From contig JALXEI010000341.1 in NCBI GenBank assembly GCA_027069645.1, positions 1 to 35,064 of the forward strand: a stretch of DNA of 35,064 nt. Reading direction: 5' to 3'. Within the stretch, counting starts at the first letter, position 1, and every line of letters starts with the position of its first letter. Positions 1-35,064 of the stretch are shown here, one piece after another. The notes under the pieces are model-generated. The model was given only the letters and a program-made list of their open reading frames with translations, did no database searches and had not been told where the DNA came from. This DNA comes from Hyphomicrobiales bacterium. Lineage in GTDB: Bacteria; Pseudomonadota; Alphaproteobacteria; Rhizobiales; JAKIUO01. The translations under genes were made by a program, and so were the position numbers.

Positions 1-155
1 ATGCCACCCTTATTCGCGCCAGCTCGGATGTCCGTCGCAAAACCGAGGTCTTCCAGCCCGTCCCCGGTGCCCTTGGCAAGCTGACAAGAGGAATCAAAAA
101 CAGTTTTGACCCGCACCACATTCTCAACCCGGAACGCATGTATGCCGGAATGTAA
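1..155 (+). CDS. glcE: glycolate oxidase FAD-binding subunit GlcE, C-terminal fragment (5' end outside window)
   Basis: A frame-3 ORF enters from the left edge and ends ...IKNSFDPHHILNPERMYAGM* (stop 153-155). This is a typical C-terminus for GlcE/FAD-linked oxidases. glcF follows directly, as in glcDEF operons. Confidence 0.7.
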   Translation, partial: ATLIRASSDVRRKTEVFQPVPGALGKLTRGIKNSFDPHHILNPERMYAGM

Positions 156-221
156 CCCCAAAGGACGATCGACACCGGAACAGGCCGGTCACCGACAGAT
201 CAAACCGCAGGAAAGTCGCCG

Positions 222-1598
222 TTGATGAAAACGCGTTATTCAAAGGAGCAACTGGAAGACCCGCTGATTGCCAGCTCCCAGGCCATACTGAAAAAATGTG
301 TCCATTGCGGATTGTGTACAGCAACCTGTTCCAGCTATGTCATTCTCGGGGATGAGCGTGCCTCGCCACGCGGGCGCATCTACCAGATCAACCGCATGCT
401 GGAAAAGGGCGAAAGGCCATCAGCAACAACGGTTGGCTTCCTCGATAATTGCCTCACCTGCCTGTCCTGCATGACAACCTGTCCGTCAGGGGTCGACTAT
501 GTTCACCTCATTGACATGGCTCGTGCCCGGATCAACAAAAATGCCCGGCGTCCCCTGTTCGCAAAACTGGCCCGTTCCGTGCTGGCCGCTGTTCTGCCCC
601 ATCCCGGTCGCCTGAAAACCGCCATGCGGCTGGGACGACTGGCACGTCCCTTTGCCACAAGCTTTAAACATCTCGGCCTGACCACCATTTCTGCCCTGCT
701 TGATGCCCTGCCGGCAAGATCGTCACGTGCAGCGCGCTATAAAATGCATACACCGGCCAAAGGCAAGAGAAGCAGAAGGGTCGCCCTGTTGCCGGGCTGC
801 ACAAATGATGTGTTGCGTCCTTCCATCAATGAAGCCATGATCGCCCTGCTGTCACGCATGGGCGTCGAGGTTATTGTTCCGGCGGGTGTGGGCTGTTGCG
901 GCGCCATCGAGCATCAGCTTGGTGATGAGGACAAGGCCATTCGCGCGGCGCGGCGCAATATTGATGTTCTCACAAGACTGCATGACGAACAACCCCTTGA
1001 CGGCATTTTGACGGCGGCTTCGGGATGCGGCTCAATGCTAAAGGACTATGCCCATCTGTTGCGCAATGACGAGGGATATGCGCAACGGGCCGGAGACATC
1101 GCGGCCCTCAGTCTTGATGTCACGGAAATCCTCCACGACATCCCTCTTACGGCACCGCGACAATGGAGTGATATCAAGGTGGCCTATCATGCCGACTGTG
1201 TGCTGGAACATGGCCAAAAGGTAACAGAGCAGCCTCGCACACTTTTGGCAAATGCCGGTTATACGGTTCTGGAAATCCCCGAAGGGCATCTGTGTTGCGG
1301 GTCCGCCGGAACCTACAATCTTCTGCAACCGGTTATTTCAACGGCATTGCGCACCCGCAAACTCGACAATATCGCCCGAACCGAACCCGATATCATCGCC
1401 ACCGGCAATATTGGTTGTATCAACCACCTCGCCCCTCACAGCGACAAACCGGTCATCCACACGATCGAACTGCTGAACTGGGCCTATGGCGGAGAATGCC
1501 CGCGCGAAATCAGGCATCTTGAAAATCATATCAACAGGATCTCGGGCGTTCTCGCCGACAGCCACATGGATGATCTCGAACCGGTCTCGCCTTCCTGA
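222..1598 (+). CDS. glcF: glycolate oxidase iron-sulfur subunit GlcF
   Basis: 458-aa ORF with two ferredoxin-type Cys clusters (CVHCGLCTATC, CLTCLSCMTTCP). It also has two C-terminal CCG-type Cys-rich repeats (LPGC...GCCG; HADC...LCCGSAG). The start is TTG 222 or ATG 225. Confidence 0.9.
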   Translation: MMKTRYSKEQLEDPLIASSQAILKKCVHCGLCTATCSSYVILGDERASPRGRIYQINRMLEKGERPSATTVGFLDNCLTCLSCMTTCPSGVDYVHLIDMARARINKNARRPLFAKLARSVLAAVLPHPGRLKTAMRLGRLARPFATSFKHLGLTTISALLDALPARSSRAARYKMHTPAKGKRSRRVALLPGCTNDVLRPSINEAMIALLSRMGVEVIVPAGVGCCGAIEHQLGDEDKAIRAARRNIDVLTRLHDEQPLDGILTAASGCGSMLKDYAHLLRNDEGYAQRAGDIAALSLDVTEILHDIPLTAPRQWSDIKVAYHADCVLEHGQKVTEQPRTLLANAGYTVLEIPEGHLCCGSAGTYNLLQPVISTALRTRKLDNIARTEPDIIATGNIGCINHLAPHSDKPVIHTIELLNWAYGGECPREIRHLENHINRISGVLADSHMDDLEPVSPS

Positions 1599-1666
1599 CG
1601 GGGAGCGGAGCCCGTCATGTCCCGGACGAATACCCGCCCGGTGAACATCGACAAACCTGATCGGAT

Positions 1667-4081
1667 TTACCGGCCATTGCTCGCCGGATTTCGCAGTTTC
1701 GTGGCCTTTTTCAACAGTTCAACCGGCGCGACATACCAGTCGCCCGAGCCGGGAATGCGCCCTGGCACGAAGAAATAGAATTGACGCCCGCTCGCTCCGG
1801 TTCGGCTTCCGCCTGCTTCCTTGCGGCGCGTTTGCAACCCGGCTGTCCGGCCAACGCTGGCAGTTACGCCACGATTCCGGCCGACGGAACGGTTTGTGCC
1901 TGTGTTCGGGGCCGCCTTCAACTTCTCGCCGCCGGGGCGAACCGTGGTATAGACCCAGCGGTTCTGTTCACGTACCCAGACCATCTGTCGCCTGCCACGA
2001 CCCTTGCTTTCCGCATGACTGCCAATTGCAGAACGGGCGGGGGCGGGACCTTCGGCAAGCCCCGATTTTTCCCTGACCGTTGGCCCCGCTCCAGGGCCGC
2101 TTTTTTGCCTGTCCTGTTTCTTTCCTGCCCCGGATTTCCCCGCTACAGATGTCGCAGCCGTTTTCTTGCGGGCAACGGTGACGCCTGCGGTTGCCGATAC
2201 GCCTGACGTGGCCGCGTCGCCAGCCGGTTGCCGGTCTGTCCTTTTTGTCGTCTTTGCTGCCTTTACTGCCTTTGTACCGGTATCCGTGGCCTTTGCCATT
2301 TGCCGCGTTTTGCGGGCGGGTGATTTTTTCGGTGTCACATAAACCCAGCGCCCGTTACACTGCACCCAGCCACCGGTAGCCGGCGCCTTGCCGGCCTGAC
2401 GGACGCGCGTCCCCGCGCCTGACGTTCCGGCCCTGTCTTTCGCCGCCGCGCGCGGAACATAGACCCAGCGACCATTGATTTTCGACCAGGCGCCGTTTTT
2501 CACTGTTTTCACCTTGCCGACCGCACGGGATTTCGGATGCACCGTATTGCCAGCCGGACGTTGCACCGACCCTTTTGCCGCACGGGCCGCAGCCTTTTTC
2601 CGGTCTGGCGTTTTTCCGACCGGTTTCATGACCTTTCGCACACGCGCATCCGGCGTCGTTTTTCCGGTCTTTGCGCCAGCTTTTGCGGTGACCTTTGCAT
2701 TTGTCCCCTGCCCCTGCTCCCTGACAACAGACTGTTTCTCCCCGTCAGTTTCTGTTGTGGATTTGGCCGCTGCGGCCTTTTTCTTTTTGATCTCTCCCGA
2801 AGCAGTCTTTTTCTTTTGGACCTTGCGGTCGGTCATGCCCTTGAGGGTGGAACTGTAGGTCCTCGATTTATCAAAAACATAGACCCAGTTGCGACCGCGA
2901 CCGACCCAGCCATCAGCATTTTCGGAATTGCGTATCATATCGCCAAGCCCGTAAATTCCGGGGGCAACGCCGCGCCTGTATGGCGCATAAACCCAGCGGC
3001 CGTCCGTGCGCCCGGTTTCCCCTCGCGCCGTCATTTGTGCTGCCGTTAAACCGGTTTGACCAAATGCCCTGGCAAGAGGTGAGTCCCTGTCGGGAACCCA
3101 GAAATAGGTCCCCTTGTGATCGGAAGCCGTTTGTTTCCGGTTTTTTTTCACGCGTTCCGTACCAACAGCCGCCGCCACCCGACCGCTGACCGTCTTTTTC
3201 TTCACGGTTTCCCTGCGCGCCTTCTTCACGGCAATCGCACCGGTCCTGTCCACATGTTGCTTCCCTGAAAGCGCGGGCTTCCCGGAAACAACAGCCTGCT
3301 TCTTCATCACAGGCTGTTTGGCAACCGGTTTGTGCAAGGGGAGCGATTTCGACCGGATCGAGGGTTTTTGTTCAACCGTTTTTTTGCTCTCTGCGGATTT
3401 TCCGGGCTTCAAACCTGTCGCGCCGGACCGGACATGGCCTGCGGCCACTCTGTTTTTCGAATGCTTTTCATTCCCGTCTTTCTTCGGCAACCTCAATCGC
3501 TCTTTTTCTTGCGCTGCGTTAATCCTGCCCACAGCAACAGGGCTGTCCGGTTGTCTTGCCGCGGGGGCTGTAACAATCCGCTTTCCTTGCGCGGCCTCGT
3601 CAGCAGATTTCTCGCTTTTGGCCATCCCTTCCGCCCGATGATTCTTCGATTTGACCGGAGCCGGTGTTGAAGTAACAACTTTGGTGGCTGGCTTTACGCC
3701 CTTTACCGCTGGCATTTTTTTTGCCGCTTGCGAAGCCCTGGCATCGCTCCCGGGTTTTGTCACAACGGGTGCCACCGGTGCGGCCTTCACCTGTTTTTCA
3801 TGCGAAGCGGAACCGTCCTTCGTCTCTCGGGCTGCTTTTTTGCCCTCCGGATGCGGTACGGCCTGCGGCGCAGTTGTGGTCTTTTTTTCGGTTTCACCGA
3901 AGGGGGACCAGAAATATTTGCCAAGGCCGGACAATCCCTTGCGGATATTTTCAATAAATTGCCCCGGATTGCCATGATCATTTTCTGCCGCCTGCGCCAC
4001 AGGGGCCGCCAGAGACAGAAAGAACAGGGTAAACAGAAGAATTCCTCGCCCGCGGGCTTTTGAACTGGCAAACATTTTCAT
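1667..4081 (-). CDS. exported, extremely basic K/A/T/P/G-rich low-complexity protein with dispersed aromatic G-x-W-V-Y-V motifs (function unknown)
   Basis: Uninterrupted 2.4-kb ORF with an N-terminal signal peptide (MKMFASSKARGRGILLFTLFFLSLAAPVAQA/AE). Recurrent motifs are GTYFWVP, GRWVYAP, GWVGRGRNWVYVF, AWSKINGRWVYVP, GWVQCNGRWVYVTP, VWVREQNRWVYTT, QFYFFVP and DWYVAP. On the + strand these appear as cata[ag]acccag strings near 1948, 2338, 2458, 2878 and 2985. Confidence 0.75.
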   Translation of the reverse strand: MKMFASSKARGRGILLFTLFFLSLAAPVAQAAENDHGNPGQFIENIRKGLSGLGKYFWSPFGETEKKTTTAPQAVPHPEGKKAARETKDGSASHEKQVKAAPVAPVVTKPGSDARASQAAKKMPAVKGVKPATKVVTSTPAPVKSKNHRAEGMAKSEKSADEAAQGKRIVTAPAARQPDSPVAVGRINAAQEKERLRLPKKDGNEKHSKNRVAAGHVRSGATGLKPGKSAESKKTVEQKPSIRSKSLPLHKPVAKQPVMKKQAVVSGKPALSGKQHVDRTGAIAVKKARRETVKKKTVSGRVAAAVGTERVKKNRKQTASDHKGTYFWVPDRDSPLARAFGQTGLTAAQMTARGETGRTDGRWVYAPYRRGVAPGIYGLGDMIRNSENADGWVGRGRNWVYVFDKSRTYSSTLKGMTDRKVQKKKTASGEIKKKKAAAAKSTTETDGEKQSVVREQGQGTNAKVTAKAGAKTGKTTPDARVRKVMKPVGKTPDRKKAAARAAKGSVQRPAGNTVHPKSRAVGKVKTVKNGAWSKINGRWVYVPRAAAKDRAGTSGAGTRVRQAGKAPATGGWVQCNGRWVYVTPKKSPARKTRQMAKATDTGTKAVKAAKTTKRTDRQPAGDAATSGVSATAGVTVARKKTAATSVAGKSGAGKKQDRQKSGPGAGPTVREKSGLAEGPAPARSAIGSHAESKGRGRRQMVWVREQNRWVYTTVRPGGEKLKAAPNTGTNRSVGRNRGVTASVGRTAGLQTRRKEAGGSRTGASGRQFYFFVPGRIPGSGDWYVAPVELLKKATKLRNPASNGR

Positions 4082-4348
4082 AACGCGTAAAACTCTCTCT
4101 TCCCTGAAGTCGCCTGCATGAAATTACAACAGAAAAACAGGTCCTTCACCCGGGAAACAACGCTGATATTCCTGCTGGTCAGAAGAAGTTTTACATGAAG
4201 CGGCAAAGCTTCCAAGAGTAAATTGACAAATTCCTTAAAACGGATCGGTTTAGCCGTCGATATGCCTCAGAGTCCGATTCAAAACTCCTCACTGATTTTA
4301 TTGGTCTTTTCCAGCCCATTATCGGCGCAAACCGGCTTGAAAGGGACG

Positions 4349-4870
4349 TCAAAGGCCCAGTGTTTGTCCGATAAAACCGGCAATCGACGCAATATCGTCG
4401 GGCCGAAAGACCGGGAGCGACGAACCGGGGTTTTTTTCATCCGTGGCAATCGCAACAATATCCTCCCGGTCATCGGCCAGCCTTTGCCGGGTTTGCTGAA
4501 AAGAACTGCGGACCTCGATTTTGGGAAAGGCCAGTTGTTTGTAGCCCTCCACCAGAACCAGATCGAAGCCTCTGAACTGCCCGAGAACATCATCGAAATC
4601 CGGCTCGGGTTCGGGTTGCAATTCGCTCACCATCGCCCAGCGATATTTTGAAATGATCGCCACCTGACGGGCGCCGGACTCACGCATGCGAAAGCTGTCG
4701 CGGCCCTCATGATCAATCTCGAAAGAATGGTGGGCATGCTTGATCGCGCCAACCCGCTTGCCCGCCCGCGAAAAATGCGAGATCAGACGGGTGGTGAGCA
4801 GGGTTTTGCCGGAATTTTTCCATCCGGTGATACCAAAAACCGGCACTTCGAATGATCTGAAATCACTCAT
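4349..4870 (-). CDS. mobB: molybdopterin-guanine dinucleotide biosynthesis adapter protein MobB
   Basis: 173-aa ORF with P-loop GITGWKNSGKT and a KHAHHSFEIDHEGRDS segment typical of MobB. An RBS (aggaaaggga) lies upstream of ATG 4870. Confidence 0.85.
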   Translation of the reverse strand: MSDFRSFEVPVFGITGWKNSGKTLLTTRLISHFSRAGKRVGAIKHAHHSFEIDHEGRDSFRMRESGARQVAIISKYRWAMVSELQPEPEPDFDDVLGQFRGFDLVLVEGYKQLAFPKIEVRSSFQQTRQRLADDREDIVAIATDEKNPGSSLPVFRPDDIASIAGFIGQTLGL

Positions 4871-5167
4871 CCTGTTTCCCTTTCCTGTTCATCCGCAAAC
4901 GCGCTGTGCCCGACAGGACCTTCCTTGCGGCAATCTTCGAAAAAACCGGCCATTATCCCGCACAATCGTGCAATTTATAGCCTGCTATTGCAGATTTTCA
5001 CTATTTTATCCCGCCCCTGCGACACGATTACCCGCCATTCTACGTATTTCTCCCAATATATCGACGCCGCATGCAAGTATGTAATGAAGAGGCGGGGAAA
5101 GAGGTTAAACACCGGTCCGGCTCGTGCACTTCGCACCCTCCGGGTCATGAGGAAGGGACAGGCAGTT

Positions 5168-5917
5168 ATGGAAATTATCACTTCAATCAATGCGACGCAT
5201 CGACCGGCTCACCGTCCGTCGAAGTCAGGCCCCCAACTGACAGAGGTTCGCCAGTTCGGCGTTGATGGTCTGATGGCCAGCACAGCAAGCTGCGCGCAAA
5301 TGCGTGACATGGCCAGCAGCAAAAAGATTCACGCCGGAGAAACATTGTTCTGGGAAGACGATACGATCGAATATGCCTATTTCCTCACCGACGGCACAAT
5401 GAAAGCCTACAAACTGCTCCCCAACGGGCGCAGCCAGATTGTCCGCTTCATCACCGTTGGCGAAATCATTGCCGCGACCGGATTTGAAGCCCACACCTAT
5501 ACCGTTGAGGCACTGGGAGACTGCACGGTTCTGCAACTGCCGAAGAAAAGCTTTGACAAACTTCTGGCCAAAGACCCGATACTGATGAAGTCGGTAACCA
5601 ACAAGCTGGCGCTGGAATTGCAGCAGGTTCAAAAACAGAATTTGCTGCTCGGTCGCATGCCGGCGACGGAGCGGGTCTCGACTTTTCTGCTTGATATTGC
5701 CGAACGGCAAAACCCCGACAGGAGCGAAATCGAGTCGGGCTTCATCATTCGACTGCCGATGGCAAGGGCCGATATTGCCGACTATCTCGGCCTGACCATC
5801 GAGACGGTCAGCCGGGCCTTTTCCAAATTCCGCCGCGACGGCCTTATCGATCTGCCCCGTCCCAATCTTGTGCATTTGCAAGATCAGACCGGGTTGCAAA
5901 GACAGGGTGCCCTGTAG
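5168..5917 (+). CDS. Crp/Fnr family transcriptional regulator (FixK-like)
   Basis: It has an N-terminal cNMP-binding-like barrel region and a C-terminal HTH (RADIADYLGLTIETVSRAFSKFRRDGLI). The open frame begins at 4925. ATG 5168 was chosen because it has an aggaaggg RBS and gives about 249 aa, the usual family size. Confidence 0.8.
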   Translation: MEIITSINATHRPAHRPSKSGPQLTEVRQFGVDGLMASTASCAQMRDMASSKKIHAGETLFWEDDTIEYAYFLTDGTMKAYKLLPNGRSQIVRFITVGEIIAATGFEAHTYTVEALGDCTVLQLPKKSFDKLLAKDPILMKSVTNKLALELQQVQKQNLLLGRMPATERVSTFLLDIAERQNPDRSEIESGFIIRLPMARADIADYLGLTIETVSRAFSKFRRDGLIDLPRPNLVHLQDQTGLQRQGAL

Positions 5918-6232
5918 ACAGCACCCTTGACACAAGTAACAGCTTTCCGGTCTGTCAATGCGGCCGGATCAACGGGTCTGTTTGAACTTTTGAGGGTGAT
6001 CGTCAAATTGATGTCACCTTTAGCAGGTCAATATGGGGACAACAGTTCCTGCTCTGATTCATCTTTATAAAAATCATCTCCAGGGACTGTATTTTGCCCG
6101 ACGGGAAAAGGATAAAATGCCTGCCCGCCGGGTATCGGGGGTCCTGTCAGCCTTGCCTTGCAAATCGGGCTCCATCCAGGTAACTTGATTTTCGGGGTAA
6201 AGTAAGTGTAAAATCCCTGGCAGGAGATTTAA

Positions 6233-6904
6233 ATGTTGCGTGTACTTCTTTCTTTCTTGCTGGTCGTCGGTGTGCCTGCCGTGCTGGGCGGTTGCGGAGG
6301 CCTCGGGCCCGCGGACAGTTCCCTTTCATATGCACCAAACGAAGGTGTGTTATCCTGGGGGGGCAAGAACCGGCCGCGGCGCTACACAGCCGAAGGTGCG
6401 AAAAGACAGCGCACGGCAAGACTGACCGACCGCGCGCCATTTGGTTCCTGGAGCAAGGCACCGAAAAATGCCTTCAAGGGGCGTGACTACAGCCGAACGA
6501 GGCTCAATCCCCGTACAGCGCTTGAAATGATTAACAGCTATCGTGCCAGCAAGGGTCTCAAGCCCTTAAAACTGAATCCGAAACTGGCACAGGCCGCCCG
6601 TATGCATGCCAAAGATCTTGCCAGTCATGACCGCATTTCCCATTATGGTTCGGACGGGTCGGACCCGCTGGTACGGGTACAACGTACCGGCTACCCCGTT
6701 CACCTTGCCGCCGAAAATGTCGGCACCGGCCAGGTTTCCCTTGCCGAGGTTTTCAAGGGCTGGCAGAAAAGCCCCGGGCACAATGAAAACCTGCTGCTAA
6801 AGGATGCCCGCGAAATGGGAATGGCGCTTGTTGTCGATCCCGACACGGAATACAAGACCTTCTGGACCCTTGTACTTGGCTCCAGGCGCGGCGCCTCCTC
6901 CTGA
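6233..6904 (+). CDS. CAP/SCP (YkwD-like) domain lipoprotein
   Basis: Strong RBS (caggag) 6 nt before the ATG. Lipobox-like signal LLVVGVPAVLGG/C. The C-terminal half has CAP-domain motifs (NSYRASKGLKPL, HAKDLASHDRISHYGSDG, GWQKSPGHNENLL). Confidence 0.8.
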   Translation: MLRVLLSFLLVVGVPAVLGGCGGLGPADSSLSYAPNEGVLSWGGKNRPRRYTAEGAKRQRTARLTDRAPFGSWSKAPKNAFKGRDYSRTRLNPRTALEMINSYRASKGLKPLKLNPKLAQAARMHAKDLASHDRISHYGSDGSDPLVRVQRTGYPVHLAAENVGTGQVSLAEVFKGWQKSPGHNENLLLKDAREMGMALVVDPDTEYKTFWTLVLGSRRGASS

Positions 6905-6945
6905 CCCGCTTCAGCTTTTGCTCCGGTCTTTTTCAGGTTTATGAC

Positions 6946-7173
6946 CTAACAGACCGAGGGGCGCTCGTAACCTTCATGTTGCAGGCGCGTTACCACCCGC
7001 ACCCAGGCCTCGGCCCGCACTTCATCCCCCAGCAGGGCCTGTTCATGAGCAAAAAAATCGGCAATCATGGCTGCATATGAGCCATGCTGCTGCTTGATCA
7101 CTTCAGCCATTCTCACAATGTCGGGTTCTGAAAAAAAAGGTGTTTTTGACGGTAGCGGCTTTGCACGGGCCAT
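6946..7173 (-). CDS. small hypothetical protein (about 75 aa)
   Basis: The ORF is open from 7206. ATG 7173 is preferred because gggag lies 7 nt upstream. I recognise no family. It sits upstream of gapR on the same strand. Confidence 0.45.
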   Translation of the reverse strand: MARAKPLPSKTPFFSEPDIVRMAEVIKQQHGSYAAMIADFFAHEQALLGDEVRAEAWVRVVTRLQHEGYERPSVC

Positions 7174-7308
7174 TTTGATACTCCCTGATCCGGTTGCCAT
7201 ATGCAAAGCAAGAACCGCACCAGGGAGAAAGTCAGCGTATATCCAAAGTTATGTCATACCAAACCACACAAAGTCTGATCTTTGTAATTTTGCCCGGTTT
7301 CTGTTCCC

Positions 7309-7572
7309 CTATTCGGAAGGGTCGGCCATGCCAAGCGCGTGCATATAGGTGGCGAGAACCGCTTCCTCTTCCATGCGCTCGTGGTCGTCTTTCTTGCGCA
7401 GGCGTATGATGGTGCGCAGCGCCTTGACATCAAAACCGTTGCCCTTGGCCTCGGCATAGATTTCCCTGATATCGGCGCTCAGATTGGCTTTTTCCTCTTC
7501 CAGATTTTCGATGCGTTCGATAATCGAGCGCAACTGGTCGGCTGTAGTGCCACCGGCAACAGATTCATTCAT
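7309..7572 (-). CDS. gapR: DUF2312/UPF0335 family nucleoid-associated protein (GapR-like)
   Basis: 87-aa ORF containing [48 protein letters not shown], which is characteristic of the alphaproteobacterial DUF2312/GapR family. RBS ggagaggag. Confidence 0.85.
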
Positions 7573-7700
7573 GTTTCACTCCTCTCCGGAATAAACGCGG
7601 CAGATATGCAAAACCGCAGAACCGCCGATTTTATACCAGGGAGAATAAGAGTGAACGGGGGAAATACAAGGCGGCTGGCCGGGTTATCCACCATGTTCGG

Positions 7701-8501
7701 TTATTTTCTGATGACGGCCAGTTCCGCCGCAATTTCCGGGTCGTCCATGATACGCCCGAGAATATCCGCCAGCCGTCCGGCCCATTGCCGCTGCCCTTCC
7801 TCATCGCGGATCTGGTCCTGACGAATTTCCACCAGCGCATGTGCAAGGCCGCGGCTGGTGCCGTGACGATACATGCAGTCCCCCTGCAAGCGACCGGAAT
7901 AAGGCTCGTTATCGCCGATATTGAAATCGGTTTCCTTGCGCAAACAGTTCAGCAGCGGTTTCACCAGCCTGTCGTCCCGATCCCACAATATGGCCGCTTC
8001 CCAGGGGCGCAAACAGCCGTGCCATTCCTGCGTAAAACTGTGTATTGAAACAATCGCCGGTGGATGATCGGCCGCGATACATTCATCAAGCAGATCTTCA
8101 ATGGCCTGATGATAGGGCTCATAGTAACGGTTGATGCGTCTTGCACGCTCCTCTTCCGATATACCGGCATTGCCGGGAATGATCGCCCCGTCCGACAATT
8201 GCATGATCAGCGTCGGATCATCGGTGGCCCGGTTGGGATCAACAAGCAGACGGGAAAAATTCGACAAAATGGCGGGAACACCAAGCTGGCGGCCTAACAG
8301 ACGGGTCACCGCCGCCGCCCCGATATCCCAGGCGATATGACGTTCAAATTCACATTCCGGCAATCCGAGAAAATCATATCCGGGCGGCAGATGATTGCTG
8401 GCATGATCACACACCAGTATCAGCCCCTTCTGAACGGAACCGGGCAGCCGCTCAAAGGGCGGAAAAGGCGCATCGTATGCTGACAAATCCGTTTTTTTCA
8501 T
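7701..8501 (-). CDS. N-formylglutamate amidohydrolase family protein
   Basis: Contains the LVCDHASNHLP motif and has the overall FGase-family length. The ORF is open to 8588. ATG 8501 (MKKTDLSAYDAPF...) is the preferred start and 8531 is also possible. Confidence 0.7.
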   Translation of the reverse strand: MKKTDLSAYDAPFPPFERLPGSVQKGLILVCDHASNHLPPGYDFLGLPECEFERHIAWDIGAAAVTRLLGRQLGVPAILSNFSRLLVDPNRATDDPTLIMQLSDGAIIPGNAGISEEERARRINRYYEPYHQAIEDLLDECIAADHPPAIVSIHSFTQEWHGCLRPWEAAILWDRDDRLVKPLLNCLRKETDFNIGDNEPYSGRLQGDCMYRHGTSRGLAHALVEIRQDQIRDEEGQRQWAGRLADILGRIMDDPEIAAELAVIRK

Positions 8502-8701
8502 TTCTGTTTCTGCAAGGTGAAATTCGATCATGGCACAATATAGTGCAGGACCGTCGACGAATAAAGACCACTCTCCCCAAACCCGCACTTCTCACCATAT
8601 CACCAGTTAAAATAACAATATTCGATCTTTTCCATTTCGGTATGATAAACTTTGCCGGACACTTGTCCTCAAGACAGACACAAGGCAGGCAGGGAACCGC
8701 A

Positions 8702-9445
8702 ATGGCACACAAGGTACTGATTATCGAAGACGATCCCGATATTGCCGCGCTCGTAGACATGAACCTGCGCGATATCGACTGCCATTGCGAGATCGCAAGT
8801 GACGGCGAAACAGGGCTCGAATACTGGCGCAGGTCAACCGACACAAAACCGTTCGACCTTGTTGTGCTCGATCTGATGTTGCCAGGCCTTGGCGGGCTGG
8901 AAGTCTGTCAGGCCATCCGGCGCGACAAACAATATGTGCCCATCCTCATGCTGACCGCCAGAACGTCGGAACCGGATCGCGTCCTCGGGCTGGAAACCGG
9001 GGCCGATGACTATCTTGCCAAACCCTTTGGCATCCCTGAACTGCAAGCCCGCATCAAGGCGCTGTTTCGCCGTGTCGAAGCCCTTTCAAAGCCCCCGGAC
9101 ACATCCCCGGCATCGCATATTATCGAAAAGGGCAACCTTTATATCGATCCGGACCGCCACATCGTGCGGATCGATAACCGGCCCGTCGAGCTGACAGCCC
9201 GCGAATTCGATCTGCTCCATCATTTTGCCCGTCATCCGGATCGTGTCTACAGCCGGGCGCAATTGCTGGATCAGGTCTGGGGCTACAATCACGACGGCTA
9301 TGAACATACGGTCAACACCCATATCAACCGGCTGCGCGCCAAGATCGAAAAAGACCCCGCCAAACCGGTGTTCATACAAACGGTGTGGGGCGTTGGCTAT
9401 AAATTTGGCGGTTCACAGGAAAGCTCCGAGGCCGTAAACTCATAA
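8702..9445 (+). CDS. OmpR-family two-component response regulator
   Basis: MAHKVLIIEDDPDIA...DLVVLDLMLPGL receiver domain plus a C-terminal winged helix (LTAREFDLLHHFARHP...VWGVGYKF). The ORF is open from 8477, but the 75 upstream codons do not look protein-like. The last 5 codons and the stop lie inside the repeat at 9430. Confidence 0.9.
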   Translation: MAHKVLIIEDDPDIAALVDMNLRDIDCHCEIASDGETGLEYWRRSTDTKPFDLVVLDLMLPGLGGLEVCQAIRRDKQYVPILMLTARTSEPDRVLGLETGADDYLAKPFGIPELQARIKALFRRVEALSKPPDTSPASHIIEKGNLYIDPDRHIVRIDNRPVELTAREFDLLHHFARHPDRVYSRAQLLDQVWGYNHDGYEHTVNTHINRLRAKIEKDPAKPVFIQTVWGVGYKFGGSQESSEAVNS

Positions 9446-9586
9446 ACAGGATCGAAATGGCAGGGCGGATTTGCTCCCCCGCTGTGTTGCAGGTTCTTGA
9501 AAACCGGAAGGTTTCCTGCGAACCTGCGCCTTGCGGGAAAACAAATCTGCTCCTGCCATTTCGATCCTGTTTATGAGCTTACGGCC
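9430..9586. repeat. 157-bp MITE/RIME-like palindromic element (35-bp terminal inverted arms)
   Basis: The left arm is ggccgtaaactcataaacaggatcgaaatggcagg (9430-9464). The right arm is cctgccatttcgatcctgtttatgagcttacggcc (9552-9586). They match as reverse complements at 34 of 35 positions. The 87-bp core has its own inverted repeat (gcaggttc...gaacctgc). Confidence 0.85.
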
Positions 9587-9591
9587 TTGTC

Positions 9592-11064
9592 ATGCTGAAA
9601 ACCCTTTATGCGCGTCTGTCCCTGTGGCTGATCCTGCTGCTCTCGGCCATTGGCCTTCTATATATTGTGCTCAACAACTGGGCACTGCACCGGCATTTGC
9701 AACGCCTTGACCAGCAACTCAATCAGAATCTGGCCTCCGCCATTGTCGCGGATCGCAATCTGGTGCGCCAGGGACGTCTCAATGAAGCGGCGCTGAAAAA
9801 AACCTTTCAGCTCTATATGACCATAAATCCGGCCATCGAAATCTATCTGCTGGCACTCGATGGTACCATATTGTCCTATTCCGCCGATCCGGCCAAAATC
9901 AAGCGCAAAAAGGTTTCCCTGCAACCGATCCGCGCTTTCCTGAAAATGGAAAAGCCCTATCCCCTGCTCGGCGACGATCCGCGCGATCACACCCGCCGCA
10001 AGGCTTTTTCTGTCACCCCGGTGCCCTCGAAAGACAAACCCGAAGGCTATCTCTATGTGGTGCTGCGCGGCGAACAATATGCCAAAGCCGAACAACTGGC
10101 CCGCAACGGCTTTCTGCTACAAAGCAGCTTCCAAGCGCTGGTCATATCACTGGTTGTCGGTCTGCTGGCCGGTCTCATGGTTTTTCGCATGCTGACCCGG
10201 CGTCTGCATCTTCTGTCAGAAAAAATAACCGCGTTTGAACAATCGGGTTTTACCGCACCGGTTCATTTTGACGCGCCGCCAAAAAAGGGAGCGGATGAAA
10301 TCGACGTCCTGGCGACCGGCTTTGAACACATGGCCGCAAAAATTCGCCGGCAAATCGAGATTATGACCGAACAGGATGCCCTGCGGCGGCGGCTTGTGGC
10401 CCAGGTTTCCCACGATCTGCGCACCCCCCTTGCGTCCATTCTGGGCTATCTGGAACGCCTGCAACTCCGGAAAGGTGATCTGTCGGAACAACAGCGCCGC
10501 GACCTGGTCGATGTTGCCGTTCGCCAGGGTAAACGCCTGTCGCGCATGGTCGAGGAACTGTTCGAGCTTGCCGGTCTTGAAGCCCGTGAACGCGCCCCCG
10601 ATATCGAACCCTGTTCGATTGCCGAACTGGGCCAGGATATTTTGCAAAAATATGCGGTCGAGGCGGCTGCAAAAAACATAAAAATGACAATCGAGGCCCC
10701 TCCCGGGCTGCCTCTGGCGCTGGCAGATATTGCCATGCTCGAACGGGTATTTGACAATCTCCTCACCAACGCCCTGGTGCATACGCCGGAAAACGGTGAA
10801 ATCTCCCTCTCTCTTGCTGCCCGCAACAATCAGGTCGAAGTGCGTATTGCCGACAGTGGTAACGGCATACCGGCCAGCGAACTGCAACATATTTTCGAGC
10901 CGTTTTTTCAGGGCGAGAGCGGTTCCATGAATCCGGACCATGCCGGGCTTGGCCTCGCCATTGCGCGGCGCATCATGGAACTGTTGCACGGCAGCATAGA
11001 GGCTTCGAGCCGTGAGGGCCAGGGAACCGTTTTCACGCTCACACTACCGGCAACCGGGAAGTAA
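9592..11064 (+). CDS. sensor histidine kinase (two TM segments, HAMP, HisKA, HATPase_c)
   Basis: H-box VSHDLRTPLASILGYLE, N-box DNLLTNALVHTP, G-boxes DSGNGI and GLGLAI. It has an N-terminal TM segment and a second at about residue 180. It is the partner of the upstream regulator. Confidence 0.9.
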   Translation: MLKTLYARLSLWLILLLSAIGLLYIVLNNWALHRHLQRLDQQLNQNLASAIVADRNLVRQGRLNEAALKKTFQLYMTINPAIEIYLLALDGTILSYSADPAKIKRKKVSLQPIRAFLKMEKPYPLLGDDPRDHTRRKAFSVTPVPSKDKPEGYLYVVLRGEQYAKAEQLARNGFLLQSSFQALVISLVVGLLAGLMVFRMLTRRLHLLSEKITAFEQSGFTAPVHFDAPPKKGADEIDVLATGFEHMAAKIRRQIEIMTEQDALRRRLVAQVSHDLRTPLASILGYLERLQLRKGDLSEQQRRDLVDVAVRQGKRLSRMVEELFELAGLEARERAPDIEPCSIAELGQDILQKYAVEAAAKNIKMTIEAPPGLPLALADIAMLERVFDNLLTNALVHTPENGEISLSLAARNNQVEVRIADSGNGIPASELQHIFEPFFQGESGSMNPDHAGLGLAIARRIMELLHGSIEASSREGQGTVFTLTLPATGK

Positions 11065-11196
11065 CGGCTATTTTACCGGTATTTGTGCCTGATGTTATGG
11101 AATTGTTATAAAGTGGTGGTGAAATCGTCGCAAGACAGGCGCATATTCGCATCTGACAGAACTTGTACATGACATTAGACGAGGCACCGGACAATT

Positions 11197-12426
11197 ATGA
11201 AAAACATCATCGGACTTCTGGCCATCGCAGCCGGTTTTGCCATAATCCTGTTCTGGCAGTTTCCCAAACTGTCGGCCCAAATCGACCGCAATGACATAGC
11301 CTATCAGCAGGGCGAAATCGTTGGTGGTGATGTGGTCCGACTTGCGAGCGCCGACAAAACACAAAACCTTGCCGTGGCCACTTTTGCCGGCGGCTGTTTC
11401 TGGTGTGTTGAAGATGCATTTGAAGGCAAACCCGGTATTAAAAGCGCCATTTCGGGCTATGCCGGAGGCATGATCAAAAATCCGACCTATCGCATGGTCG
11501 GCAGCGGTCGTACAAAATATGTGGAAGCCGTGCAGGTCTATTATGACCCCAATGTCATTACCTATGAAGGCCTGCTGCAAATTTTCTGGCGCGATATGGA
11601 CCCGACCGATCTCGGTGGCCAGTTCTCCGACCGTGGCCGTCAGTATCGCCCGGTCATTTTCTATCACAATGAAAAGCAAAAACAGATCGCCGAACGCTCA
11701 AGGGCCGCTCTTGACAAATCGGGGCGTTTCCCGAAACCGGTGGTTATTCCGATTGAACCCTATACGACCTTTTACAAGGCCGAGGACTATCATCAGGACT
11801 ATTCCCGCAAGAACCCCGTCCATTATAACCTTTATACGAACGGATCCGGCCGCGGCCCCTTCGTCAGGCGCATCTGGGGCAAGGATCTCGAAATCGACTT
11901 TTCCAGATACCGTCCCAAACACAAAAAAAACGCGGCGACAGATTCGCGGCACAACAGGCTGATGACCATTGGCGCCTTCAAAAGGCCCTCTGACGATGAA
12001 TTGAGAAAAAAACTGACACCTATGCAGTATAATGTCACCCGGCACGAGGGCACAGAGCCGCCATTCAGAAATGAATACTGGAACAACAAGCGCCCGGGCA
12101 TCTATGTCGATATCATCAGCGGTGAACCGCTTTTCTCGTCAACGGACAAATTCAAATCCGGAACCGGCTGGCCGAGTTTCACCCGTCCCATTGTCAGGGA
12201 TGCCGTAATCGAAAAGACCGATCGCAAGTTCTTTATCACGCGAACGGAAGTGCGCAGCAAAAAAGCCGACAGCCACCTTGGTCATGTGTTTAACGATGGC
12301 CCCGCGCCCACCGGCCTGCGCTATTGCATCAACTCGGCCGCCCTGCGTTTTATCCCTGCCGAAGAGCTTGAGACAAAGGGCTATGGCCGCTTTGCCAAAC
12401 TGTTCAAAAAGGCCATGAAAAAATAG
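11197..12426 (+). CDS. msrAB: bifunctional peptide-methionine (S)/(R)-S-oxide reductase MsrA-MsrB fusion with N-terminal signal/anchor
   Basis: MsrA motif [11 protein letters not shown]. MsrB motifs GTGWPSF and [12 protein letters not shown]-terminal hydrophobic segment [20 protein letters not shown]. Confidence 0.9.
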
Positions 12427-12667
12427 AAATTGATCCGGAGCCCGTCCGCTACATTGTCAAGGAACCAAAAGACCGGCTTATATTCCACTACCCTTGTTAC
12501 CACTCTGCTCCCCGGTCTTGAGCCGGGAAGCAGAACGGTTGACGATCGGGAAATCCGTGATAACCTTTTTACGCTTTGCGACAGTTTGCCTTGACAGTAT
12601 CACCGGAGATTTTCACACTGCGCGGCGTAACAGCAATTCGGACAATCCTGGTCGGGGCGGCAAACTG

Positions 12668-14683
12668 ATGAACAAACAGAACGACTCGCCCCGCAAACCG
12701 GCCTTTCGCAATGACATCCAGGGACTGCGCGGTGTAGCGATTATTGCCGTCCTGCTGTTTCATTTCCGGTTTGGCGGTGCCAGTGGCGGTTTTCTCGGTG
12801 TTGATATCTTTTTTGTCATATCCGGCTTTTTGATCACCACAATTCTGCAAAAAAATACCGACCGGCCCTTCTCCCGCAACCTGCTGACTTTTTATGGCAA
12901 ACGCTTCTGGCGCATCTTTCCCGCCTGTATTGTTGTTATACTCGCTAGTCTTGCCGCGGGCTGGCTGATCCTCCTTCCCGAAGATCTCGCCCGTCTTGGT
13001 CGCTCATCCATTTTCTCGGCGCTGTTTGCTTCCGATTTTTTCTTCTTTGGCGAGGCGGGCTATTTTGACCTCTCGGGGATTTTCAAACCCCTGCTGCATA
13101 CCTGGTCGCTGGCGGTTGAAATGCAGTTTTATGCGATCTGGCCCTTTTTGCTGTTGTGGTTCTCTTCAACAGGGAAACTTTCTCTCACAAAGGCTCTGGT
13201 CCTGTTTTTCATACTGATGTTTGCGGGCAGTACGGCGCTGTCCATCGGAGATCCCGAAAACGCCTTTTTCATGATGTATTCACGCTTGTGGGAATTTGCT
13301 GCCGGGGCCATTGTCGCACTCGCGCTTTCTCGCAGACCGCCATGCTCTTCAACGGTTCTCGCCGGTCTTTTCGGCTGGCTCGCAATGATCCTGCTGATCA
13401 TATCGTTTTTCACCGTCAGCAATGATATGCTGCTCCCGGCACCCGGTGCCCTGCTCGCCGTTCTGGCGACGGCAGGACTGATCGGGCTGGGGTCGGCAAG
13501 TCCCGCGACATTCCGGCTGTTATCCTTCCCCCCGCTGGTGTGGATCGGCGAGATTTCCTACAGCCTCTATCTCGTTCACTGGCCGTTGATCGTCTATATA
13601 AGCTATCTGCTTTATCCGCAGCCCTCGTTTGCAACGCGTGCTCTGGCGCTTGCAGCCTGCCTGCCCCTCGCCTTTTTGCTTTACCGGTTTGTCGAGGTGC
13701 CCTTTCGCGACCGCGGCAAAAAGCAGCCCTTTGCTCCTGTGCTGGTCGGCACCGCGATTGCTACGCTGGCCTTTGTCCTGATCACCGGTCAGTTTGTCCT
13801 TGTCAGAGACGGCGTTCCCGAACGATTTGCAGCCCCCACACTGGCGGCCCTCGACAGGATTGAACCACACCCCGGCCCGCAAGTTAAATGGCAGGGGGGA
13901 GAAACGCTGCCTGTAACATCCCCGAAAATTGTTCTCTGGGGCGATTCACACGCCCTGCATTTTAAAAACACACTCGCGCGCGAGGCGAGTGCCGCCGGAT
14001 ACCGGTTGCAAACCCTCGCCGCCCCGAGTTGTCCGCCCATATACGGTGTCTATCTCAAGCGTCATACCCTTTCCATCGCCAAGGGCTGTTATCGCAAAAA
14101 CCGGAAGGCCCTCTATTCCATTCTTCGCAATCCTCACATCGCTATTGTGATCCTCGCCGCGCGCTGGTCTTTTTATGCCGAAACCCGTCGTTTTGGCGGC
14201 GAGGCCGGGGGGCGGGCCTTCCTCACTGACAGCAAATGGGCAGCGGTCTCCGTGTCCCGAAGCCGCAGCCATTTTGCTGGCGGCCTGCGCAACACCGTTC
14301 AACGACTGGTTGACAGTGGCAAACGCGTCATTCTGCTGGGACAGGTGCCCGAATTCGGCTTTGATCCGCCCCGCTGCATCAAGATGAGCCTTGTCAGCGG
14401 CATTGGCAGGGAGGTCTGTACGATTTCCATCGCGAAAATGCGCCAGCGGCAGAAATTTGCAGAGCAAGTCATGGAGAAGATTGCTTCTGCCAGTTCAAAG
14501 GTGCGTTTTTTTCGCACCAGCGGCCCGTTTTGCAATAATTCAGTCTGCTCGCCACTGGTTTCCGGGCAAATCGCCTACAGCGATGATGATCACATCAATC
14601 CGACGGGTGCCGATACGGCCTTGCAAAATCTGCGGCTGCCACACGCCGGAGCGGTCATCCCTGTTTCCGATAGGTCCCCATGA
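12668..14683 (+). CDS. acyltransferase family 3 (OafA-like) membrane protein with C-terminal SGNH-type domain
   Basis: The motif RNDIQGLRGVAIIAVLLFHF is followed by about 10 hydrophobic segments. The C-terminal soluble domain carries VLWGDSHALH. The start was moved to ATG 12668 (MNKQND...); the frame is open from 12494. Confidence 0.85.
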   Translation: MNKQNDSPRKPAFRNDIQGLRGVAIIAVLLFHFRFGGASGGFLGVDIFFVISGFLITTILQKNTDRPFSRNLLTFYGKRFWRIFPACIVVILASLAAGWLILLPEDLARLGRSSIFSALFASDFFFFGEAGYFDLSGIFKPLLHTWSLAVEMQFYAIWPFLLLWFSSTGKLSLTKALVLFFILMFAGSTALSIGDPENAFFMMYSRLWEFAAGAIVALALSRRPPCSSTVLAGLFGWLAMILLIISFFTVSNDMLLPAPGALLAVLATAGLIGLGSASPATFRLLSFPPLVWIGEISYSLYLVHWPLIVYISYLLYPQPSFATRALALAACLPLAFLLYRFVEVPFRDRGKKQPFAPVLVGTAIATLAFVLITGQFVLVRDGVPERFAAPTLAALDRIEPHPGPQVKWQGGETLPVTSPKIVLWGDSHALHFKNTLAREASAAGYRLQTLAAPSCPPIYGVYLKRHTLSIAKGCYRKNRKALYSILRNPHIAIVILAARWSFYAETRRFGGEAGGRAFLTDSKWAAVSVSRSRSHFAGGLRNTVQRLVDSGKRVILLGQVPEFGFDPPRCIKMSLVSGIGREVCTISIAKMRQRQKFAEQVMEKIASASSKVRFFRTSGPFCNNSVCSPLVSGQIAYSDDDHINPTGADTALQNLRLPHAGAVIPVSDRSP

Positions 14684-15131
14684 GAACCGTCTGTGCCAGT
14701 TCATGCCCTTCGATCGCCGCCAGCAGCCGGTCCTTTGTCGGTTCGCCAAGATCGTCAAGAACCACGTCGAGCGCGTAAAGCTTGAAGAAATAGCGGTGGC
14801 GACCAATGGGCGGACAGGGACCGCCCCAGCCGGTACGGTTCCAGTCATTAAGACCCTCCTTTGTCCCTGCGGGCAGAGCTTCCGGGGATATGTTTTCGAT
14901 CAGTCCGGTGCTGTCGGCAGGCAGGTTGTAAAGCACCCAGTGCACATAAACCATTTTTGGTGCCTCGGGGTCGGGGGCATCCGGATCATCGACAATCAGC
15001 GCAAAACTCTTCGTACCGGCCGGAGCGCCGCTCCACGCCAGTTGTGGTGAAAAATCCTTGCCCTCACAGGTAAATTCGCGTGGTATCTCACCCTCATGGG
15101 CAAAATCTGTGGATGTAATAACAAAAGCCAT
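14655..15131 (-). CDS. YbhB/YbcL (PEBP, Raf-kinase-inhibitor-like) family protein
   Basis: 158 aa with FTCEGKDFSPQLAWSGAP...LIVDDPDAP...HWVLYN...GPCPPIGRHRYFFKLYALD, the classical bacterial PEBP signature. RBS ggggaggaa. Confidence 0.85.
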   Translation of the reverse strand: MAFVITSTDFAHEGEIPREFTCEGKDFSPQLAWSGAPAGTKSFALIVDDPDAPDPEAPKMVYVHWVLYNLPADSTGLIENISPEALPAGTKEGLNDWNRTGWGGPCPPIGRHRYFFKLYALDVVLDDLGEPTKDRLLAAIEGHELAQTVLMGTYRKQG

Positions 15132-15178
15132 CTGTTCCTCCCCTGGCGGTCTGCGAAATGGTGAGAAATGCGGGCATA

Positions 15179-17017
15179 TCAGTAAACCCGCTTTTTGGGT
15201 TTGATATATTCCACCTCGTTTGTCATCGTATAGGCGTGCACCGGACGATCACCGGCTTTCACCTCGCGCTTTTGCGCGTCGATCCAGTGCAGGGAATGTT
15301 TCATCCAGTTTTCATCGTCCCGTTCGGGATAATCCTCGCGGGCATGGGCACCGCGACTTTCCAGACGCCCGGCGGCGCCGGTCATGGTGGTGACGGCCTG
15401 AAGGATGAGATTTTCATATTCAAGGCTTTCAATGAGATCCGTGTTCCAGATCAGCGAACGGTCCGTGACCTTTATATCCTCGCCCTGCTCCCAGACCTTG
15501 CGCAGCAGTGCCTGTCCTTCTTCCAGCACCTCGCCTGTACGGAACACGGCGCAATTGTTCTGCATGACCTTTTGCATATCAAGACGCAACTTCGCTGTAG
15601 GCGTGCCGCCATCGGCATGACGCAAACGGTCCAGTCGCTCCAGCGCCAGTGCCCCGGCATTGCGGGGCAAATCGGCATGTTTGCCATGTGGTTCAAGCTG
15701 GGCGATGCAGCGCTCGGCCGTGGCCCGGCCAAACACCACAAGGTCAATCAGCGAGTTGGAGCCCAGCCGATTGGCCCCGTGCACGGAAACACAGGCGGCT
15801 TCGCCCACCGCCATCAAACCGGGACAAATGGCATCCGGGTCACCGTTTTTGGCCGAAATGACCTCGCCGTGGAAATTGGTCGGAATCCCGCCCATATTGT
15901 AATGCGCCGTGGGGATCACCGGAATGGGATCGCGCGTCACGTCTACACCGGCAAAAATGCGTGAACTCTCGGAAATACCGGGTAGCCGCTCATGGATAAT
16001 GGCCGGGTCGAGATGATCGAGATGCAAAAAGATATGATCTTTTTCCGGACCGACGCCGCGCCCTTCACGGATTTCAATGGTCATCGCCCGGCTGACCACA
16101 TCGCGCGAGGCCAGATCCTTTGCAGTTGGCGCGTAGCGCTCCATGAAACGCTCGCCCTCGCTATTGGTGAGATAGCCGCCCTCGCCGCGCACCCCTTCGG
16201 TGATCAGCATCCCCGCGCCATAAATGCCGGTGGGATGAAACTGCACAAATTCCATATCCTGCAAGGGCAGCCCGGCCCTGAGCACCATTGCATTACCATC
16301 GCCGGTGCAGGTATGGGCCGAGGTGCAGGAGAAATAGGTACGGCCATAGCCGCCGGTGGCCAGAATGGTGCGATGGGCGCGGAAGCGATGCAGGGAGCCG
16401 TCCTCAAGGCAAAGGGCGATAACGCCGCGACAGGCGCCCTCGTCATCCATGATCAGGTCAATGGCAAAATATTCGATAAAGAATTCGGCCTGATGGCGCA
16501 GCGACTGACCATAAAGCGTGTGCAAAATGGCGTGTCCCGTACGGTCGGCGGCGGCGCAGGTGCGCATGGCGGGCGGCCCCTCGCCAAATTCGGTGGTCAT
16601 GCCGCCAAACGGGCGCTGATAGATCTTGCCCTCGTCATTGCGCGAAAACGGTACGCCATAATGTTCCAGTTCGTAAACCGCGGCAGGCGCCTCGCGGCAC
16701 AGATATTCGATTGAGTCCTGATCTCCCAGCCAGTCGGAGCCCTTGACCGTATCATACATGTGCCAGCGCCAGTCATCCGGCCCCATATTGCCAAGCGACG
16801 CCGCCACGCCGCCCTGGGCCGCAACGGTATGGGAGCGCGTCGGAAAAACCTTGGTAATGCAGCCCGTGCGCAACCCCGCTTCCGAAGCGCCAAGCGTTGC
16901 CCGCAAACCGGCTCCGCCCGCGCCCACCACCAGCACGTCAAAATCGTGATCCACAAAATCATAAACGCCGGGTCTGGCATAAGCCGCGTTCACGCCATTA
17001 TTGTTATTGTCTGCCAT
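15179..17017 (-). CDS. sdhA: succinate dehydrogenase flavoprotein subunit
   Basis: FAD-binding [14 protein letters not shown], the SHTVAAQGG histidyl-FAD site, and conserved HPTG and RLGSNSL segments along the full length. The start is ATG 17017 (GTG 17020 is also in frame). Confidence 0.95.
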
Positions 17018-17061
17018 CACATCCGCCTTTTATTTTATGCTGCCATACGCGCCGCTCACAG

Positions 17062-17230
17062 CTCACACTGCCAACTCTCTGCAATATGGATCCCCGCCTG
17101 CGCGGGGATGACACAGGGGGGACCCCCTGAAAAACAGACAATCCTCGCACTTCACTGTCCTTCACGCTCCCACTGTCACCCTTGCGCTCCCATTGTCATC
17201 CCCGCGAAGGCGGGGATCCATATTCCAGAG
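17062..17230. repeat. palindromic mini-element copy A (27-bp TIRs at 17087-17113 and 17194-17220)
   Basis: tggatccccgcctgcgcggggatgaca and tgtcatccccgcgaaggcggggatcca are reverse complements at 26 of 27 positions. Each TIR holds a ccccgc-N4-gcgggg hairpin. The left 89 bp differ from copy B at 5 positions. Confidence 0.85.
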
Positions 17231-17259
17231 AACTCGTAATTGTAAAACAAACTTCCCAC

Positions 17260-17559
17260 CTACAAATCCCAATCACAGGACAAATCCGACCAATCCGGGT
17301 TATCCTCCTCGATCAATTTTATCTTCCAGTCGCGATTCCATTTTTTCAATCTTTTCTCGCGCAGGATTGCCTCACCGATTTCCTGATGCACTTCATACCA
17401 CACCAGCCTGTGAACCCCGTATTTCGCCGTAAAGCCTTCAATGACGCCTTCCTTGTGTTCCCACACCCGTCGCAATAAATTGCTGGTCACACCAATATAA
17501 ATCGTCCCGTGTTTTGAGCTGGCGAGCATATAGACATAATACTGTTTTTCACCGTTCAT
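17260..17559 (-). CDS. small stand-alone GIY-YIG nuclease family protein (UPF0213/YhbQ-like)
   Basis: YYVYMLASSKHGTIYIGVTSNLLRRVWEHK...REKRLKKWNRDWKIKLIEEDNPDW shows the GIY...YIG, Arg and Glu signature of the about 100-aa GIY-YIG family. The start is ATG 17559 (GTG 17562 is in frame). Confidence 0.85.
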   Translation of the reverse strand: MNGEKQYYVYMLASSKHGTIYIGVTSNLLRRVWEHKEGVIEGFTAKYGVHRLVWYEVHQEIGEAILREKRLKKWNRDWKIKLIEEDNPDWSDLSCDWDL

Positions 17560-17560
17560 C

Positions 17561-17728
17561 ACTCACACCGCCAACTCTCTGCAATATGGATCCCCGCCTG
17601 CGCGGGGATGACACAGGAGGGACCTCCTGAACAACAGACAATCCTCACACCTCCACAGTCATCCCGCACTTCACTACCCTTCACGCTCCCACTGTCATTC
17701 CCGCGCAGGCGGGGATCCATACGCAGAG
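17561..17728. repeat. palindromic mini-element copy B (27-bp TIRs at 17587-17613 and 17693-17719)
   Basis: It has the same orientation and architecture as copy A, and its TIRs match at 26 of 27 positions. It begins 1-2 nt upstream of the GIY-YIG start codon. Confidence 0.85.
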
Positions 17729-17774
17729 TCCTCTCGTACGCATCCTCACTGCCACAGCACATGGAAAAGCTGGT

Positions 17775-18077
17775 TCATTCCTCGACCTTACAACCGGTTA
17801 GGGCGCAAACAGTATGCACAAATGCGAATAAAACCTGTTCATCCGAAAGATCACAATAAATAGGAAAGTCAGTCGAATTTCCTGCGGGATTACCTTCTTC
17901 ATTACACCGAACAACATTCAGATACCGTACAGTCCCTGCCCAATCTTTTTCCTTGGGTCTATGCTGAACCCACGCTCTTTTTTCCCATCCATCTGGAGGT
18001 TGCGTCCACTGAATGTAATAACTGCCATTTGAATCTCTCTGAATTTCCAAGTCCACTCTCCTTATCTCTCCCCTCAA
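17775..18077 (-). CDS. hypothetical small protein (91-100 aa), AT-rich, no ATG start
   Basis: The ORF has no Met codon at all. Candidate starts are TTG 18077 (overlapping the upstream stop), GTG 18056 or TTG 18050. A strong SD (taaggaga) lies 7 nt before TTG 18050. It is visibly AT-richer than its neighbours. I recognise no family. Confidence 0.45.
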   Translation of the reverse strand: MRGEIRRVDLEIQRDSNGSYYIQWTQPPDGWEKRAWVQHRPKEKDWAGTVRYLNVVRCNEEGNPAGNSTDFPIYCDLSDEQVLFAFVHTVCALTGCKVEE

Positions 18078-18736
18078 TGCCGCGCTGTCCCCTGCAAATC
18101 CTTGTATGGGGCAAACGCTTCCATCCCCCGCCAGTCGGGCAGGGCCTGATCGAGGAAGTCGATCATTTGCGTCTGTTTTTCGGGGTTGGGCTTTTCCGTC
18201 GTTTCCTGCAACACTTCGAGATAATATTCCTCATCCGTTTGAAGCGCCCTGATGAAATCATCGAAATGCAGCGCCAGCGTCACCCAGGCGTTGGCTTCGG
18301 GCTGGTCTTCAAGGTCGGGGATGCCGTGGATGAAGGCGACAACACGATCCTCGCCGGTCTGCTCGAAATCGGTAAGGTCAAGATAAAGCTCGCAGCCCGA
18401 ATTATCCCGCGCGATGGGCAGTACCTGCGGCGGCAGTTGTGCGGCTTCGCGCGACAGTTTCAACTCGTGCTCAAATGTTCCGAAAGGCGAGCTTTCCAGC
18501 CGTCGCTTTGTACCGTAAAGCAGGGAAAAACTGCGCGGCACTTTCATGTCGGGGTGATCGACCTCGATATAATAACCATCCAGATTGCCGCCATTGGCAA
18601 CCTGCAAAAACTGTTTGTAGGCGTCGGGCAATTTTGTTTGCAGCTCTTTTTCCAGCGCCTCGATTTCCCCTTCGGCGGGCGCACCAAGAAAATCCCTGAT
18701 GATGATATTGCCAAATTTTGTATAGGTCGCACCCAT
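18074..18736 (-). CDS. SMI1/KNR4 (SUKH-1) family protein, immunity-protein-like
   Basis: Its N-terminal region IEALEKELQTKLPDAYKQFLQVANGG is the hallmark SMI1/KNR4 motif (LPxxYxxFLxxxNGG), and it is about 220 aa long. The ATG lies 2 nt after the sdhD TGA, with GGAGG inside the sdhD 3' end. Confidence 0.75.
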   Translation of the reverse strand: MGATYTKFGNIIIRDFLGAPAEGEIEALEKELQTKLPDAYKQFLQVANGGNLDGYYIEVDHPDMKVPRSFSLLYGTKRRLESSPFGTFEHELKLSREAAQLPPQVLPIARDNSGCELYLDLTDFEQTGEDRVVAFIHGIPDLEDQPEANAWVTLALHFDDFIRALQTDEEYYLEVLQETTEKPNPEKQTQMIDFLDQALPDWRGMEAFAPYKDLQGTARH

Positions 18737-18738
18737 AA

Positions 18739-19119
18739 TCAGCCTCCAAAGCTCAGTTTCAGAACCGCAAACAGGCAGGCGAAGCCGATAAAGATCGAGA
18801 AAAACACATTGCCCATCAGAAAGAGAATCTTCAGCCCCTCATGCTGCACATAGTCTTCAACAATCACCTTGAAGCCGAGATACATGTGAAAGACCACCGA
18901 CAGAATAAACAGCATCAGCCCGATTGAGACAAAGGGCGAGCCGAGATAGGCGCGTACGGCGCTGTAATCGTCACCAATATGAAATACGATGGAAAACAGC
19001 AGAAACAGGGTCAGAAATATATTGGCCACCGCCGTCAGGCGCTGCCACCAGAAATGACTGGTCCCCGAACGAGCCGGCCCCAGGCCCCTTACCCGTCCCA
19101 GCGGTGTTTGCATGCTCAT
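18739..19119 (-). CDS. sdhD: succinate dehydrogenase hydrophobic membrane anchor subunit
   Basis: 126 aa with GTSHFWWQRLTAVAN...HMYLGFKVIVEDYV and three TM segments. RBS aaggag. It lies 12 nt downstream of sdhC. Confidence 0.9.
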   Translation of the reverse strand: MSMQTPLGRVRGLGPARSGTSHFWWQRLTAVANIFLTLFLLFSIVFHIGDDYSAVRAYLGSPFVSIGLMLFILSVVFHMYLGFKVIVEDYVQHEGLKILFLMGNVFFSIFIGFACLFAVLKLSFGG

Positions 19120-19131
19120 TTTGGCGCTCCT

Positions 19132-19539
19132 TTATAGATGTCCGCGCGCCCAGTAGGCGAGGAACCAGACGAGAATGGTCAGCAACACCGAACCGATCAG
19201 CGTCCCCCATGCCAGTATGTCCAGGGTCTTTTTCTCAAACCCGGCGCCGGTATCCCACAAAAGATGACGCATGCCGCCCAGCATGTGATGAATCAGCGCC
19301 CAGCTGTAGCCCAGCAGAATGAAGCGTCCGATATTTGAGCCGAAAAAACCGTTGACCTCGTTGAAATAGCGCTCGCTCGACGCCGCAGCGATCAGCCACC
19401 AGGCGAGCAGAAATGTGCCGAAATAGAGCACCGCGCCGGATATGCGATGGGCAATCGACATCATCATGGTCATGGTAAAGCGATAGATTTGCAGGTGAGG
19501 CGAAAGCGGACGGTCTGCCGGATTGCGATATTTTGCCAT
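19132..19539 (-). CDS. sdhC: succinate dehydrogenase cytochrome b556 subunit
   Basis: 135 aa with RPLSPHLQIYRF...SIAHRISG...HHMLGGMRHLLWD, the heme-ligand context typical of SdhC. Confidence 0.9.
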   Translation of the reverse strand: MAKYRNPADRPLSPHLQIYRFTMTMMMSIAHRISGAVLYFGTFLLAWWLIAAASSERYFNEVNGFFGSNIGRFILLGYSWALIHHMLGGMRHLLWDTGAGFEKKTLDILAWGTLIGSVLLTILVWFLAYWARGHL

Positions 19540-19594
19540 AGTGATCCCCCTCGGGTGCCGTCATGAGATCATGAACAGGCATTTGTTCAGGCGA

Positions 19595-19624
19595 ACTATA
19601 GAACCGGAAAGGTCGTTGTCACAA
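19595..19624 (-). promoter_or_regulatory. candidate sigma70-type promoter for sdhC
   Basis: On the minus strand it reads cTTGTGAcaacgacctttccggttcTATAGT, about 55 nt upstream of the sdhC ATG. This is motif resemblance only. Confidence 0.25.
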
Positions 19625-19658
19625 GGAGAAACTTGTGCATTCAACCGGAGAATTGCAA

Positions 19659-20300
19659 TCACTGCGGTGGCTTGCCGGAAGAGGCTTTCTTCGGTGCCGC
19701 CGGGTTGCCCGAGAAACCGCGACTGGACCTGGAGCCGATGACAGATTGCTGTCCTGGTGCATTCCCCCTGTCGGCCCGGGTGCGGAAGGTATCATTATAA
19801 CAGCGCATCATATGGCGACAACGCATGACGCCGGGGGGGTGGCGACGATTGCCCGGAAGGTGCCGGATAAAGGAACAGGCCTGCTTCAACCCCTTGCGAT
19901 TCATGAGACCTTCACGGCGCACCTTCTGCACGGCCCAGCAATCCGCCGCCAGTTCGCTGCCACCAACATACTGGTGCGCACATTCGTGATAATAGATCAG
20001 CAATTTGGCGCCGCGGGGCAAATTGCGCAGCCGGCGCGGATTGAGAATGATCAGCCCGCGGCGGGCGGCCCCGTAATCGGGATAGCTCCCGGAAACAAGC
20101 GCCGGTATTGTCCCGCATTTGACAACAAAGCCGTCGATCATCAGTTGTCCGGGTCTGATCAGCTTGCGGGCCGGTGCAGCGCCGAGCGGGGCTATCAGCG
20201 GCAAGAACCCCAATCCGGCCACCATGACAGCGCACAGAAACGGCTGCAAAAATGTCAGCCCGTTCAATTTTTGCTCACCTCGTCGAAAGCGCTTCAACAC
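19659..20300 (-). CDS. hypothetical exported protein with HExxH motif
   Basis: It has an N-terminal hydrophobic signal-like segment (LTFLQPFLCAVMVAGLGFLPLIAPLGA), an internal YYHECAHQY (HExxH) motif and a Cys-rich C-terminal half. It was preferred over the overlapping + strand ORF 19635-20489. Confidence 0.5.
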   Translation of the reverse strand: MLKRFRRGEQKLNGLTFLQPFLCAVMVAGLGFLPLIAPLGAAPARKLIRPGQLMIDGFVVKCGTIPALVSGSYPDYGAARRGLIILNPRRLRNLPRGAKLLIYYHECAHQYVGGSELAADCWAVQKVRREGLMNRKGLKQACSFIRHLPGNRRHPPGVMRCRHMMRCYNDTFRTRADRGNAPGQQSVIGSRSSRGFSGNPAAPKKASSGKPPQ

Positions 20301-20479
20301 AAGGCTCCTGTTATGCGTCCGGCCCTTGCCCGTTTCCTAGTTTGTCCCTCATTGTCACAACGGTACCTGTTGCCAGGACAGCATAGCATAAAACCGGTTC
20401 TTTTTGGGGCAGATCATTGCCCATGCCCGGTCAGGATGTCAAATCACCTCCCGACCACAAAAAGGGGCGATACGGATGA

Positions 20480-21103
20480 TCAGAGGTAATTGATATGAAA
20501 ATGCCGGGCCTTTTCAAAATGCGACAGGGTCAGGCAGAGGCTGCGAATTCTGAGGGTATAAAAATATCCCGCTTTGACAAATCCGTTTTTCAAATGAGCT
20601 TTGACAGAGGCGCTGTTTCCGGTGGAAATGCCGCAATAAAGGCTGTGTGCACCCTTCAGGCGAATATCACTGGTAACAAAGCTGTAAAAATCGCTCATCA
20701 CACCGCGACGACGCCATTTCTCGACGGTAAAAAGATTATAGGCAAAAACAACTCCTGGCGGCAGTGGCATGAAAACATCATAGGTGATTTCGATCTCGTC
20801 AAACATCAGCCAGCCATAAAAAACCGGCTCTTCCGCAATCGATCCGATCAGCAATATGTCACCGGCCTGCAAGCGTTGCAGGGCAAAGTCACGCTGATGC
20901 TGCGACATGGGGTTCATCTTTTCGACGAGCCCGAGTGCCTCGGCGTCTCTGTAAATCGAAAAACGGGCAGGCGGTTTTTGCCCCGCATGCTTTCTCACCG
21001 GCACAAGATCCGGCAAATGATAAATATTTTGCAAATCCAGAGCGAAAAGGCTGTTTTTCAGCCGGGACAGTTTTTGTCTGATCGACAACCCGGCCGCTTT
21101 CAT
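20480..21103 (-). CDS. GNAT-family acetyltransferase-like protein
   Basis: The segment FTVEKWRRRGVMSDFYSFV resembles GNAT motif A (R/Q-x-x-G-x-G/A), with a following NxxSxxAHLKNGF segment. The start is uncertain. Confidence 0.55.
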   Translation of the reverse strand: MKAAGLSIRQKLSRLKNSLFALDLQNIYHLPDLVPVRKHAGQKPPARFSIYRDAEALGLVEKMNPMSQHQRDFALQRLQAGDILLIGSIAEEPVFYGWLMFDEIEITYDVFMPLPPGVVFAYNLFTVEKWRRRGVMSDFYSFVTSDIRLKGAHSLYCGISTGNSASVKAHLKNGFVKAGYFYTLRIRSLCLTLSHFEKARHFHINYL

Positions 21104-21145
21104 GTTGGTCTCCCTGCAATGACTGTATTCTGTACAACTTACCCG

Positions 21146-21165
21146 GACCGTAAACTCATAAACGG
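21146..21165. repeat. solitary arm of the GGCCGTAAACTCATAAACAGG repeat family
   Basis: The sequence gaccgtaaactcataaacgg contains the stop codon (tca on +, TGA on -) of the glycosyltransferase gene. Confidence 0.6.
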
Positions 21166-22265
21166 CGGGCCGCGAGGCGGGACAATTCCCCGATCAGGTT
21201 CTCGCGATCCTCGTCTGCCGCTCTGTTCCAGCGCTGCAAATTTTCCGCCGCCTCAAGGGCAAAACGGTTGCGCCAGCCCTCTTTTGCGACCACGGCGCCG
21301 ATATGAGCGGCGGCCTCGCGCGGATCGTGCGGATTGATCAGAACACCGCCCGCCCCGAGAACCTCGCGAAAGACCCTGGCATCGGGGGCAATGATCGGCA
21401 ATCCGGCATATTGCGCTTCCAGCAGCGGCAAACCCAGCCCCTCGTCCCGCGAGGTATTGATAAACAGGTCGGCGCGCGCCATCAGTTCCCTGGTTTCTTC
21501 AATCGGCAGATAGCCATGTAATGTCACACCTGCGGTTTTTTGCAAGCGCTCGACATCATCACCCCAGCCAAACCGGCCAACAATATCCAGCGTTGCACCC
21601 TCATGGCCCCCGACCCGCAAGGCTTCAAGGATCGCCGCTGCGGCAGCAAGGTTCTTGCGAGGCTCGACTGTTCCAAGGGCGATCAGACGCAACGGCCCCT
21701 TTTCCTCACGCGGCTGGCTTCGCGTGCTGTCATCCAGCCCGAATATATTACGCACAGACGGGCGATAAAGCATAATTTTTGCGTCAGGACGACAAAAACG
21801 GCGCAACTCGTCACGGGTATATTGCGAATTGACAAGAAAACGCGGCAACGTCCTGACCGCCCGTCTGAACGGCGGCGCCATATACAAGCGGGCCCGTCTG
21901 TTCAGGTCTTTTTTGCGGGTCATTAAAAACAGATCATGAATATAGGGAATGACCCGCGCGCCAAACAGCGACAGGGCAAACGAGGGCGGGAAACCGGGAC
22001 ACAGCATCAGCGCCTTTTTGTCTCGCACCATTTTCATCGGCAGGGTCAGGTTCTGCCTCAAAACGAGGTCCGCGGTTCCCGATGCGGTGAGCGGGGTCAG
22101 CTCCAGCGGCGCAAGACTGTCTGCGGAAAACAGCTCCTCGGTAATGCGCTCCAGCCCGGTGACATGACGCCCGAGATGGGTATGATCGACATAAATCGAC
22201 GTTTTCTGCCCGCCGTCCGGGCGGTAACTGTCTTCCTGAAACTTCATAATCGAATGAAAACTCAC
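21156..22265 (-). CDS. glycosyltransferase family 1 (GT4-type)
   Basis: C-terminal Rossmann domain with SRDEGLGLPLLEAQYAGLPIIAPD (the E-x7-E region). The start is GTG 22265 or ATG 22247. Confidence 0.85.
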   Translation of the reverse strand: MSFHSIMKFQEDSYRPDGGQKTSIYVDHTHLGRHVTGLERITEELFSADSLAPLELTPLTASGTADLVLRQNLTLPMKMVRDKKALMLCPGFPPSFALSLFGARVIPYIHDLFLMTRKKDLNRRARLYMAPPFRRAVRTLPRFLVNSQYTRDELRRFCRPDAKIMLYRPSVRNIFGLDDSTRSQPREEKGPLRLIALGTVEPRKNLAAAAAILEALRVGGHEGATLDIVGRFGWGDDVERLQKTAGVTLHGYLPIEETRELMARADLFINTSRDEGLGLPLLEAQYAGLPIIAPDARVFREVLGAGGVLINPHDPREAAAHIGAVVAKEGWRNRFALEAAENLQRWNRAADEDRENLIGELSRLAARRL

Positions 22266-22288
22266 TGATAAACCCGCCTGATCTGTAT

Positions 22289-22340
22289 CAGGCCGTAAAC
22301 TCGTAAACAGGATTGATCCTGTTTACAAGTTTACGGCCTG
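22289..22340. repeat. compact palindromic copy of the same repeat family (two 25-bp arms, 2-nt spacer)
   Basis: The arms are caggccgtaaactcgtaaacaggat and atcctgtttacaagtttacggcctg, with 1 mismatch. The element lies between the Wzy-like gene and the GT gene and contains the Wzy-like stop codon. Confidence 0.85.
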
Positions 22341-23681
22341 ACTTTTTTGGTGTTTTGGCAACAGCAGCAACTGCATGGCGACAACGATCACCAGGTCAGT
22401 CCCCTTGGCCGAGAGGCTGACCGAAGTACTGGAAACGATGAGAAAATAGGCAAGGGGCCAGATGGCAACGGGGGCCGAGGCCCGGACCACATCGCCCAGA
22501 AAGGCAAACAGACCGATGAAAAAAATCACCGATACAATCAGGCCATAGGATAAAACAAAGGCCACCCAGAAGCTTTCAATGCCGAAATTGAGCCCCTGGG
22601 CGCGCAGCAGCGAGGCCACATATTCGGGGTCCGGGCCGATCAGAATATCGAGCGCGGACAAATCGCGAAAGACTTCAAACATGATGATCCGGGCGCTGGC
22701 GCTGCCCTTGTCATTGACAAAACGCTCGACAAACTGATCAAACAGGCCGGCTTCAAAGCCGATCACCAGTGCCGATATGCCAAGCGGCACCAGCAGGCTG
22801 CCCAGCAGCCAGTTGCGCCTGTTGGCCCGGCGGCCATTCAGAACCGGGATCAGTCTGAAACTGAAAATGACCAGCAGGAAGGCCAGCAGCGTGACCAGTG
22901 CCATGCGCCCGCCAAAGGCATTCATGGCCAGCAGATTGATGCCGAAAAGGATCGGCTTCATGCCCCACGACAGACGGTCACAGCCCCCCAGAGCCAGGGT
23001 CACGAGATAGGAACCGGTAATCAGCGCATTGGTCAGCGGATGCCCCAGAAGTGCGGAGGAACGCCAGTCACCCTCGATGATAAAACCGCCGGCATCAATT
23101 GGGGTCAGACGAAAGCCGGTGAGAAACTCAAACAGCCCCAGCAGGGCATTGACCAGCATGACATAATGAATGAGGCGCGCCAGTTTGAAACGCCCCTGCT
23201 CGTCAATAGCCGTCAGCAAAACCAGCATCACGACCGGAAAGATGAAAGTATCGATAATCGGTGTGAACGGCTTGTGCTGAATAACGGTGATCTGAAACAA
23301 CAGCAGAGCCCAGGTCACCAGAAAGAACAGCGTGCCCTTGTGGCGGGTGAAAAGTATATCGATGAATTCCAGCGGCCGGGATCGCGAAAACCACAGCAAA
23401 AACAGCGTTGCAACGGCAAGAAAATGCGCCGGATGGATTTTTTCAAGCGCCGTACCGCCTTCAAGGTCATAGCGAATGCCAAACCGGGTCAGCAACATGC
23501 TGGAGATGCCCATCACCAGAAACAATGACAGGCCGACAAGAAACACCAGCAGCGGAGAGGACCGCCCGGTGCTTCCCGACAGGCCCCCGATCCGTTGCTG
23601 TGCTGAAATAGAGGTGAATTCTGCCGCCATGCCCTGTTTCCGTCCGGGATTCCGTTTTTCTGCTACAACTGTCCCATGCAC
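22323..23681 (-). CDS. O-antigen ligase/polymerase-like (Wzy-type) integral membrane protein
   Basis: About 10-12 hydrophobic segments, with a larger loop after the mid-protein region (SSALLGHPLTNALI...). It sits in a polysaccharide locus. The start is 23681 or 23630. Confidence 0.65.
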   Translation of the reverse strand: MHGTVVAEKRNPGRKQGMAAEFTSISAQQRIGGLSGSTGRSSPLLVFLVGLSLFLVMGISSMLLTRFGIRYDLEGGTALEKIHPAHFLAVATLFLLWFSRSRPLEFIDILFTRHKGTLFFLVTWALLLFQITVIQHKPFTPIIDTFIFPVVMLVLLTAIDEQGRFKLARLIHYVMLVNALLGLFEFLTGFRLTPIDAGGFIIEGDWRSSALLGHPLTNALITGSYLVTLALGGCDRLSWGMKPILFGINLLAMNAFGGRMALVTLLAFLLVIFSFRLIPVLNGRRANRRNWLLGSLLVPLGISALVIGFEAGLFDQFVERFVNDKGSASARIIMFEVFRDLSALDILIGPDPEYVASLLRAQGLNFGIESFWVAFVLSYGLIVSVIFFIGLFAFLGDVVRASAPVAIWPLAYFLIVSSTSVSLSAKGTDLVIVVAMQLLLLPKHQKSQAVNL

Positions 23682-23731
23682 AAACCGCGCCGAAAAGGAA
23701 ACAAAAAGCCGGAAAAGTTCCTGAAAAATAC

Positions 23732-25966
23732 TCAGATCTGTTCGGAATCAACGGCTGAAACAATCACCCCGGCCATTTTCCGGGCTGGCACATCAAGGGC
23801 CCGCAGAGCTTCGAGAACCGTCTTGCGGCTGGTTTCACCGGTACGGACCACAAGAGCCACCTGATCCACCACATCCACCAGCATATGGGCAAGACCCGAA
23901 TTGAGAATGGCCCCGCCATCGACAAGAACGAGATCATAATTGCGGGCGATTTCCGGTAACCGGGCCAGCATGGTCTGATATTCACCCCAGTTGATGGCCT
24001 GATGTTTCCTGTCTCCCGAAACAAGCGGCAGGAATGACAGCCCCAGCGCCTTGTCCTCGACAACGAGATCAGCAAGATCCGCCTTGCCGGACAGTACATC
24101 CCGCAAGGCCCCGCCATTTTCGGGCGCGAGGGTTACCGACAGATCCCCCTTGCCCCCGTCCCCGTCAACAAGCAACACCTTGCGCTTTTGCAGGGCTGCC
24201 GAAATGGCCGCGCTCCAGGCAATGGAAGAACTGCCCTCGTGGGGCTGCGAACTCACCAGCATAACGGTTTGGCCCTGTTCTGCATTTTTGGTTTTCACGA
24301 GGTTGCGCACCACACCCATTACTGCCGTTGCATAGGGAGAACCGACACGCGCCAGTTCCTGATAGAGACGGTAATAGGACCCCTGCTCTGCCGCCCCGGC
24401 CGACCGCCGCCCCAACAGCGCGCGCAGCGCGGCAAAACGCCGGGGAACGATATTGGGAACGGTACCAAGACTGCGCAAACCGATGGTCTGTTCCAGATCA
24501 ACGACCGAAGTGAAACGATCCTGGCGATAGTCATTGACCAGAGCCCCCGCCAGCCCCAGACCAAGCCCCAAAAGCAGGGCAAGAGGCAAAATAATCTTCT
24601 TTTTCGGCCAGCTTGCCCATTGCGGCGGGGAAGCCGGGGAAATGATCCGGGCATCAATCAGATTGATCTTTTCCTCGGCACCGGCTTCACGGGCTTTCGC
24701 CAGTACCTGCTCGAAAACAGCCCGGCGGGCATTGGCCTCGCGTTCCAGAGCGGCCAGTTCGACACGGGCCTGATTGGTGATATCCGTCACGCCCCGGGCA
24801 CGGGCGATCCGCTTTTCAAGGGCACTGACGCGTTTTTTCTCGACGGCATAATCCGCCTGCAAGGAGGCGGCAATGCGCCGCAATTCCGCATTGATGAGTT
24901 TTCGCGAACGGGCCAGCCGGGCACGTGCCGCAATCATTTGCGGATGGCGGCTGCCCAGCGTTGTCGCCAGTTGCGCCTCGCGCCTTGCCGAGCGGGCATA
25001 TTGCTCACGCACACTGGCAATGAGCCGCGAATTGACGGCAGCATCAAAACTTTCGGGAATAACGCCAGAGCGCACGATCTGACGCACCTTGTCGGCCCGC
25101 GCTGCGGCTTGTGTCATACGGTTTCTGGCCGCCAGTAGTTCATCATTAAGGCGTGACAAATGACGCTCGTTGACCAGCGCGCCTTCGGCCGCAACAATAT
25201 TGTGTTTTTGCCTGAAGGCCTGCACCTTCAGTTCGGCCTCGCGGACTCTGGCACGAAGAACGGCAAGGCGATCCTGAAGCAACTCTGACATCTCCCGGGT
25301 ATTGCTGGCCTGATTCTCCACCTCGTCACTGATATAGGCACTGGCAACAGCGCGCGAAAGACGGGCCGCCTTGTCGGCATCACGGGAGTTGACACTGACC
25401 TCAACAACATAGGTCTGCGAAGGACGCTTGACGGACAGTTTGTCGTGCAAACGGCGCAGCGCCTCCCGACGTTTTTCAGGCGTTGGCATCACGTATTCGG
25501 GCGCCCCCTGCAAACCGGCCAGACGTTTCAGCCAGTCCACCGGCCCGCCCCCTGCCGCTTGCGAAAATTCCGGATCATTGACAAGGTTTTCACTGTCGAC
25601 AACCCGGGCAAGAACCGCATCCGAAGCGATGATCCGGGTCTGGCTTTCGATCAGAATCTGGTTGGTATTGCCATCCTGGGGAATATAGTCCTTGCCAAAC
25701 ACTTTCCTCGGCTGGGGATTGATGAGAATTTTCGTCGAGGCCGTATATCTTGTCGTTGCCGTCATCACATAGGCCAGAGCCACCAGCAAGCTCAAAGCGG
25801 TTGTCATGCCGATCAGCAACCATTGCTGCCTGATGATCCTGAAAAAACCGGATATATCGAGACCGTGAACAAGTTCCTGCGAACCGTGAAGCGCCGCCGA
25901 CGCCCTGTCGGCCATCAGGCCTGTTGATAATTCACTGCTCAGCTCGTCAAAATTGCCGATACTCAT
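23732..25966 (-). CDS. polysaccharide co-polymerase / chain-length determinant, ExoP/GumC/Wzc-like, with degenerate C-terminal P-loop domain
   Basis: It has a Wzz-type N-terminus with a TM segment (WLLIGMTTALSLLVALAYV), a long coiled-coil periplasmic region and a second TM segment (IILPLALLLGLGLGLAGALV). The C-terminal MinD/BY-kinase-like domain carries VLLVDGD and YDLVLVDGG. The start is ATG 25966 or 26023. Confidence 0.85.
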   Translation of the reverse strand: MSIGNFDELSSELSTGLMADRASAALHGSQELVHGLDISGFFRIIRQQWLLIGMTTALSLLVALAYVMTATTRYTASTKILINPQPRKVFGKDYIPQDGNTNQILIESQTRIIASDAVLARVVDSENLVNDPEFSQAAGGGPVDWLKRLAGLQGAPEYVMPTPEKRREALRRLHDKLSVKRPSQTYVVEVSVNSRDADKAARLSRAVASAYISDEVENQASNTREMSELLQDRLAVLRARVREAELKVQAFRQKHNIVAAEGALVNERHLSRLNDELLAARNRMTQAAARADKVRQIVRSGVIPESFDAAVNSRLIASVREQYARSARREAQLATTLGSRHPQMIAARARLARSRKLINAELRRIAASLQADYAVEKKRVSALEKRIARARGVTDITNQARVELAALEREANARRAVFEQVLAKAREAGAEEKINLIDARIISPASPPQWASWPKKKIILPLALLLGLGLGLAGALVNDYRQDRFTSVVDLEQTIGLRSLGTVPNIVPRRFAALRALLGRRSAGAAEQGSYYRLYQELARVGSPYATAVMGVVRNLVKTKNAEQGQTVMLVSSQPHEGSSSIAWSAAISAALQKRKVLLVDGDGGKGDLSVTLAPENGGALRDVLSGKADLADLVVEDKALGLSFLPLVSGDRKHQAINWGEYQTMLARLPEIARNYDLVLVDGGAILNSGLAHMLVDVVDQVALVVRTGETSRKTVLEALRALDVPARKMAGVIVSAVDSEQI

Positions 25967-26023
25967 AAGATCTGTACTCTGCCTTGAACTACAAAAGACT
26001 GGCCCAATCGCCAGGATCCGCAT

Positions 26024-26437
26024 TTGTTAGCTATTTCGTAACGATGCGATCAGTTCAATGATAGCAAAATCCATGCCTGCTCCTTGACCAGACCGCCATA
26101 ACAAAGAATATGGCTAACAAACCGGAAAGGCGCGAAACCGTATCAAAACAATACACAATGATTTCATAATCAGGCACGCGATTCAGATCGGCAATATTCT
26201 CCCCCCGCAACATGATACGCATGAATACATATTTATAATTGCATTACTATCTTTTAACGTGAATATATTGATTTTTTTTGTAAAACAGCCTATTCGACAT
26301 CCAGGCTCCCGCCCCTCTTGCATGCTCCTTGCATGGAATCCTGGCAGGAGGCCCTGCCCTCTTTCCGATCCGAAAGCGGCGGGAACTCTCCGTTGTCACA
26401 TGTAAACACAAGAAGCCGTTTGGTCAGGTACCATATC
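26024..26437. promoter_or_regulatory. AT-rich divergent control region of the polysaccharide locus
   Basis: About 410 bp of non-coding, conspicuously AT-rich DNA (for example catatttataattgcattactatcttttaacgtgaatatattgatttttttt). It lies between the divergent ExoP-like and priming-transferase genes. A short direct repeat cttgcatg occurs twice near 26317-26336. Confidence 0.4.
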
Positions 26438-27898
26438 ATGTCTGATATTTCCCAGCGCGTTCCCTCCCGGATTTCAGCCGGTAGCAACTATTCGCTCTTT
26501 CATCCCTATCTGTTCGGCCCGCTTGCTTTTATTGGCGAATTCGGCACGATTGTCGCCACTTCGCTGCTGACCGGTATGGCCTATCACCTTGCGGTTTACG
26601 GTGATACGGGGCCGCTCGCCCTGTTCCTGAAAACCGGCCTTATGGTCGCACTGTTCTTTACGCTTCCCTTTCTCTTTCGCGAAAAATACAATCTCACCAG
26701 CTACATCACCAGCGATGTCCGCATTGCCGAACAGTTTTTCATCTGGAACTATGCCTTTTCCACCATGTTTGCCATCGGCTTTTTGACCAAATCCACGGAA
26801 ATTTTCTCCCGCGGTACGCTGGTGCTGTTTTATTTCGCCGGGTTTGCGGCTGTTGTCGGACTGCACAGGCTGCTCGTGACCCATATAAAAGCCGGCTGCA
26901 AGACCGGTCGGGTGGCTGCGCGACAGATCATGCTGGTGGGAACGGATGCCAAAATCCGCGAATTCCAGAAACAGTATGAACCCTGGAATCATGGCCTGCG
27001 CATCAACCACTGCATCACACTCGACGATCATTTTGATGGCTCCGAGCGTGATGGCGATGCCCTCGAACTGGAAGAAACACTTGACAATGCCCTGTCCCTG
27101 ACACGACAGGACAGTCTTGATGATATCATTCTGCTTCTGCCCTGGTCGCGCCGCTCGCTGATCGAGCGCTGCGTTGACCGTTTTTCGACAAGTTCGGTTT
27201 CCATCCATCTGGGACCGCAAGCCATTTTCAGCCGCTTTGTTGACGCCCGCCTGACAAGGCTGGGTTCCATTGCCACACTCAATCTGGTGCGCCCGCCCCT
27301 GTCGCTGATGGAAACAACCCTGAAACGCAGCTTTGATATCGTTGCTTCCCTTGTCGGGCTGATCCTCCTGTCACCGCTTATGCTCGCCTTCATCCTTGCC
27401 ATTCGGCTCGACAGCAAGGGACCGGCCTTTTTCCGCCAGACCCGTTACGGCTTTAATCTCCAGCCTTTTGAAATTCTCAAATTCCGCACCATGACGGTGA
27501 TGGAAAACGGCGAAGAGGTCAAACAGGCCATAAAAGATGATCCGCGTATCACCCGCATTGGACGCTTCATGCGCAAATGGAATATTGATGAACTGCCGCA
27601 GCTTATCAATGTCCTCAAGGGGGATATGTCGCTGGTCGGCCCCCGTCCCCATGCCCTCGCCCATGACCATGAATTTGCAGAAAAAATCACCCGCTACGCC
27701 CGCCGTATGAACGTCCAGCCCGGCATCACCGGACTTGCCCAGGTGAATGGCTATCGCGGCCCCACGGATACAGATGAAAAAATTCGCAAACGCGTCGAAT
27801 ATGATTTGCACTATATTGATAACTGGTCATTCCTGCTTGATATCAATATTCTGTTCATGACCCTGTTTTCGAAAAAAGCCTATGACAATGCTCATTAA
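26438..27898 (+). CDS. undecaprenyl-phosphate sugar phosphotransferase (WbaP/ExoY-type priming glycosyltransferase)
   Basis: It has N-terminal TM segments and a central domain. The C-terminal bacterial sugar transferase domain carries KRSFDIVASLVGLILLSPL...FRQTRYGFN...FEILKFRTM...DELPQLINVLKGDMSLVGPRP. The start is uncertain (26318-26438). Confidence 0.9.
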   Translation: MSDISQRVPSRISAGSNYSLFHPYLFGPLAFIGEFGTIVATSLLTGMAYHLAVYGDTGPLALFLKTGLMVALFFTLPFLFREKYNLTSYITSDVRIAEQFFIWNYAFSTMFAIGFLTKSTEIFSRGTLVLFYFAGFAAVVGLHRLLVTHIKAGCKTGRVAARQIMLVGTDAKIREFQKQYEPWNHGLRINHCITLDDHFDGSERDGDALELEETLDNALSLTRQDSLDDIILLLPWSRRSLIERCVDRFSTSSVSIHLGPQAIFSRFVDARLTRLGSIATLNLVRPPLSLMETTLKRSFDIVASLVGLILLSPLMLAFILAIRLDSKGPAFFRQTRYGFNLQPFEILKFRTMTVMENGEEVKQAIKDDPRITRIGRFMRKWNIDELPQLINVLKGDMSLVGPRPHALAHDHEFAEKITRYARRMNVQPGITGLAQVNGYRGPTDTDEKIRKRVEYDLHYIDNWSFLLDINILFMTLFSKKAYDNAH

Positions 27899-28020
27899 CC
27901 ATCGGGATACGCCCGGGCGAGAGCCGGGTTTGTGATGGCCCCGTTTTTGCTTTTGCATTACCGGGGAAGAGCAATATCGGGAAGGGAAAGACCGTTGCAT
28001 ACAGCCACAGGAGAAAAACC

Positions 28021-28974
28021 GTGACCCGACCTGTTTTTGACAACTGGAAACCCGAACACGGAAAGCTTTGGGGAAAATCACCTGTCATCCAGAAGCACAA
28101 TCTGCACAAATCGCCCCTGTTTACCGATGAGGCCCTTGCCGATCTCATCGAAAACTATCCGCGTAAGGATTATTCTCTGGTCATCCCGGGTCGCAAGGAT
28201 CAGGGACAGCACCATCTCTGGCGCGAGGGCGATATTGGTGATGCCACCGGTGCCGATGTTCTGAAAGCCATCAAAAACGGCTTCCTGTGGATCAATCTGC
28301 GTAACCTGCCTCTCAACAGCGCGGCATTCAGGGAACTGGCCCAACAATTGTTCGACGAAATGGCTCAAAATGTTCCCGGCCTCAAAATCAATGATTACGA
28401 CATGACCCTGCTGGTCACCTCGCCCGGGGCCCAGACCTACTATCATTGCGATGTGCCCGGCCAGTCCCTGTGGCATATTCGCGGTCGCAAGAAAGCATGG
28501 CTCTATCCGCCCGTTGATCCGTTTATGCCGGATGAATTGCTCGAACGGGTAATCCTTCAGGAAACAGAGGAAGAAATTCCCTTTGAGCAATGGTTCGACG
28601 ACCATGCCGCCACAATTGACATGGAGCCGGGCATGATGGCCCACTGGCCGCAGTTTTCGCCTCACAGGGTGGAAAATTATGACAGTCTCAACGTCTCTGT
28701 CACAACGGAATACTGGACAAATGATATCGAGCGCAACTACAAGGTGCGCTATGCCAATGGCCTGTTGCGGCGTCGTTTCGGGATCACCCCCAAAAGCACA
28801 GCAACCACCGGCATGGCCTATTTCTCGAAAGCTGTTCTGCAATCCCTGTGGCGCCGCTCGGGACTGGCAAGGAGACATATCTGGAGCCGGAAAATCGAGT
28901 TCAAACTTGATCCGTCAAACCTCGACGAAATGATCGACATTACGCCGTTCACACTTCGCCCGGGGAACAGCTAG
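28021..28974 (+). CDS. cupin/JmjC-like putative Fe(II)/2-oxoglutarate oxygenase
   Basis: A GTG start is preceded by aggag at 7 nt. The candidate HxD...H facial triad is YYHCD...(about 70 aa)...SPHRVEN, embedded in beta-rich sequence (SLWHIRGRKKAWLYPP). The family call is by resemblance only. Confidence 0.6.
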   Translation: MTRPVFDNWKPEHGKLWGKSPVIQKHNLHKSPLFTDEALADLIENYPRKDYSLVIPGRKDQGQHHLWREGDIGDATGADVLKAIKNGFLWINLRNLPLNSAAFRELAQQLFDEMAQNVPGLKINDYDMTLLVTSPGAQTYYHCDVPGQSLWHIRGRKKAWLYPPVDPFMPDELLERVILQETEEEIPFEQWFDDHAATIDMEPGMMAHWPQFSPHRVENYDSLNVSVTTEYWTNDIERNYKVRYANGLLRRRFGITPKSTATTGMAYFSKAVLQSLWRRSGLARRHIWSRKIEFKLDPSNLDEMIDITPFTLRPGNS

Positions 28975-28986
28975 GGGGTCACAGGA

Positions 28987-30210
28987 ATGACTGACCGGCA
29001 CCGCCCGGAAAACCTCACCGGACTTTTCTCCGGAACAGCCAATTTTTTAGCGGGCAAAAGCATGCGCATTGCCAGTCCTGACCGTTGCCGTTCCGAAAAA
29101 ACCTGGCGAATTAGTGTCATGTCGGCGTGGAATGCGCACGCGGCGCAGTTCGCAAGAGAGGTCGAGGGGCGGGGAGCAACGCTGTTTCAAAGCGCTCTGT
29201 GGCTGGAAACCTGGTACCGAACCTTCACAGGCCCTGGAAAAAATGGCACCGCGGTGATTGTCATGGTCGAGGATCGCCTGTCAGGCAGGCCGGTCATGTT
29301 GTTGCCCCTGTGCCGCTACCGCGAAAACAACCTGTCAGTTATCGGTTTCGCCGATTTTGGCCTCGCCGACTATAATGCACCGCTGATCAACCCGGAGCTG
29401 GCCCCCGGCTGGCAGCAGACGAAGGCACTCATGCAGGACATATATCAGGCCCTGCCCCCTGCCGACCTGCTGAAACTGGAAAAAATGCCCTTTGCTATCA
29501 ATGCGATAGAAAATCCGCTGATTGGCCTCGATAAAAGCCATGAAAGCCGCCTTTGCCATTATGGTATTCGCGTTGATGGTGACTGGACCCGCTACTGGAA
29601 TGGCCTGAAACGCAATTTCCGCAAGGACCAGCGCCGACGCTGGCGGGTTCTCGAAAAGAAGGGCACCGTCTCCTTTGTCCGTTGCAATGACCCTGAAGAA
29701 ATTGCACCGCTGTTCGATACACTGGTGCGCCAGCAGAAAGAGCGTCTTGATCGCCTGGAACTGGACTGCCTTCTTGATGACCCGGAAATGAAAGATTTCT
29801 ACCGTCAGGTCATCATTGACGGCTGTCGACGGGGCGAGGTTATTTTCACCGCCCTGCTCGTCAATGGAAAACCCGTTGCAACGCTGTGCGGCTTTGGCAA
29901 TGGCCATCACTATGCCATGACTCTGTCGGGCTATGAAAGCGGTGAATGGAGCAAATGTTCACCTGGACGACTTTTGACCGAACGGACCATGCAGGCCCTG
30001 CATGCTGAAGGCTACAGCTATTTCGACTTCACGATCGGCGATGAACCCTACAAAAAATATTTTGCTCTGCCCGAGGGGCCCCTGCATGAATTTCTGCGGC
30101 CTCTGTCCCTGAAGGGACTCCCCCTGTATACATGGGTGAAACTGAAAGCCCTCTACCGGAAATCCTCACTCGCCCACCGCCTCAGGGACTTTCTTGTTGC
30201 CCGAAAATGA
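28987..30210 (+). CDS. CelD/BcsL-like (FemAB-fold, Acetyltransf_6-type) GNAT acyltransferase
   Basis: LFQSALWLETWYRTF near the N-terminus and a C-terminal LLVNGKPVATLCGF...CSPGRLLTERTMQALHAEGYSYFDFTIGDEPYKKYF are typical of the CelD-like family. Alternative starts are 29062 and 29119. Confidence 0.65.
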   Translation: MTDRHRPENLTGLFSGTANFLAGKSMRIASPDRCRSEKTWRISVMSAWNAHAAQFAREVEGRGATLFQSALWLETWYRTFTGPGKNGTAVIVMVEDRLSGRPVMLLPLCRYRENNLSVIGFADFGLADYNAPLINPELAPGWQQTKALMQDIYQALPPADLLKLEKMPFAINAIENPLIGLDKSHESRLCHYGIRVDGDWTRYWNGLKRNFRKDQRRRWRVLEKKGTVSFVRCNDPEEIAPLFDTLVRQQKERLDRLELDCLLDDPEMKDFYRQVIIDGCRRGEVIFTALLVNGKPVATLCGFGNGHHYAMTLSGYESGEWSKCSPGRLLTERTMQALHAEGYSYFDFTIGDEPYKKYFALPEGPLHEFLRPLSLKGLPLYTWVKLKALYRKSSLAHRLRDFLVARK

Positions 30211-30365
30211 ATGTCATGCCCGCTCCGCGAGAGTAAAATGACGACTTTGCATTTCCGTCAGGCCCGCTGGCAGCTCTGCGTCCCCCGACAGAGCTCTTTC
30301 GTATATTCGACAAACGGAACGAGCAGCCGATGAGGATTTTACCAGGGCCAGCACCGGCATTTTGT

Positions 30366-31814
30366 TTAATTGGCAGAAGACGGCATGGAGCCGCGCCAGT
30401 TGCGGATGAAAGCTTTTGCTTCTCGATAGTAAAACATGCCCAGTACGCCGCAATAGACAGCGCCGCCAATCAGCACACTGGCGACCAGCCCCATCTTTGA
30501 AACAGGAAAACGGATCAGGGCAAGCACCAGCGCCATCGCCGTGCAGGCAAGGATAATGCGCCCGAAATGACCCCAGAGGATCTGAAAGCCGCCGGACAGG
30601 GCCGCAAAGGCGAAGCTGACCAGTGCACCAATGATGATCCCCAGCGTCGCGCCGATCGTTGCCCCGCGCAATCCGTCAAGCCACAGCCCGGCGCCGCAAA
30701 GGATCAGAATGGAGAATGATTCAATAATATCAATAAGCAGAAACTGGCGCGTATTCCCATCCAGCAGGAAGATCTGATCGGCATAATGGGCGCGAAAATA
30801 ACGCACCCCGCCCGCCAGCACGGCAATGGGCAACAGAGCAATGGTGACATCCTGAAAGCGCATTTCGATCAAAGATCTGACCAGCAGCTCGTTGATCGAC
30901 CAGATACCGGCAACGGTTGGCGCCAGCACACCGAACAGCAGGGCGCCATTCATCGCCAGCTGATACATGGCCCGCTGGCGCGATCCTGCTTTCATTTCCC
31001 TGACCGCCAGCGGGAAAGCCGCCGCATTCACCAGATTGGCAGTAAAGGCCGCACTGCGCCGCCCCAGCCCCCAGGGCACGGACAAAAGCCCTACCGCAGC
31101 AATGCCCAGACCGTATTTGACAATAAAGCGAATGCCGTGATCCGAGAACCAGGCCAGCCAGCCAGCCAGCATAATCGGCACACCATAGCCAATGGCATCG
31201 CGGATCATTTGCCGGTCCGGCTGCGTCACCGTCAGACTGTAGCCAATGCGGGGCAGCAGCAAAATGAGCGACAGACACTGGGCCAGCGCATAACCGGCAA
31301 TGACATAATCCGGTGTCGGCGCAAAAACAGCCATAAACAGCAATCCCAACGCAAATCCGATCACCGGCCCCACCGTTTGCAACAGGGTATAGTTAACGAT
31401 CTGTTCATCGGCCCGAACCCGGTCGGCAAGATGCAGATTGATGGAGCGGGTAACAAAAAACACCAGTGTCGCCCCGACCATCAGCGCCCCTGGTGCGGTA
31501 TCGAGAACAAGATAAAGCAGGACGAGCGCCACCAGCATGGAAACAAGACCGGAAACCGCCAGCATGGTGGCCTCGGTATTATAGAACCGATGCCGGGCCA
31601 CCACGTCGCCCGGGTCCGGGATATGACGAACGGCATAGAGGGAAAAACCGGAAAGCGTGACAGCAAAGGCCAGTTCGTGGGTTACCGTCACAAGAATAAG
31701 CACCCCGAATTCGGTCGGTGTCAGCCAGTAGGTCCAGACAATCACCGACAGAAACTGGGTCAGCGGCCCGAGAAGCTGGGCCGGCAGATAGAGAATGGTA
31801 TGCTTTAACAGCAT
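30366..31814 (-). CDS. polysaccharide flippase, Wzx/MOP superfamily
   Basis: 482 aa with about 12-14 TM segments and an N-terminus of the form LLKHTILYLPAQLLGPLTQFLSVIVWTYWLTP, typical of Wzx-type proteins. It sits in a polysaccharide locus. Confidence 0.8.
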   Translation of the reverse strand: MLLKHTILYLPAQLLGPLTQFLSVIVWTYWLTPTEFGVLILVTVTHELAFAVTLSGFSLYAVRHIPDPGDVVARHRFYNTEATMLAVSGLVSMLVALVLLYLVLDTAPGALMVGATLVFFVTRSINLHLADRVRADEQIVNYTLLQTVGPVIGFALGLLFMAVFAPTPDYVIAGYALAQCLSLILLLPRIGYSLTVTQPDRQMIRDAIGYGVPIMLAGWLAWFSDHGIRFIVKYGLGIAAVGLLSVPWGLGRRSAAFTANLVNAAAFPLAVREMKAGSRQRAMYQLAMNGALLFGVLAPTVAGIWSINELLVRSLIEMRFQDVTIALLPIAVLAGGVRYFRAHYADQIFLLDGNTRQFLLIDIIESFSILILCGAGLWLDGLRGATIGATLGIIIGALVSFAFAALSGGFQILWGHFGRIILACTAMALVLALIRFPVSKMGLVASVLIGGAVYCGVLGMFYYREAKAFIRNWRGSMPSSAN

Positions 31815-31976
31815 GAACGGCTTGCCCCGCTTGTTGGAACCGGGATTATCCGGGTTATAGACTCGGCTTCAGGGAAGCAAGAGTCGCGCCAACTGCAATT
31901 CCCAAAGGATCATTCTTCCCGCAAAATCCCGCGCAAGAGCGGAGGGACCACCTGACAAAGTTATCAGCAACGGTTA

Positions 31977-31995
31977 GGCCGTAAACTCGTAAACA
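31977..31995. repeat. solitary arm of the GGCCGTAAACTCGTAAACA repeat family
   Basis: The sequence ggccgtaaactcgtaaaca lies in the intergenic region between the flippase gene and tRNA-Gly. Confidence 0.6.
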
Positions 31996-32103
31996 CCTCT
32001 TGCATCCCCTCTTTCATTATGGCATAAGACCCTTCGTCGCAATCAAATCGTGACGGATCACTCTCCGGGGTCGCCGGATCGATACCGGCCCTGGAAACGG
32101 AGC

Positions 32104-32178
<75 letters not shown>

Positions 32179-32284
32179 GAAAACTCGCCTTGAATCATAA
32201 AAAAGCCCCAAACCAGCGTAGTTACGCGGTTTTTTGTCTTTTTGTCTTAATGAAACTGTTACACTAACCTGTTACACTTTCGGG

Positions 32285-33790
32285 ATGAAAGACATGAAAT
32301 TCCCCTATCTGGTAAAGCGCACCGACTCCCGTAAATGGTATCTGCGAATACCTGTCCCCGATGATTTGCATCATGTGTTTGGCAGACATGACAAATGTAA
32401 GAGTCTGCGAACAGAGGACAGAAAAGAAGCCGAACGCCTCTATTTTTCTCATCCCTTCGTTGCCGAATGGAAGGAAAAGTTTGAAGATGCAAGATTAGGC
32501 CGTCCTACAGGTTCAACATATGACAAGCTGAAACGCGAACGCTTGAAGCGTTTTCGAGCGGCTAAAAAAGACATATTCGAGTATGCTGATGAACACAGCG
32601 CATGGATTGATCCAGATTTTGCTTATACACACCCCGACGTGCACAATGAAAAACAGATTGTCGGTGATACTGAAAACGCGATAGCCCGCAAGAAGATTGC
32701 ACAGCTTTACCAGGACAAGGCTGTCGGGGTTGTCGATGCCAGAGAGGCAGATAAGCAGATTGAGGCGTTGCAACATCTGATTGCTGGCACTGTGCCAAAG
32801 AATGAACCTGAAGTCTCTTCCCTGCCCTCTCTGTTGAAAGTGCTTCCATATTATTATGCAGAATTCAAGACAACAGTTTCAAAACCAACATACAGAAAGA
32901 AAAAGCCGCATGTTGACTTATTCATCAAATGGGTAAAGGACAAACCCATAGATCAATATAGCCTGAAAGATGGGAATGATTTTCTTGAACGCCTGAAAAA
33001 GAAGCAGGCGAGGGGGAAAGCAAAGGGGCAGACATTAAGCCCGAACGCTATCAATGCTTACATGATTTCGGTTACTCAATTGTTCGACTGGTTACAGAAA
33101 AGATACGGGGATGCTGTTGTAAACCCTGCAAAAACAATTCGCGTGCCAGAAAAGAAGCCGATAAACACAAAAAAACCGCGTACTTCATTCACTACAGATG
33201 AATTAAACAAGCTGTTCCAGGTAGTAAAACCAGATCACCCGTTGTTTTGGGCTGCGCTGATTCCTTTATATTCGAGTATGCGTGTACAGGCGACATGCCA
33301 ACTTCGCAAACGCGATATAAAAAAGCGCGACGGAATATATTACTTTGATGTGCATGACAGGGGGGAAAACAAGCTCAAAAATCCAGGTGCGACAAGGGAA
33401 ATACCAGTCCACAAACGGCTTATTGAATTGGGACTGTTGGAATATATGGCGTCGGTAGAGGATTATCTTTTCCCGTCTATAGCTGACGGTGCAAGAGAAT
33501 ATCCAAACGGACACGACAGATGGGCTGATAGATTGGGATTGGCTTTCGCCAAACTGTTGAAGCAGGCGAAAATAAAGAGAAAGGAAATAACTTTCACTTC
33601 CCTTCGTCATACACATGTGGACGCTTCCCGGGAAGCCGGAATGAGCTATTCAGCCGCGTGCTGGATTCAGGGAAGGAAGGAAAACAGCTCTATGGCCAAT
33701 TATGGAGAATGGCGCGACCTGAAACGGCGTAAATTTGAGTTGGACAAGATTGAATATGATTTTGTATTGTCTCCACACAACGGCAAATAA
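32285..33790 (+). CDS. tyrosine-type site-specific integrase
   Basis: N-terminal KWYLRIPVPDDL-type arm-binding region. The C-terminal catalytic region has SMRVQATCQLRKRDI (Arg I), FTSLRHTHV (H-x-x-R region) and SSMANYG (catalytic Tyr). The start is ATG 32285; the frame is open from 32234. Confidence 0.85.
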   Translation: MKDMKFPYLVKRTDSRKWYLRIPVPDDLHHVFGRHDKCKSLRTEDRKEAERLYFSHPFVAEWKEKFEDARLGRPTGSTYDKLKRERLKRFRAAKKDIFEYADEHSAWIDPDFAYTHPDVHNEKQIVGDTENAIARKKIAQLYQDKAVGVVDAREADKQIEALQHLIAGTVPKNEPEVSSLPSLLKVLPYYYAEFKTTVSKPTYRKKKPHVDLFIKWVKDKPIDQYSLKDGNDFLERLKKKQARGKAKGQTLSPNAINAYMISVTQLFDWLQKRYGDAVVNPAKTIRVPEKKPINTKKPRTSFTTDELNKLFQVVKPDHPLFWAALIPLYSSMRVQATCQLRKRDIKKRDGIYYFDVHDRGENKLKNPGATREIPVHKRLIELGLLEYMASVEDYLFPSIADGAREYPNGHDRWADRLGLAFAKLLKQAKIKRKEITFTSLRHTHVDASREAGMSYSAACWIQGRKENSSMANYGEWRDLKRRKFELDKIEYDFVLSPHNGK

Positions 33791-33819
33791 AGCCCACACA
33801 GCGCCAAAATTACAAAGTA

Positions 33820-34716
33820 CTACTCTGACACTTCGCCAAGTTCAAAAAGCCTCTCCTCAAGCTCTGTGGCCGTTATAATACCTAATTCATACATGCCCTT
33901 ATACATGTCTATGTCTGACATTCGTTTTTCAATGGCTTTTTTGCCTTGAGACAACCGGGTTTTGCGGTTTTTTTGCCTTCCCCTCTTCTGCGCCCATCTT
34001 TCAGATGAAAAATCCTTTTCAAGCGTGTATGCAACAACTGTAGCTGGAAGAACTCTGGGGAGGTAGAATCCTTCACGCACTGGCACTTGTGTATATTCAT
34101 CATCCTGGGACAGTTTTAATTTTCCATTTTTGTCCTTGAGACGGTAATTTATTCCCAATCTGTGAGCTGCCACGGTTATAAGGTTGCGGTTCATATGTTT
34201 CCGTTGTTGTGAACAGTGCATCATTCTGAAAATGGCTATGAGCTGCACAATTTCGCTCATCGGGTAGAAGCGGTATGCGTTTGTTTTTGTTGTGCCCACC
34301 GCTCTTTTGAAAAATGTTGTAATGATCTGAAAGTCGCTCTCTATCTCTTCATCGGTGCCTATAATTGGTAGAGATAATCCGTCTGCGATTTGTTTGATTT
34401 CGCTTGGGGGTATTTTATCTGCAAGTTCTTTGTCAGTCTGTAAGGGTATGAAGTGAAACAGACTGGAATCTTCGCAGTGTCCCGTAAATACAAAAATTTT
34501 ATCGGTGTCATAGTTGCGCTTTTTACGTTTGTCCCAGACGATATATTCATATGTTTTGTAAGGAACTTTCAGTTCCGGCTGTTTGCCTGTTTTATCTTTG
34601 ATCAGGTACAAGGCGTCCATTTTATCCTTGCAAGGCGTCAGTGTGTTTTTCTCGCTATCATACACGCTAAAGATTACATATCGAGCATTTGGTTTTGTTG
34701 TCTGTATTATCTCCAT
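33820..34716 (-). CDS. hypothetical island protein (about 298 aa), family unknown
   Basis: A long ORF in AT-rich DNA. ATG 34716 (MEIIQTTK...) is preceded by aggaa at 7 nt. The upstream in-frame ATG 34758 lies inside a hairpin. Confidence 0.6.
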   Translation of the reverse strand: MEIIQTTKPNARYVIFSVYDSEKNTLTPCKDKMDALYLIKDKTGKQPELKVPYKTYEYIVWDKRKKRNYDTDKIFVFTGHCEDSSLFHFIPLQTDKELADKIPPSEIKQIADGLSLPIIGTDEEIESDFQIITTFFKRAVGTTKTNAYRFYPMSEIVQLIAIFRMMHCSQQRKHMNRNLITVAAHRLGINYRLKDKNGKLKLSQDDEYTQVPVREGFYLPRVLPATVVAYTLEKDFSSERWAQKRGRQKNRKTRLSQGKKAIEKRMSDIDMYKGMYELGIITATELEERLFELGEVSE

Positions 34717-34744
34717 CCTATGTTCCTGTGTTGTTCTACTTGGC

Positions 34745-34779
34745 AAACCACGCTTCATGCGTGGTTTTTCATTTTTTGT
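34745..34779 (+). terminator. intrinsic-terminator-like hairpin (9-bp stem, 5-nt loop, T-rich tail)
   Basis: The sequence is aaaccacgc-ttcat-gcgtggttt followed by ttcatttttt. No convincing + strand gene reads into it, so it may instead be a 5'-leader structure of the minus-strand gene. Confidence 0.3.
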
Positions 34780-34796
34780 TAAGAATGATTCTTAAC
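34778..34796. promoter_or_regulatory. perfect 19-bp palindrome, candidate operator
   Basis: The sequence is gttaagaat-g-attcttaac. It shares a gaat-N-attc core with the palindrome at 34880. Confidence 0.4.
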
Positions 34797-34879
34797 TAGA
34801 GTTTTTTTCGGTACCACTGTGTCAATTTCGAACCGTGAGAATGTATAACGGTGTCAAATTGTTGCTTTTTCCCCTCTAG

Positions 34880-34896
34880 TTGCGAATCATTCGCAA
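34880..34896. promoter_or_regulatory. perfect 17-bp palindrome, candidate operator
   Basis: The sequence is ttgcgaat-c-attcgcaa. Confidence 0.4.
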
Positions 34897-34906
34897 AAAG
34901 TTGTTT

Positions 34907-35058
34907 TTGTTCCACCGCTACAGCGATTTGTTCCACCTTGTTCCACCGCTTGAAAAAACCGGTGGAACACCCGGAACGCCCAATGGTAGGGGCTTTCGGA
35001 GGTTTTGTTCCACCGTTCCACCGAATCTGGGGATAAGTACCTATGATTTTGTTCCAAC
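34907..35058. repeat. iteron-like array of TTGTTCCACC repeats (5-6 direct copies plus 1 inverted)
   Basis: Copies of ttgttccacc lie at 34907, 34928, 34938 and 35005. A truncated copy gttccaccg is at 35015 and a variant ttgttccaac at 35049. An inverted copy ggtggaaca is at 34961-34969. Confidence 0.75.
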
Positions 35059-35064
35059 AGTTTT

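Follow-up and report, generated by a model that had tools for sequence, protein, structure and literature searches.

In Neisseria, dRS3-flanked repeat arrays are found, and minimal mobile elements occur as variable cassettes between conserved genes. REP sequences typically carry a GTAG/CGTC tag. REPINs, in which paired inverted REP-like hairpins form a long hairpin, are mobilized by RAYT, a domesticated IS200/IS605-type tyrosine transposase (PMC3116915). The Ssn family of GIY-YIG nucleases (CDD cd10448, GIY-YIG_unchar_3) was described with SsnA of Neisseria meningitidis (Chenal et al., Nat Commun 2025, PMC11893778). The family is defined by orientation-specific binding of single-stranded DNA (ssDNA) and cleavage beside the repeat, with none on double-stranded DNA or RNA. 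Sequence-specific ssDNA cleavage was shown for four Ssn homologues, and 42% of ssn genes have SRM repeats on both sides (PMC11893778). Immunity against nuclease toxins is a described role of SUKH proteins (Zhang, Iyer and Aravind 2011, PMC3113570).

Here, we analyzed a 35,064-nt stretch of Hyphomicrobiales DNA (contig JALXEI010000341.1, hereafter the window), in which a SUKH gene and an ssn gene lie between sdhD and sdhA. Observed here were the identities of the genes, their conservation and selection, the motif matches, and the distribution of each part among relatives. We consider it probable that the sdhD–sdhA interval is a layered composite of three ages and not one insertion. The result is an unusual operon assembled mostly from known parts, and its Ssn/SRM module is a fresh example of the system described in 2025.

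Results and Discussion

Organization of the sdh locus

On the minus strand, the gene order is sdhC, sdhD, the SUKH gene, a small AT-rich ORF, a hairpin doublet, the GIY-YIG gene (ssn), a second hairpin doublet, and sdhA (Table 1). An earlier note on this DNA had reported that sdhD and sdhA are split by three same-strand ORFs and two palindromic copies, and our gene calls, together with two other public assemblies, agree with this. The sdhC–sdhD gap is 12 nt, and the distance from the sdhD stop codon to the sdhA start codon is 1,721 nt. From a comparison of the start region with relatives, sdhA most likely starts at the ATG at 17017, with AAGGCGGA just before it. The start of ssn is most likely the ATG at 17559.

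Table 1. Features of the sdhC–sdhA region in window coordinates
Feature	Positions	Strand	Evidence
sdhC, cytochrome b556 subunit	19132-19539	minus	Pfam Sdh_cyt 3e-31
sdhD, membrane anchor subunit	18739-19119	minus	Pfam Sdh_cyt 1e-17
SUKH-1 / SMI1-KNR4 gene, 220 aa	18074-18736	minus	Pfam SMI1_KNR4 1e-16
91-aa ORF	17775-18050 (longer ORF 17775-18077)	minus	no Pfam match
SRM hairpin doublet A	17576-17731		inverted repeat I4, SRM motif
ssn, single-domain GIY-YIG nuclease gene, 99 aa	17260-17559 (ORF to 17562)	minus	Pfam GIY-YIG 3e-15
SRM hairpin doublet B	17076-17231		inverted repeat I1, SRM motif
sdhA, flavoprotein subunit	15179 to ~17020	minus	Pfam FAD_binding_2 8e-125, Succ_DH_flav_C 1.5e-43

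An SdhA scan of genome contigs gave 80 reference alphaproteobacterial loci; these are distant relatives (≤78% identity) and were used as a baseline, not for dating. sdhD was detected and ended directly before sdhA in 75 of the 80 and was undetected in the remaining five, in agreement with the statement that sdhD normally abuts sdhA in proteobacteria. None of the 80 carried the window's extra genes between sdhD and sdhA, and the architecture was rightly called atypical. The locus had also been classed as an sdhCDAB-type operon. However, with an SdhB query, tblastn matched 68 of the 80 reference loci but neither the window nor any other locus of the SUKH clade, and a PEBP gene, not sdhB, lies 3′ of sdhA. 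The absence of sdhB from the window indicates that this is not an sdhCDAB operon. It shares the order and orientation of sdhC, sdhD, and sdhA with the canonical proteobacterial sdhCDAB, whereas neither canonical junction (sdhD to sdhA and sdhA to sdhB, each without intervening genes) is present: sdhD and sdhA are 1.7 kb apart, and a linked sdhB is missing here and in all clade relatives.

Conservation and possible function of the SUKH gene

The SUKH protein matched SMI1_KNR4 with 62 bits (cut-off 25.4), and SUKH_6 (1.7e-13) and SUKH_5 were also among its Pfam matches. Its AlphaFold model (pLDDT 92) had 2ICG, FBXO3, YobK, and Knr4 as the best PDB matches; Foldseek probability was 1.00 to 2ICG, FBXO3, YobK, and BF1740, with E ≤ 0.001 for 2ICG only. 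The protein also carries a conserved helical C-terminal extension of ~55 residues, ending in (F/W)LD..P.WR.

Close relatives were gathered via searches with the sdhD, SUKH, and GIY-YIG proteins, followed by exact-protein look-ups; a metagenome scan with the SUKH protein returned one locus. Nine lineages were recovered, namely the window (also L082), L083, L084 (also L085), L086 (also L087), L088, L089, L090, L092, and L094. In all nine, with sdhD identity down to 79%, the SUKH gene lies between sdhD and sdhA. In the window, it starts 2 nt past the sdhD stop codon, and its GGAGG ribosome-binding site is within the final codons of sdhD; the sdhD–SUKH gap is 2–5 nt in seven of the nine lineages. 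The dN/dS of SUKH was 0.06–0.19, similar to that of sdhC, and dS was 0.55–3.3, so that its position and coupling to sdhD were kept while synonymous sites became saturated. Trees of sdhD+SUKH and of sdhC+D+A showed the same two subclades. SUKH homologues at 54% and 42% identity sit outside sdh operons. The SUKH protein of one clade member carries the NCBI label Hyphomicrobiaceae.

Because the SUKH gene is ancestral, found in every recovered clade member, co-diverging, and under purifying selection, we interpret it as a clade-fixed, ordinary lineage-specific operon member and not as a recent insertion. It would form the oldest layer, having been taken up between sdhD and sdhA when one uncultured clade arose and afterwards inherited vertically as an operon member translationally coupled to sdhD; its product is a putative binding module of the SUKH fold. 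The interval had been described as a 1.7-kb accessory insertion, with the proviso that an ancestral gene order would make it an ordinary lineage-specific operon. Compared across relatives, the order is ancestral for SUKH (nine lineages) but not for the 91-aa ORF, and a recent insertion is left only for the ~0.3 kb of the latter.

In view of its position and coupling, a clade-fixed SUKH may, although this is rather unlikely, be a lineage-specific accessory or assembly factor of complex II, and it could serve, for example, as a chaperone or docking adaptor for SdhA where sdhB is unlinked. If true, bacterial succinate dehydrogenase would gain a new factor, and the SUKH fold a new cellular role. 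Alternatively, SUKH and the variable ORFs behind it would be orphan immunity genes against a polymorphic toxin, for which the sdh operon provides constitutive expression, with no functional link to succinate dehydrogenase. We regard this as a real possibility, although rather less than probable. The SUKH-1 fold, with YobK, which we take to be the immunity protein of the YobL toxin, among the top structural matches, is in its favor, as are a weak structural match to an Rhs immunity protein and a weak PADLOC match (PDC-M40A, 1.6e-5). The small genes that fill the slot behind SUKH vary among lineages, as in immunity-gene arrays, and one homologue of the 91-aa ORF adjoins SIR2 and DUF262 genes on a conjugative plasmid. 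The described role of SUKH proteins in immunity to nuclease toxins points the same way (PMC3113570). However, no toxin gene was nearby in any of the nine loci: sdhD was upstream of SUKH in all of them, and the displayed flanks contained no toxin domain. A position and an sdhD coupling conserved at such dS values imply slower turnover than is usual for orphan immunity genes, and neither the 91-aa nor the 183-aa ORF found in this slot matched known immunity families. The window gene resembles the SUKH superfamily (PMC3113570) in its SMI1_KNR4, SUKH_6, and SUKH_5 matches and its predicted fold but differs in lacking an adjacent toxin gene, in its fixed sdh-operon position, and in its coupling to sdhD.

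A literature search for succinate dehydrogenase together with SUKH or SMI1 gave nothing relevant, and an sdh-fixed SUKH under purifying selection was not in the literature searched. An interaction of SUKH with complex II would make it a new accessory factor, whereas an immunity function would illustrate how immunity genes can become locked into a housekeeping operon.

The GIY-YIG gene and its flanking hairpins

The 99-aa product of ssn contains a Pfam GIY-YIG domain over residues 7–81 and no other significant domain. It is 55% identical to a homologue in N. gonorrhoeae (tblastn 5e-29, BLASTP 4e-40), well within the E < 1e-10 used for Ssn homology, provided that this gonococcal ORF is orthologous to SsnA, as we assume. 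More than 6,500 Ssn homologues were found at E ≤ 1e-10, and the dN/dS of ssn was 0.11.

Each palindromic element pairs two inverted 30-nt hairpin arms at a distance of 80 nt (inverted-repeat arms of 29–43 nt, 70–80 nt apart), and the two elements are 90% identical over 102 nt. Doublet A consists of an antisense SRM (17693–17720) and a sense SRM (17586–17613; sense with respect to the minus-strand genes) 80 nt apart, and its inverted repeat is 97% complementary; the sense arm and an CCATATTGCAGAGA extension are directly 5′ of ssn. In doublet B, the antisense SRM (17194–17221) is directly 3′ of ssn and the sense SRM is at 17086–17113, and the doublet ends ~55 nt ahead of the sdhA start codon. 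Its inverted repeat has 43-nt arms that are 91% complementary, and as RNA it folds with −112.9 kcal/mol (z = −9.2). The arm sequence occurs four times in the window and did not occur in 100 shuffles. All four arms matched the SRM motif (HGTCWYN(0-2)YYVSBRHN(0-5)WNVSBRGN(0-2)RNCYNB), and they were the sole matches in 35 kb, where 0.21 were expected. Hence ssn has SRMs on both its 5′ and 3′ sides, two on each.

By homology and motif, the GIY-YIG gene and both palindromic elements are one known module, Ssn/SRM, and not separate items as the earlier note had listed them. As in the described Ssn/NTS-SRM system (PMC11893778), a single-domain GIY-YIG protein of ~95–100 aa, more than half identical to its gonococcal homologue, is encoded between inverted 28-nt hairpin repeats in an IS-like arrangement, and the four arms differ from the Neisseria NTS at a few positions only. 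The differences are the host, an uncultured alphaproteobacterium, and the site, a central respiratory operon in which the module is on the coding strand between conserved genes. In addition, the doublets here run from antisense to sense relative to ssn, whereas the order is opposite in Neisseria and Azospirillum. Pathogenic Neisseria show a massive repeat expansion, of which four SRMs in 35 kb give no sign. Inverted hairpins also flank Ssn homologues in Azospirillum, Sinorhizobium, Neisseria, Aeromonas, and Novosphingobium; a Planktothrix homologue has a weaker, unrelated inverted repeat.

As the second layer, the SUKH–sdhA spacer holds the gene of a putative 99-aa nuclease between inverted hairpin repeats, an IS-like layout (repeat, gene, repeat) without a transposase. 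From its homology with Neisseria SsnA, the protein would bind the ssDNA hairpin in one orientation and cut just upstream, and ssDNA carrying TGTCATCCCCGCGCAGGCGGGGATCCATA should be its predicted substrate.

The doublets were first read as REPINs mobilized by a RAYT, and this was dropped for the published Ssn/SRM description. Two inverted hairpins with arms of 29–43 nt, 91–97% complementary and 70–80 nt apart, do have the form of a REPIN doublet, and the paired hairpins forming a long hairpin, the one small nuclease gene between doublets, and the apparently mostly vertical inheritance with patchy repeats resemble REPIN/RAYT. However, the flanked gene encodes a GIY-YIG nuclease and not a Y1 (HUH) transposase, Pfam found no Y1 transposase domain among the window ORFs of ≥150 aa submitted, and the repeats, as read from the sequence, are without the REP-typical tag. 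A novel IS made of the repeat-gene-repeat unit was likewise dropped for Ssn/SRM: inverted repeats of 38–43 nt flank the gene, but the 99-aa product has no transposase domain, and no target-site duplication was seen by eye at the element ends. Rfam at gathering thresholds found only a tRNA in the window; with permissive settings, models of plant and animal miRNA precursors matched the doublets below threshold, and these matches were rejected as generic long hairpins. Literature searches on GIY-YIG with REP, and on COG2827 or YhbQ, returned nothing relevant.

Age of the Ssn/SRM module at this site

ssn was present in three of the eight lineages with a fully sequenced spacer (the window, L092, and L094), and it occupies the same spacer in L092 of subclade A and L094 of subclade B. 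A neighbor-joining tree of Ssn (99 aa, no support values) placed L092 beside the window and P0171, from a 51-kb contig, beside L094, the same split as between the host subclades. The closest relatives of the window, L089 and L090, retain one relic SRM each, and in L090 the doublet spacer also survives over its initial 12 nt. Among the carriers, L094 has a minimal SRM-ssn-SRM layout, L092 has doublets with 26-nt spacers, and the window has doublets with 80-nt spacers. An SRM pair without a gene occurs at another intergenic site of L084 and is missing at the matching site in the window and L083.

Since the same spacer is occupied in both subclades and relic SRMs remain in the two closest relatives, the module is probably old at this site and was repeatedly lost. 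It would have been in the spacer by the common ancestor of both subclades and later deleted in several lineages, with single relic hairpins left behind. An ancestral ssn with at least three losses is probable by parsimony, and repeated insertion into an existing SRM predicts a similar pattern. In the latter case, the ancestral spacer would have had a single SRM, and the window lineage, L092, and L094 would each have gained SRM-ssn-SRM in a separate event, copied into that hairpin by a homing-like or IS-like route. The patchy distribution, the single SRM in the two closest relatives, and the differing layouts of the carriers are compatible with such copying; the gene-less SRM pair of L084 indicates that repeats come and go, and the ~65–75% identity of the Ssn family across phyla suggests horizontal spread. 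Nevertheless, we consider it unlikely. The sdh-locus copies sort by host subclade, Ssn identity (78, 76, and 69%) tracks that of SUKH (81, 73, and 76%), the GC3 of ssn is host-like (59%), and the SRM with a 12-nt spacer remnant in L090 suits deletion better than an empty target site.

The nine related lineages show a single orthologous spacer in its full, minimal, relic, and empty states. This series bears on the question of whether Ssn/SRM modules have been domesticated, remain mobile, or combine the two.

The 91-aa ORF and the cassette slot

The small ORF most likely starts at the TTG at 18050, 7 nt past AAGGAG, giving 91 aa; this start is favored because homologues align from that residue. 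Homologues numbered 107 representatives at E ≤ 1e-3 and 54 at E ≤ 1e-10, aligned from residue 10–11 of the longer ORF, and their alignment (A1) contains conserved motifs. Neither Pfam, NCBIfam, PADLOC, nor PHROGs gave a match. The model had a pLDDT of 93.5 and no significant PDB match; a Sub1/PC4-like assignment was discarded as too weak, the best Foldseek match having E 0.097, followed by other single-stranded-nucleic-acid-binding folds. Judged by this alignment, the 91-aa ORF belongs to a real, conserved, uncharacterized family.

The ORF was absent from all relatives compared and is confined to this lineage. In L092 and L088, another, unrelated ORF (183 aa) occupies the same slot; the two copies are 44% identical to each other, and that of L092 had no usable match in Pfam, NCBIfam, PADLOC, or PHROGs. 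From its composition and distribution, the 91-aa ORF (~0.3 kb) is the only clearly recent, lineage-specific part of the interval and a foreign arrival. As the youngest layer, this AT-rich gene would have been added to this lineage alone, in the stretch that separates SUKH from the first hairpin. The stepwise acquisition put forward in the earlier note is supported in that the region is a mosaic built in steps, with a recent 91-aa ORF, an ancestral SUKH, and a module that is probably old.

The unrelated 183-aa gene at the same spot elsewhere indicates that the spacer behaves as a cassette-turnover hotspot between conserved genes, in which we infer a part for the repeats. Two neisserial comparisons are close. 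The hairpins resemble those of dRS3-flanked intergenic mosaic elements, with dRS3-like hairpins around 26–80-nt repeat units. The lineage-varying content (91-aa ORF, 183-aa ORF, or none) resembles the minimal mobile elements, except that the conserved flanking genes here share one operon.

Composition and assembly of the interval

GC3 was 63.8% for SUKH, 33.7% for the small ORF, and 59.0% for the GIY-YIG gene, compared with 56–70% for host genes, except two low-GC ORFs at 32234–34758. The compositional mosaic reported before, with SUKH native in GC and the small ORF AT-richer, is thereby confirmed.

The order of the region was reproduced by two other public assemblies: ENA scaffold L082 corresponds to window 21500–16753 at 99.98% (one mismatch in 4,748 nt) and spans the full insert into sdhA, and Logan contig L081 corresponds to window 19300–17588 at 100% identity. 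Misassembly is unlikely. That near-identical doublets let an assembler splice ssn from elsewhere into the sdh operon is very improbable: the doublets are nearly alike and L081 ends inside doublet A, so that assemblers do struggle there, but the ~10% of positions at which the doublets differ suffice for discrimination, the independent ENA scaffold covers the entire insert, and two other species, L092 (a GenBank MAG) and L094, carry ssn in the same spacer.

Expression of sdhA and the site of the module

A sigma-70-like promoter match (GTGACA-16-TATAGT) was found upstream of sdhC at 19622–19595. The minus strand of 17021–18738 contained no sigma-70-like promoter or intrinsic terminator, although the consensus scanned was of E. 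coli type and may miss an alphaproteobacterial promoter. One terminator-like match within the SUKH coding sequence was no better than background. Since all pieces are co-oriented and no internal promoter or terminator consensus was seen, sdhA is likeliest to be expressed by read-through from the sdhC promoter, in co-transcription with the genes between. The stable doublets would probably act as REP-like mRNA structures. An essential respiratory operon tolerates ~1 kb of selfish and foreign DNA, plus two hairpins of about −113 kcal/mol, directly 5′ of sdhA.

Ssn/SRM modules may settle preferentially in spacers of highly transcribed housekeeping operons, on the coding-strand side, because, as we propose, transcription exposes the single-stranded hairpin target. 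Stated together with the separate proposal that SUKH is a lineage-specific complex II factor, this remains doubtful. Example spacers are that of sdh here, sufB–sufC, and the one downstream of gltA.

Organization of the sdh locus

All pieces of the locus lie on one strand, and three called starts need to be moved. The small ORF should begin at TTG 18050, behind AAGGAG, because homologues align from that residue, giving a 91-aa product. The GIY-YIG gene should begin at ATG 17559, its 99-aa product being recorded in a public assembly, and sdhA at ATG 17017.

Features of the sdhC-sdhA region (forward-strand positions)
Feature	Position	Strand
sdhC	19132-19539	minus
sdhD	18739-19119	minus
SMI1/KNR4 (SUKH-1) protein gene, 220 aa (SUKH)	18074-18736	minus
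Small ORF	17775-18077 as called	minus
Palindromic element, doublet A	~17576-17731	
GIY-YIG protein gene (ssn)	17260-17562 as called	minus
Palindromic element, doublet B	~17076-17231	
sdhA	15179-17020 as called	minus

The earlier note called this an sdhCDAB-type operon. This label had to be dropped, as no sdhB was found anywhere in the 35-kb window and a PEBP gene, followed by a convergent acyltransferase gene, lies 3' of sdhA. sdhB adjoins sdhA in 68 of 80 alphaproteobacterial reference loci (SdhA identity <=78%); it adjoins sdhA neither in the window (14655-17020) nor in any locus of the SUKH-in-sdh clade (L082-L094 except L091). The downstream neighbour of sdhA is a different one in each lineage (PEBP, CcdA/CcdB, KAP NTPase, LRR protein, DUF7931), and an adjacent sdhB is also missing in some other Hyphomicrobiaceae reference loci (L008, L013, L014). 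The compositional mosaic noticed earlier was borne out by GC3, which was 63.8% for SUKH, 33.7% for the small ORF, and 59.0% for the GIY-YIG gene, compared to 56-70% for nearly all remaining window genes.

Two public assemblies of the window's own lineage were used to check the arrangement. L082, an ENA scaffold (sample SAMN10217877), showed 1 mismatch in 4,748 nt against window 21500-16753 and covers the entire sdhD-sdhA interval, reaching into sdhA. L081, a Logan contig (SRR14510437), shows no difference between sdhC and the first doublet, where it breaks off; contig breaks are a frequent effect of repeats. The nuclease gene was also found at the same placement in other species. These results make an assembly artefact unlikely as the source of the arrangement.

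SUKH is an old gene of the operon

sdhD was detected in 75 of the 80 reference loci, in all of which it ends directly before sdhA, and none of the 80 carried the extra genes of the window's interval. The unusual split between sdhD and sdhA was confirmed, and its interpretation as an accessory insertion was supported in part: SUKH, the largest piece, is old and selected. Closer relatives were recovered with SdhD, SUKH, and GIY-YIG protein queries and subsequent exact look-ups, giving nine distinct lineages in total, metagenome locus L088 included; the SUKH protein of one member is labelled Hyphomicrobiaceae by NCBI. The order sdhC-sdhD-SUKH was ancestral and present in all nine, with sdhA next wherever the contig extends that far.

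SUKH starts 2-5 nt past the sdhD stop in seven of the nine lineages, and in the window GGAGG lies within the 3' end of sdhD, ahead of SUKH. Against eight relatives, SUKH showed dN/dS of 0.06-0.19 (dS 0.55-3.3), and sdhC behaved alike. The sdhD+SUKH tree and the sdhC+sdhD+sdhA tree, from which SUKH was excluded, gave the same subclade A (window, L090, and L092, joined in the sdhD+SUKH tree by L089 and L088), subclade B (L083, L084, and L094), and outgroup (L086). Identity within the SUKH family drops sharply from 63% to 54%, and homologues at 54% and 42% lie outside sdh operons, behind a Tll0287-like gene and beside a desaturase locus, respectively. Its position, dN/dS, the congruent trees, and the non-sdh setting of distant homologues indicate that SUKH was probably recruited once, at the base of the clade, and kept since. 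For the largest piece of the insertion, this is the outcome that the earlier note named as refuting an accessory insertion.

The predicted structure (pLDDT 92) has a SUKH fold with a conserved C-terminal helical extension, and its best matches were 2ICG, the FBXO3 SUKH domain, YobK, BF1740, and Knr4. SUKH folds serve in protein binding and are familiar mainly from toxin immunity (PMC3113570), but no toxin gene was found near SUKH. It may be an immunity gene or hitchhiker, a reading that we hold somewhat less likely than not. Its strictly conserved position and its coupling to sdhD would also fit a role with complex II, which we consider unlikely. SUKH fixed inside a respiratory operon is a possibly new element of the locus.

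The GIY-YIG gene and palindromes form an Ssn/SRM-like module

In each palindromic element, a pair of inverted 30-nt arms is separated by 80 nt; between the two elements, identity is 90% over 102 nt. Four copies of the arm sequence were counted in the window, compared to none in 100 shuffles. SsnA, a 94-aa meningococcal GIY-YIG protein, binds the 28-nt hairpin NTS on ssDNA with strict orientation specificity, and its cleavage site lies immediately upstream of the hairpin (Chenal et al. 2025, PMC11893778). Ssn homologues (CDD cd10448) number thousands across phyla; four tested ones cut their own repeats, and 42% have the Ssn-related motif hairpin (SRM) on both sides (PMC11893778). The same authors considered the NTS-ssnA-NTS layout IS-like and drew a parallel to REP/RAYT systems (PMC11893778). 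The published degenerate SRM motif (PMC11893778), turned into a regular expression and run over the 35 kb, matched exactly the four window arms and nothing elsewhere (expected 0.21), and the window protein shared 55% identity with a gonococcal homologue (E 4e-40). As in Ssn/NTS of Neisseria, the GIY-YIG gene is flanked by inverted hairpins of nearly the same sequence. By sequence, these hairpins, the motif matches, and the identity point to an Ssn/SRM module, a new example of a known system, and the window Ssn is predicted to be an active nuclease. The striking component of the architecture is, accordingly, an already published system.

Inverted hairpin repeats flanked every ssn homologue extracted from annotated replicons. 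Those of Azospirillum, Neisseria (the dRS3 repeat), and Aeromonas were nearly identical to the window sequence, CGTCAT(C/T)CCCGCG..GCGGG(G/A)ATCC; Planktothrix had only a weaker, unrelated inverted repeat. In eight of nine annotated loci (L095, L096, L099, L100, L104-L108), ssn lies just downstream of a same-strand host gene, often within an operon, which suggests that it depends on host transcription. Neighbourhoods include sufB-ssn-sufC (Azospirillum), gltA-ssn (S. meliloti), MmeI-ssn-DrmA (Planktothrix), and GH43-ssn-GH127 (Spirosoma); the exception is Sphingobium (L107), with upstream fnrL on the opposite strand.

The SUKH-sdhA spacer is variable

SUKH-sdhA spacers in the window and related loci
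Locus	Length	Content
L083	41 nt	nothing recognisable
L084	80 nt	two GGGGATGAC half-sites
L090	124 nt	one SRM-like hairpin, no match to published SRM regular expression
L089	137 nt	one SRM-like hairpin, no match to published SRM regular expression
L086	472 nt (L086:7075-7546)	different palindromic repeat family
L094	494 nt	hairpin, GIY-YIG gene, hairpin
Window	1,053 nt	91-aa ORF, doublet, GIY-YIG gene, doublet
L092	1,402 nt	183-aa ORF, doublet, GIY-YIG gene, doublet
L088	at least 396 nt (contig ends)	homologue of 183-aa ORF

As shown, ssn is carried in both subclades, by the window and L092 in A and by L094 in B. It is missing from L083 and L084 and also from the two loci most closely related to the window, L089 and L090. 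Identities for window-L092, window-L094, and L092-L094 were 78%, 76%, and 69% for Ssn and 81%, 73%, and 76% for SUKH. When the 36 closest Ssn proteins were placed in an NJ tree, the window grouped with L092, and L094 with P0171, an Ssn protein encoded on a 51-kb contig that also bears a subclade-B SUKH gene. The GC3 of ssn (59.0%) is host-like, and in L090 the SRM is followed by AGTGGGAGTGTG, the beginning of the window-type doublet spacer. Repeated insertion of ssn into a resident hairpin appears improbable; ancestral presence in the spacer, followed by several deletions, would fit these data best.

SRM repeats are dynamic, and presence/absence variation away from ssn was seen directly: L084 has a gene-less pair (L084:1119-1222; sense arm, 54 nt, antisense arm) in a ~500-nt spacer behind a Wzz gene, whereas the corresponding spacer measures 50 nt in the window (23682-23731) and 130 nt in L083. 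The repeat of L086, the most distant clade member, is CCCTCTCCCCATGGGAGAGGG in perfect inverted copies; as it differs from SRM, unrelated repeat families have settled the SUKH-sdhA spacer.

Other spacers also varied. The sdhD-SUKH gaps of L084 (6382-6504) and L094 (3829-4005) hold two and three tandem copies, respectively, of a 59-nt palindromic unit, AGCACAATCYGAAAAGTGGGWACCGGTTTTT...AAATTGTGC. The operon has thus been colonised by a further repeat family, unrelated to SRM, whose unit matched part of the Brucella sRNA CI408 model below threshold. The sdhC-sdhD spacer is 12-40 nt in the window, L092, and L090, and 187-230 nt in L083 (5814-6000), L084 (5808-6000), L094 (3218-3447), and L089 (2909-3114), which share a GC-rich block of ~100 nt; the long form might represent a further insertion or encode a structured RNA.

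The 91-aa ORF occupies a cassette slot

The 91-aa ORF evidently belongs to a real family, with 107 cluster representatives at E <=1e-3 and motifs including KRAWIQ, DWAGTGRYLNV, TDFPI, and LSDEQ.L.AFV, and was recognised by no curated library searched. Its model (pLDDT 93.5) has five strands and a C-terminal helix, with no significant neighbour in the PDB. The GC3 of 34% and absence from every relative mark it as a recent import. Comparison with relatives, therefore, upheld recency for this ORF and not for SUKH: an old operon gene under selection makes up most of the insertion, and the clearly recent part is only ~0.3 kb. Since an unrelated 183-aa ORF takes the same place in L092 and L088, the stretch from the SUKH stop to the first hairpin behaves as a cassette slot between conserved genes, whose turnover the SRM repeats and nuclease may drive.

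The only homologue of the 91-aa ORF in annotated plasmids was an unannotated ORF on Sinorhizobium americanum plasmid B (L103:5001-5285). It lies directly behind DUF262 and SIR2-family genes on this conjugative plasmid, in a context reminiscent of a defence island.

Expression of sdhA

A consensus scan found a promoter-like site upstream of sdhC (19622-19595) and no promoter or convincing terminator on the minus strand of 17021-18738, with an E. coli-type consensus that may miss an alphaproteobacterial promoter. sdhA could hardly have its own promoter where the SUKH-sdhA spacer is 41 nt. Given the single strand, the scan, and this short spacer, our working model is that sdhA is transcribed by read-through. 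Doublet B ends ~55 nt short of the sdhA start, and its RNA has a folding energy of -112.9 kcal/mol (z = -9.2). REP elements in E. coli stabilise, process, or attenuate transcripts, and by analogy doublet B could do the same.

Other features of the window

Behind a tRNA-Gly(GCC) gene (32104-32178) come a 518-aa ORF (32234-33790, GC 44%), whose product carries DUF6538 at its N terminus, and a 312-aa ORF without a Pfam match (33820-34758, GC 42%), compared to a window mean of 54%; 32104-34758 has the appearance of an island that integrated at the tRNA gene. ORFs of 804, 452, and 317 aa (1667-4081, 22323-23681, and 28021-28974) had no Pfam match at 1e-5. The latter two belong to a cluster for polysaccharide synthesis that also encodes Wzz, a sugar transferase, glycosyltransferases, and a flippase.

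Follow-up and report, generated by a model that had tools for sequence, protein, structure and literature searches.

Genes and repeats in a split sdh operon

The stretch of DNA analysed here (the window, 35,064 nucleotides) carries on its minus strand a succinate dehydrogenase (sdh) operon, which is split by a cassette consisting of a small GIY-YIG gene, termed ssn, and the repeats around it. The features, in order of position, are:

15179..17020, minus strand: sdhA, succinate dehydrogenase flavoprotein (from the ORF list), directly downstream of the cassette and on the same strand
17052..17085, minus strand: leader copy A, between SRM A1 and the sdhA start, with the minus-strand sequence attgcagagagttggcagtgtgag...; a duplicate of the ssn leader
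17086..17113, minus strand: SRM hairpin A1, outer copy on the sdhA side, identical in sequence to B1; fits the SRM pattern
17114..17193, no strand: 80-nt spacer between the two hairpins of doublet A, similar to an RS unit in the NIMEs of Neisseria
17194..17221, plus strand: SRM hairpin A2, TGTCATCCCCGCGAAGGCGGGGATCCAT, inner copy on the non-coding strand; fits the SRM pattern
17260..17562, minus strand: ssn, encoding 100 aa with GIY-YIG as the single domain (99 aa if read from the second ATG at 17559)
17552..17585, minus strand: leader copy B, on the ssn side of SRM B1, overlapping the first ssn codons
17586..17613, minus strand: SRM hairpin B1, the inner coding-strand copy, which reads TGTCATCCCCGCGCAGGCGGGGATCCAT on the minus strand; fits the SRM pattern
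17614..17692, no strand: spacer of doublet B, 79 nt, with a palindrome at 17614-17629 that carries a G>A / C>T double change
17693..17720, plus strand: SRM hairpin B2, TGTCATTCCCGCGCAGGCGGGGATCCAT, outer copy on the ssn upstream side; fits the SRM pattern
18074-18736, minus strand: SUKH/SMI1-KNR4 gene, upstream of the cassette
18739-19119, minus strand: sdhD, upstream of the cassette
19132-19539, minus strand: sdhC, upstream of the cassette

Upstream of sdhC there is a promoter-like site, the only one, neither promoter-like nor terminator-like sites were found inside the cassette, and ssn is probably co-transcribed with the sdh operon. The hairpins were also considered as intrinsic terminators; this reading was dropped since no terminator was called and the hairpins have no T-runs. 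An Rfam scan of the whole window returned a single tRNA and nothing at the locus, and the variable neighbouring ORFs gave no Pfam matches.

The Ssn family pairs site-specific single-stranded-DNA endonucleases with cognate hairpins, known as the "Ssn-related motif" (SRM/NTS), and its type member is SsnA of N. meningitidis, NMV_0044 (Chenal et al. 2025, Nat Commun 16:2388). In the ssn product of the window, Pfam PF01541 covers residues 7-81 (E = 2.8e-15), with no second domain above the Pfam cut-off. No NCBIfam model scored above its cut-off, a PDB search found nothing closer than a weak hit on UPF0213 structure 1zg2 (E = 0.003), and a look-up of public assemblies returned no record of the exact protein. 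Pairwise BLASTP aligned it with SsnA without gaps over 91 aa at 57% identity (E = 2e-39), and tblastn against an N. gonorrhoeae chromosome gave E = 5e-29; the SsnA compared is a gonococcal ORF, from two N. gonorrhoeae chromosomes filed as plasmids in PLSDB, and not the meningococcal type member. This ORF encodes 94 aa, has Y6, Y17 and E64 as published for SsnA, and sits among nine exact NTS copies. The three residues, which were mutated in the published work, align with Y10, Y21 and E68 of the window protein, and 19 homologs spanning many phyla all have Y10, Y21, R31, H35 and E68. Members of the family are single-domain proteins of less than 150 aa with homology at E < 1e-10 and at least one SRM per side within 500 bp; the window gene, at 100 aa, lies inside these bounds of size and homology and has two SRMs on each side within ~160 bp. 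As a further mark of the family, its authors used cd10448 (GIY-YIG_unchar_3) as top CDD assignment.

The initial annotation had described units of ~134 bp, in the same orientation on both sides of the 100-aa GIY-YIG gene and with 27-nt arms that agree at 26 of 27 positions in each unit. Direct comparison bears this out: the units measure 134 and 133 bp, form direct repeats spaced 500 bp apart, and in the left 89 bp (from 17062) differ at exactly the number of positions reported, namely 17069, 17118, 17125, 17132 and 17147. The 27-mer TGGATCCCCGCCTGCGCGGGGATGACA occurs at ≤1 mismatch in four copies (17087-17113, +; 17194-17220, -; 17587-17613, +; 17693-17719, -), with none expected from shuffles. 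The rest of the 35-kb window holds no further copy, even with a looser scan, and no SRM away from the gene. The extended inverted repeats bounding each unit span 38-43 nt. The flanks of both units are duplicated as well, the direct repeat reaching ~34 nt past the inverted repeat at 17052-17085 and 17552-17585, so that the same leader stands ahead of both ssn and sdhA.

The published SRM pattern, HGTCWYN(0-2)YYVSBRHN(0-5)WNVSBRGN(0-2)RNCYNB, was found four times in the window against 0.15 expected. Compared with the Neisseria NTS consensus CGTCATTCCCGCGMAVGCGGGAATCYRG, all four copies show 3-4 mismatches per 28 positions (3 in B2), beyond the single mismatch that a strict NTS definition allows, and they qualify as SRM. 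Local folding gives each copy, B1 included, a stem of 8 bp and a loop of 4 nt, although B2 has one T-G mismatch in its stem and a weaker local hairpin; the whole unit also folds as a single long hairpin, with z-scores of -6.9 to -10.7. The functional repeat is the 28-nt hairpin and not the 134-bp "mini-element". Taken together, it is highly probable that the gene belongs to the Ssn family and that the four repeats are its cognate SRM hairpins; by analogy with the characterised homologs, its product would be a site-specific ssDNA endonuclease.

Spacer A contains a small palindrome (17114-17129) beside the GTCA end of A1 and the half-site fragments GCTCCCAYTGTCAY, while spacer B has a half-site, CAGTCATCCCGC, at 17656, and its right half departs from spacer A through indels. 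Two of the five substitutions, 17118 G>A and 17125 C>T, occupy paired positions of the palindrome (CAGGGGG..CCCCCTG against CAGGAGG..CCTCCTG), and folding returns a 6-bp hairpin in both copies. The compensatory pair first pointed out in the initial annotation is thus real and the hairpin is kept, but the selection on structure which had been read from it is suggestive only. The simulated probability of such a pair among five substitutions is P = 0.013-0.038, with the pair picked post hoc, and the evidence is weak because it concerns a single event in copies with signs of gene conversion and because the palindrome is missing at all other loci examined. The small palindrome was found beside none of the other SRMs in ~200 fetched loci, and 192 of 198 copies have no hairpin of any kind 5' of the SRM; the palindrome is therefore local and lies outside the motif. 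Likewise, the ~200 fetched loci contained no other copy of the spacer or of the 134-bp unit. The two doublets and the 34-nt leader are homogenised, the likeliest cause being local duplication or gene conversion.

Association of the hairpins with the gene across phyla

In a survey of 80 homolog loci drawn from many phyla, an SRM was present within 300 bp of the gene at 66 (82%) and on both sides at 38. Within 300 bp of the gene there are 3.03 motifs per kb, against 0.066 per kb further out, a 46-fold difference in density. The motifs also show a preferred strand and distance, the commonest arrangement of nearest neighbours being (+) gene (-), seen at 23 loci. The inner pair of the window conforms to it: B1 lies 24 bp upstream of the ssn start and A2 39 bp downstream of the stop, and these are the commonest position and strand among the 80 loci on the respective sides. 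Homologs of 57-70% identity are spread over many phyla, and a near-identical hairpin stands beside homologs in Patescibacteria, Chloroflexota, Cyanobacteria, Planctomycetota and Proteobacteria.

These results support the earlier suggestion that the nuclease and the palindromic repeats are cognate and not neighbours by chance; the pairing of Ssn proteins with their repeats has been shown experimentally for homologs, with specific binding and cleavage demonstrated for four of them (Chenal et al. 2025). The likeness to REPIN-RAYT pairs that had been proposed for the window is apt as well, though the analogy with REP, RAYT and BIME was already in print (Chenal et al. 2025).

Away from the gene, the exact 27-mer is present in at least 120 metagenome stretches. 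Among the matches listed, only 5 of 68 evaluable copies have an ssn neighbour and 93% lie elsewhere; this distribution, mostly away from ssn, is the REP/RAYT-like pattern proposed earlier. In the published data, 81% of the genomes that have more than 200 SRMs also have ssn (Chenal et al. 2025). The dispersed copies often form doublets, and among 61 neighbouring pairs the polarity of the window (GTCA toward the spacer) occurs 4 times and the opposite one, with the GTCA ends outward and gaps of 5-131 bp, 46 times.

Age of the locus and competing explanations

The order sdhD-SUKH-ssn-sdhA is common to four genomes, namely the window and the homolog loci L001, L007 and L208. SdhA of the window is 87-89% identical to that of the other three, whose product carries Pfam FAD_binding_2 and Succ_DH_flav_C, and synteny conserved over this divergence indicates that the locus is not recent. 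In 13 of 13 Sphingomonadaceae, the ortholog occupies a single fixed site, and 78 of 78 pairs are collinear on both flanks. The cassette is old and has been carried along in the sdh operon by vertical descent. Paralogs (71-81% identity) are found inside three operons of one clade, sdh, atp and pur, and the sites are conserved between genomes (sdh in four, pur in two). One metagenome-assembled genome holds two ssn copies (L007 and L008).

Considering these paralogs, one may ask whether SRM-ssn-SRM is an autonomous, active insertion sequence with Ssn as its transposase and the gene-less doublets as non-autonomous derivatives. The three operon sites and the two copies in one genome agree with such an element, and 46 of the 61 dispersed doublets are built in the same topology as a unit with the gene. 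At L210 and L008, moreover, a gene-less doublet has a spacer resembling the leader plus trailer of a gene-bearing unit. The cross-phylum homologs (57-70%) with their near-identical hairpins are also in keeping with it, as are the very short contigs on which many homologs lie, and the analogy with insertion sequences was raised by the authors who described the family (Chenal et al. 2025). The sites are, however, conserved as noted above, and no empty sdhD-sdhA, atpG-atpD or purQ-purL junction was found in the DNA searched, nor is a target-site duplication evident at the locus. An identical homolog (P0024) is shared by four contigs (L003-L006), of which two represent the same locus and a third diverges 86 bp off the motif edge; a break in homology at the motif edge itself was not seen among them. 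Viral contigs yielded one distant homolog, with a variant hairpin, and 33 of 34 plasmid-collection records with homologs are typed as non-mobilizable, many of these being megabase-sized replicons. A single ssDNA cut per strand is insufficient alone for both excision and integration, and we know of no strand-transfer activity in GIY-YIG enzymes. An active insertion sequence of this kind is accordingly an improbable account of the locus.

Somewhat less probable still is the reading with which the initial annotation had begun, in which each 134-bp unit is a MITE and a homing or self-propagating GIY-YIG gene landed recently, together with one element, in a pre-existing copy upstream of sdhA. The 38-43 nt inverted repeats, the direct orientation of the units, their duplicated flanks and the unit-wide hairpin are what one would expect of such elements, and L001 has the same double-doublet layout as the window. 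The spacer, however, is ~80 nt in the window but 24 nt in L001, and L007 and L208 have neither a spacer nor the outer SRM copies. Only the 28-nt hairpins are conserved, the window polarity is rare (4 against 46), and neither the unit nor the palindrome has a second home in ~200 loci. MITEs are recognised by dispersed whole units with a conserved interior and target duplications; here there are two local copies only, and no target-site duplication is evident. A discrete, TIR-bounded mobile element is thus not upheld. The four-genome synteny and the fixed site in Sphingomonadaceae speak in the same way against recent insertion or homing. Furthermore, the characterised homologs cut ssDNA and leave duplex DNA intact (Chenal et al. 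2025), whereas classical homing needs duplex DNA as its substrate and homing endonucleases cut both strands.

It is more doubtful again that the main effect of the hairpins is on RNA, within the sdh transcript, as REP-like stabilisers, processing sites or attenuators, with the proximity of the nuclease being secondary. All parts lie on the transcribed-strand side of an operon in which the cassette adds no internal promoter-like or terminator-like site, the hairpins and the small palindrome are stable, and RNA-level effects are on record for REP-type repeats. The gene-motif association, however, holds across phyla regardless of operon context, Rfam gave no match in the region, and RNA was inert to SsnA of N. 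meningitidis, the sole homolog tried on it (Chenal et al. 2025). Since the motif occurs on both strands, only half of the copies would present the same RNA. Effects on the transcript are compatible with an Ssn/SRM pair.

Lastly, a common intergenic repeat lying by chance beside an unrelated GIY-YIG gene, to which the at least 120 metagenome stretches with the exact 27-mer and the 93% of evaluable copies away from ssn might seem to point, has a negligible probability and is refuted by the homolog-locus survey, with its 46-fold density and an SRM at the preferred strand and distance at 82% of loci, and by the specific binding and cleavage shown for four homologs.

Proposed mechanism and relation to known systems

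An Ssn enzyme with its cognate hairpins thus remains the preferred reading of the locus. The mechanism below has been demonstrated for the Neisseria and Wolbachia homologs and would apply to the window by analogy. On single-stranded DNA, a monomeric enzyme would recognise only one of the two strands, by its hairpin stem, its 5' GTCAT and the base that follows the palindrome, and would then nick that strand a few nt 5' of the motif, sparing duplex DNA and RNA. Homologs vary in cut position and cross-reactivity (Chenal et al. 2025). The two spacers contain all four predicted cuts, two per strand, and none lies in ssn or sdhA; those for A1 and A2 would mark the two ends of spacer A. With the two minus-strand copies, cutting is predicted within the small palindrome, in its 3' arm, and the palindrome would hide the site if it folds. 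The inner pair, with an SRM on the coding strand upstream and one on the opposite strand downstream, represents the commonest layout of the family, and the outer copies make each side a dRS3-RS-dRS3 (NIME-like) doublet. The repeat class is probably the same as that of the Neisseria NTS/dRS3 and the "CGTC-tagged REPs" of Alphaproteobacteria. As for function, a role in transformation has been demonstrated in N. meningitidis only (Chenal et al. 2025). The likeliest role, judged from the homologs, would be to restrict or shape recombination of SRM-bearing ssDNA, with the dispersed hairpins as genomic substrates.

The locus is a fresh example of the Ssn system and no new kind of element, and since that system was published in 2025, the locus itself adds little. 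It does extend Ssn/SRM to an uncultured alphaproteobacterial clade with several ssn paralogs in essential operons (sdh, atp, pur), and the survey yields rules of position and polarity: (+) gene (-), 46-fold local enrichment and 46:4 doublet polarity. Together with the family-wide site fidelity, these rules bear on whether Ssn spreads hairpins as RAYTs supposedly spread REPINs. Additionally, the 2013 puzzle that "CGTC REPs lack a transposase" gains a candidate enzyme, and any further Ssn/SRM pair might serve as a reagent for cutting ssDNA at a specific sequence. More speculatively, SRM-ssn-SRM may be, or may recently have been, self-mobilising. It would then form a new class of element, mobilised by a single-strand endonuclease that is no more than a GIY-YIG domain, with gene-less SRM doublets as its offspring and the sdh, atp and pur paralogs as fossil insertions. 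Paralogous insertions, matching topology and cross-phylum spread touch on this possibility, yet site fidelity within families is strong and no event has been caught; we regard it as doubtful. The non-autonomous offspring of such a unit would include the "CGTC REPs", for long orphans, as well as dRS3 and some Rickettsia RPEs.

The closest known counterpart is the Ssn/NTS system of Neisseria, with which the window shares a single-domain GIY-YIG protein of ~94-100 aa, catalytic Tyr/Tyr/Glu at equal spacing and 28-nt hairpins on both sides of the gene. It differs in its host, an uncultured alphaproteobacterium with the gene inside the sdh operon, in a motif that begins with TGTC (CGTC in the Neisseria NTS), in the stem ATCCCC/GGGGAT (ATTCCC/GGGAAT in Neisseria), and in having 4 copies in 35 kb against hundreds per Neisseria genome. 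At the Neisseria ssnA locus the nearest repeats are arranged as (-) gene (+), the reverse of the inner pair of the window, so polarity is no fixed feature of the system.

Similarly, the inverted 20-nt palindrome cores around spacers of 80 and 79 nt resemble isolated dRS3-RS-dRS3 elements of the NIMEs, in which inverted palindromes surround an RS of ~50-150 bp and the RS units fall into repeat families and arrays (Bentley et al. 2007, PMC1797815). Here there are only two units, without a long array, and ~200 fetched loci gave no repeat family for the spacer. The cores read ATCCCC-N8-GGGGAT and hence depart from the strict dRS3 palindrome ATTCCC-N8-GGGAAT, ATTCCC occurring only in the left arm of 17693-17720. 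The dRS3 repeats are themselves the Neisseria members of the CGTC-tagged REPs (Di Nocera et al. 2013, PMC3733652). These have a stem of 8-9 bp and a loop of 4-5 nt, are most frequent in Alphaproteobacteria, and form mainly inverted dimers of one polarity, some with a small stem-loop at one end of the spacer; their "HH" polarity, defined in a figure, may correspond to the dominant doublet class here. The window copies begin with TGTC instead of CGTC. No linked gene was reported for the CGTC-tagged repeats, which, in the words of Di Nocera et al. (2013), "apparently lack a dedicated transposase".

The catalytic domain, in a small stand-alone gene amid conserved genes, is also reminiscent of homing GIY-YIG enzymes. 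These (I-TevI, phage T4 Seg) have a separate DNA-binding domain, cut duplex DNA at the intron-less or gene-less allele and are not known to have flanking hairpins, whereas the window protein is a bare catalytic domain. With REPIN-RAYT systems, on the other hand, the locus shares a nuclease gene between its own hairpin repeats, a hairpin recognised as ssDNA, repeats lying mostly far from the gene and often as inverted doublets, and a gene that is vertically inherited at a fixed site. The enzyme is GIY-YIG here and an IS200/IS605-like HUH/Y1 tyrosine transposase there, and thus no RAYT; the tag is GTCA instead of GTAG, and the clade of the window has several paralogs per genome. The resemblance to REPIN-RAYT lies in how the system works and not in membership.

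Hairpin repeats flanking an Ssn-type nuclease gene

A 27-mer, TGGATCCCCGCCTGCGCGGGGATGACA, occurs four times in the 35-kb window with at most one mismatch (none expected in shuffles); no further copy was found in the window at that threshold, and a looser scan for GTCA with any hairpin added none. The four copies pair up as two directly oriented units (134 and 133 bp, offset by 500 bp) that flank a minus-strand ORF (17260-17562) with a GIY-YIG domain (Pfam PF01541, E = 2.8e-15). A full-text search with the repeat sequence turned up Chenal et al. 2025 (Nat Commun 16:2388, PMC11893778), who describe Ssn proteins as single-domain GIY-YIG proteins of ~94 aa (CDD cd10448) that bind a 28-nt hairpin repeat solely as single-stranded DNA and cut the same strand a few nt upstream. 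The repeat is termed NTS in Neisseria (CGTCATTCCCGCGMAVGCGGGAATCYRG, including the classical dRS3 palindrome) and SRM in general; these authors report SRMs near 71 % of ssnA homologs and on both sides of 42 %. The published SRM pattern gave exactly four matches in the window, against 0.15 expected, each with 3-4 mismatches to the strict Neisseria NTS and folding into an 8-bp stem with a 4-nt loop.

Repeats in the window
17087-17113, plus strand, 27-mer copy (repeat scan)
17194-17220, minus strand, 27-mer copy (repeat scan)
17587-17613, plus strand, 27-mer copy (repeat scan)
17693-17719, minus strand, 27-mer copy (repeat scan)
17086-17113, minus strand, match to published SRM pattern
17194-17221, plus strand, match to published SRM pattern
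17586-17613, minus strand, match to published SRM pattern
17693-17720, plus strand, match to published SRM pattern

The window protein matched an N. gonorrhoeae chromosome in PLSDB (E = 5e-29), where pairwise alignment with a 94-aa ORF was gap-free over 91 residues at 57 % identity. Y10, Y21 and E68 of the window protein align with gonococcal Y6, Y17 and E64, the positions that Chenal et al. 2025 mutated, and together with R31 and H35 are invariant across 19 homologs from many phyla. The gonococcal ssnA ortholog sits amid nine exact NTS copies within 3.3 kb. Taken together, the SRM matches and the protein alignment place the locus, on sequence grounds, in the Ssn/SRM system, with every family feature examined being present; the system itself is already published and the window locus adds another member. 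PLSDB files two complete N. gonorrhoeae chromosomes of 2.17 Mb (NZ_CP119140.1, with the ssnA region at 1880751-1884050, and NZ_CP119142.1) as plasmids with annotation nearly absent, and the ssnA ortholog is unannotated in its table.

The repeats, the two direct units, the GIY-YIG ORF and the five differences over 89 bp reported in the initial annotation were all found as described, the first 89 bp of the units differing at exactly five positions. Two of these, 17118 (G/A) and 17125 (C/T), had been read as a compensatory pair arguing for selection on secondary structure. They are indeed partners of one base pair within a 16-nt palindrome that folds into a 6-bp hairpin in both copies; however, as evidence for selection the pair is suggestive rather than strong: in simulations of five random substitutions, such a pair had a probability between 0.013 (all substitution types allowed) and 0.038 (transitions only), and the observed pair was chosen post hoc. 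Moreover, the two doublets are 95 % similar over 89 bp in the window, against 85 % in the related locus L001, and the similarity continues into a 34-nt leader present before both ssn and sdhA, a sign of local duplication or of gene conversion, which weakens the case for selection further. The leader sequence (~34 nt, at 17052-17085 and 17552-17585) comes after a coding-strand hairpin, ahead of sdhA and ssn, and an unannotated ORF in L209, a paralog locus, has a similar hairpin and leader in front of it; hairpin and leader may constitute a portable 5' module.

The conserved unit and its association with the gene

Homologs were taken from one genome per species, and the 80 best loci (57-78 % identity) belong to Alpha-, Beta- and Gammaproteobacteria and to MAGs labelled Deltaproteobacteria, Patescibacteria, Cyanobacteria, Planctomycetota, Chloroflexota, Nitrospirae, Ignavibacteriaceae, Omnitrophota and Aquimarina (Bacteroidota). 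An SRM lies within 300 bp of the gene in 66 of the 80 and on both sides in 38, and SRMs are 46-fold denser close to the gene (3.03 per kb) than in the remainder of the ~10-kb loci (0.066 per kb), which puts the association beyond chance. The hairpin sequence is near-identical among all sampled phyla, and the layout seen most often across the 80 loci places one SRM on the coding strand, 30-65 bp upstream, and another on the opposite strand, 10-60 bp downstream, as in the inner SRM pair of the window. The window 27-mer was found in at least 120 metagenome stretches, yet only 5 of 68 evaluable copies among the matches listed have an ssn-like gene within 300 bp. Most copies of this abundant repeat thus lie dispersed, away from the gene, whereas the gene itself is rarely without one, the REP/RAYT-like pattern that the initial annotation had proposed; enrichment beside the gene and flanking copies at paralogs, the two points on which that proposal depended, were both observed.

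A TIR-bounded mini-element of about 134 bp, also part of that proposal, does not appear to be the unit; what is conserved is the 28-nt hairpin. In L001, a syntenic locus, the double-doublet layout is kept with a spacer of 24 nt instead of ~80, in which no clear counterpart of the window palindrome was found, and in the related loci L007 and L208 the inner SRM pair alone remains. The window palindrome was seen beside the motif in none of about 200 loci, and for 192 of 198 SRMs the 24 nt 5' of the motif contain no hairpin. With the spacer not conserved in L001, the outer copies gone from L007 and L208 and no palindrome beside the motif in the ~200 loci, identification of the 134-bp unit as a MITE was rejected. 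Neighbouring pairs among dispersed copies are of "+-" polarity in 46 cases (GTCA ends outside, gaps 5-131 bp) against four "-+" pairs; the window doublets, with GTCA ends toward the spacer, are of the rare type.

Many of the closest homologs in the match list lie on contigs of 0.5-1.5 kb. Such short contigs would be expected where metagenome assembly breaks at the gene or at its flanking hairpins, a hint that the contexts are multi-copy or rich in repeats. A Leptolyngbya MAG has a regular tandem array downstream of its ssn homolog (L034, 4296-4590): seven SRMs in ~300 bp, made up of two different, alternating hairpin variants on opposite strands that recur every 89 bp. The arrangement is reminiscent of a small NIME array, but in a cyanobacterium. 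The only viral-contig homolog (L207, IMG/VR; 60 % identity) has hairpins at 2930-2955 and ~3320-3370 which start with GCTCAT instead of GTCAT, one of them long-looped; the SRM pattern failed on them, and they may reflect a variant specificity.

Operon context, paralogs and inheritance

The ssn cassette interrupts the sdh operon, the minus-strand order being sdhC, sdhD, a SUKH/SMI1-KNR4 gene, a 100-aa ORF, doublet B (17586-17720), ssn, doublet A (17086-17221) and sdhA.

Neighbouring genes and ssn paralogs
18074-18736, minus strand, SUKH/SMI1-KNR4 gene, starting 2 nt past the sdhD stop
17775-18077, minus strand, 100-aa ORF without family match, overlapping the SUKH stop
14655-15131, minus strand, 158-aa ORF directly after sdhA, in place of sdhB
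L209 2460-2835, ssn paralog between atpG and atpD
L210 2450-2960, ssn paralog between purQ and purL
L008 5001-5444, ssn paralog between purQ and purL, orthologous site with L210

SUKH/SMI1-KNR4 proteins are known as immunity proteins of polymorphic toxin systems. The SUKH gene is kept at the same position in L001, L007 and L208; the slot between it and ssn holds a different 183-aa gene in L001 and no called gene in L208, and a homologue of the window 100-aa ORF is absent from L001 and L007. SUKH and the variable ORF are unusual cargo within an sdh operon. Since the only promoter-like site found lies upstream of sdhC and no terminator-like site was found inside the cassette, the cassette is likely co-transcribed with sdh. 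In the window genome sdhB (iron-sulfur subunit) is not adjacent to sdhA.

Apart from the variable slot, L001, L007 and L208 share the window gene order (SdhA 87-89 %, SdhD 91-94 % and Ssn 78-81 % identical), so the insertion is older than the divergence of these genomes. Other core operons of the same clade also harbour paralogs, 71-79 % identical, and MAG Dive100_bin1.47 (L007 and L008) carries both the sdh and the pur copies. Their SRM layout is (-) gene (+), tight against the ORF, in L209, and (+) gene (+)(-) in L210 and L008. In the latter two a stem variant, CCCTGC/GCAGGG, replaces CCCCGC/GCGGGG with pairing kept (L210 2450-2477, 2833-2860 and ~2925-2952; L008 5333-5360); these hairpins are missed by the published pattern, which therefore under-counts real copies. 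The (+)(-) doublet downstream of ssn there is gene-less, its spacer resembling the leader plus trailer of the gene-bearing unit of L208. Among 13 loci of Sphingomonadaceae, both flanks are collinear in every one of the 78 pairwise comparisons, and in other genera the ssn context is mostly shared as well. Paralog sites and conserved contexts together indicate that ssn genes moved in the past and are now vertically inherited at fixed sites.

Possible role and relation to known repeat systems

In homologs, an Ssn monomer recognises single-stranded DNA by the folded hairpin of one strand; the stem sequence, the three nucleotides preceding the palindrome and the cytosine that follows it are all read. 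The enzyme cuts a few nt 5' of the motif with Mg2+ and leaves duplexes and the complementary motif strand intact; the N. meningitidis enzyme did not act on RNA, and SsnA of that species lowers integration of NTS-bearing transforming DNA (Chenal et al. 2025, PMC11893778). By analogy, four cuts would be predicted in the window, at both spacer ends and two per strand, sparing ssn and sdhA. The cuts at the two minus-strand motifs would fall within the small palindrome, in its 3' arm, and folding of the palindrome could protect these sites. We favour a role in control of recombination or processing of SRM-bearing single strands; Ssn may possibly also have spread hairpins in the past. A reading of the cassette as a mobile element driven by its GIY-YIG enzyme, with the gene-less doublets as its MITEs, appears rather unlikely. 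The operon-embedded paralogs of this clade and the polarity statistics should be useful for the question of how hairpins spread. A literature search for follow-up studies on Ssn/SRM mobility found none.

The REPIN-RAYT analogy and the insertion-sequence likeness of NTS-ssnA-NTS have been proposed already (Chenal et al. 2025, PMC11893778). RAYT systems have a different enzyme, so the window locus is no member, although RAYTs, like present-day ssn genes, are vertically inherited at fixed sites. Descriptively, each window doublet best matches an isolated dRS3-RS-dRS3 unit of the Neisseria NIME, in which 20-bp inverted repeats surround an RS unit 50-150 bp long (Bentley et al. 2007); however, with a core of ATCCCC-N8-GGGGAT the window repeats fall outside strict dRS3, as they do outside strict NTS. 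"CGTC-tagged REPs" comprise dRS3, Rickettsia RPE-4 and RPE-6 and many alphaproteobacterial repeats, with stems of 8-9 bp, loops of 4-5 nt, one prevailing dimer polarity, a small stem-loop at one end of some spacers and "apparently" no dedicated transposase (Di Nocera et al. 2013). The window hairpins agree with them except for TGTC replacing CGTC. Chenal et al. 2025 and Di Nocera et al. 2013 each equate their Neisseria members with dRS3, and the orphan CGTC-tagged REP superfamily may be linked to Ssn.

Follow-up and report, generated by a model that had tools for sequence, protein, structure and literature searches.

The window, a stretch of 35,064 nucleotides from a Hyphomicrobiales bacterium, carries on its minus strand the complex II genes sdhC, sdhD and sdhA, and between the latter two lie a gene for a SUKH-1 protein, a small ORF and a GIY-YIG gene bracketed by copies A and B of a MITE-like element (Table 1). 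Two sigma-70-like promoter matches precede sdhC (19622-19595 and 19821-19794), and a terminator scan between sdhD and sdhA returned nothing above chance. Inserted cargo has put about 1.05 kb between the SUKH stop codon and the sdhA gene, which is 86-91% identical to the sdhA of relatives; in cargo-free loci the gap is 37-141 nt. Next after sdhA comes a PEBP-family gene, and no sdhB was detected in the window when the large ORFs were scanned with Pfam and NCBIfam. The same scans returned no toxin, Rhs, CdiA or T6SS gene, in agreement with a first-pass annotation of this DNA that had reported none.

Table 1. Features of the sdh locus in the window, in the order of transcription.
Feature	Coordinates	Strand	Basis
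sdhC (cytochrome b556 subunit), first gene of the operon	19132-19539	minus	Pfam Sdh_cyt, 3.3e-31
sdhD (membrane anchor subunit)	18739-19119	minus	Pfam Sdh_cyt, 1.2e-17
SUKH-1 (SMI1/KNR4) protein, 220 aa	18074-18736	minus	Pfam, AF2 model, Foldseek, alignment, synteny, dN/dS, co-divergence
Small ORF, 91 aa, TTG start, unannotated family	17775-18050	minus	Starts of homologues; AAGGAG 7 nt upstream
MITE-like palindromic element, copy B	17552-17721		Repeat detection; terminal inverted repeats ATGGATCCCCGCCTGCGCGGGGATGACA / TGTCATTCCCGCGCAGGCGGGGATCCAT
Stand-alone GIY-YIG nuclease-domain protein, 100 aa	17260-17562	minus	Pfam GIY-YIG, 2.8e-15
MITE-like palindromic element, copy A	17052-17231		Repeat detection; 86-92% identical to copy B
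sdhA (flavoprotein subunit)	15179-17020	minus	ORF and translation; identity to sdhA of relatives

SUKH domains are cleft-bearing scaffolds for protein binding, and the 220-aa ORF had been assigned to them from an SMI1/KNR4 signature, KLPDAYKQFLQVANGG, which is present in its translation. Profile and fold searches bear this out: the protein matches Pfam SMI1_KNR4 (PF09346) over residues 22-163 with an E-value of 1e-16 and 62.1 bits, well above the curated cut-off of 25.4 bits, and it also matches SUKH_6 (51.6 bits) and SUKH_5, these SUKH families being all that Pfam returned at E-values up to 1. Its AF2 model (pLDDT 89.1) has the alpha+beta fold of the superfamily, in which an N-terminal beta-hairpin, conserved helices and a four-stranded meander together form a cleft, and Foldseek matched it in the PDB to 2icg, YobK (2prv), 3d5p, FBXO3, Knr4 and RhsPI, the first five with a probability of at least 0.9 each. 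The TM-scores on the query are modest (0.35-0.46) because of extra C-terminal helices: the model consists of a core of roughly residues 1-165 and a three-helix extension of roughly residues 165-220, which ends in a conserved ...LQGTARH tail. By profile and predicted fold, the protein is thus a true member of SUKH-1/SMI1_KNR4.

The gene is tightly joined to sdhD. Their junction reads TTTGGAGGCTGAttATGGGT, so that the SUKH ATG lies 2 nt past the sdhD TGA, and the Shine-Dalgarno sequence of the SUKH gene, GGAGG, is contained within the last sdhD codons, 6 nt upstream of that ATG; both features are as first described. On the other side, where a TTG overlapping the SUKH TGA had been taken as the start of a second gene with its own Shine-Dalgarno sequence, the picture is different. 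This TTG does open an AT-rich frame of 100 codons, but the Shine-Dalgarno sequence (AAGGAG) lies inside the frame and precedes, by 7 nt, a second TTG at 18050, and all nine homologues (54-71% identity) start at that second position (MEIQRDGNG...), so that the real small gene is the shorter one given in Table 1. The overlapping TTG belongs to the string GGCATTGAGG, and relatives without any small ORF conserve this string as well; the overlap of TGA and TTG is therefore incidental.

The small gene belongs to a family of 165 cluster representatives for which searches of Pfam, NCBIfam, PADLOC and PHROGs gave no match, and none was found in phages. Its product could be modelled well by AF2 (pLDDT 89; five beta-strands and a C-terminal helix), but Foldseek returned nothing significant from the PDB or BFVD, the best match being the PC4/Sub1 fold of 4bhm (E 0.26), and a profile search of the PDB with the family matched solely the XRE helix-turn-helix part of a fusion protein, P0049. 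Homologues occur near HicAB, RelE/XRE, resolvase, Cas2 and DUF262+SIR2 genes, that is, in defence, toxin-antitoxin and plasmid islands.

The first-pass annotation had treated the SUKH gene and the small ORF as a pair, and a two-gene module, either toxin/immunity-like or acting on Sdh, would account for their adjacency on one strand in the window and for the strong Shine-Dalgarno sequence of the second gene. Such a module should recur across genomes, but the small ORF is found in none of about 18 related loci in which SUKH follows sdhD, including two (L021 and L022) whose SUKH proteins are 89-91% identical, and no SUKH gene lies beside its homologues in the contexts examined. DNA homology with the relatives ends about 6 nt past the SUKH stop codon, and the GC3 of the small ORF, 0.337 (GC 0.435), compares with 0.64 for the SUKH gene, which indicates recent acquisition. 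The comparative data thus largely refute the pairing, which we consider highly improbable; judged by its distribution and composition, the small ORF is an independent, strain-specific and recently acquired gene and not a partner of SUKH. An insertion hotspot can bring genes side by side in a single genome without any functional tie, as in this apparent pair.

The remainder of the spacer between SUKH and sdhA has a similar character. MITE copy B folds as a long hairpin (dG -103 kcal/mol, z -5.7), and it is because of such hairpins that an Rfam scan of the spacer returned miRNA-precursor look-alikes, all below threshold, and nothing else. Two related loci (L013 and L018) have a homologue of the GIY-YIG gene between SUKH and sdhA, and a third, L011, has one after SUKH but ends before any sdhA is reached. 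Further spacer ORFs are present in L011 and L013. The spacer is therefore a recurrent insertion site for variable cargo. A variant of the two-gene module, in which SUKH would neutralise the neighbouring GIY-YIG protein, draws on the nuclease fold of that protein, on the general link between SUKH and nuclease toxins (PMC3113570) and on this recurrence in three relatives. However, most loci lack the GIY-YIG gene, variable cargo lies between it and SUKH, and in the window it has a MITE on either side; we consider the variant as improbable as the module itself. As a cognate nuclease of SUKH, GIY-YIG was rejected for its sporadic, MITE-bracketed presence.

Whereas the cargo varies, the position of the SUKH gene does not. 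About 18 related loci from metagenomes or MAGs share the order sdhC-sdhD-SUKH (sdhD-SUKH adjacency in L001-L004, L010-L015, L017-L022 and L026-L027, with sdhC present wherever the contig reaches it), and in 12 of these, as in the window, the gap between sdhD and SUKH is 2-8 nt, the start codon often being TTG. In L015, an exception, the two genes are 852 nt apart, with a small glycine-rich ORF between them. Because local synteny is generally high among the closest relatives, this conservation of position is only partly informative by itself; in L003 and L015, however, whose SdhC proteins are 65% and 60% identical, respectively, the surroundings differ and sdhCD-SUKH is kept. In L010 and L015, SUKH likewise stays beside sdhCD, with no sdhA after it within the 4.9 and 6.0 kb of available sequence.

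The sequences themselves evolve as those of the Sdh subunits do. An alignment of 32 sequences of the SUKH clade has a mean column identity of 81% and 73 invariant columns, among them those of the C-terminal tail. Pairwise distances of SUKH correlate with those of SdhC (r 0.86-0.91) and SdhA (r 0.94-0.96) as strongly as distances among Sdh subunits correlate with one another. Values of dN/dS are 0.06-0.19 for SUKH and 0.08-0.26 for sdhC, both approximate since dS is saturated for most pairs (pS 0.55-0.78), and three of the pairs (L005, L016 and L018) yielded no dS value at all. At the level of sequence comparison, the gene is thus shown to be vertically inherited, under purifying selection and fixed between sdhD and sdhA in one uncultured Hyphomicrobiales group. 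Conserved co-inheritance and predicted co-transcription with sdh genes, as expected of an Sdh accessory gene, characterise it, the exceptions being a sister clade (L016 and L024) and distant family members.

These results bear directly on the other reading put forward in the first-pass annotation, that of orphan immunity. Applied to the SUKH gene alone, it would mean that SUKH was fixed behind sdhD for the sake of constitutive expression, that it protects against a nuclease or other polymorphic toxin which is common in the habitat or encoded elsewhere in the genome, and that the protein has no role in Sdh. For the great majority of bacterial SUKH-1 proteins, immunity to a toxin is the predicted or demonstrated function (PMC3113570; PMC12247911), and the known immunity proteins among them, including YobK, RhsPI and the Bacteroidales I2 orphan immunity proteins in rAID, share with the window protein the family PF09346, the fold and a small, acidic (here pI 4.5), cytoplasmic make-up; two of them, YobK and RhsPI, are among its structural neighbours. 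A weak candidate match in PADLOC (PDC-M40A, 1.6e-5), the existence of family relatives outside sdh, and the tendency of the sdhD/sdhA junction to gather conflict-type cargo (GIY-YIG, the defence-island small ORF and the ORFs of L011 and L013) would also fit. However, a cognate immunity gene would be expected to come immediately after a toxin gene or an orphan toxin C-terminal cassette, and the gene upstream is sdhD in the window and in the approximately 18 related loci; toxin genes are absent from the annotated neighbourhoods of those loci, as they are from the window. Characterised SUKH orphan immunity genes, for their part, are mobile, recombinase-associated and arrayed, and are positively selected at the interface (PMC12247911; PMC3113570). 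Such genes would be expected to be patchily distributed and may evolve fast. The gene described here is single-copy at its locus, in a fixed chromosomal position without a paralogue array or recombinase beside it; it co-diverges strictly with the Sdh genes under purifying selection similar to that on sdhC, in contrast to the horizontal transfer and diversification of immunity proteins. Its composition is host-like (GC3 of 0.64-0.70 across sdhC, sdhD, SUKH and sdhA), a search of plasmid sequences gave no match, and it differs from the immunity proteins further in its three-helix extension and in its place within a core respiratory operon. The orphan immunity reading is weakened by these observations, and we regard it as rather unlikely, though it is the main rival of the reading favoured below.

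A different alternative is that the protein works as a general adaptor or regulator in the cytoplasm, comparable to Smi1/Knr4 or FBXO3, whose partner is neither Sdh nor a toxin, and that its place in the operon is accidental and kept by inertia. The wider family of proteins of about 215 aa, with at least 266 members at 30-40% identity, shares both the core motifs and the C-terminal extension with the window protein; its named members come from Planctomycetes (including Pirellulaceae) and Burkholderiales. That a family so uniform extends across Planctomycetes, Burkholderiales and Alphaproteobacteria in unrelated neighbourhoods is in line with a general role: none of the three contexts that were visible is adjacent to sdh, and the 120 matches listed in a profile search are all single-domain proteins of about 200-250 aa, with no domain fusions among them. 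The sister clade (49-54% identity) similarly has its SUKH gene after that of a DUF3365-like c-haem protein instead of sdhD, and the limit that local synteny sets on the meaning of position applies here as well. What inertia would explain poorly is that the coupling to sdhD at 2-8 nt survives the loss of surrounding synteny in L003, and that SUKH remains beside sdhCD in the two loci where no sdhA follows in the available sequence. We consider this alternative improbable.

The reading we favour, at slightly less than even confidence, is that SUKH is a domesticated adaptor whose partner is endogenous, the Sdh complex being the most plausible candidate, much as SecY is the partner of Syd. Of the module acting on Sdh that the first-pass annotation suggested, this would retain the SUKH gene alone. 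An ancestor of the uncultured Hyphomicrobiales (Hyphomicrobiaceae-like) lineage would have acquired the gene at the sdhD/sdhA junction, where it then became fixed in the operon. Given the short gap, the frequent TTG start and the Shine-Dalgarno sequence within sdhD, ribosomes leaving sdhD may go on to translate SUKH, and this translational coupling would mean that the protein is made together with the membrane-anchor subunits. Instead of an incoming polymorphic toxin, it would have been domesticated to bind a cytoplasmic partner of the cell itself, which we infer to be Sdh; candidate targets are the cytoplasmic face of SdhCD and unassembled SdhA or SdhB, and candidate roles those of an assembly, quality-control or regulatory adaptor. 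The small ORF would have landed separately in the spacer, beside the MITE-flanked GIY-YIG gene. Since the junction is an insertion hotspot, SUKH could also be just the oldest passenger to have been retained.

The syd gene is not known to belong to the secY operon. Syd of E. coli (SUKH-2), one of the founding members of the SUKH group, uses a charged cleft to bind the membrane protein SecY; it attaches to the cytoplasmic side of a membrane-protein complex with a housekeeping role and checks how that complex is assembled (PMC3113570). The vertically inherited SUKH proteins of eukaryotes are likewise housekeeping proteins, whereas bacterial immunity versions are prone to horizontal transfer (PMC3113570). 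The likeness to Syd that we propose for SdhCD is one of function alone, as the window protein belongs to SUKH-1 and not to the Syd-like group: no Syd was returned by Pfam (E up to 1), by a PDB profile search (E up to 10) or among the Foldseek matches listed.

A more specific version of the favoured reading, which we put forward tentatively and think somewhat less probable than the domestication itself, is that the SUKH-1 protein is an unrecognised, lineage-specific accessory factor of complex II. It would dock on SdhCD, or on SdhA or SdhB in their unassembled state, either as an assembly checkpoint or as a fifth subunit, and would thereby be to the respiratory chain what Syd is to SecY. SdhE (YgfY/CptB) was first described as an antitoxin and offers a precedent for a conflict-looking protein that is really an Sdh factor. 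Supernumerary complex II subunits are found in plants and trypanosomatids, and mycobacteria have SdhF; operon co-expression of SUKH would fit a fifth subunit, and we know of no complex II subunit with a SUKH domain. In Tetrahymena, SDHTT1-11 are lineage-specific additions to the canonical SdhABCD, and the assembly of Sdh subunits is served by small soluble proteins, namely SdhE/SDHAF2, the LYR proteins SDHAF1 and SDHAF3, and SDHAF4 (PMC10238741). None of the known assembly factors has a SUKH fold, and Pfam (E up to 1) detected no homology of the window protein to Sdh5/SdhE, Complex1_LYR or SDHAF4 (DUF1674).

A full-text literature search retrieved no paper in which SUKH or KNR4 occurs together with terms for sdh or complex II, and the occurrence of SUKH in an sdh operon appears to be new to the literature; the first-pass annotation, too, knew of no description of either arrangement that it proposed. 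Bacterial SUKH genes are usually annotated as toxin-immunity genes, but this one behaves like a housekeeping gene. If its product binds Sdh, it would add a new class to the accessory factors of complex II and provide a clear bacterial case of a domesticated immunity scaffold, with a conflict-system fold at work in core metabolism. If it does not, the locus would still indicate that a gene of foreign origin can be incorporated for good into an essential operon, at a junction that keeps taking in mobile cargo (GIY-YIG, MITEs and small defence-island ORFs) without the expression of sdhA being destroyed. The acidic pI of the protein suits immunity to a nuclease and Syd-like binding equally well.

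The 220-residue product of the gene between sdhD and sdhA is a SUKH-1 protein, as the first-pass annotation had proposed: it matches Pfam SMI1_KNR4 at 62 bits (cut-off 25.4; E 1e-16), with SUKH_6 and SUKH_5 as further Pfam matches, and the closest PDB structures to its AlphaFold2 model (mean pLDDT 89; input of 32 orthologues) are likewise SUKH structures (2icg, YobK (2prv), 3d5p, FBXO3, Knr4 and the RhsPI immunity protein). In the predicted structure, three additional C-terminal helices follow a SUKH core (residues ~1-165); the protein is acidic (computed pI 4.5), and 73 columns of the clade alignment are invariant, including the extreme C-terminal ...LQGTARH. ORF and Pfam annotation places every relevant gene of the sdh region on the minus strand. 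Neither the window nor any relative showed sdhB 3' of sdhA, and the gene in that position differs by locus (PEBP-family in the window, and in comparison loci MsrAB (L001), a CcdAB toxin-antitoxin pair (L002), a KAP NTPase (L003) and an LRR protein (L021)), so the canonical sdhCDAB operon is fragmented in this lineage.

Coordinates of features in the window and in comparison loci (L numbers)
Feature	Locus	Coordinates	Strand
Tyrosine integrase	window	32234-33790	
213-aa ORF	window	19659-20300	-
sdhC	window	19539..19132	-
sdhD	window	19119..18739	-
220-aa ORF (SUKH)	window	18736..18074	-
Small ORF	window	18077 or 18050..17775	-
Palindromic repeat element (MITE-like)	window	17721..17552	
GIY-YIG gene, 100 aa	window	17562..17260	-
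Palindromic repeat element (MITE-like), second copy	window	17231..17052	
sdhA	window	17020..15179	-
PEBP-family gene	window	after sdhA (14655-17020 region)	-
804-aa ORF	window	1667-4081	-
SUKH-sdhA spacer	window	17021-18073	
SUKH-sdhA spacer	L011	6663-7196	
SUKH-sdhA spacer	L013	6663-8110	
SUKH-sdhA spacer	L017	1903-2299	
SUKH-sdhA spacer	L018	1089-1620	
sdhD-SUKH insert	L012	5878-6000	
Sister SUKH clade, directly downstream of DUF3365-like gene	L016	1335-3000	
Sister SUKH clade, directly downstream of DUF3365-like gene (9 nt gap)	L024	1-1410	
Small-ORF homologue	L028 (plasmid NZ_CP013053.1)	530128-530412	

The sdhD/SUKH junction (TTTGGAGGCTGAttATGGGT) exactly matches its initial description, in which the SUKH start follows the sdhD stop by 2 nt. 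We compared every related locus that could be retrieved (contigs, seven GTDB species genomes and four JGI contigs), the hosts being MAGs of Hyphomicrobiaceae, Hyphomicrobiales or Alphaproteobacteria. In the window and 12 related loci the two genes lie 2-8 nt apart, and the SUKH start is often TTG, which together indicate translational coupling of SUKH to sdhD. Protein databases hold about 34 cluster representatives of this clade (54-100% identity to SUKH; next level at most 42%), whose full-length members are nearly all 220-222 aa. All loci at ≥63% identity that extend far enough upstream carry sdhD-SUKH, with sdhC ahead of it on contigs that reach so far, and in relatives the SUKH-to-sdhA gap is usually 37-141 nt. 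The sdhCD-SUKH order is kept despite different surroundings in L003 (SdhC 65% identical) and L015 (60%), and SUKH still lies beside sdhCD in L010 and L015 though the available 4.9 and 6.0 kb contain no sdhA after it. This gene order belongs to the lineage and is not a one-off. A sub-clade (L011-L014 and L020) carries a 64-123 nt insert between sdhD and SUKH, which in L012 is a tandem repeat with a unit of ~60 nt (GAGCACAATCTGAAAAGTGGGAACCGGTTTTT...); the duplication, assigned also to L013, L014 and L020, breaks the tight coupling found elsewhere.

Between loci, SUKH protein distances track those of SdhC (r 0.86-0.91) and SdhA (r 0.94-0.96) pair by pair, and the Sdh subunits correlate no better among themselves (r 0.73-0.94). 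Nei-Gojobori dN/dS ratios of relatives against the window, approximate because dS is near saturation, are 0.06-0.19 for SUKH, 0.08-0.26 for sdhC, 0.03-0.11 for sdhD and 0.02-0.09 for sdhA; GC3 of SUKH is 0.64 (neighbours, 0.66-0.70), and no copy was found on plasmids in PLSDB. Published accounts of bacterial SUKH immunity genes describe the opposite: genes that are laterally transferred, expanded in particular lineages, arrayed as paralogues and linked to nuclease toxins (PMC3113570) and, for orphan genes in recombinase-associated arrays, interfaces under positive selection (PMC12247911). No toxin, Rhs, CdiA or T6SS genes came up when the window's large ORFs were scanned with Pfam and NCBIfam, again in agreement with the first reading. 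As judged from sequence, the comparative data exclude both cognate immunity linked to a toxin gene and a mobile cassette of orphan immunity; what survives of the proposed orphan immunity is a long-fixed, immunity-type protein.

The small ORF 3' of SUKH had been taken to form a hard-wired two-gene module with it, opening at the TTG that overlaps the SUKH TGA. That overlap exists, but the TTG sits within a string (GGCATTGAGG) conserved in relatives without the small ORF; nine database homologues (54-71% identity) all start at the second TTG (18050), which AAGGAG precedes by 7 nt, so the ORF encodes 91 aa. It is missing from every related sdhCD-SUKH locus, including L021 and L022 (SUKH 89-91% identical), DNA homology to relatives ending ~6 nt past the SUKH stop; a GC3 of 0.34 points to its recent acquisition; and no SUKH gene adjoins its homologues in the contexts examined. 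On these observations the small ORF is not a partner of SUKH, and the proposed two-gene module lacks support. The family itself is real (165 representatives at 50% clustering, 96 with E ≤1e-10), with no match among Pfam, NCBIfam, PADLOC and PHROGs models. Its confident structural model (pLDDT 89; five strands and a C-terminal helix) yielded no significant neighbour in PDB or BFVD. Homologues lie beside HicB or HicA, near a RelE/XRE pair, and in an island with a resolvase, a type ISP restriction enzyme and Cas2, and one (P0049) carries a fused XRE helix-turn-helix domain. An unannotated homologue (42% identity) on a conjugative plasmid of Sinorhizobium americanum (L028) lies just 3' of paired DUF262 and SIR2 genes, neighbours that suggest that the family belongs to defence islands.

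The SUKH-sdhA spacer, part of an essential operon, behaves like a hotspot for repeated insertion, and the adjacency of SUKH and small ORF is a by-product of it. In the window it holds the small ORF and a GIY-YIG gene flanked by two MITE-like elements, in L013 two other ORFs and GIY-YIG, in L011 another ORF and GIY-YIG, in L018 GIY-YIG only, and in L017 unrelated DNA. The MITE-like elements (~170 nt each; terminal inverted repeats of 29-43 nt, core GATCCCCGCCTGCGCGGGGATGAC) have no third copy elsewhere in the window, and the short spacers of L018, L021 and L022 contain pieces of this MITE. Each copy folds as a long hairpin (~35 bp; dG -103 kcal/mol, z -5.7) that might serve as an mRNA processing or stability element between SUKH and sdhA.

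As to function, we tentatively favour a domesticated adaptor with an endogenous, Sdh-related partner: SUKH would be produced in step with SdhC and SdhD and would act on the Sdh complex, much as Syd, of the SUKH superfamily, docks with a charged cleft on the cytoplasmic face of SecY and proof-reads the assembly of SecYEG (PMC3113570). Its retention with sdhCD in two loci without a following sdhA and its strongly conserved surface tail point this way, and vertically inherited eukaryotic SUKH proteins have housekeeping roles (PMC3113570). No similarity to the known assembly factors of complex II (SdhE/SDHAF2, SDHAF1, SDHAF3 and SDHAF4; PMC10238741) came up in the Pfam search. However, a wider, uniform family of ~215 aa has the same motifs and C-terminal extension, with no sdh linkage in the three contexts viewed; a sister clade (L016, L024; 49-54% identical) lies behind a gene for a DUF3365-like c-type haem protein (CxxCH motif), not sdhD; 852 nt separate SUKH from sdhD in L015; and the sdhD/sdhA junction clearly takes passenger genes. 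These observations argue instead for an immunity-type protein, long fixed and merely exploiting the sdh promoter, which we consider somewhat less likely, or for a general adaptor whose partner is unrelated, which seems less likely still. Both hosts of the SUKH family, sdhD and the DUF3365-like gene, encode haem or respiratory proteins, possibly by coincidence.

Full-text searches found no literature tying SUKH or KNR4 proteins to sdh operons or complex II, and as far as these show, a SUKH clade inherited vertically within an operon has not been described before. Narrow and uncultured, this clade clearly belongs to a known domain family, here in a context of a new kind, and we infer for it a functional link to Sdh.

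Elsewhere in the window, a 213-aa ORF without Pfam or NCBIfam match is kept upstream of sdhC in most relatives reaching there, including L003 with its otherwise different neighbourhood; its hydrophobic N-terminus and HECAH (HExxH-like) motif suggest that it may encode a secreted metalloprotease-like protein. An 804-aa ORF, also without match in either collection, combines a signal-peptide-like start with a lysine/alanine-rich low-complexity body and repeated NGRWVY-like motifs. Near the window end, a tyrosine integrase bearing DUF6538 at its N-terminus adjoins a polysaccharide-synthesis cluster and may mark a genomic-island border.
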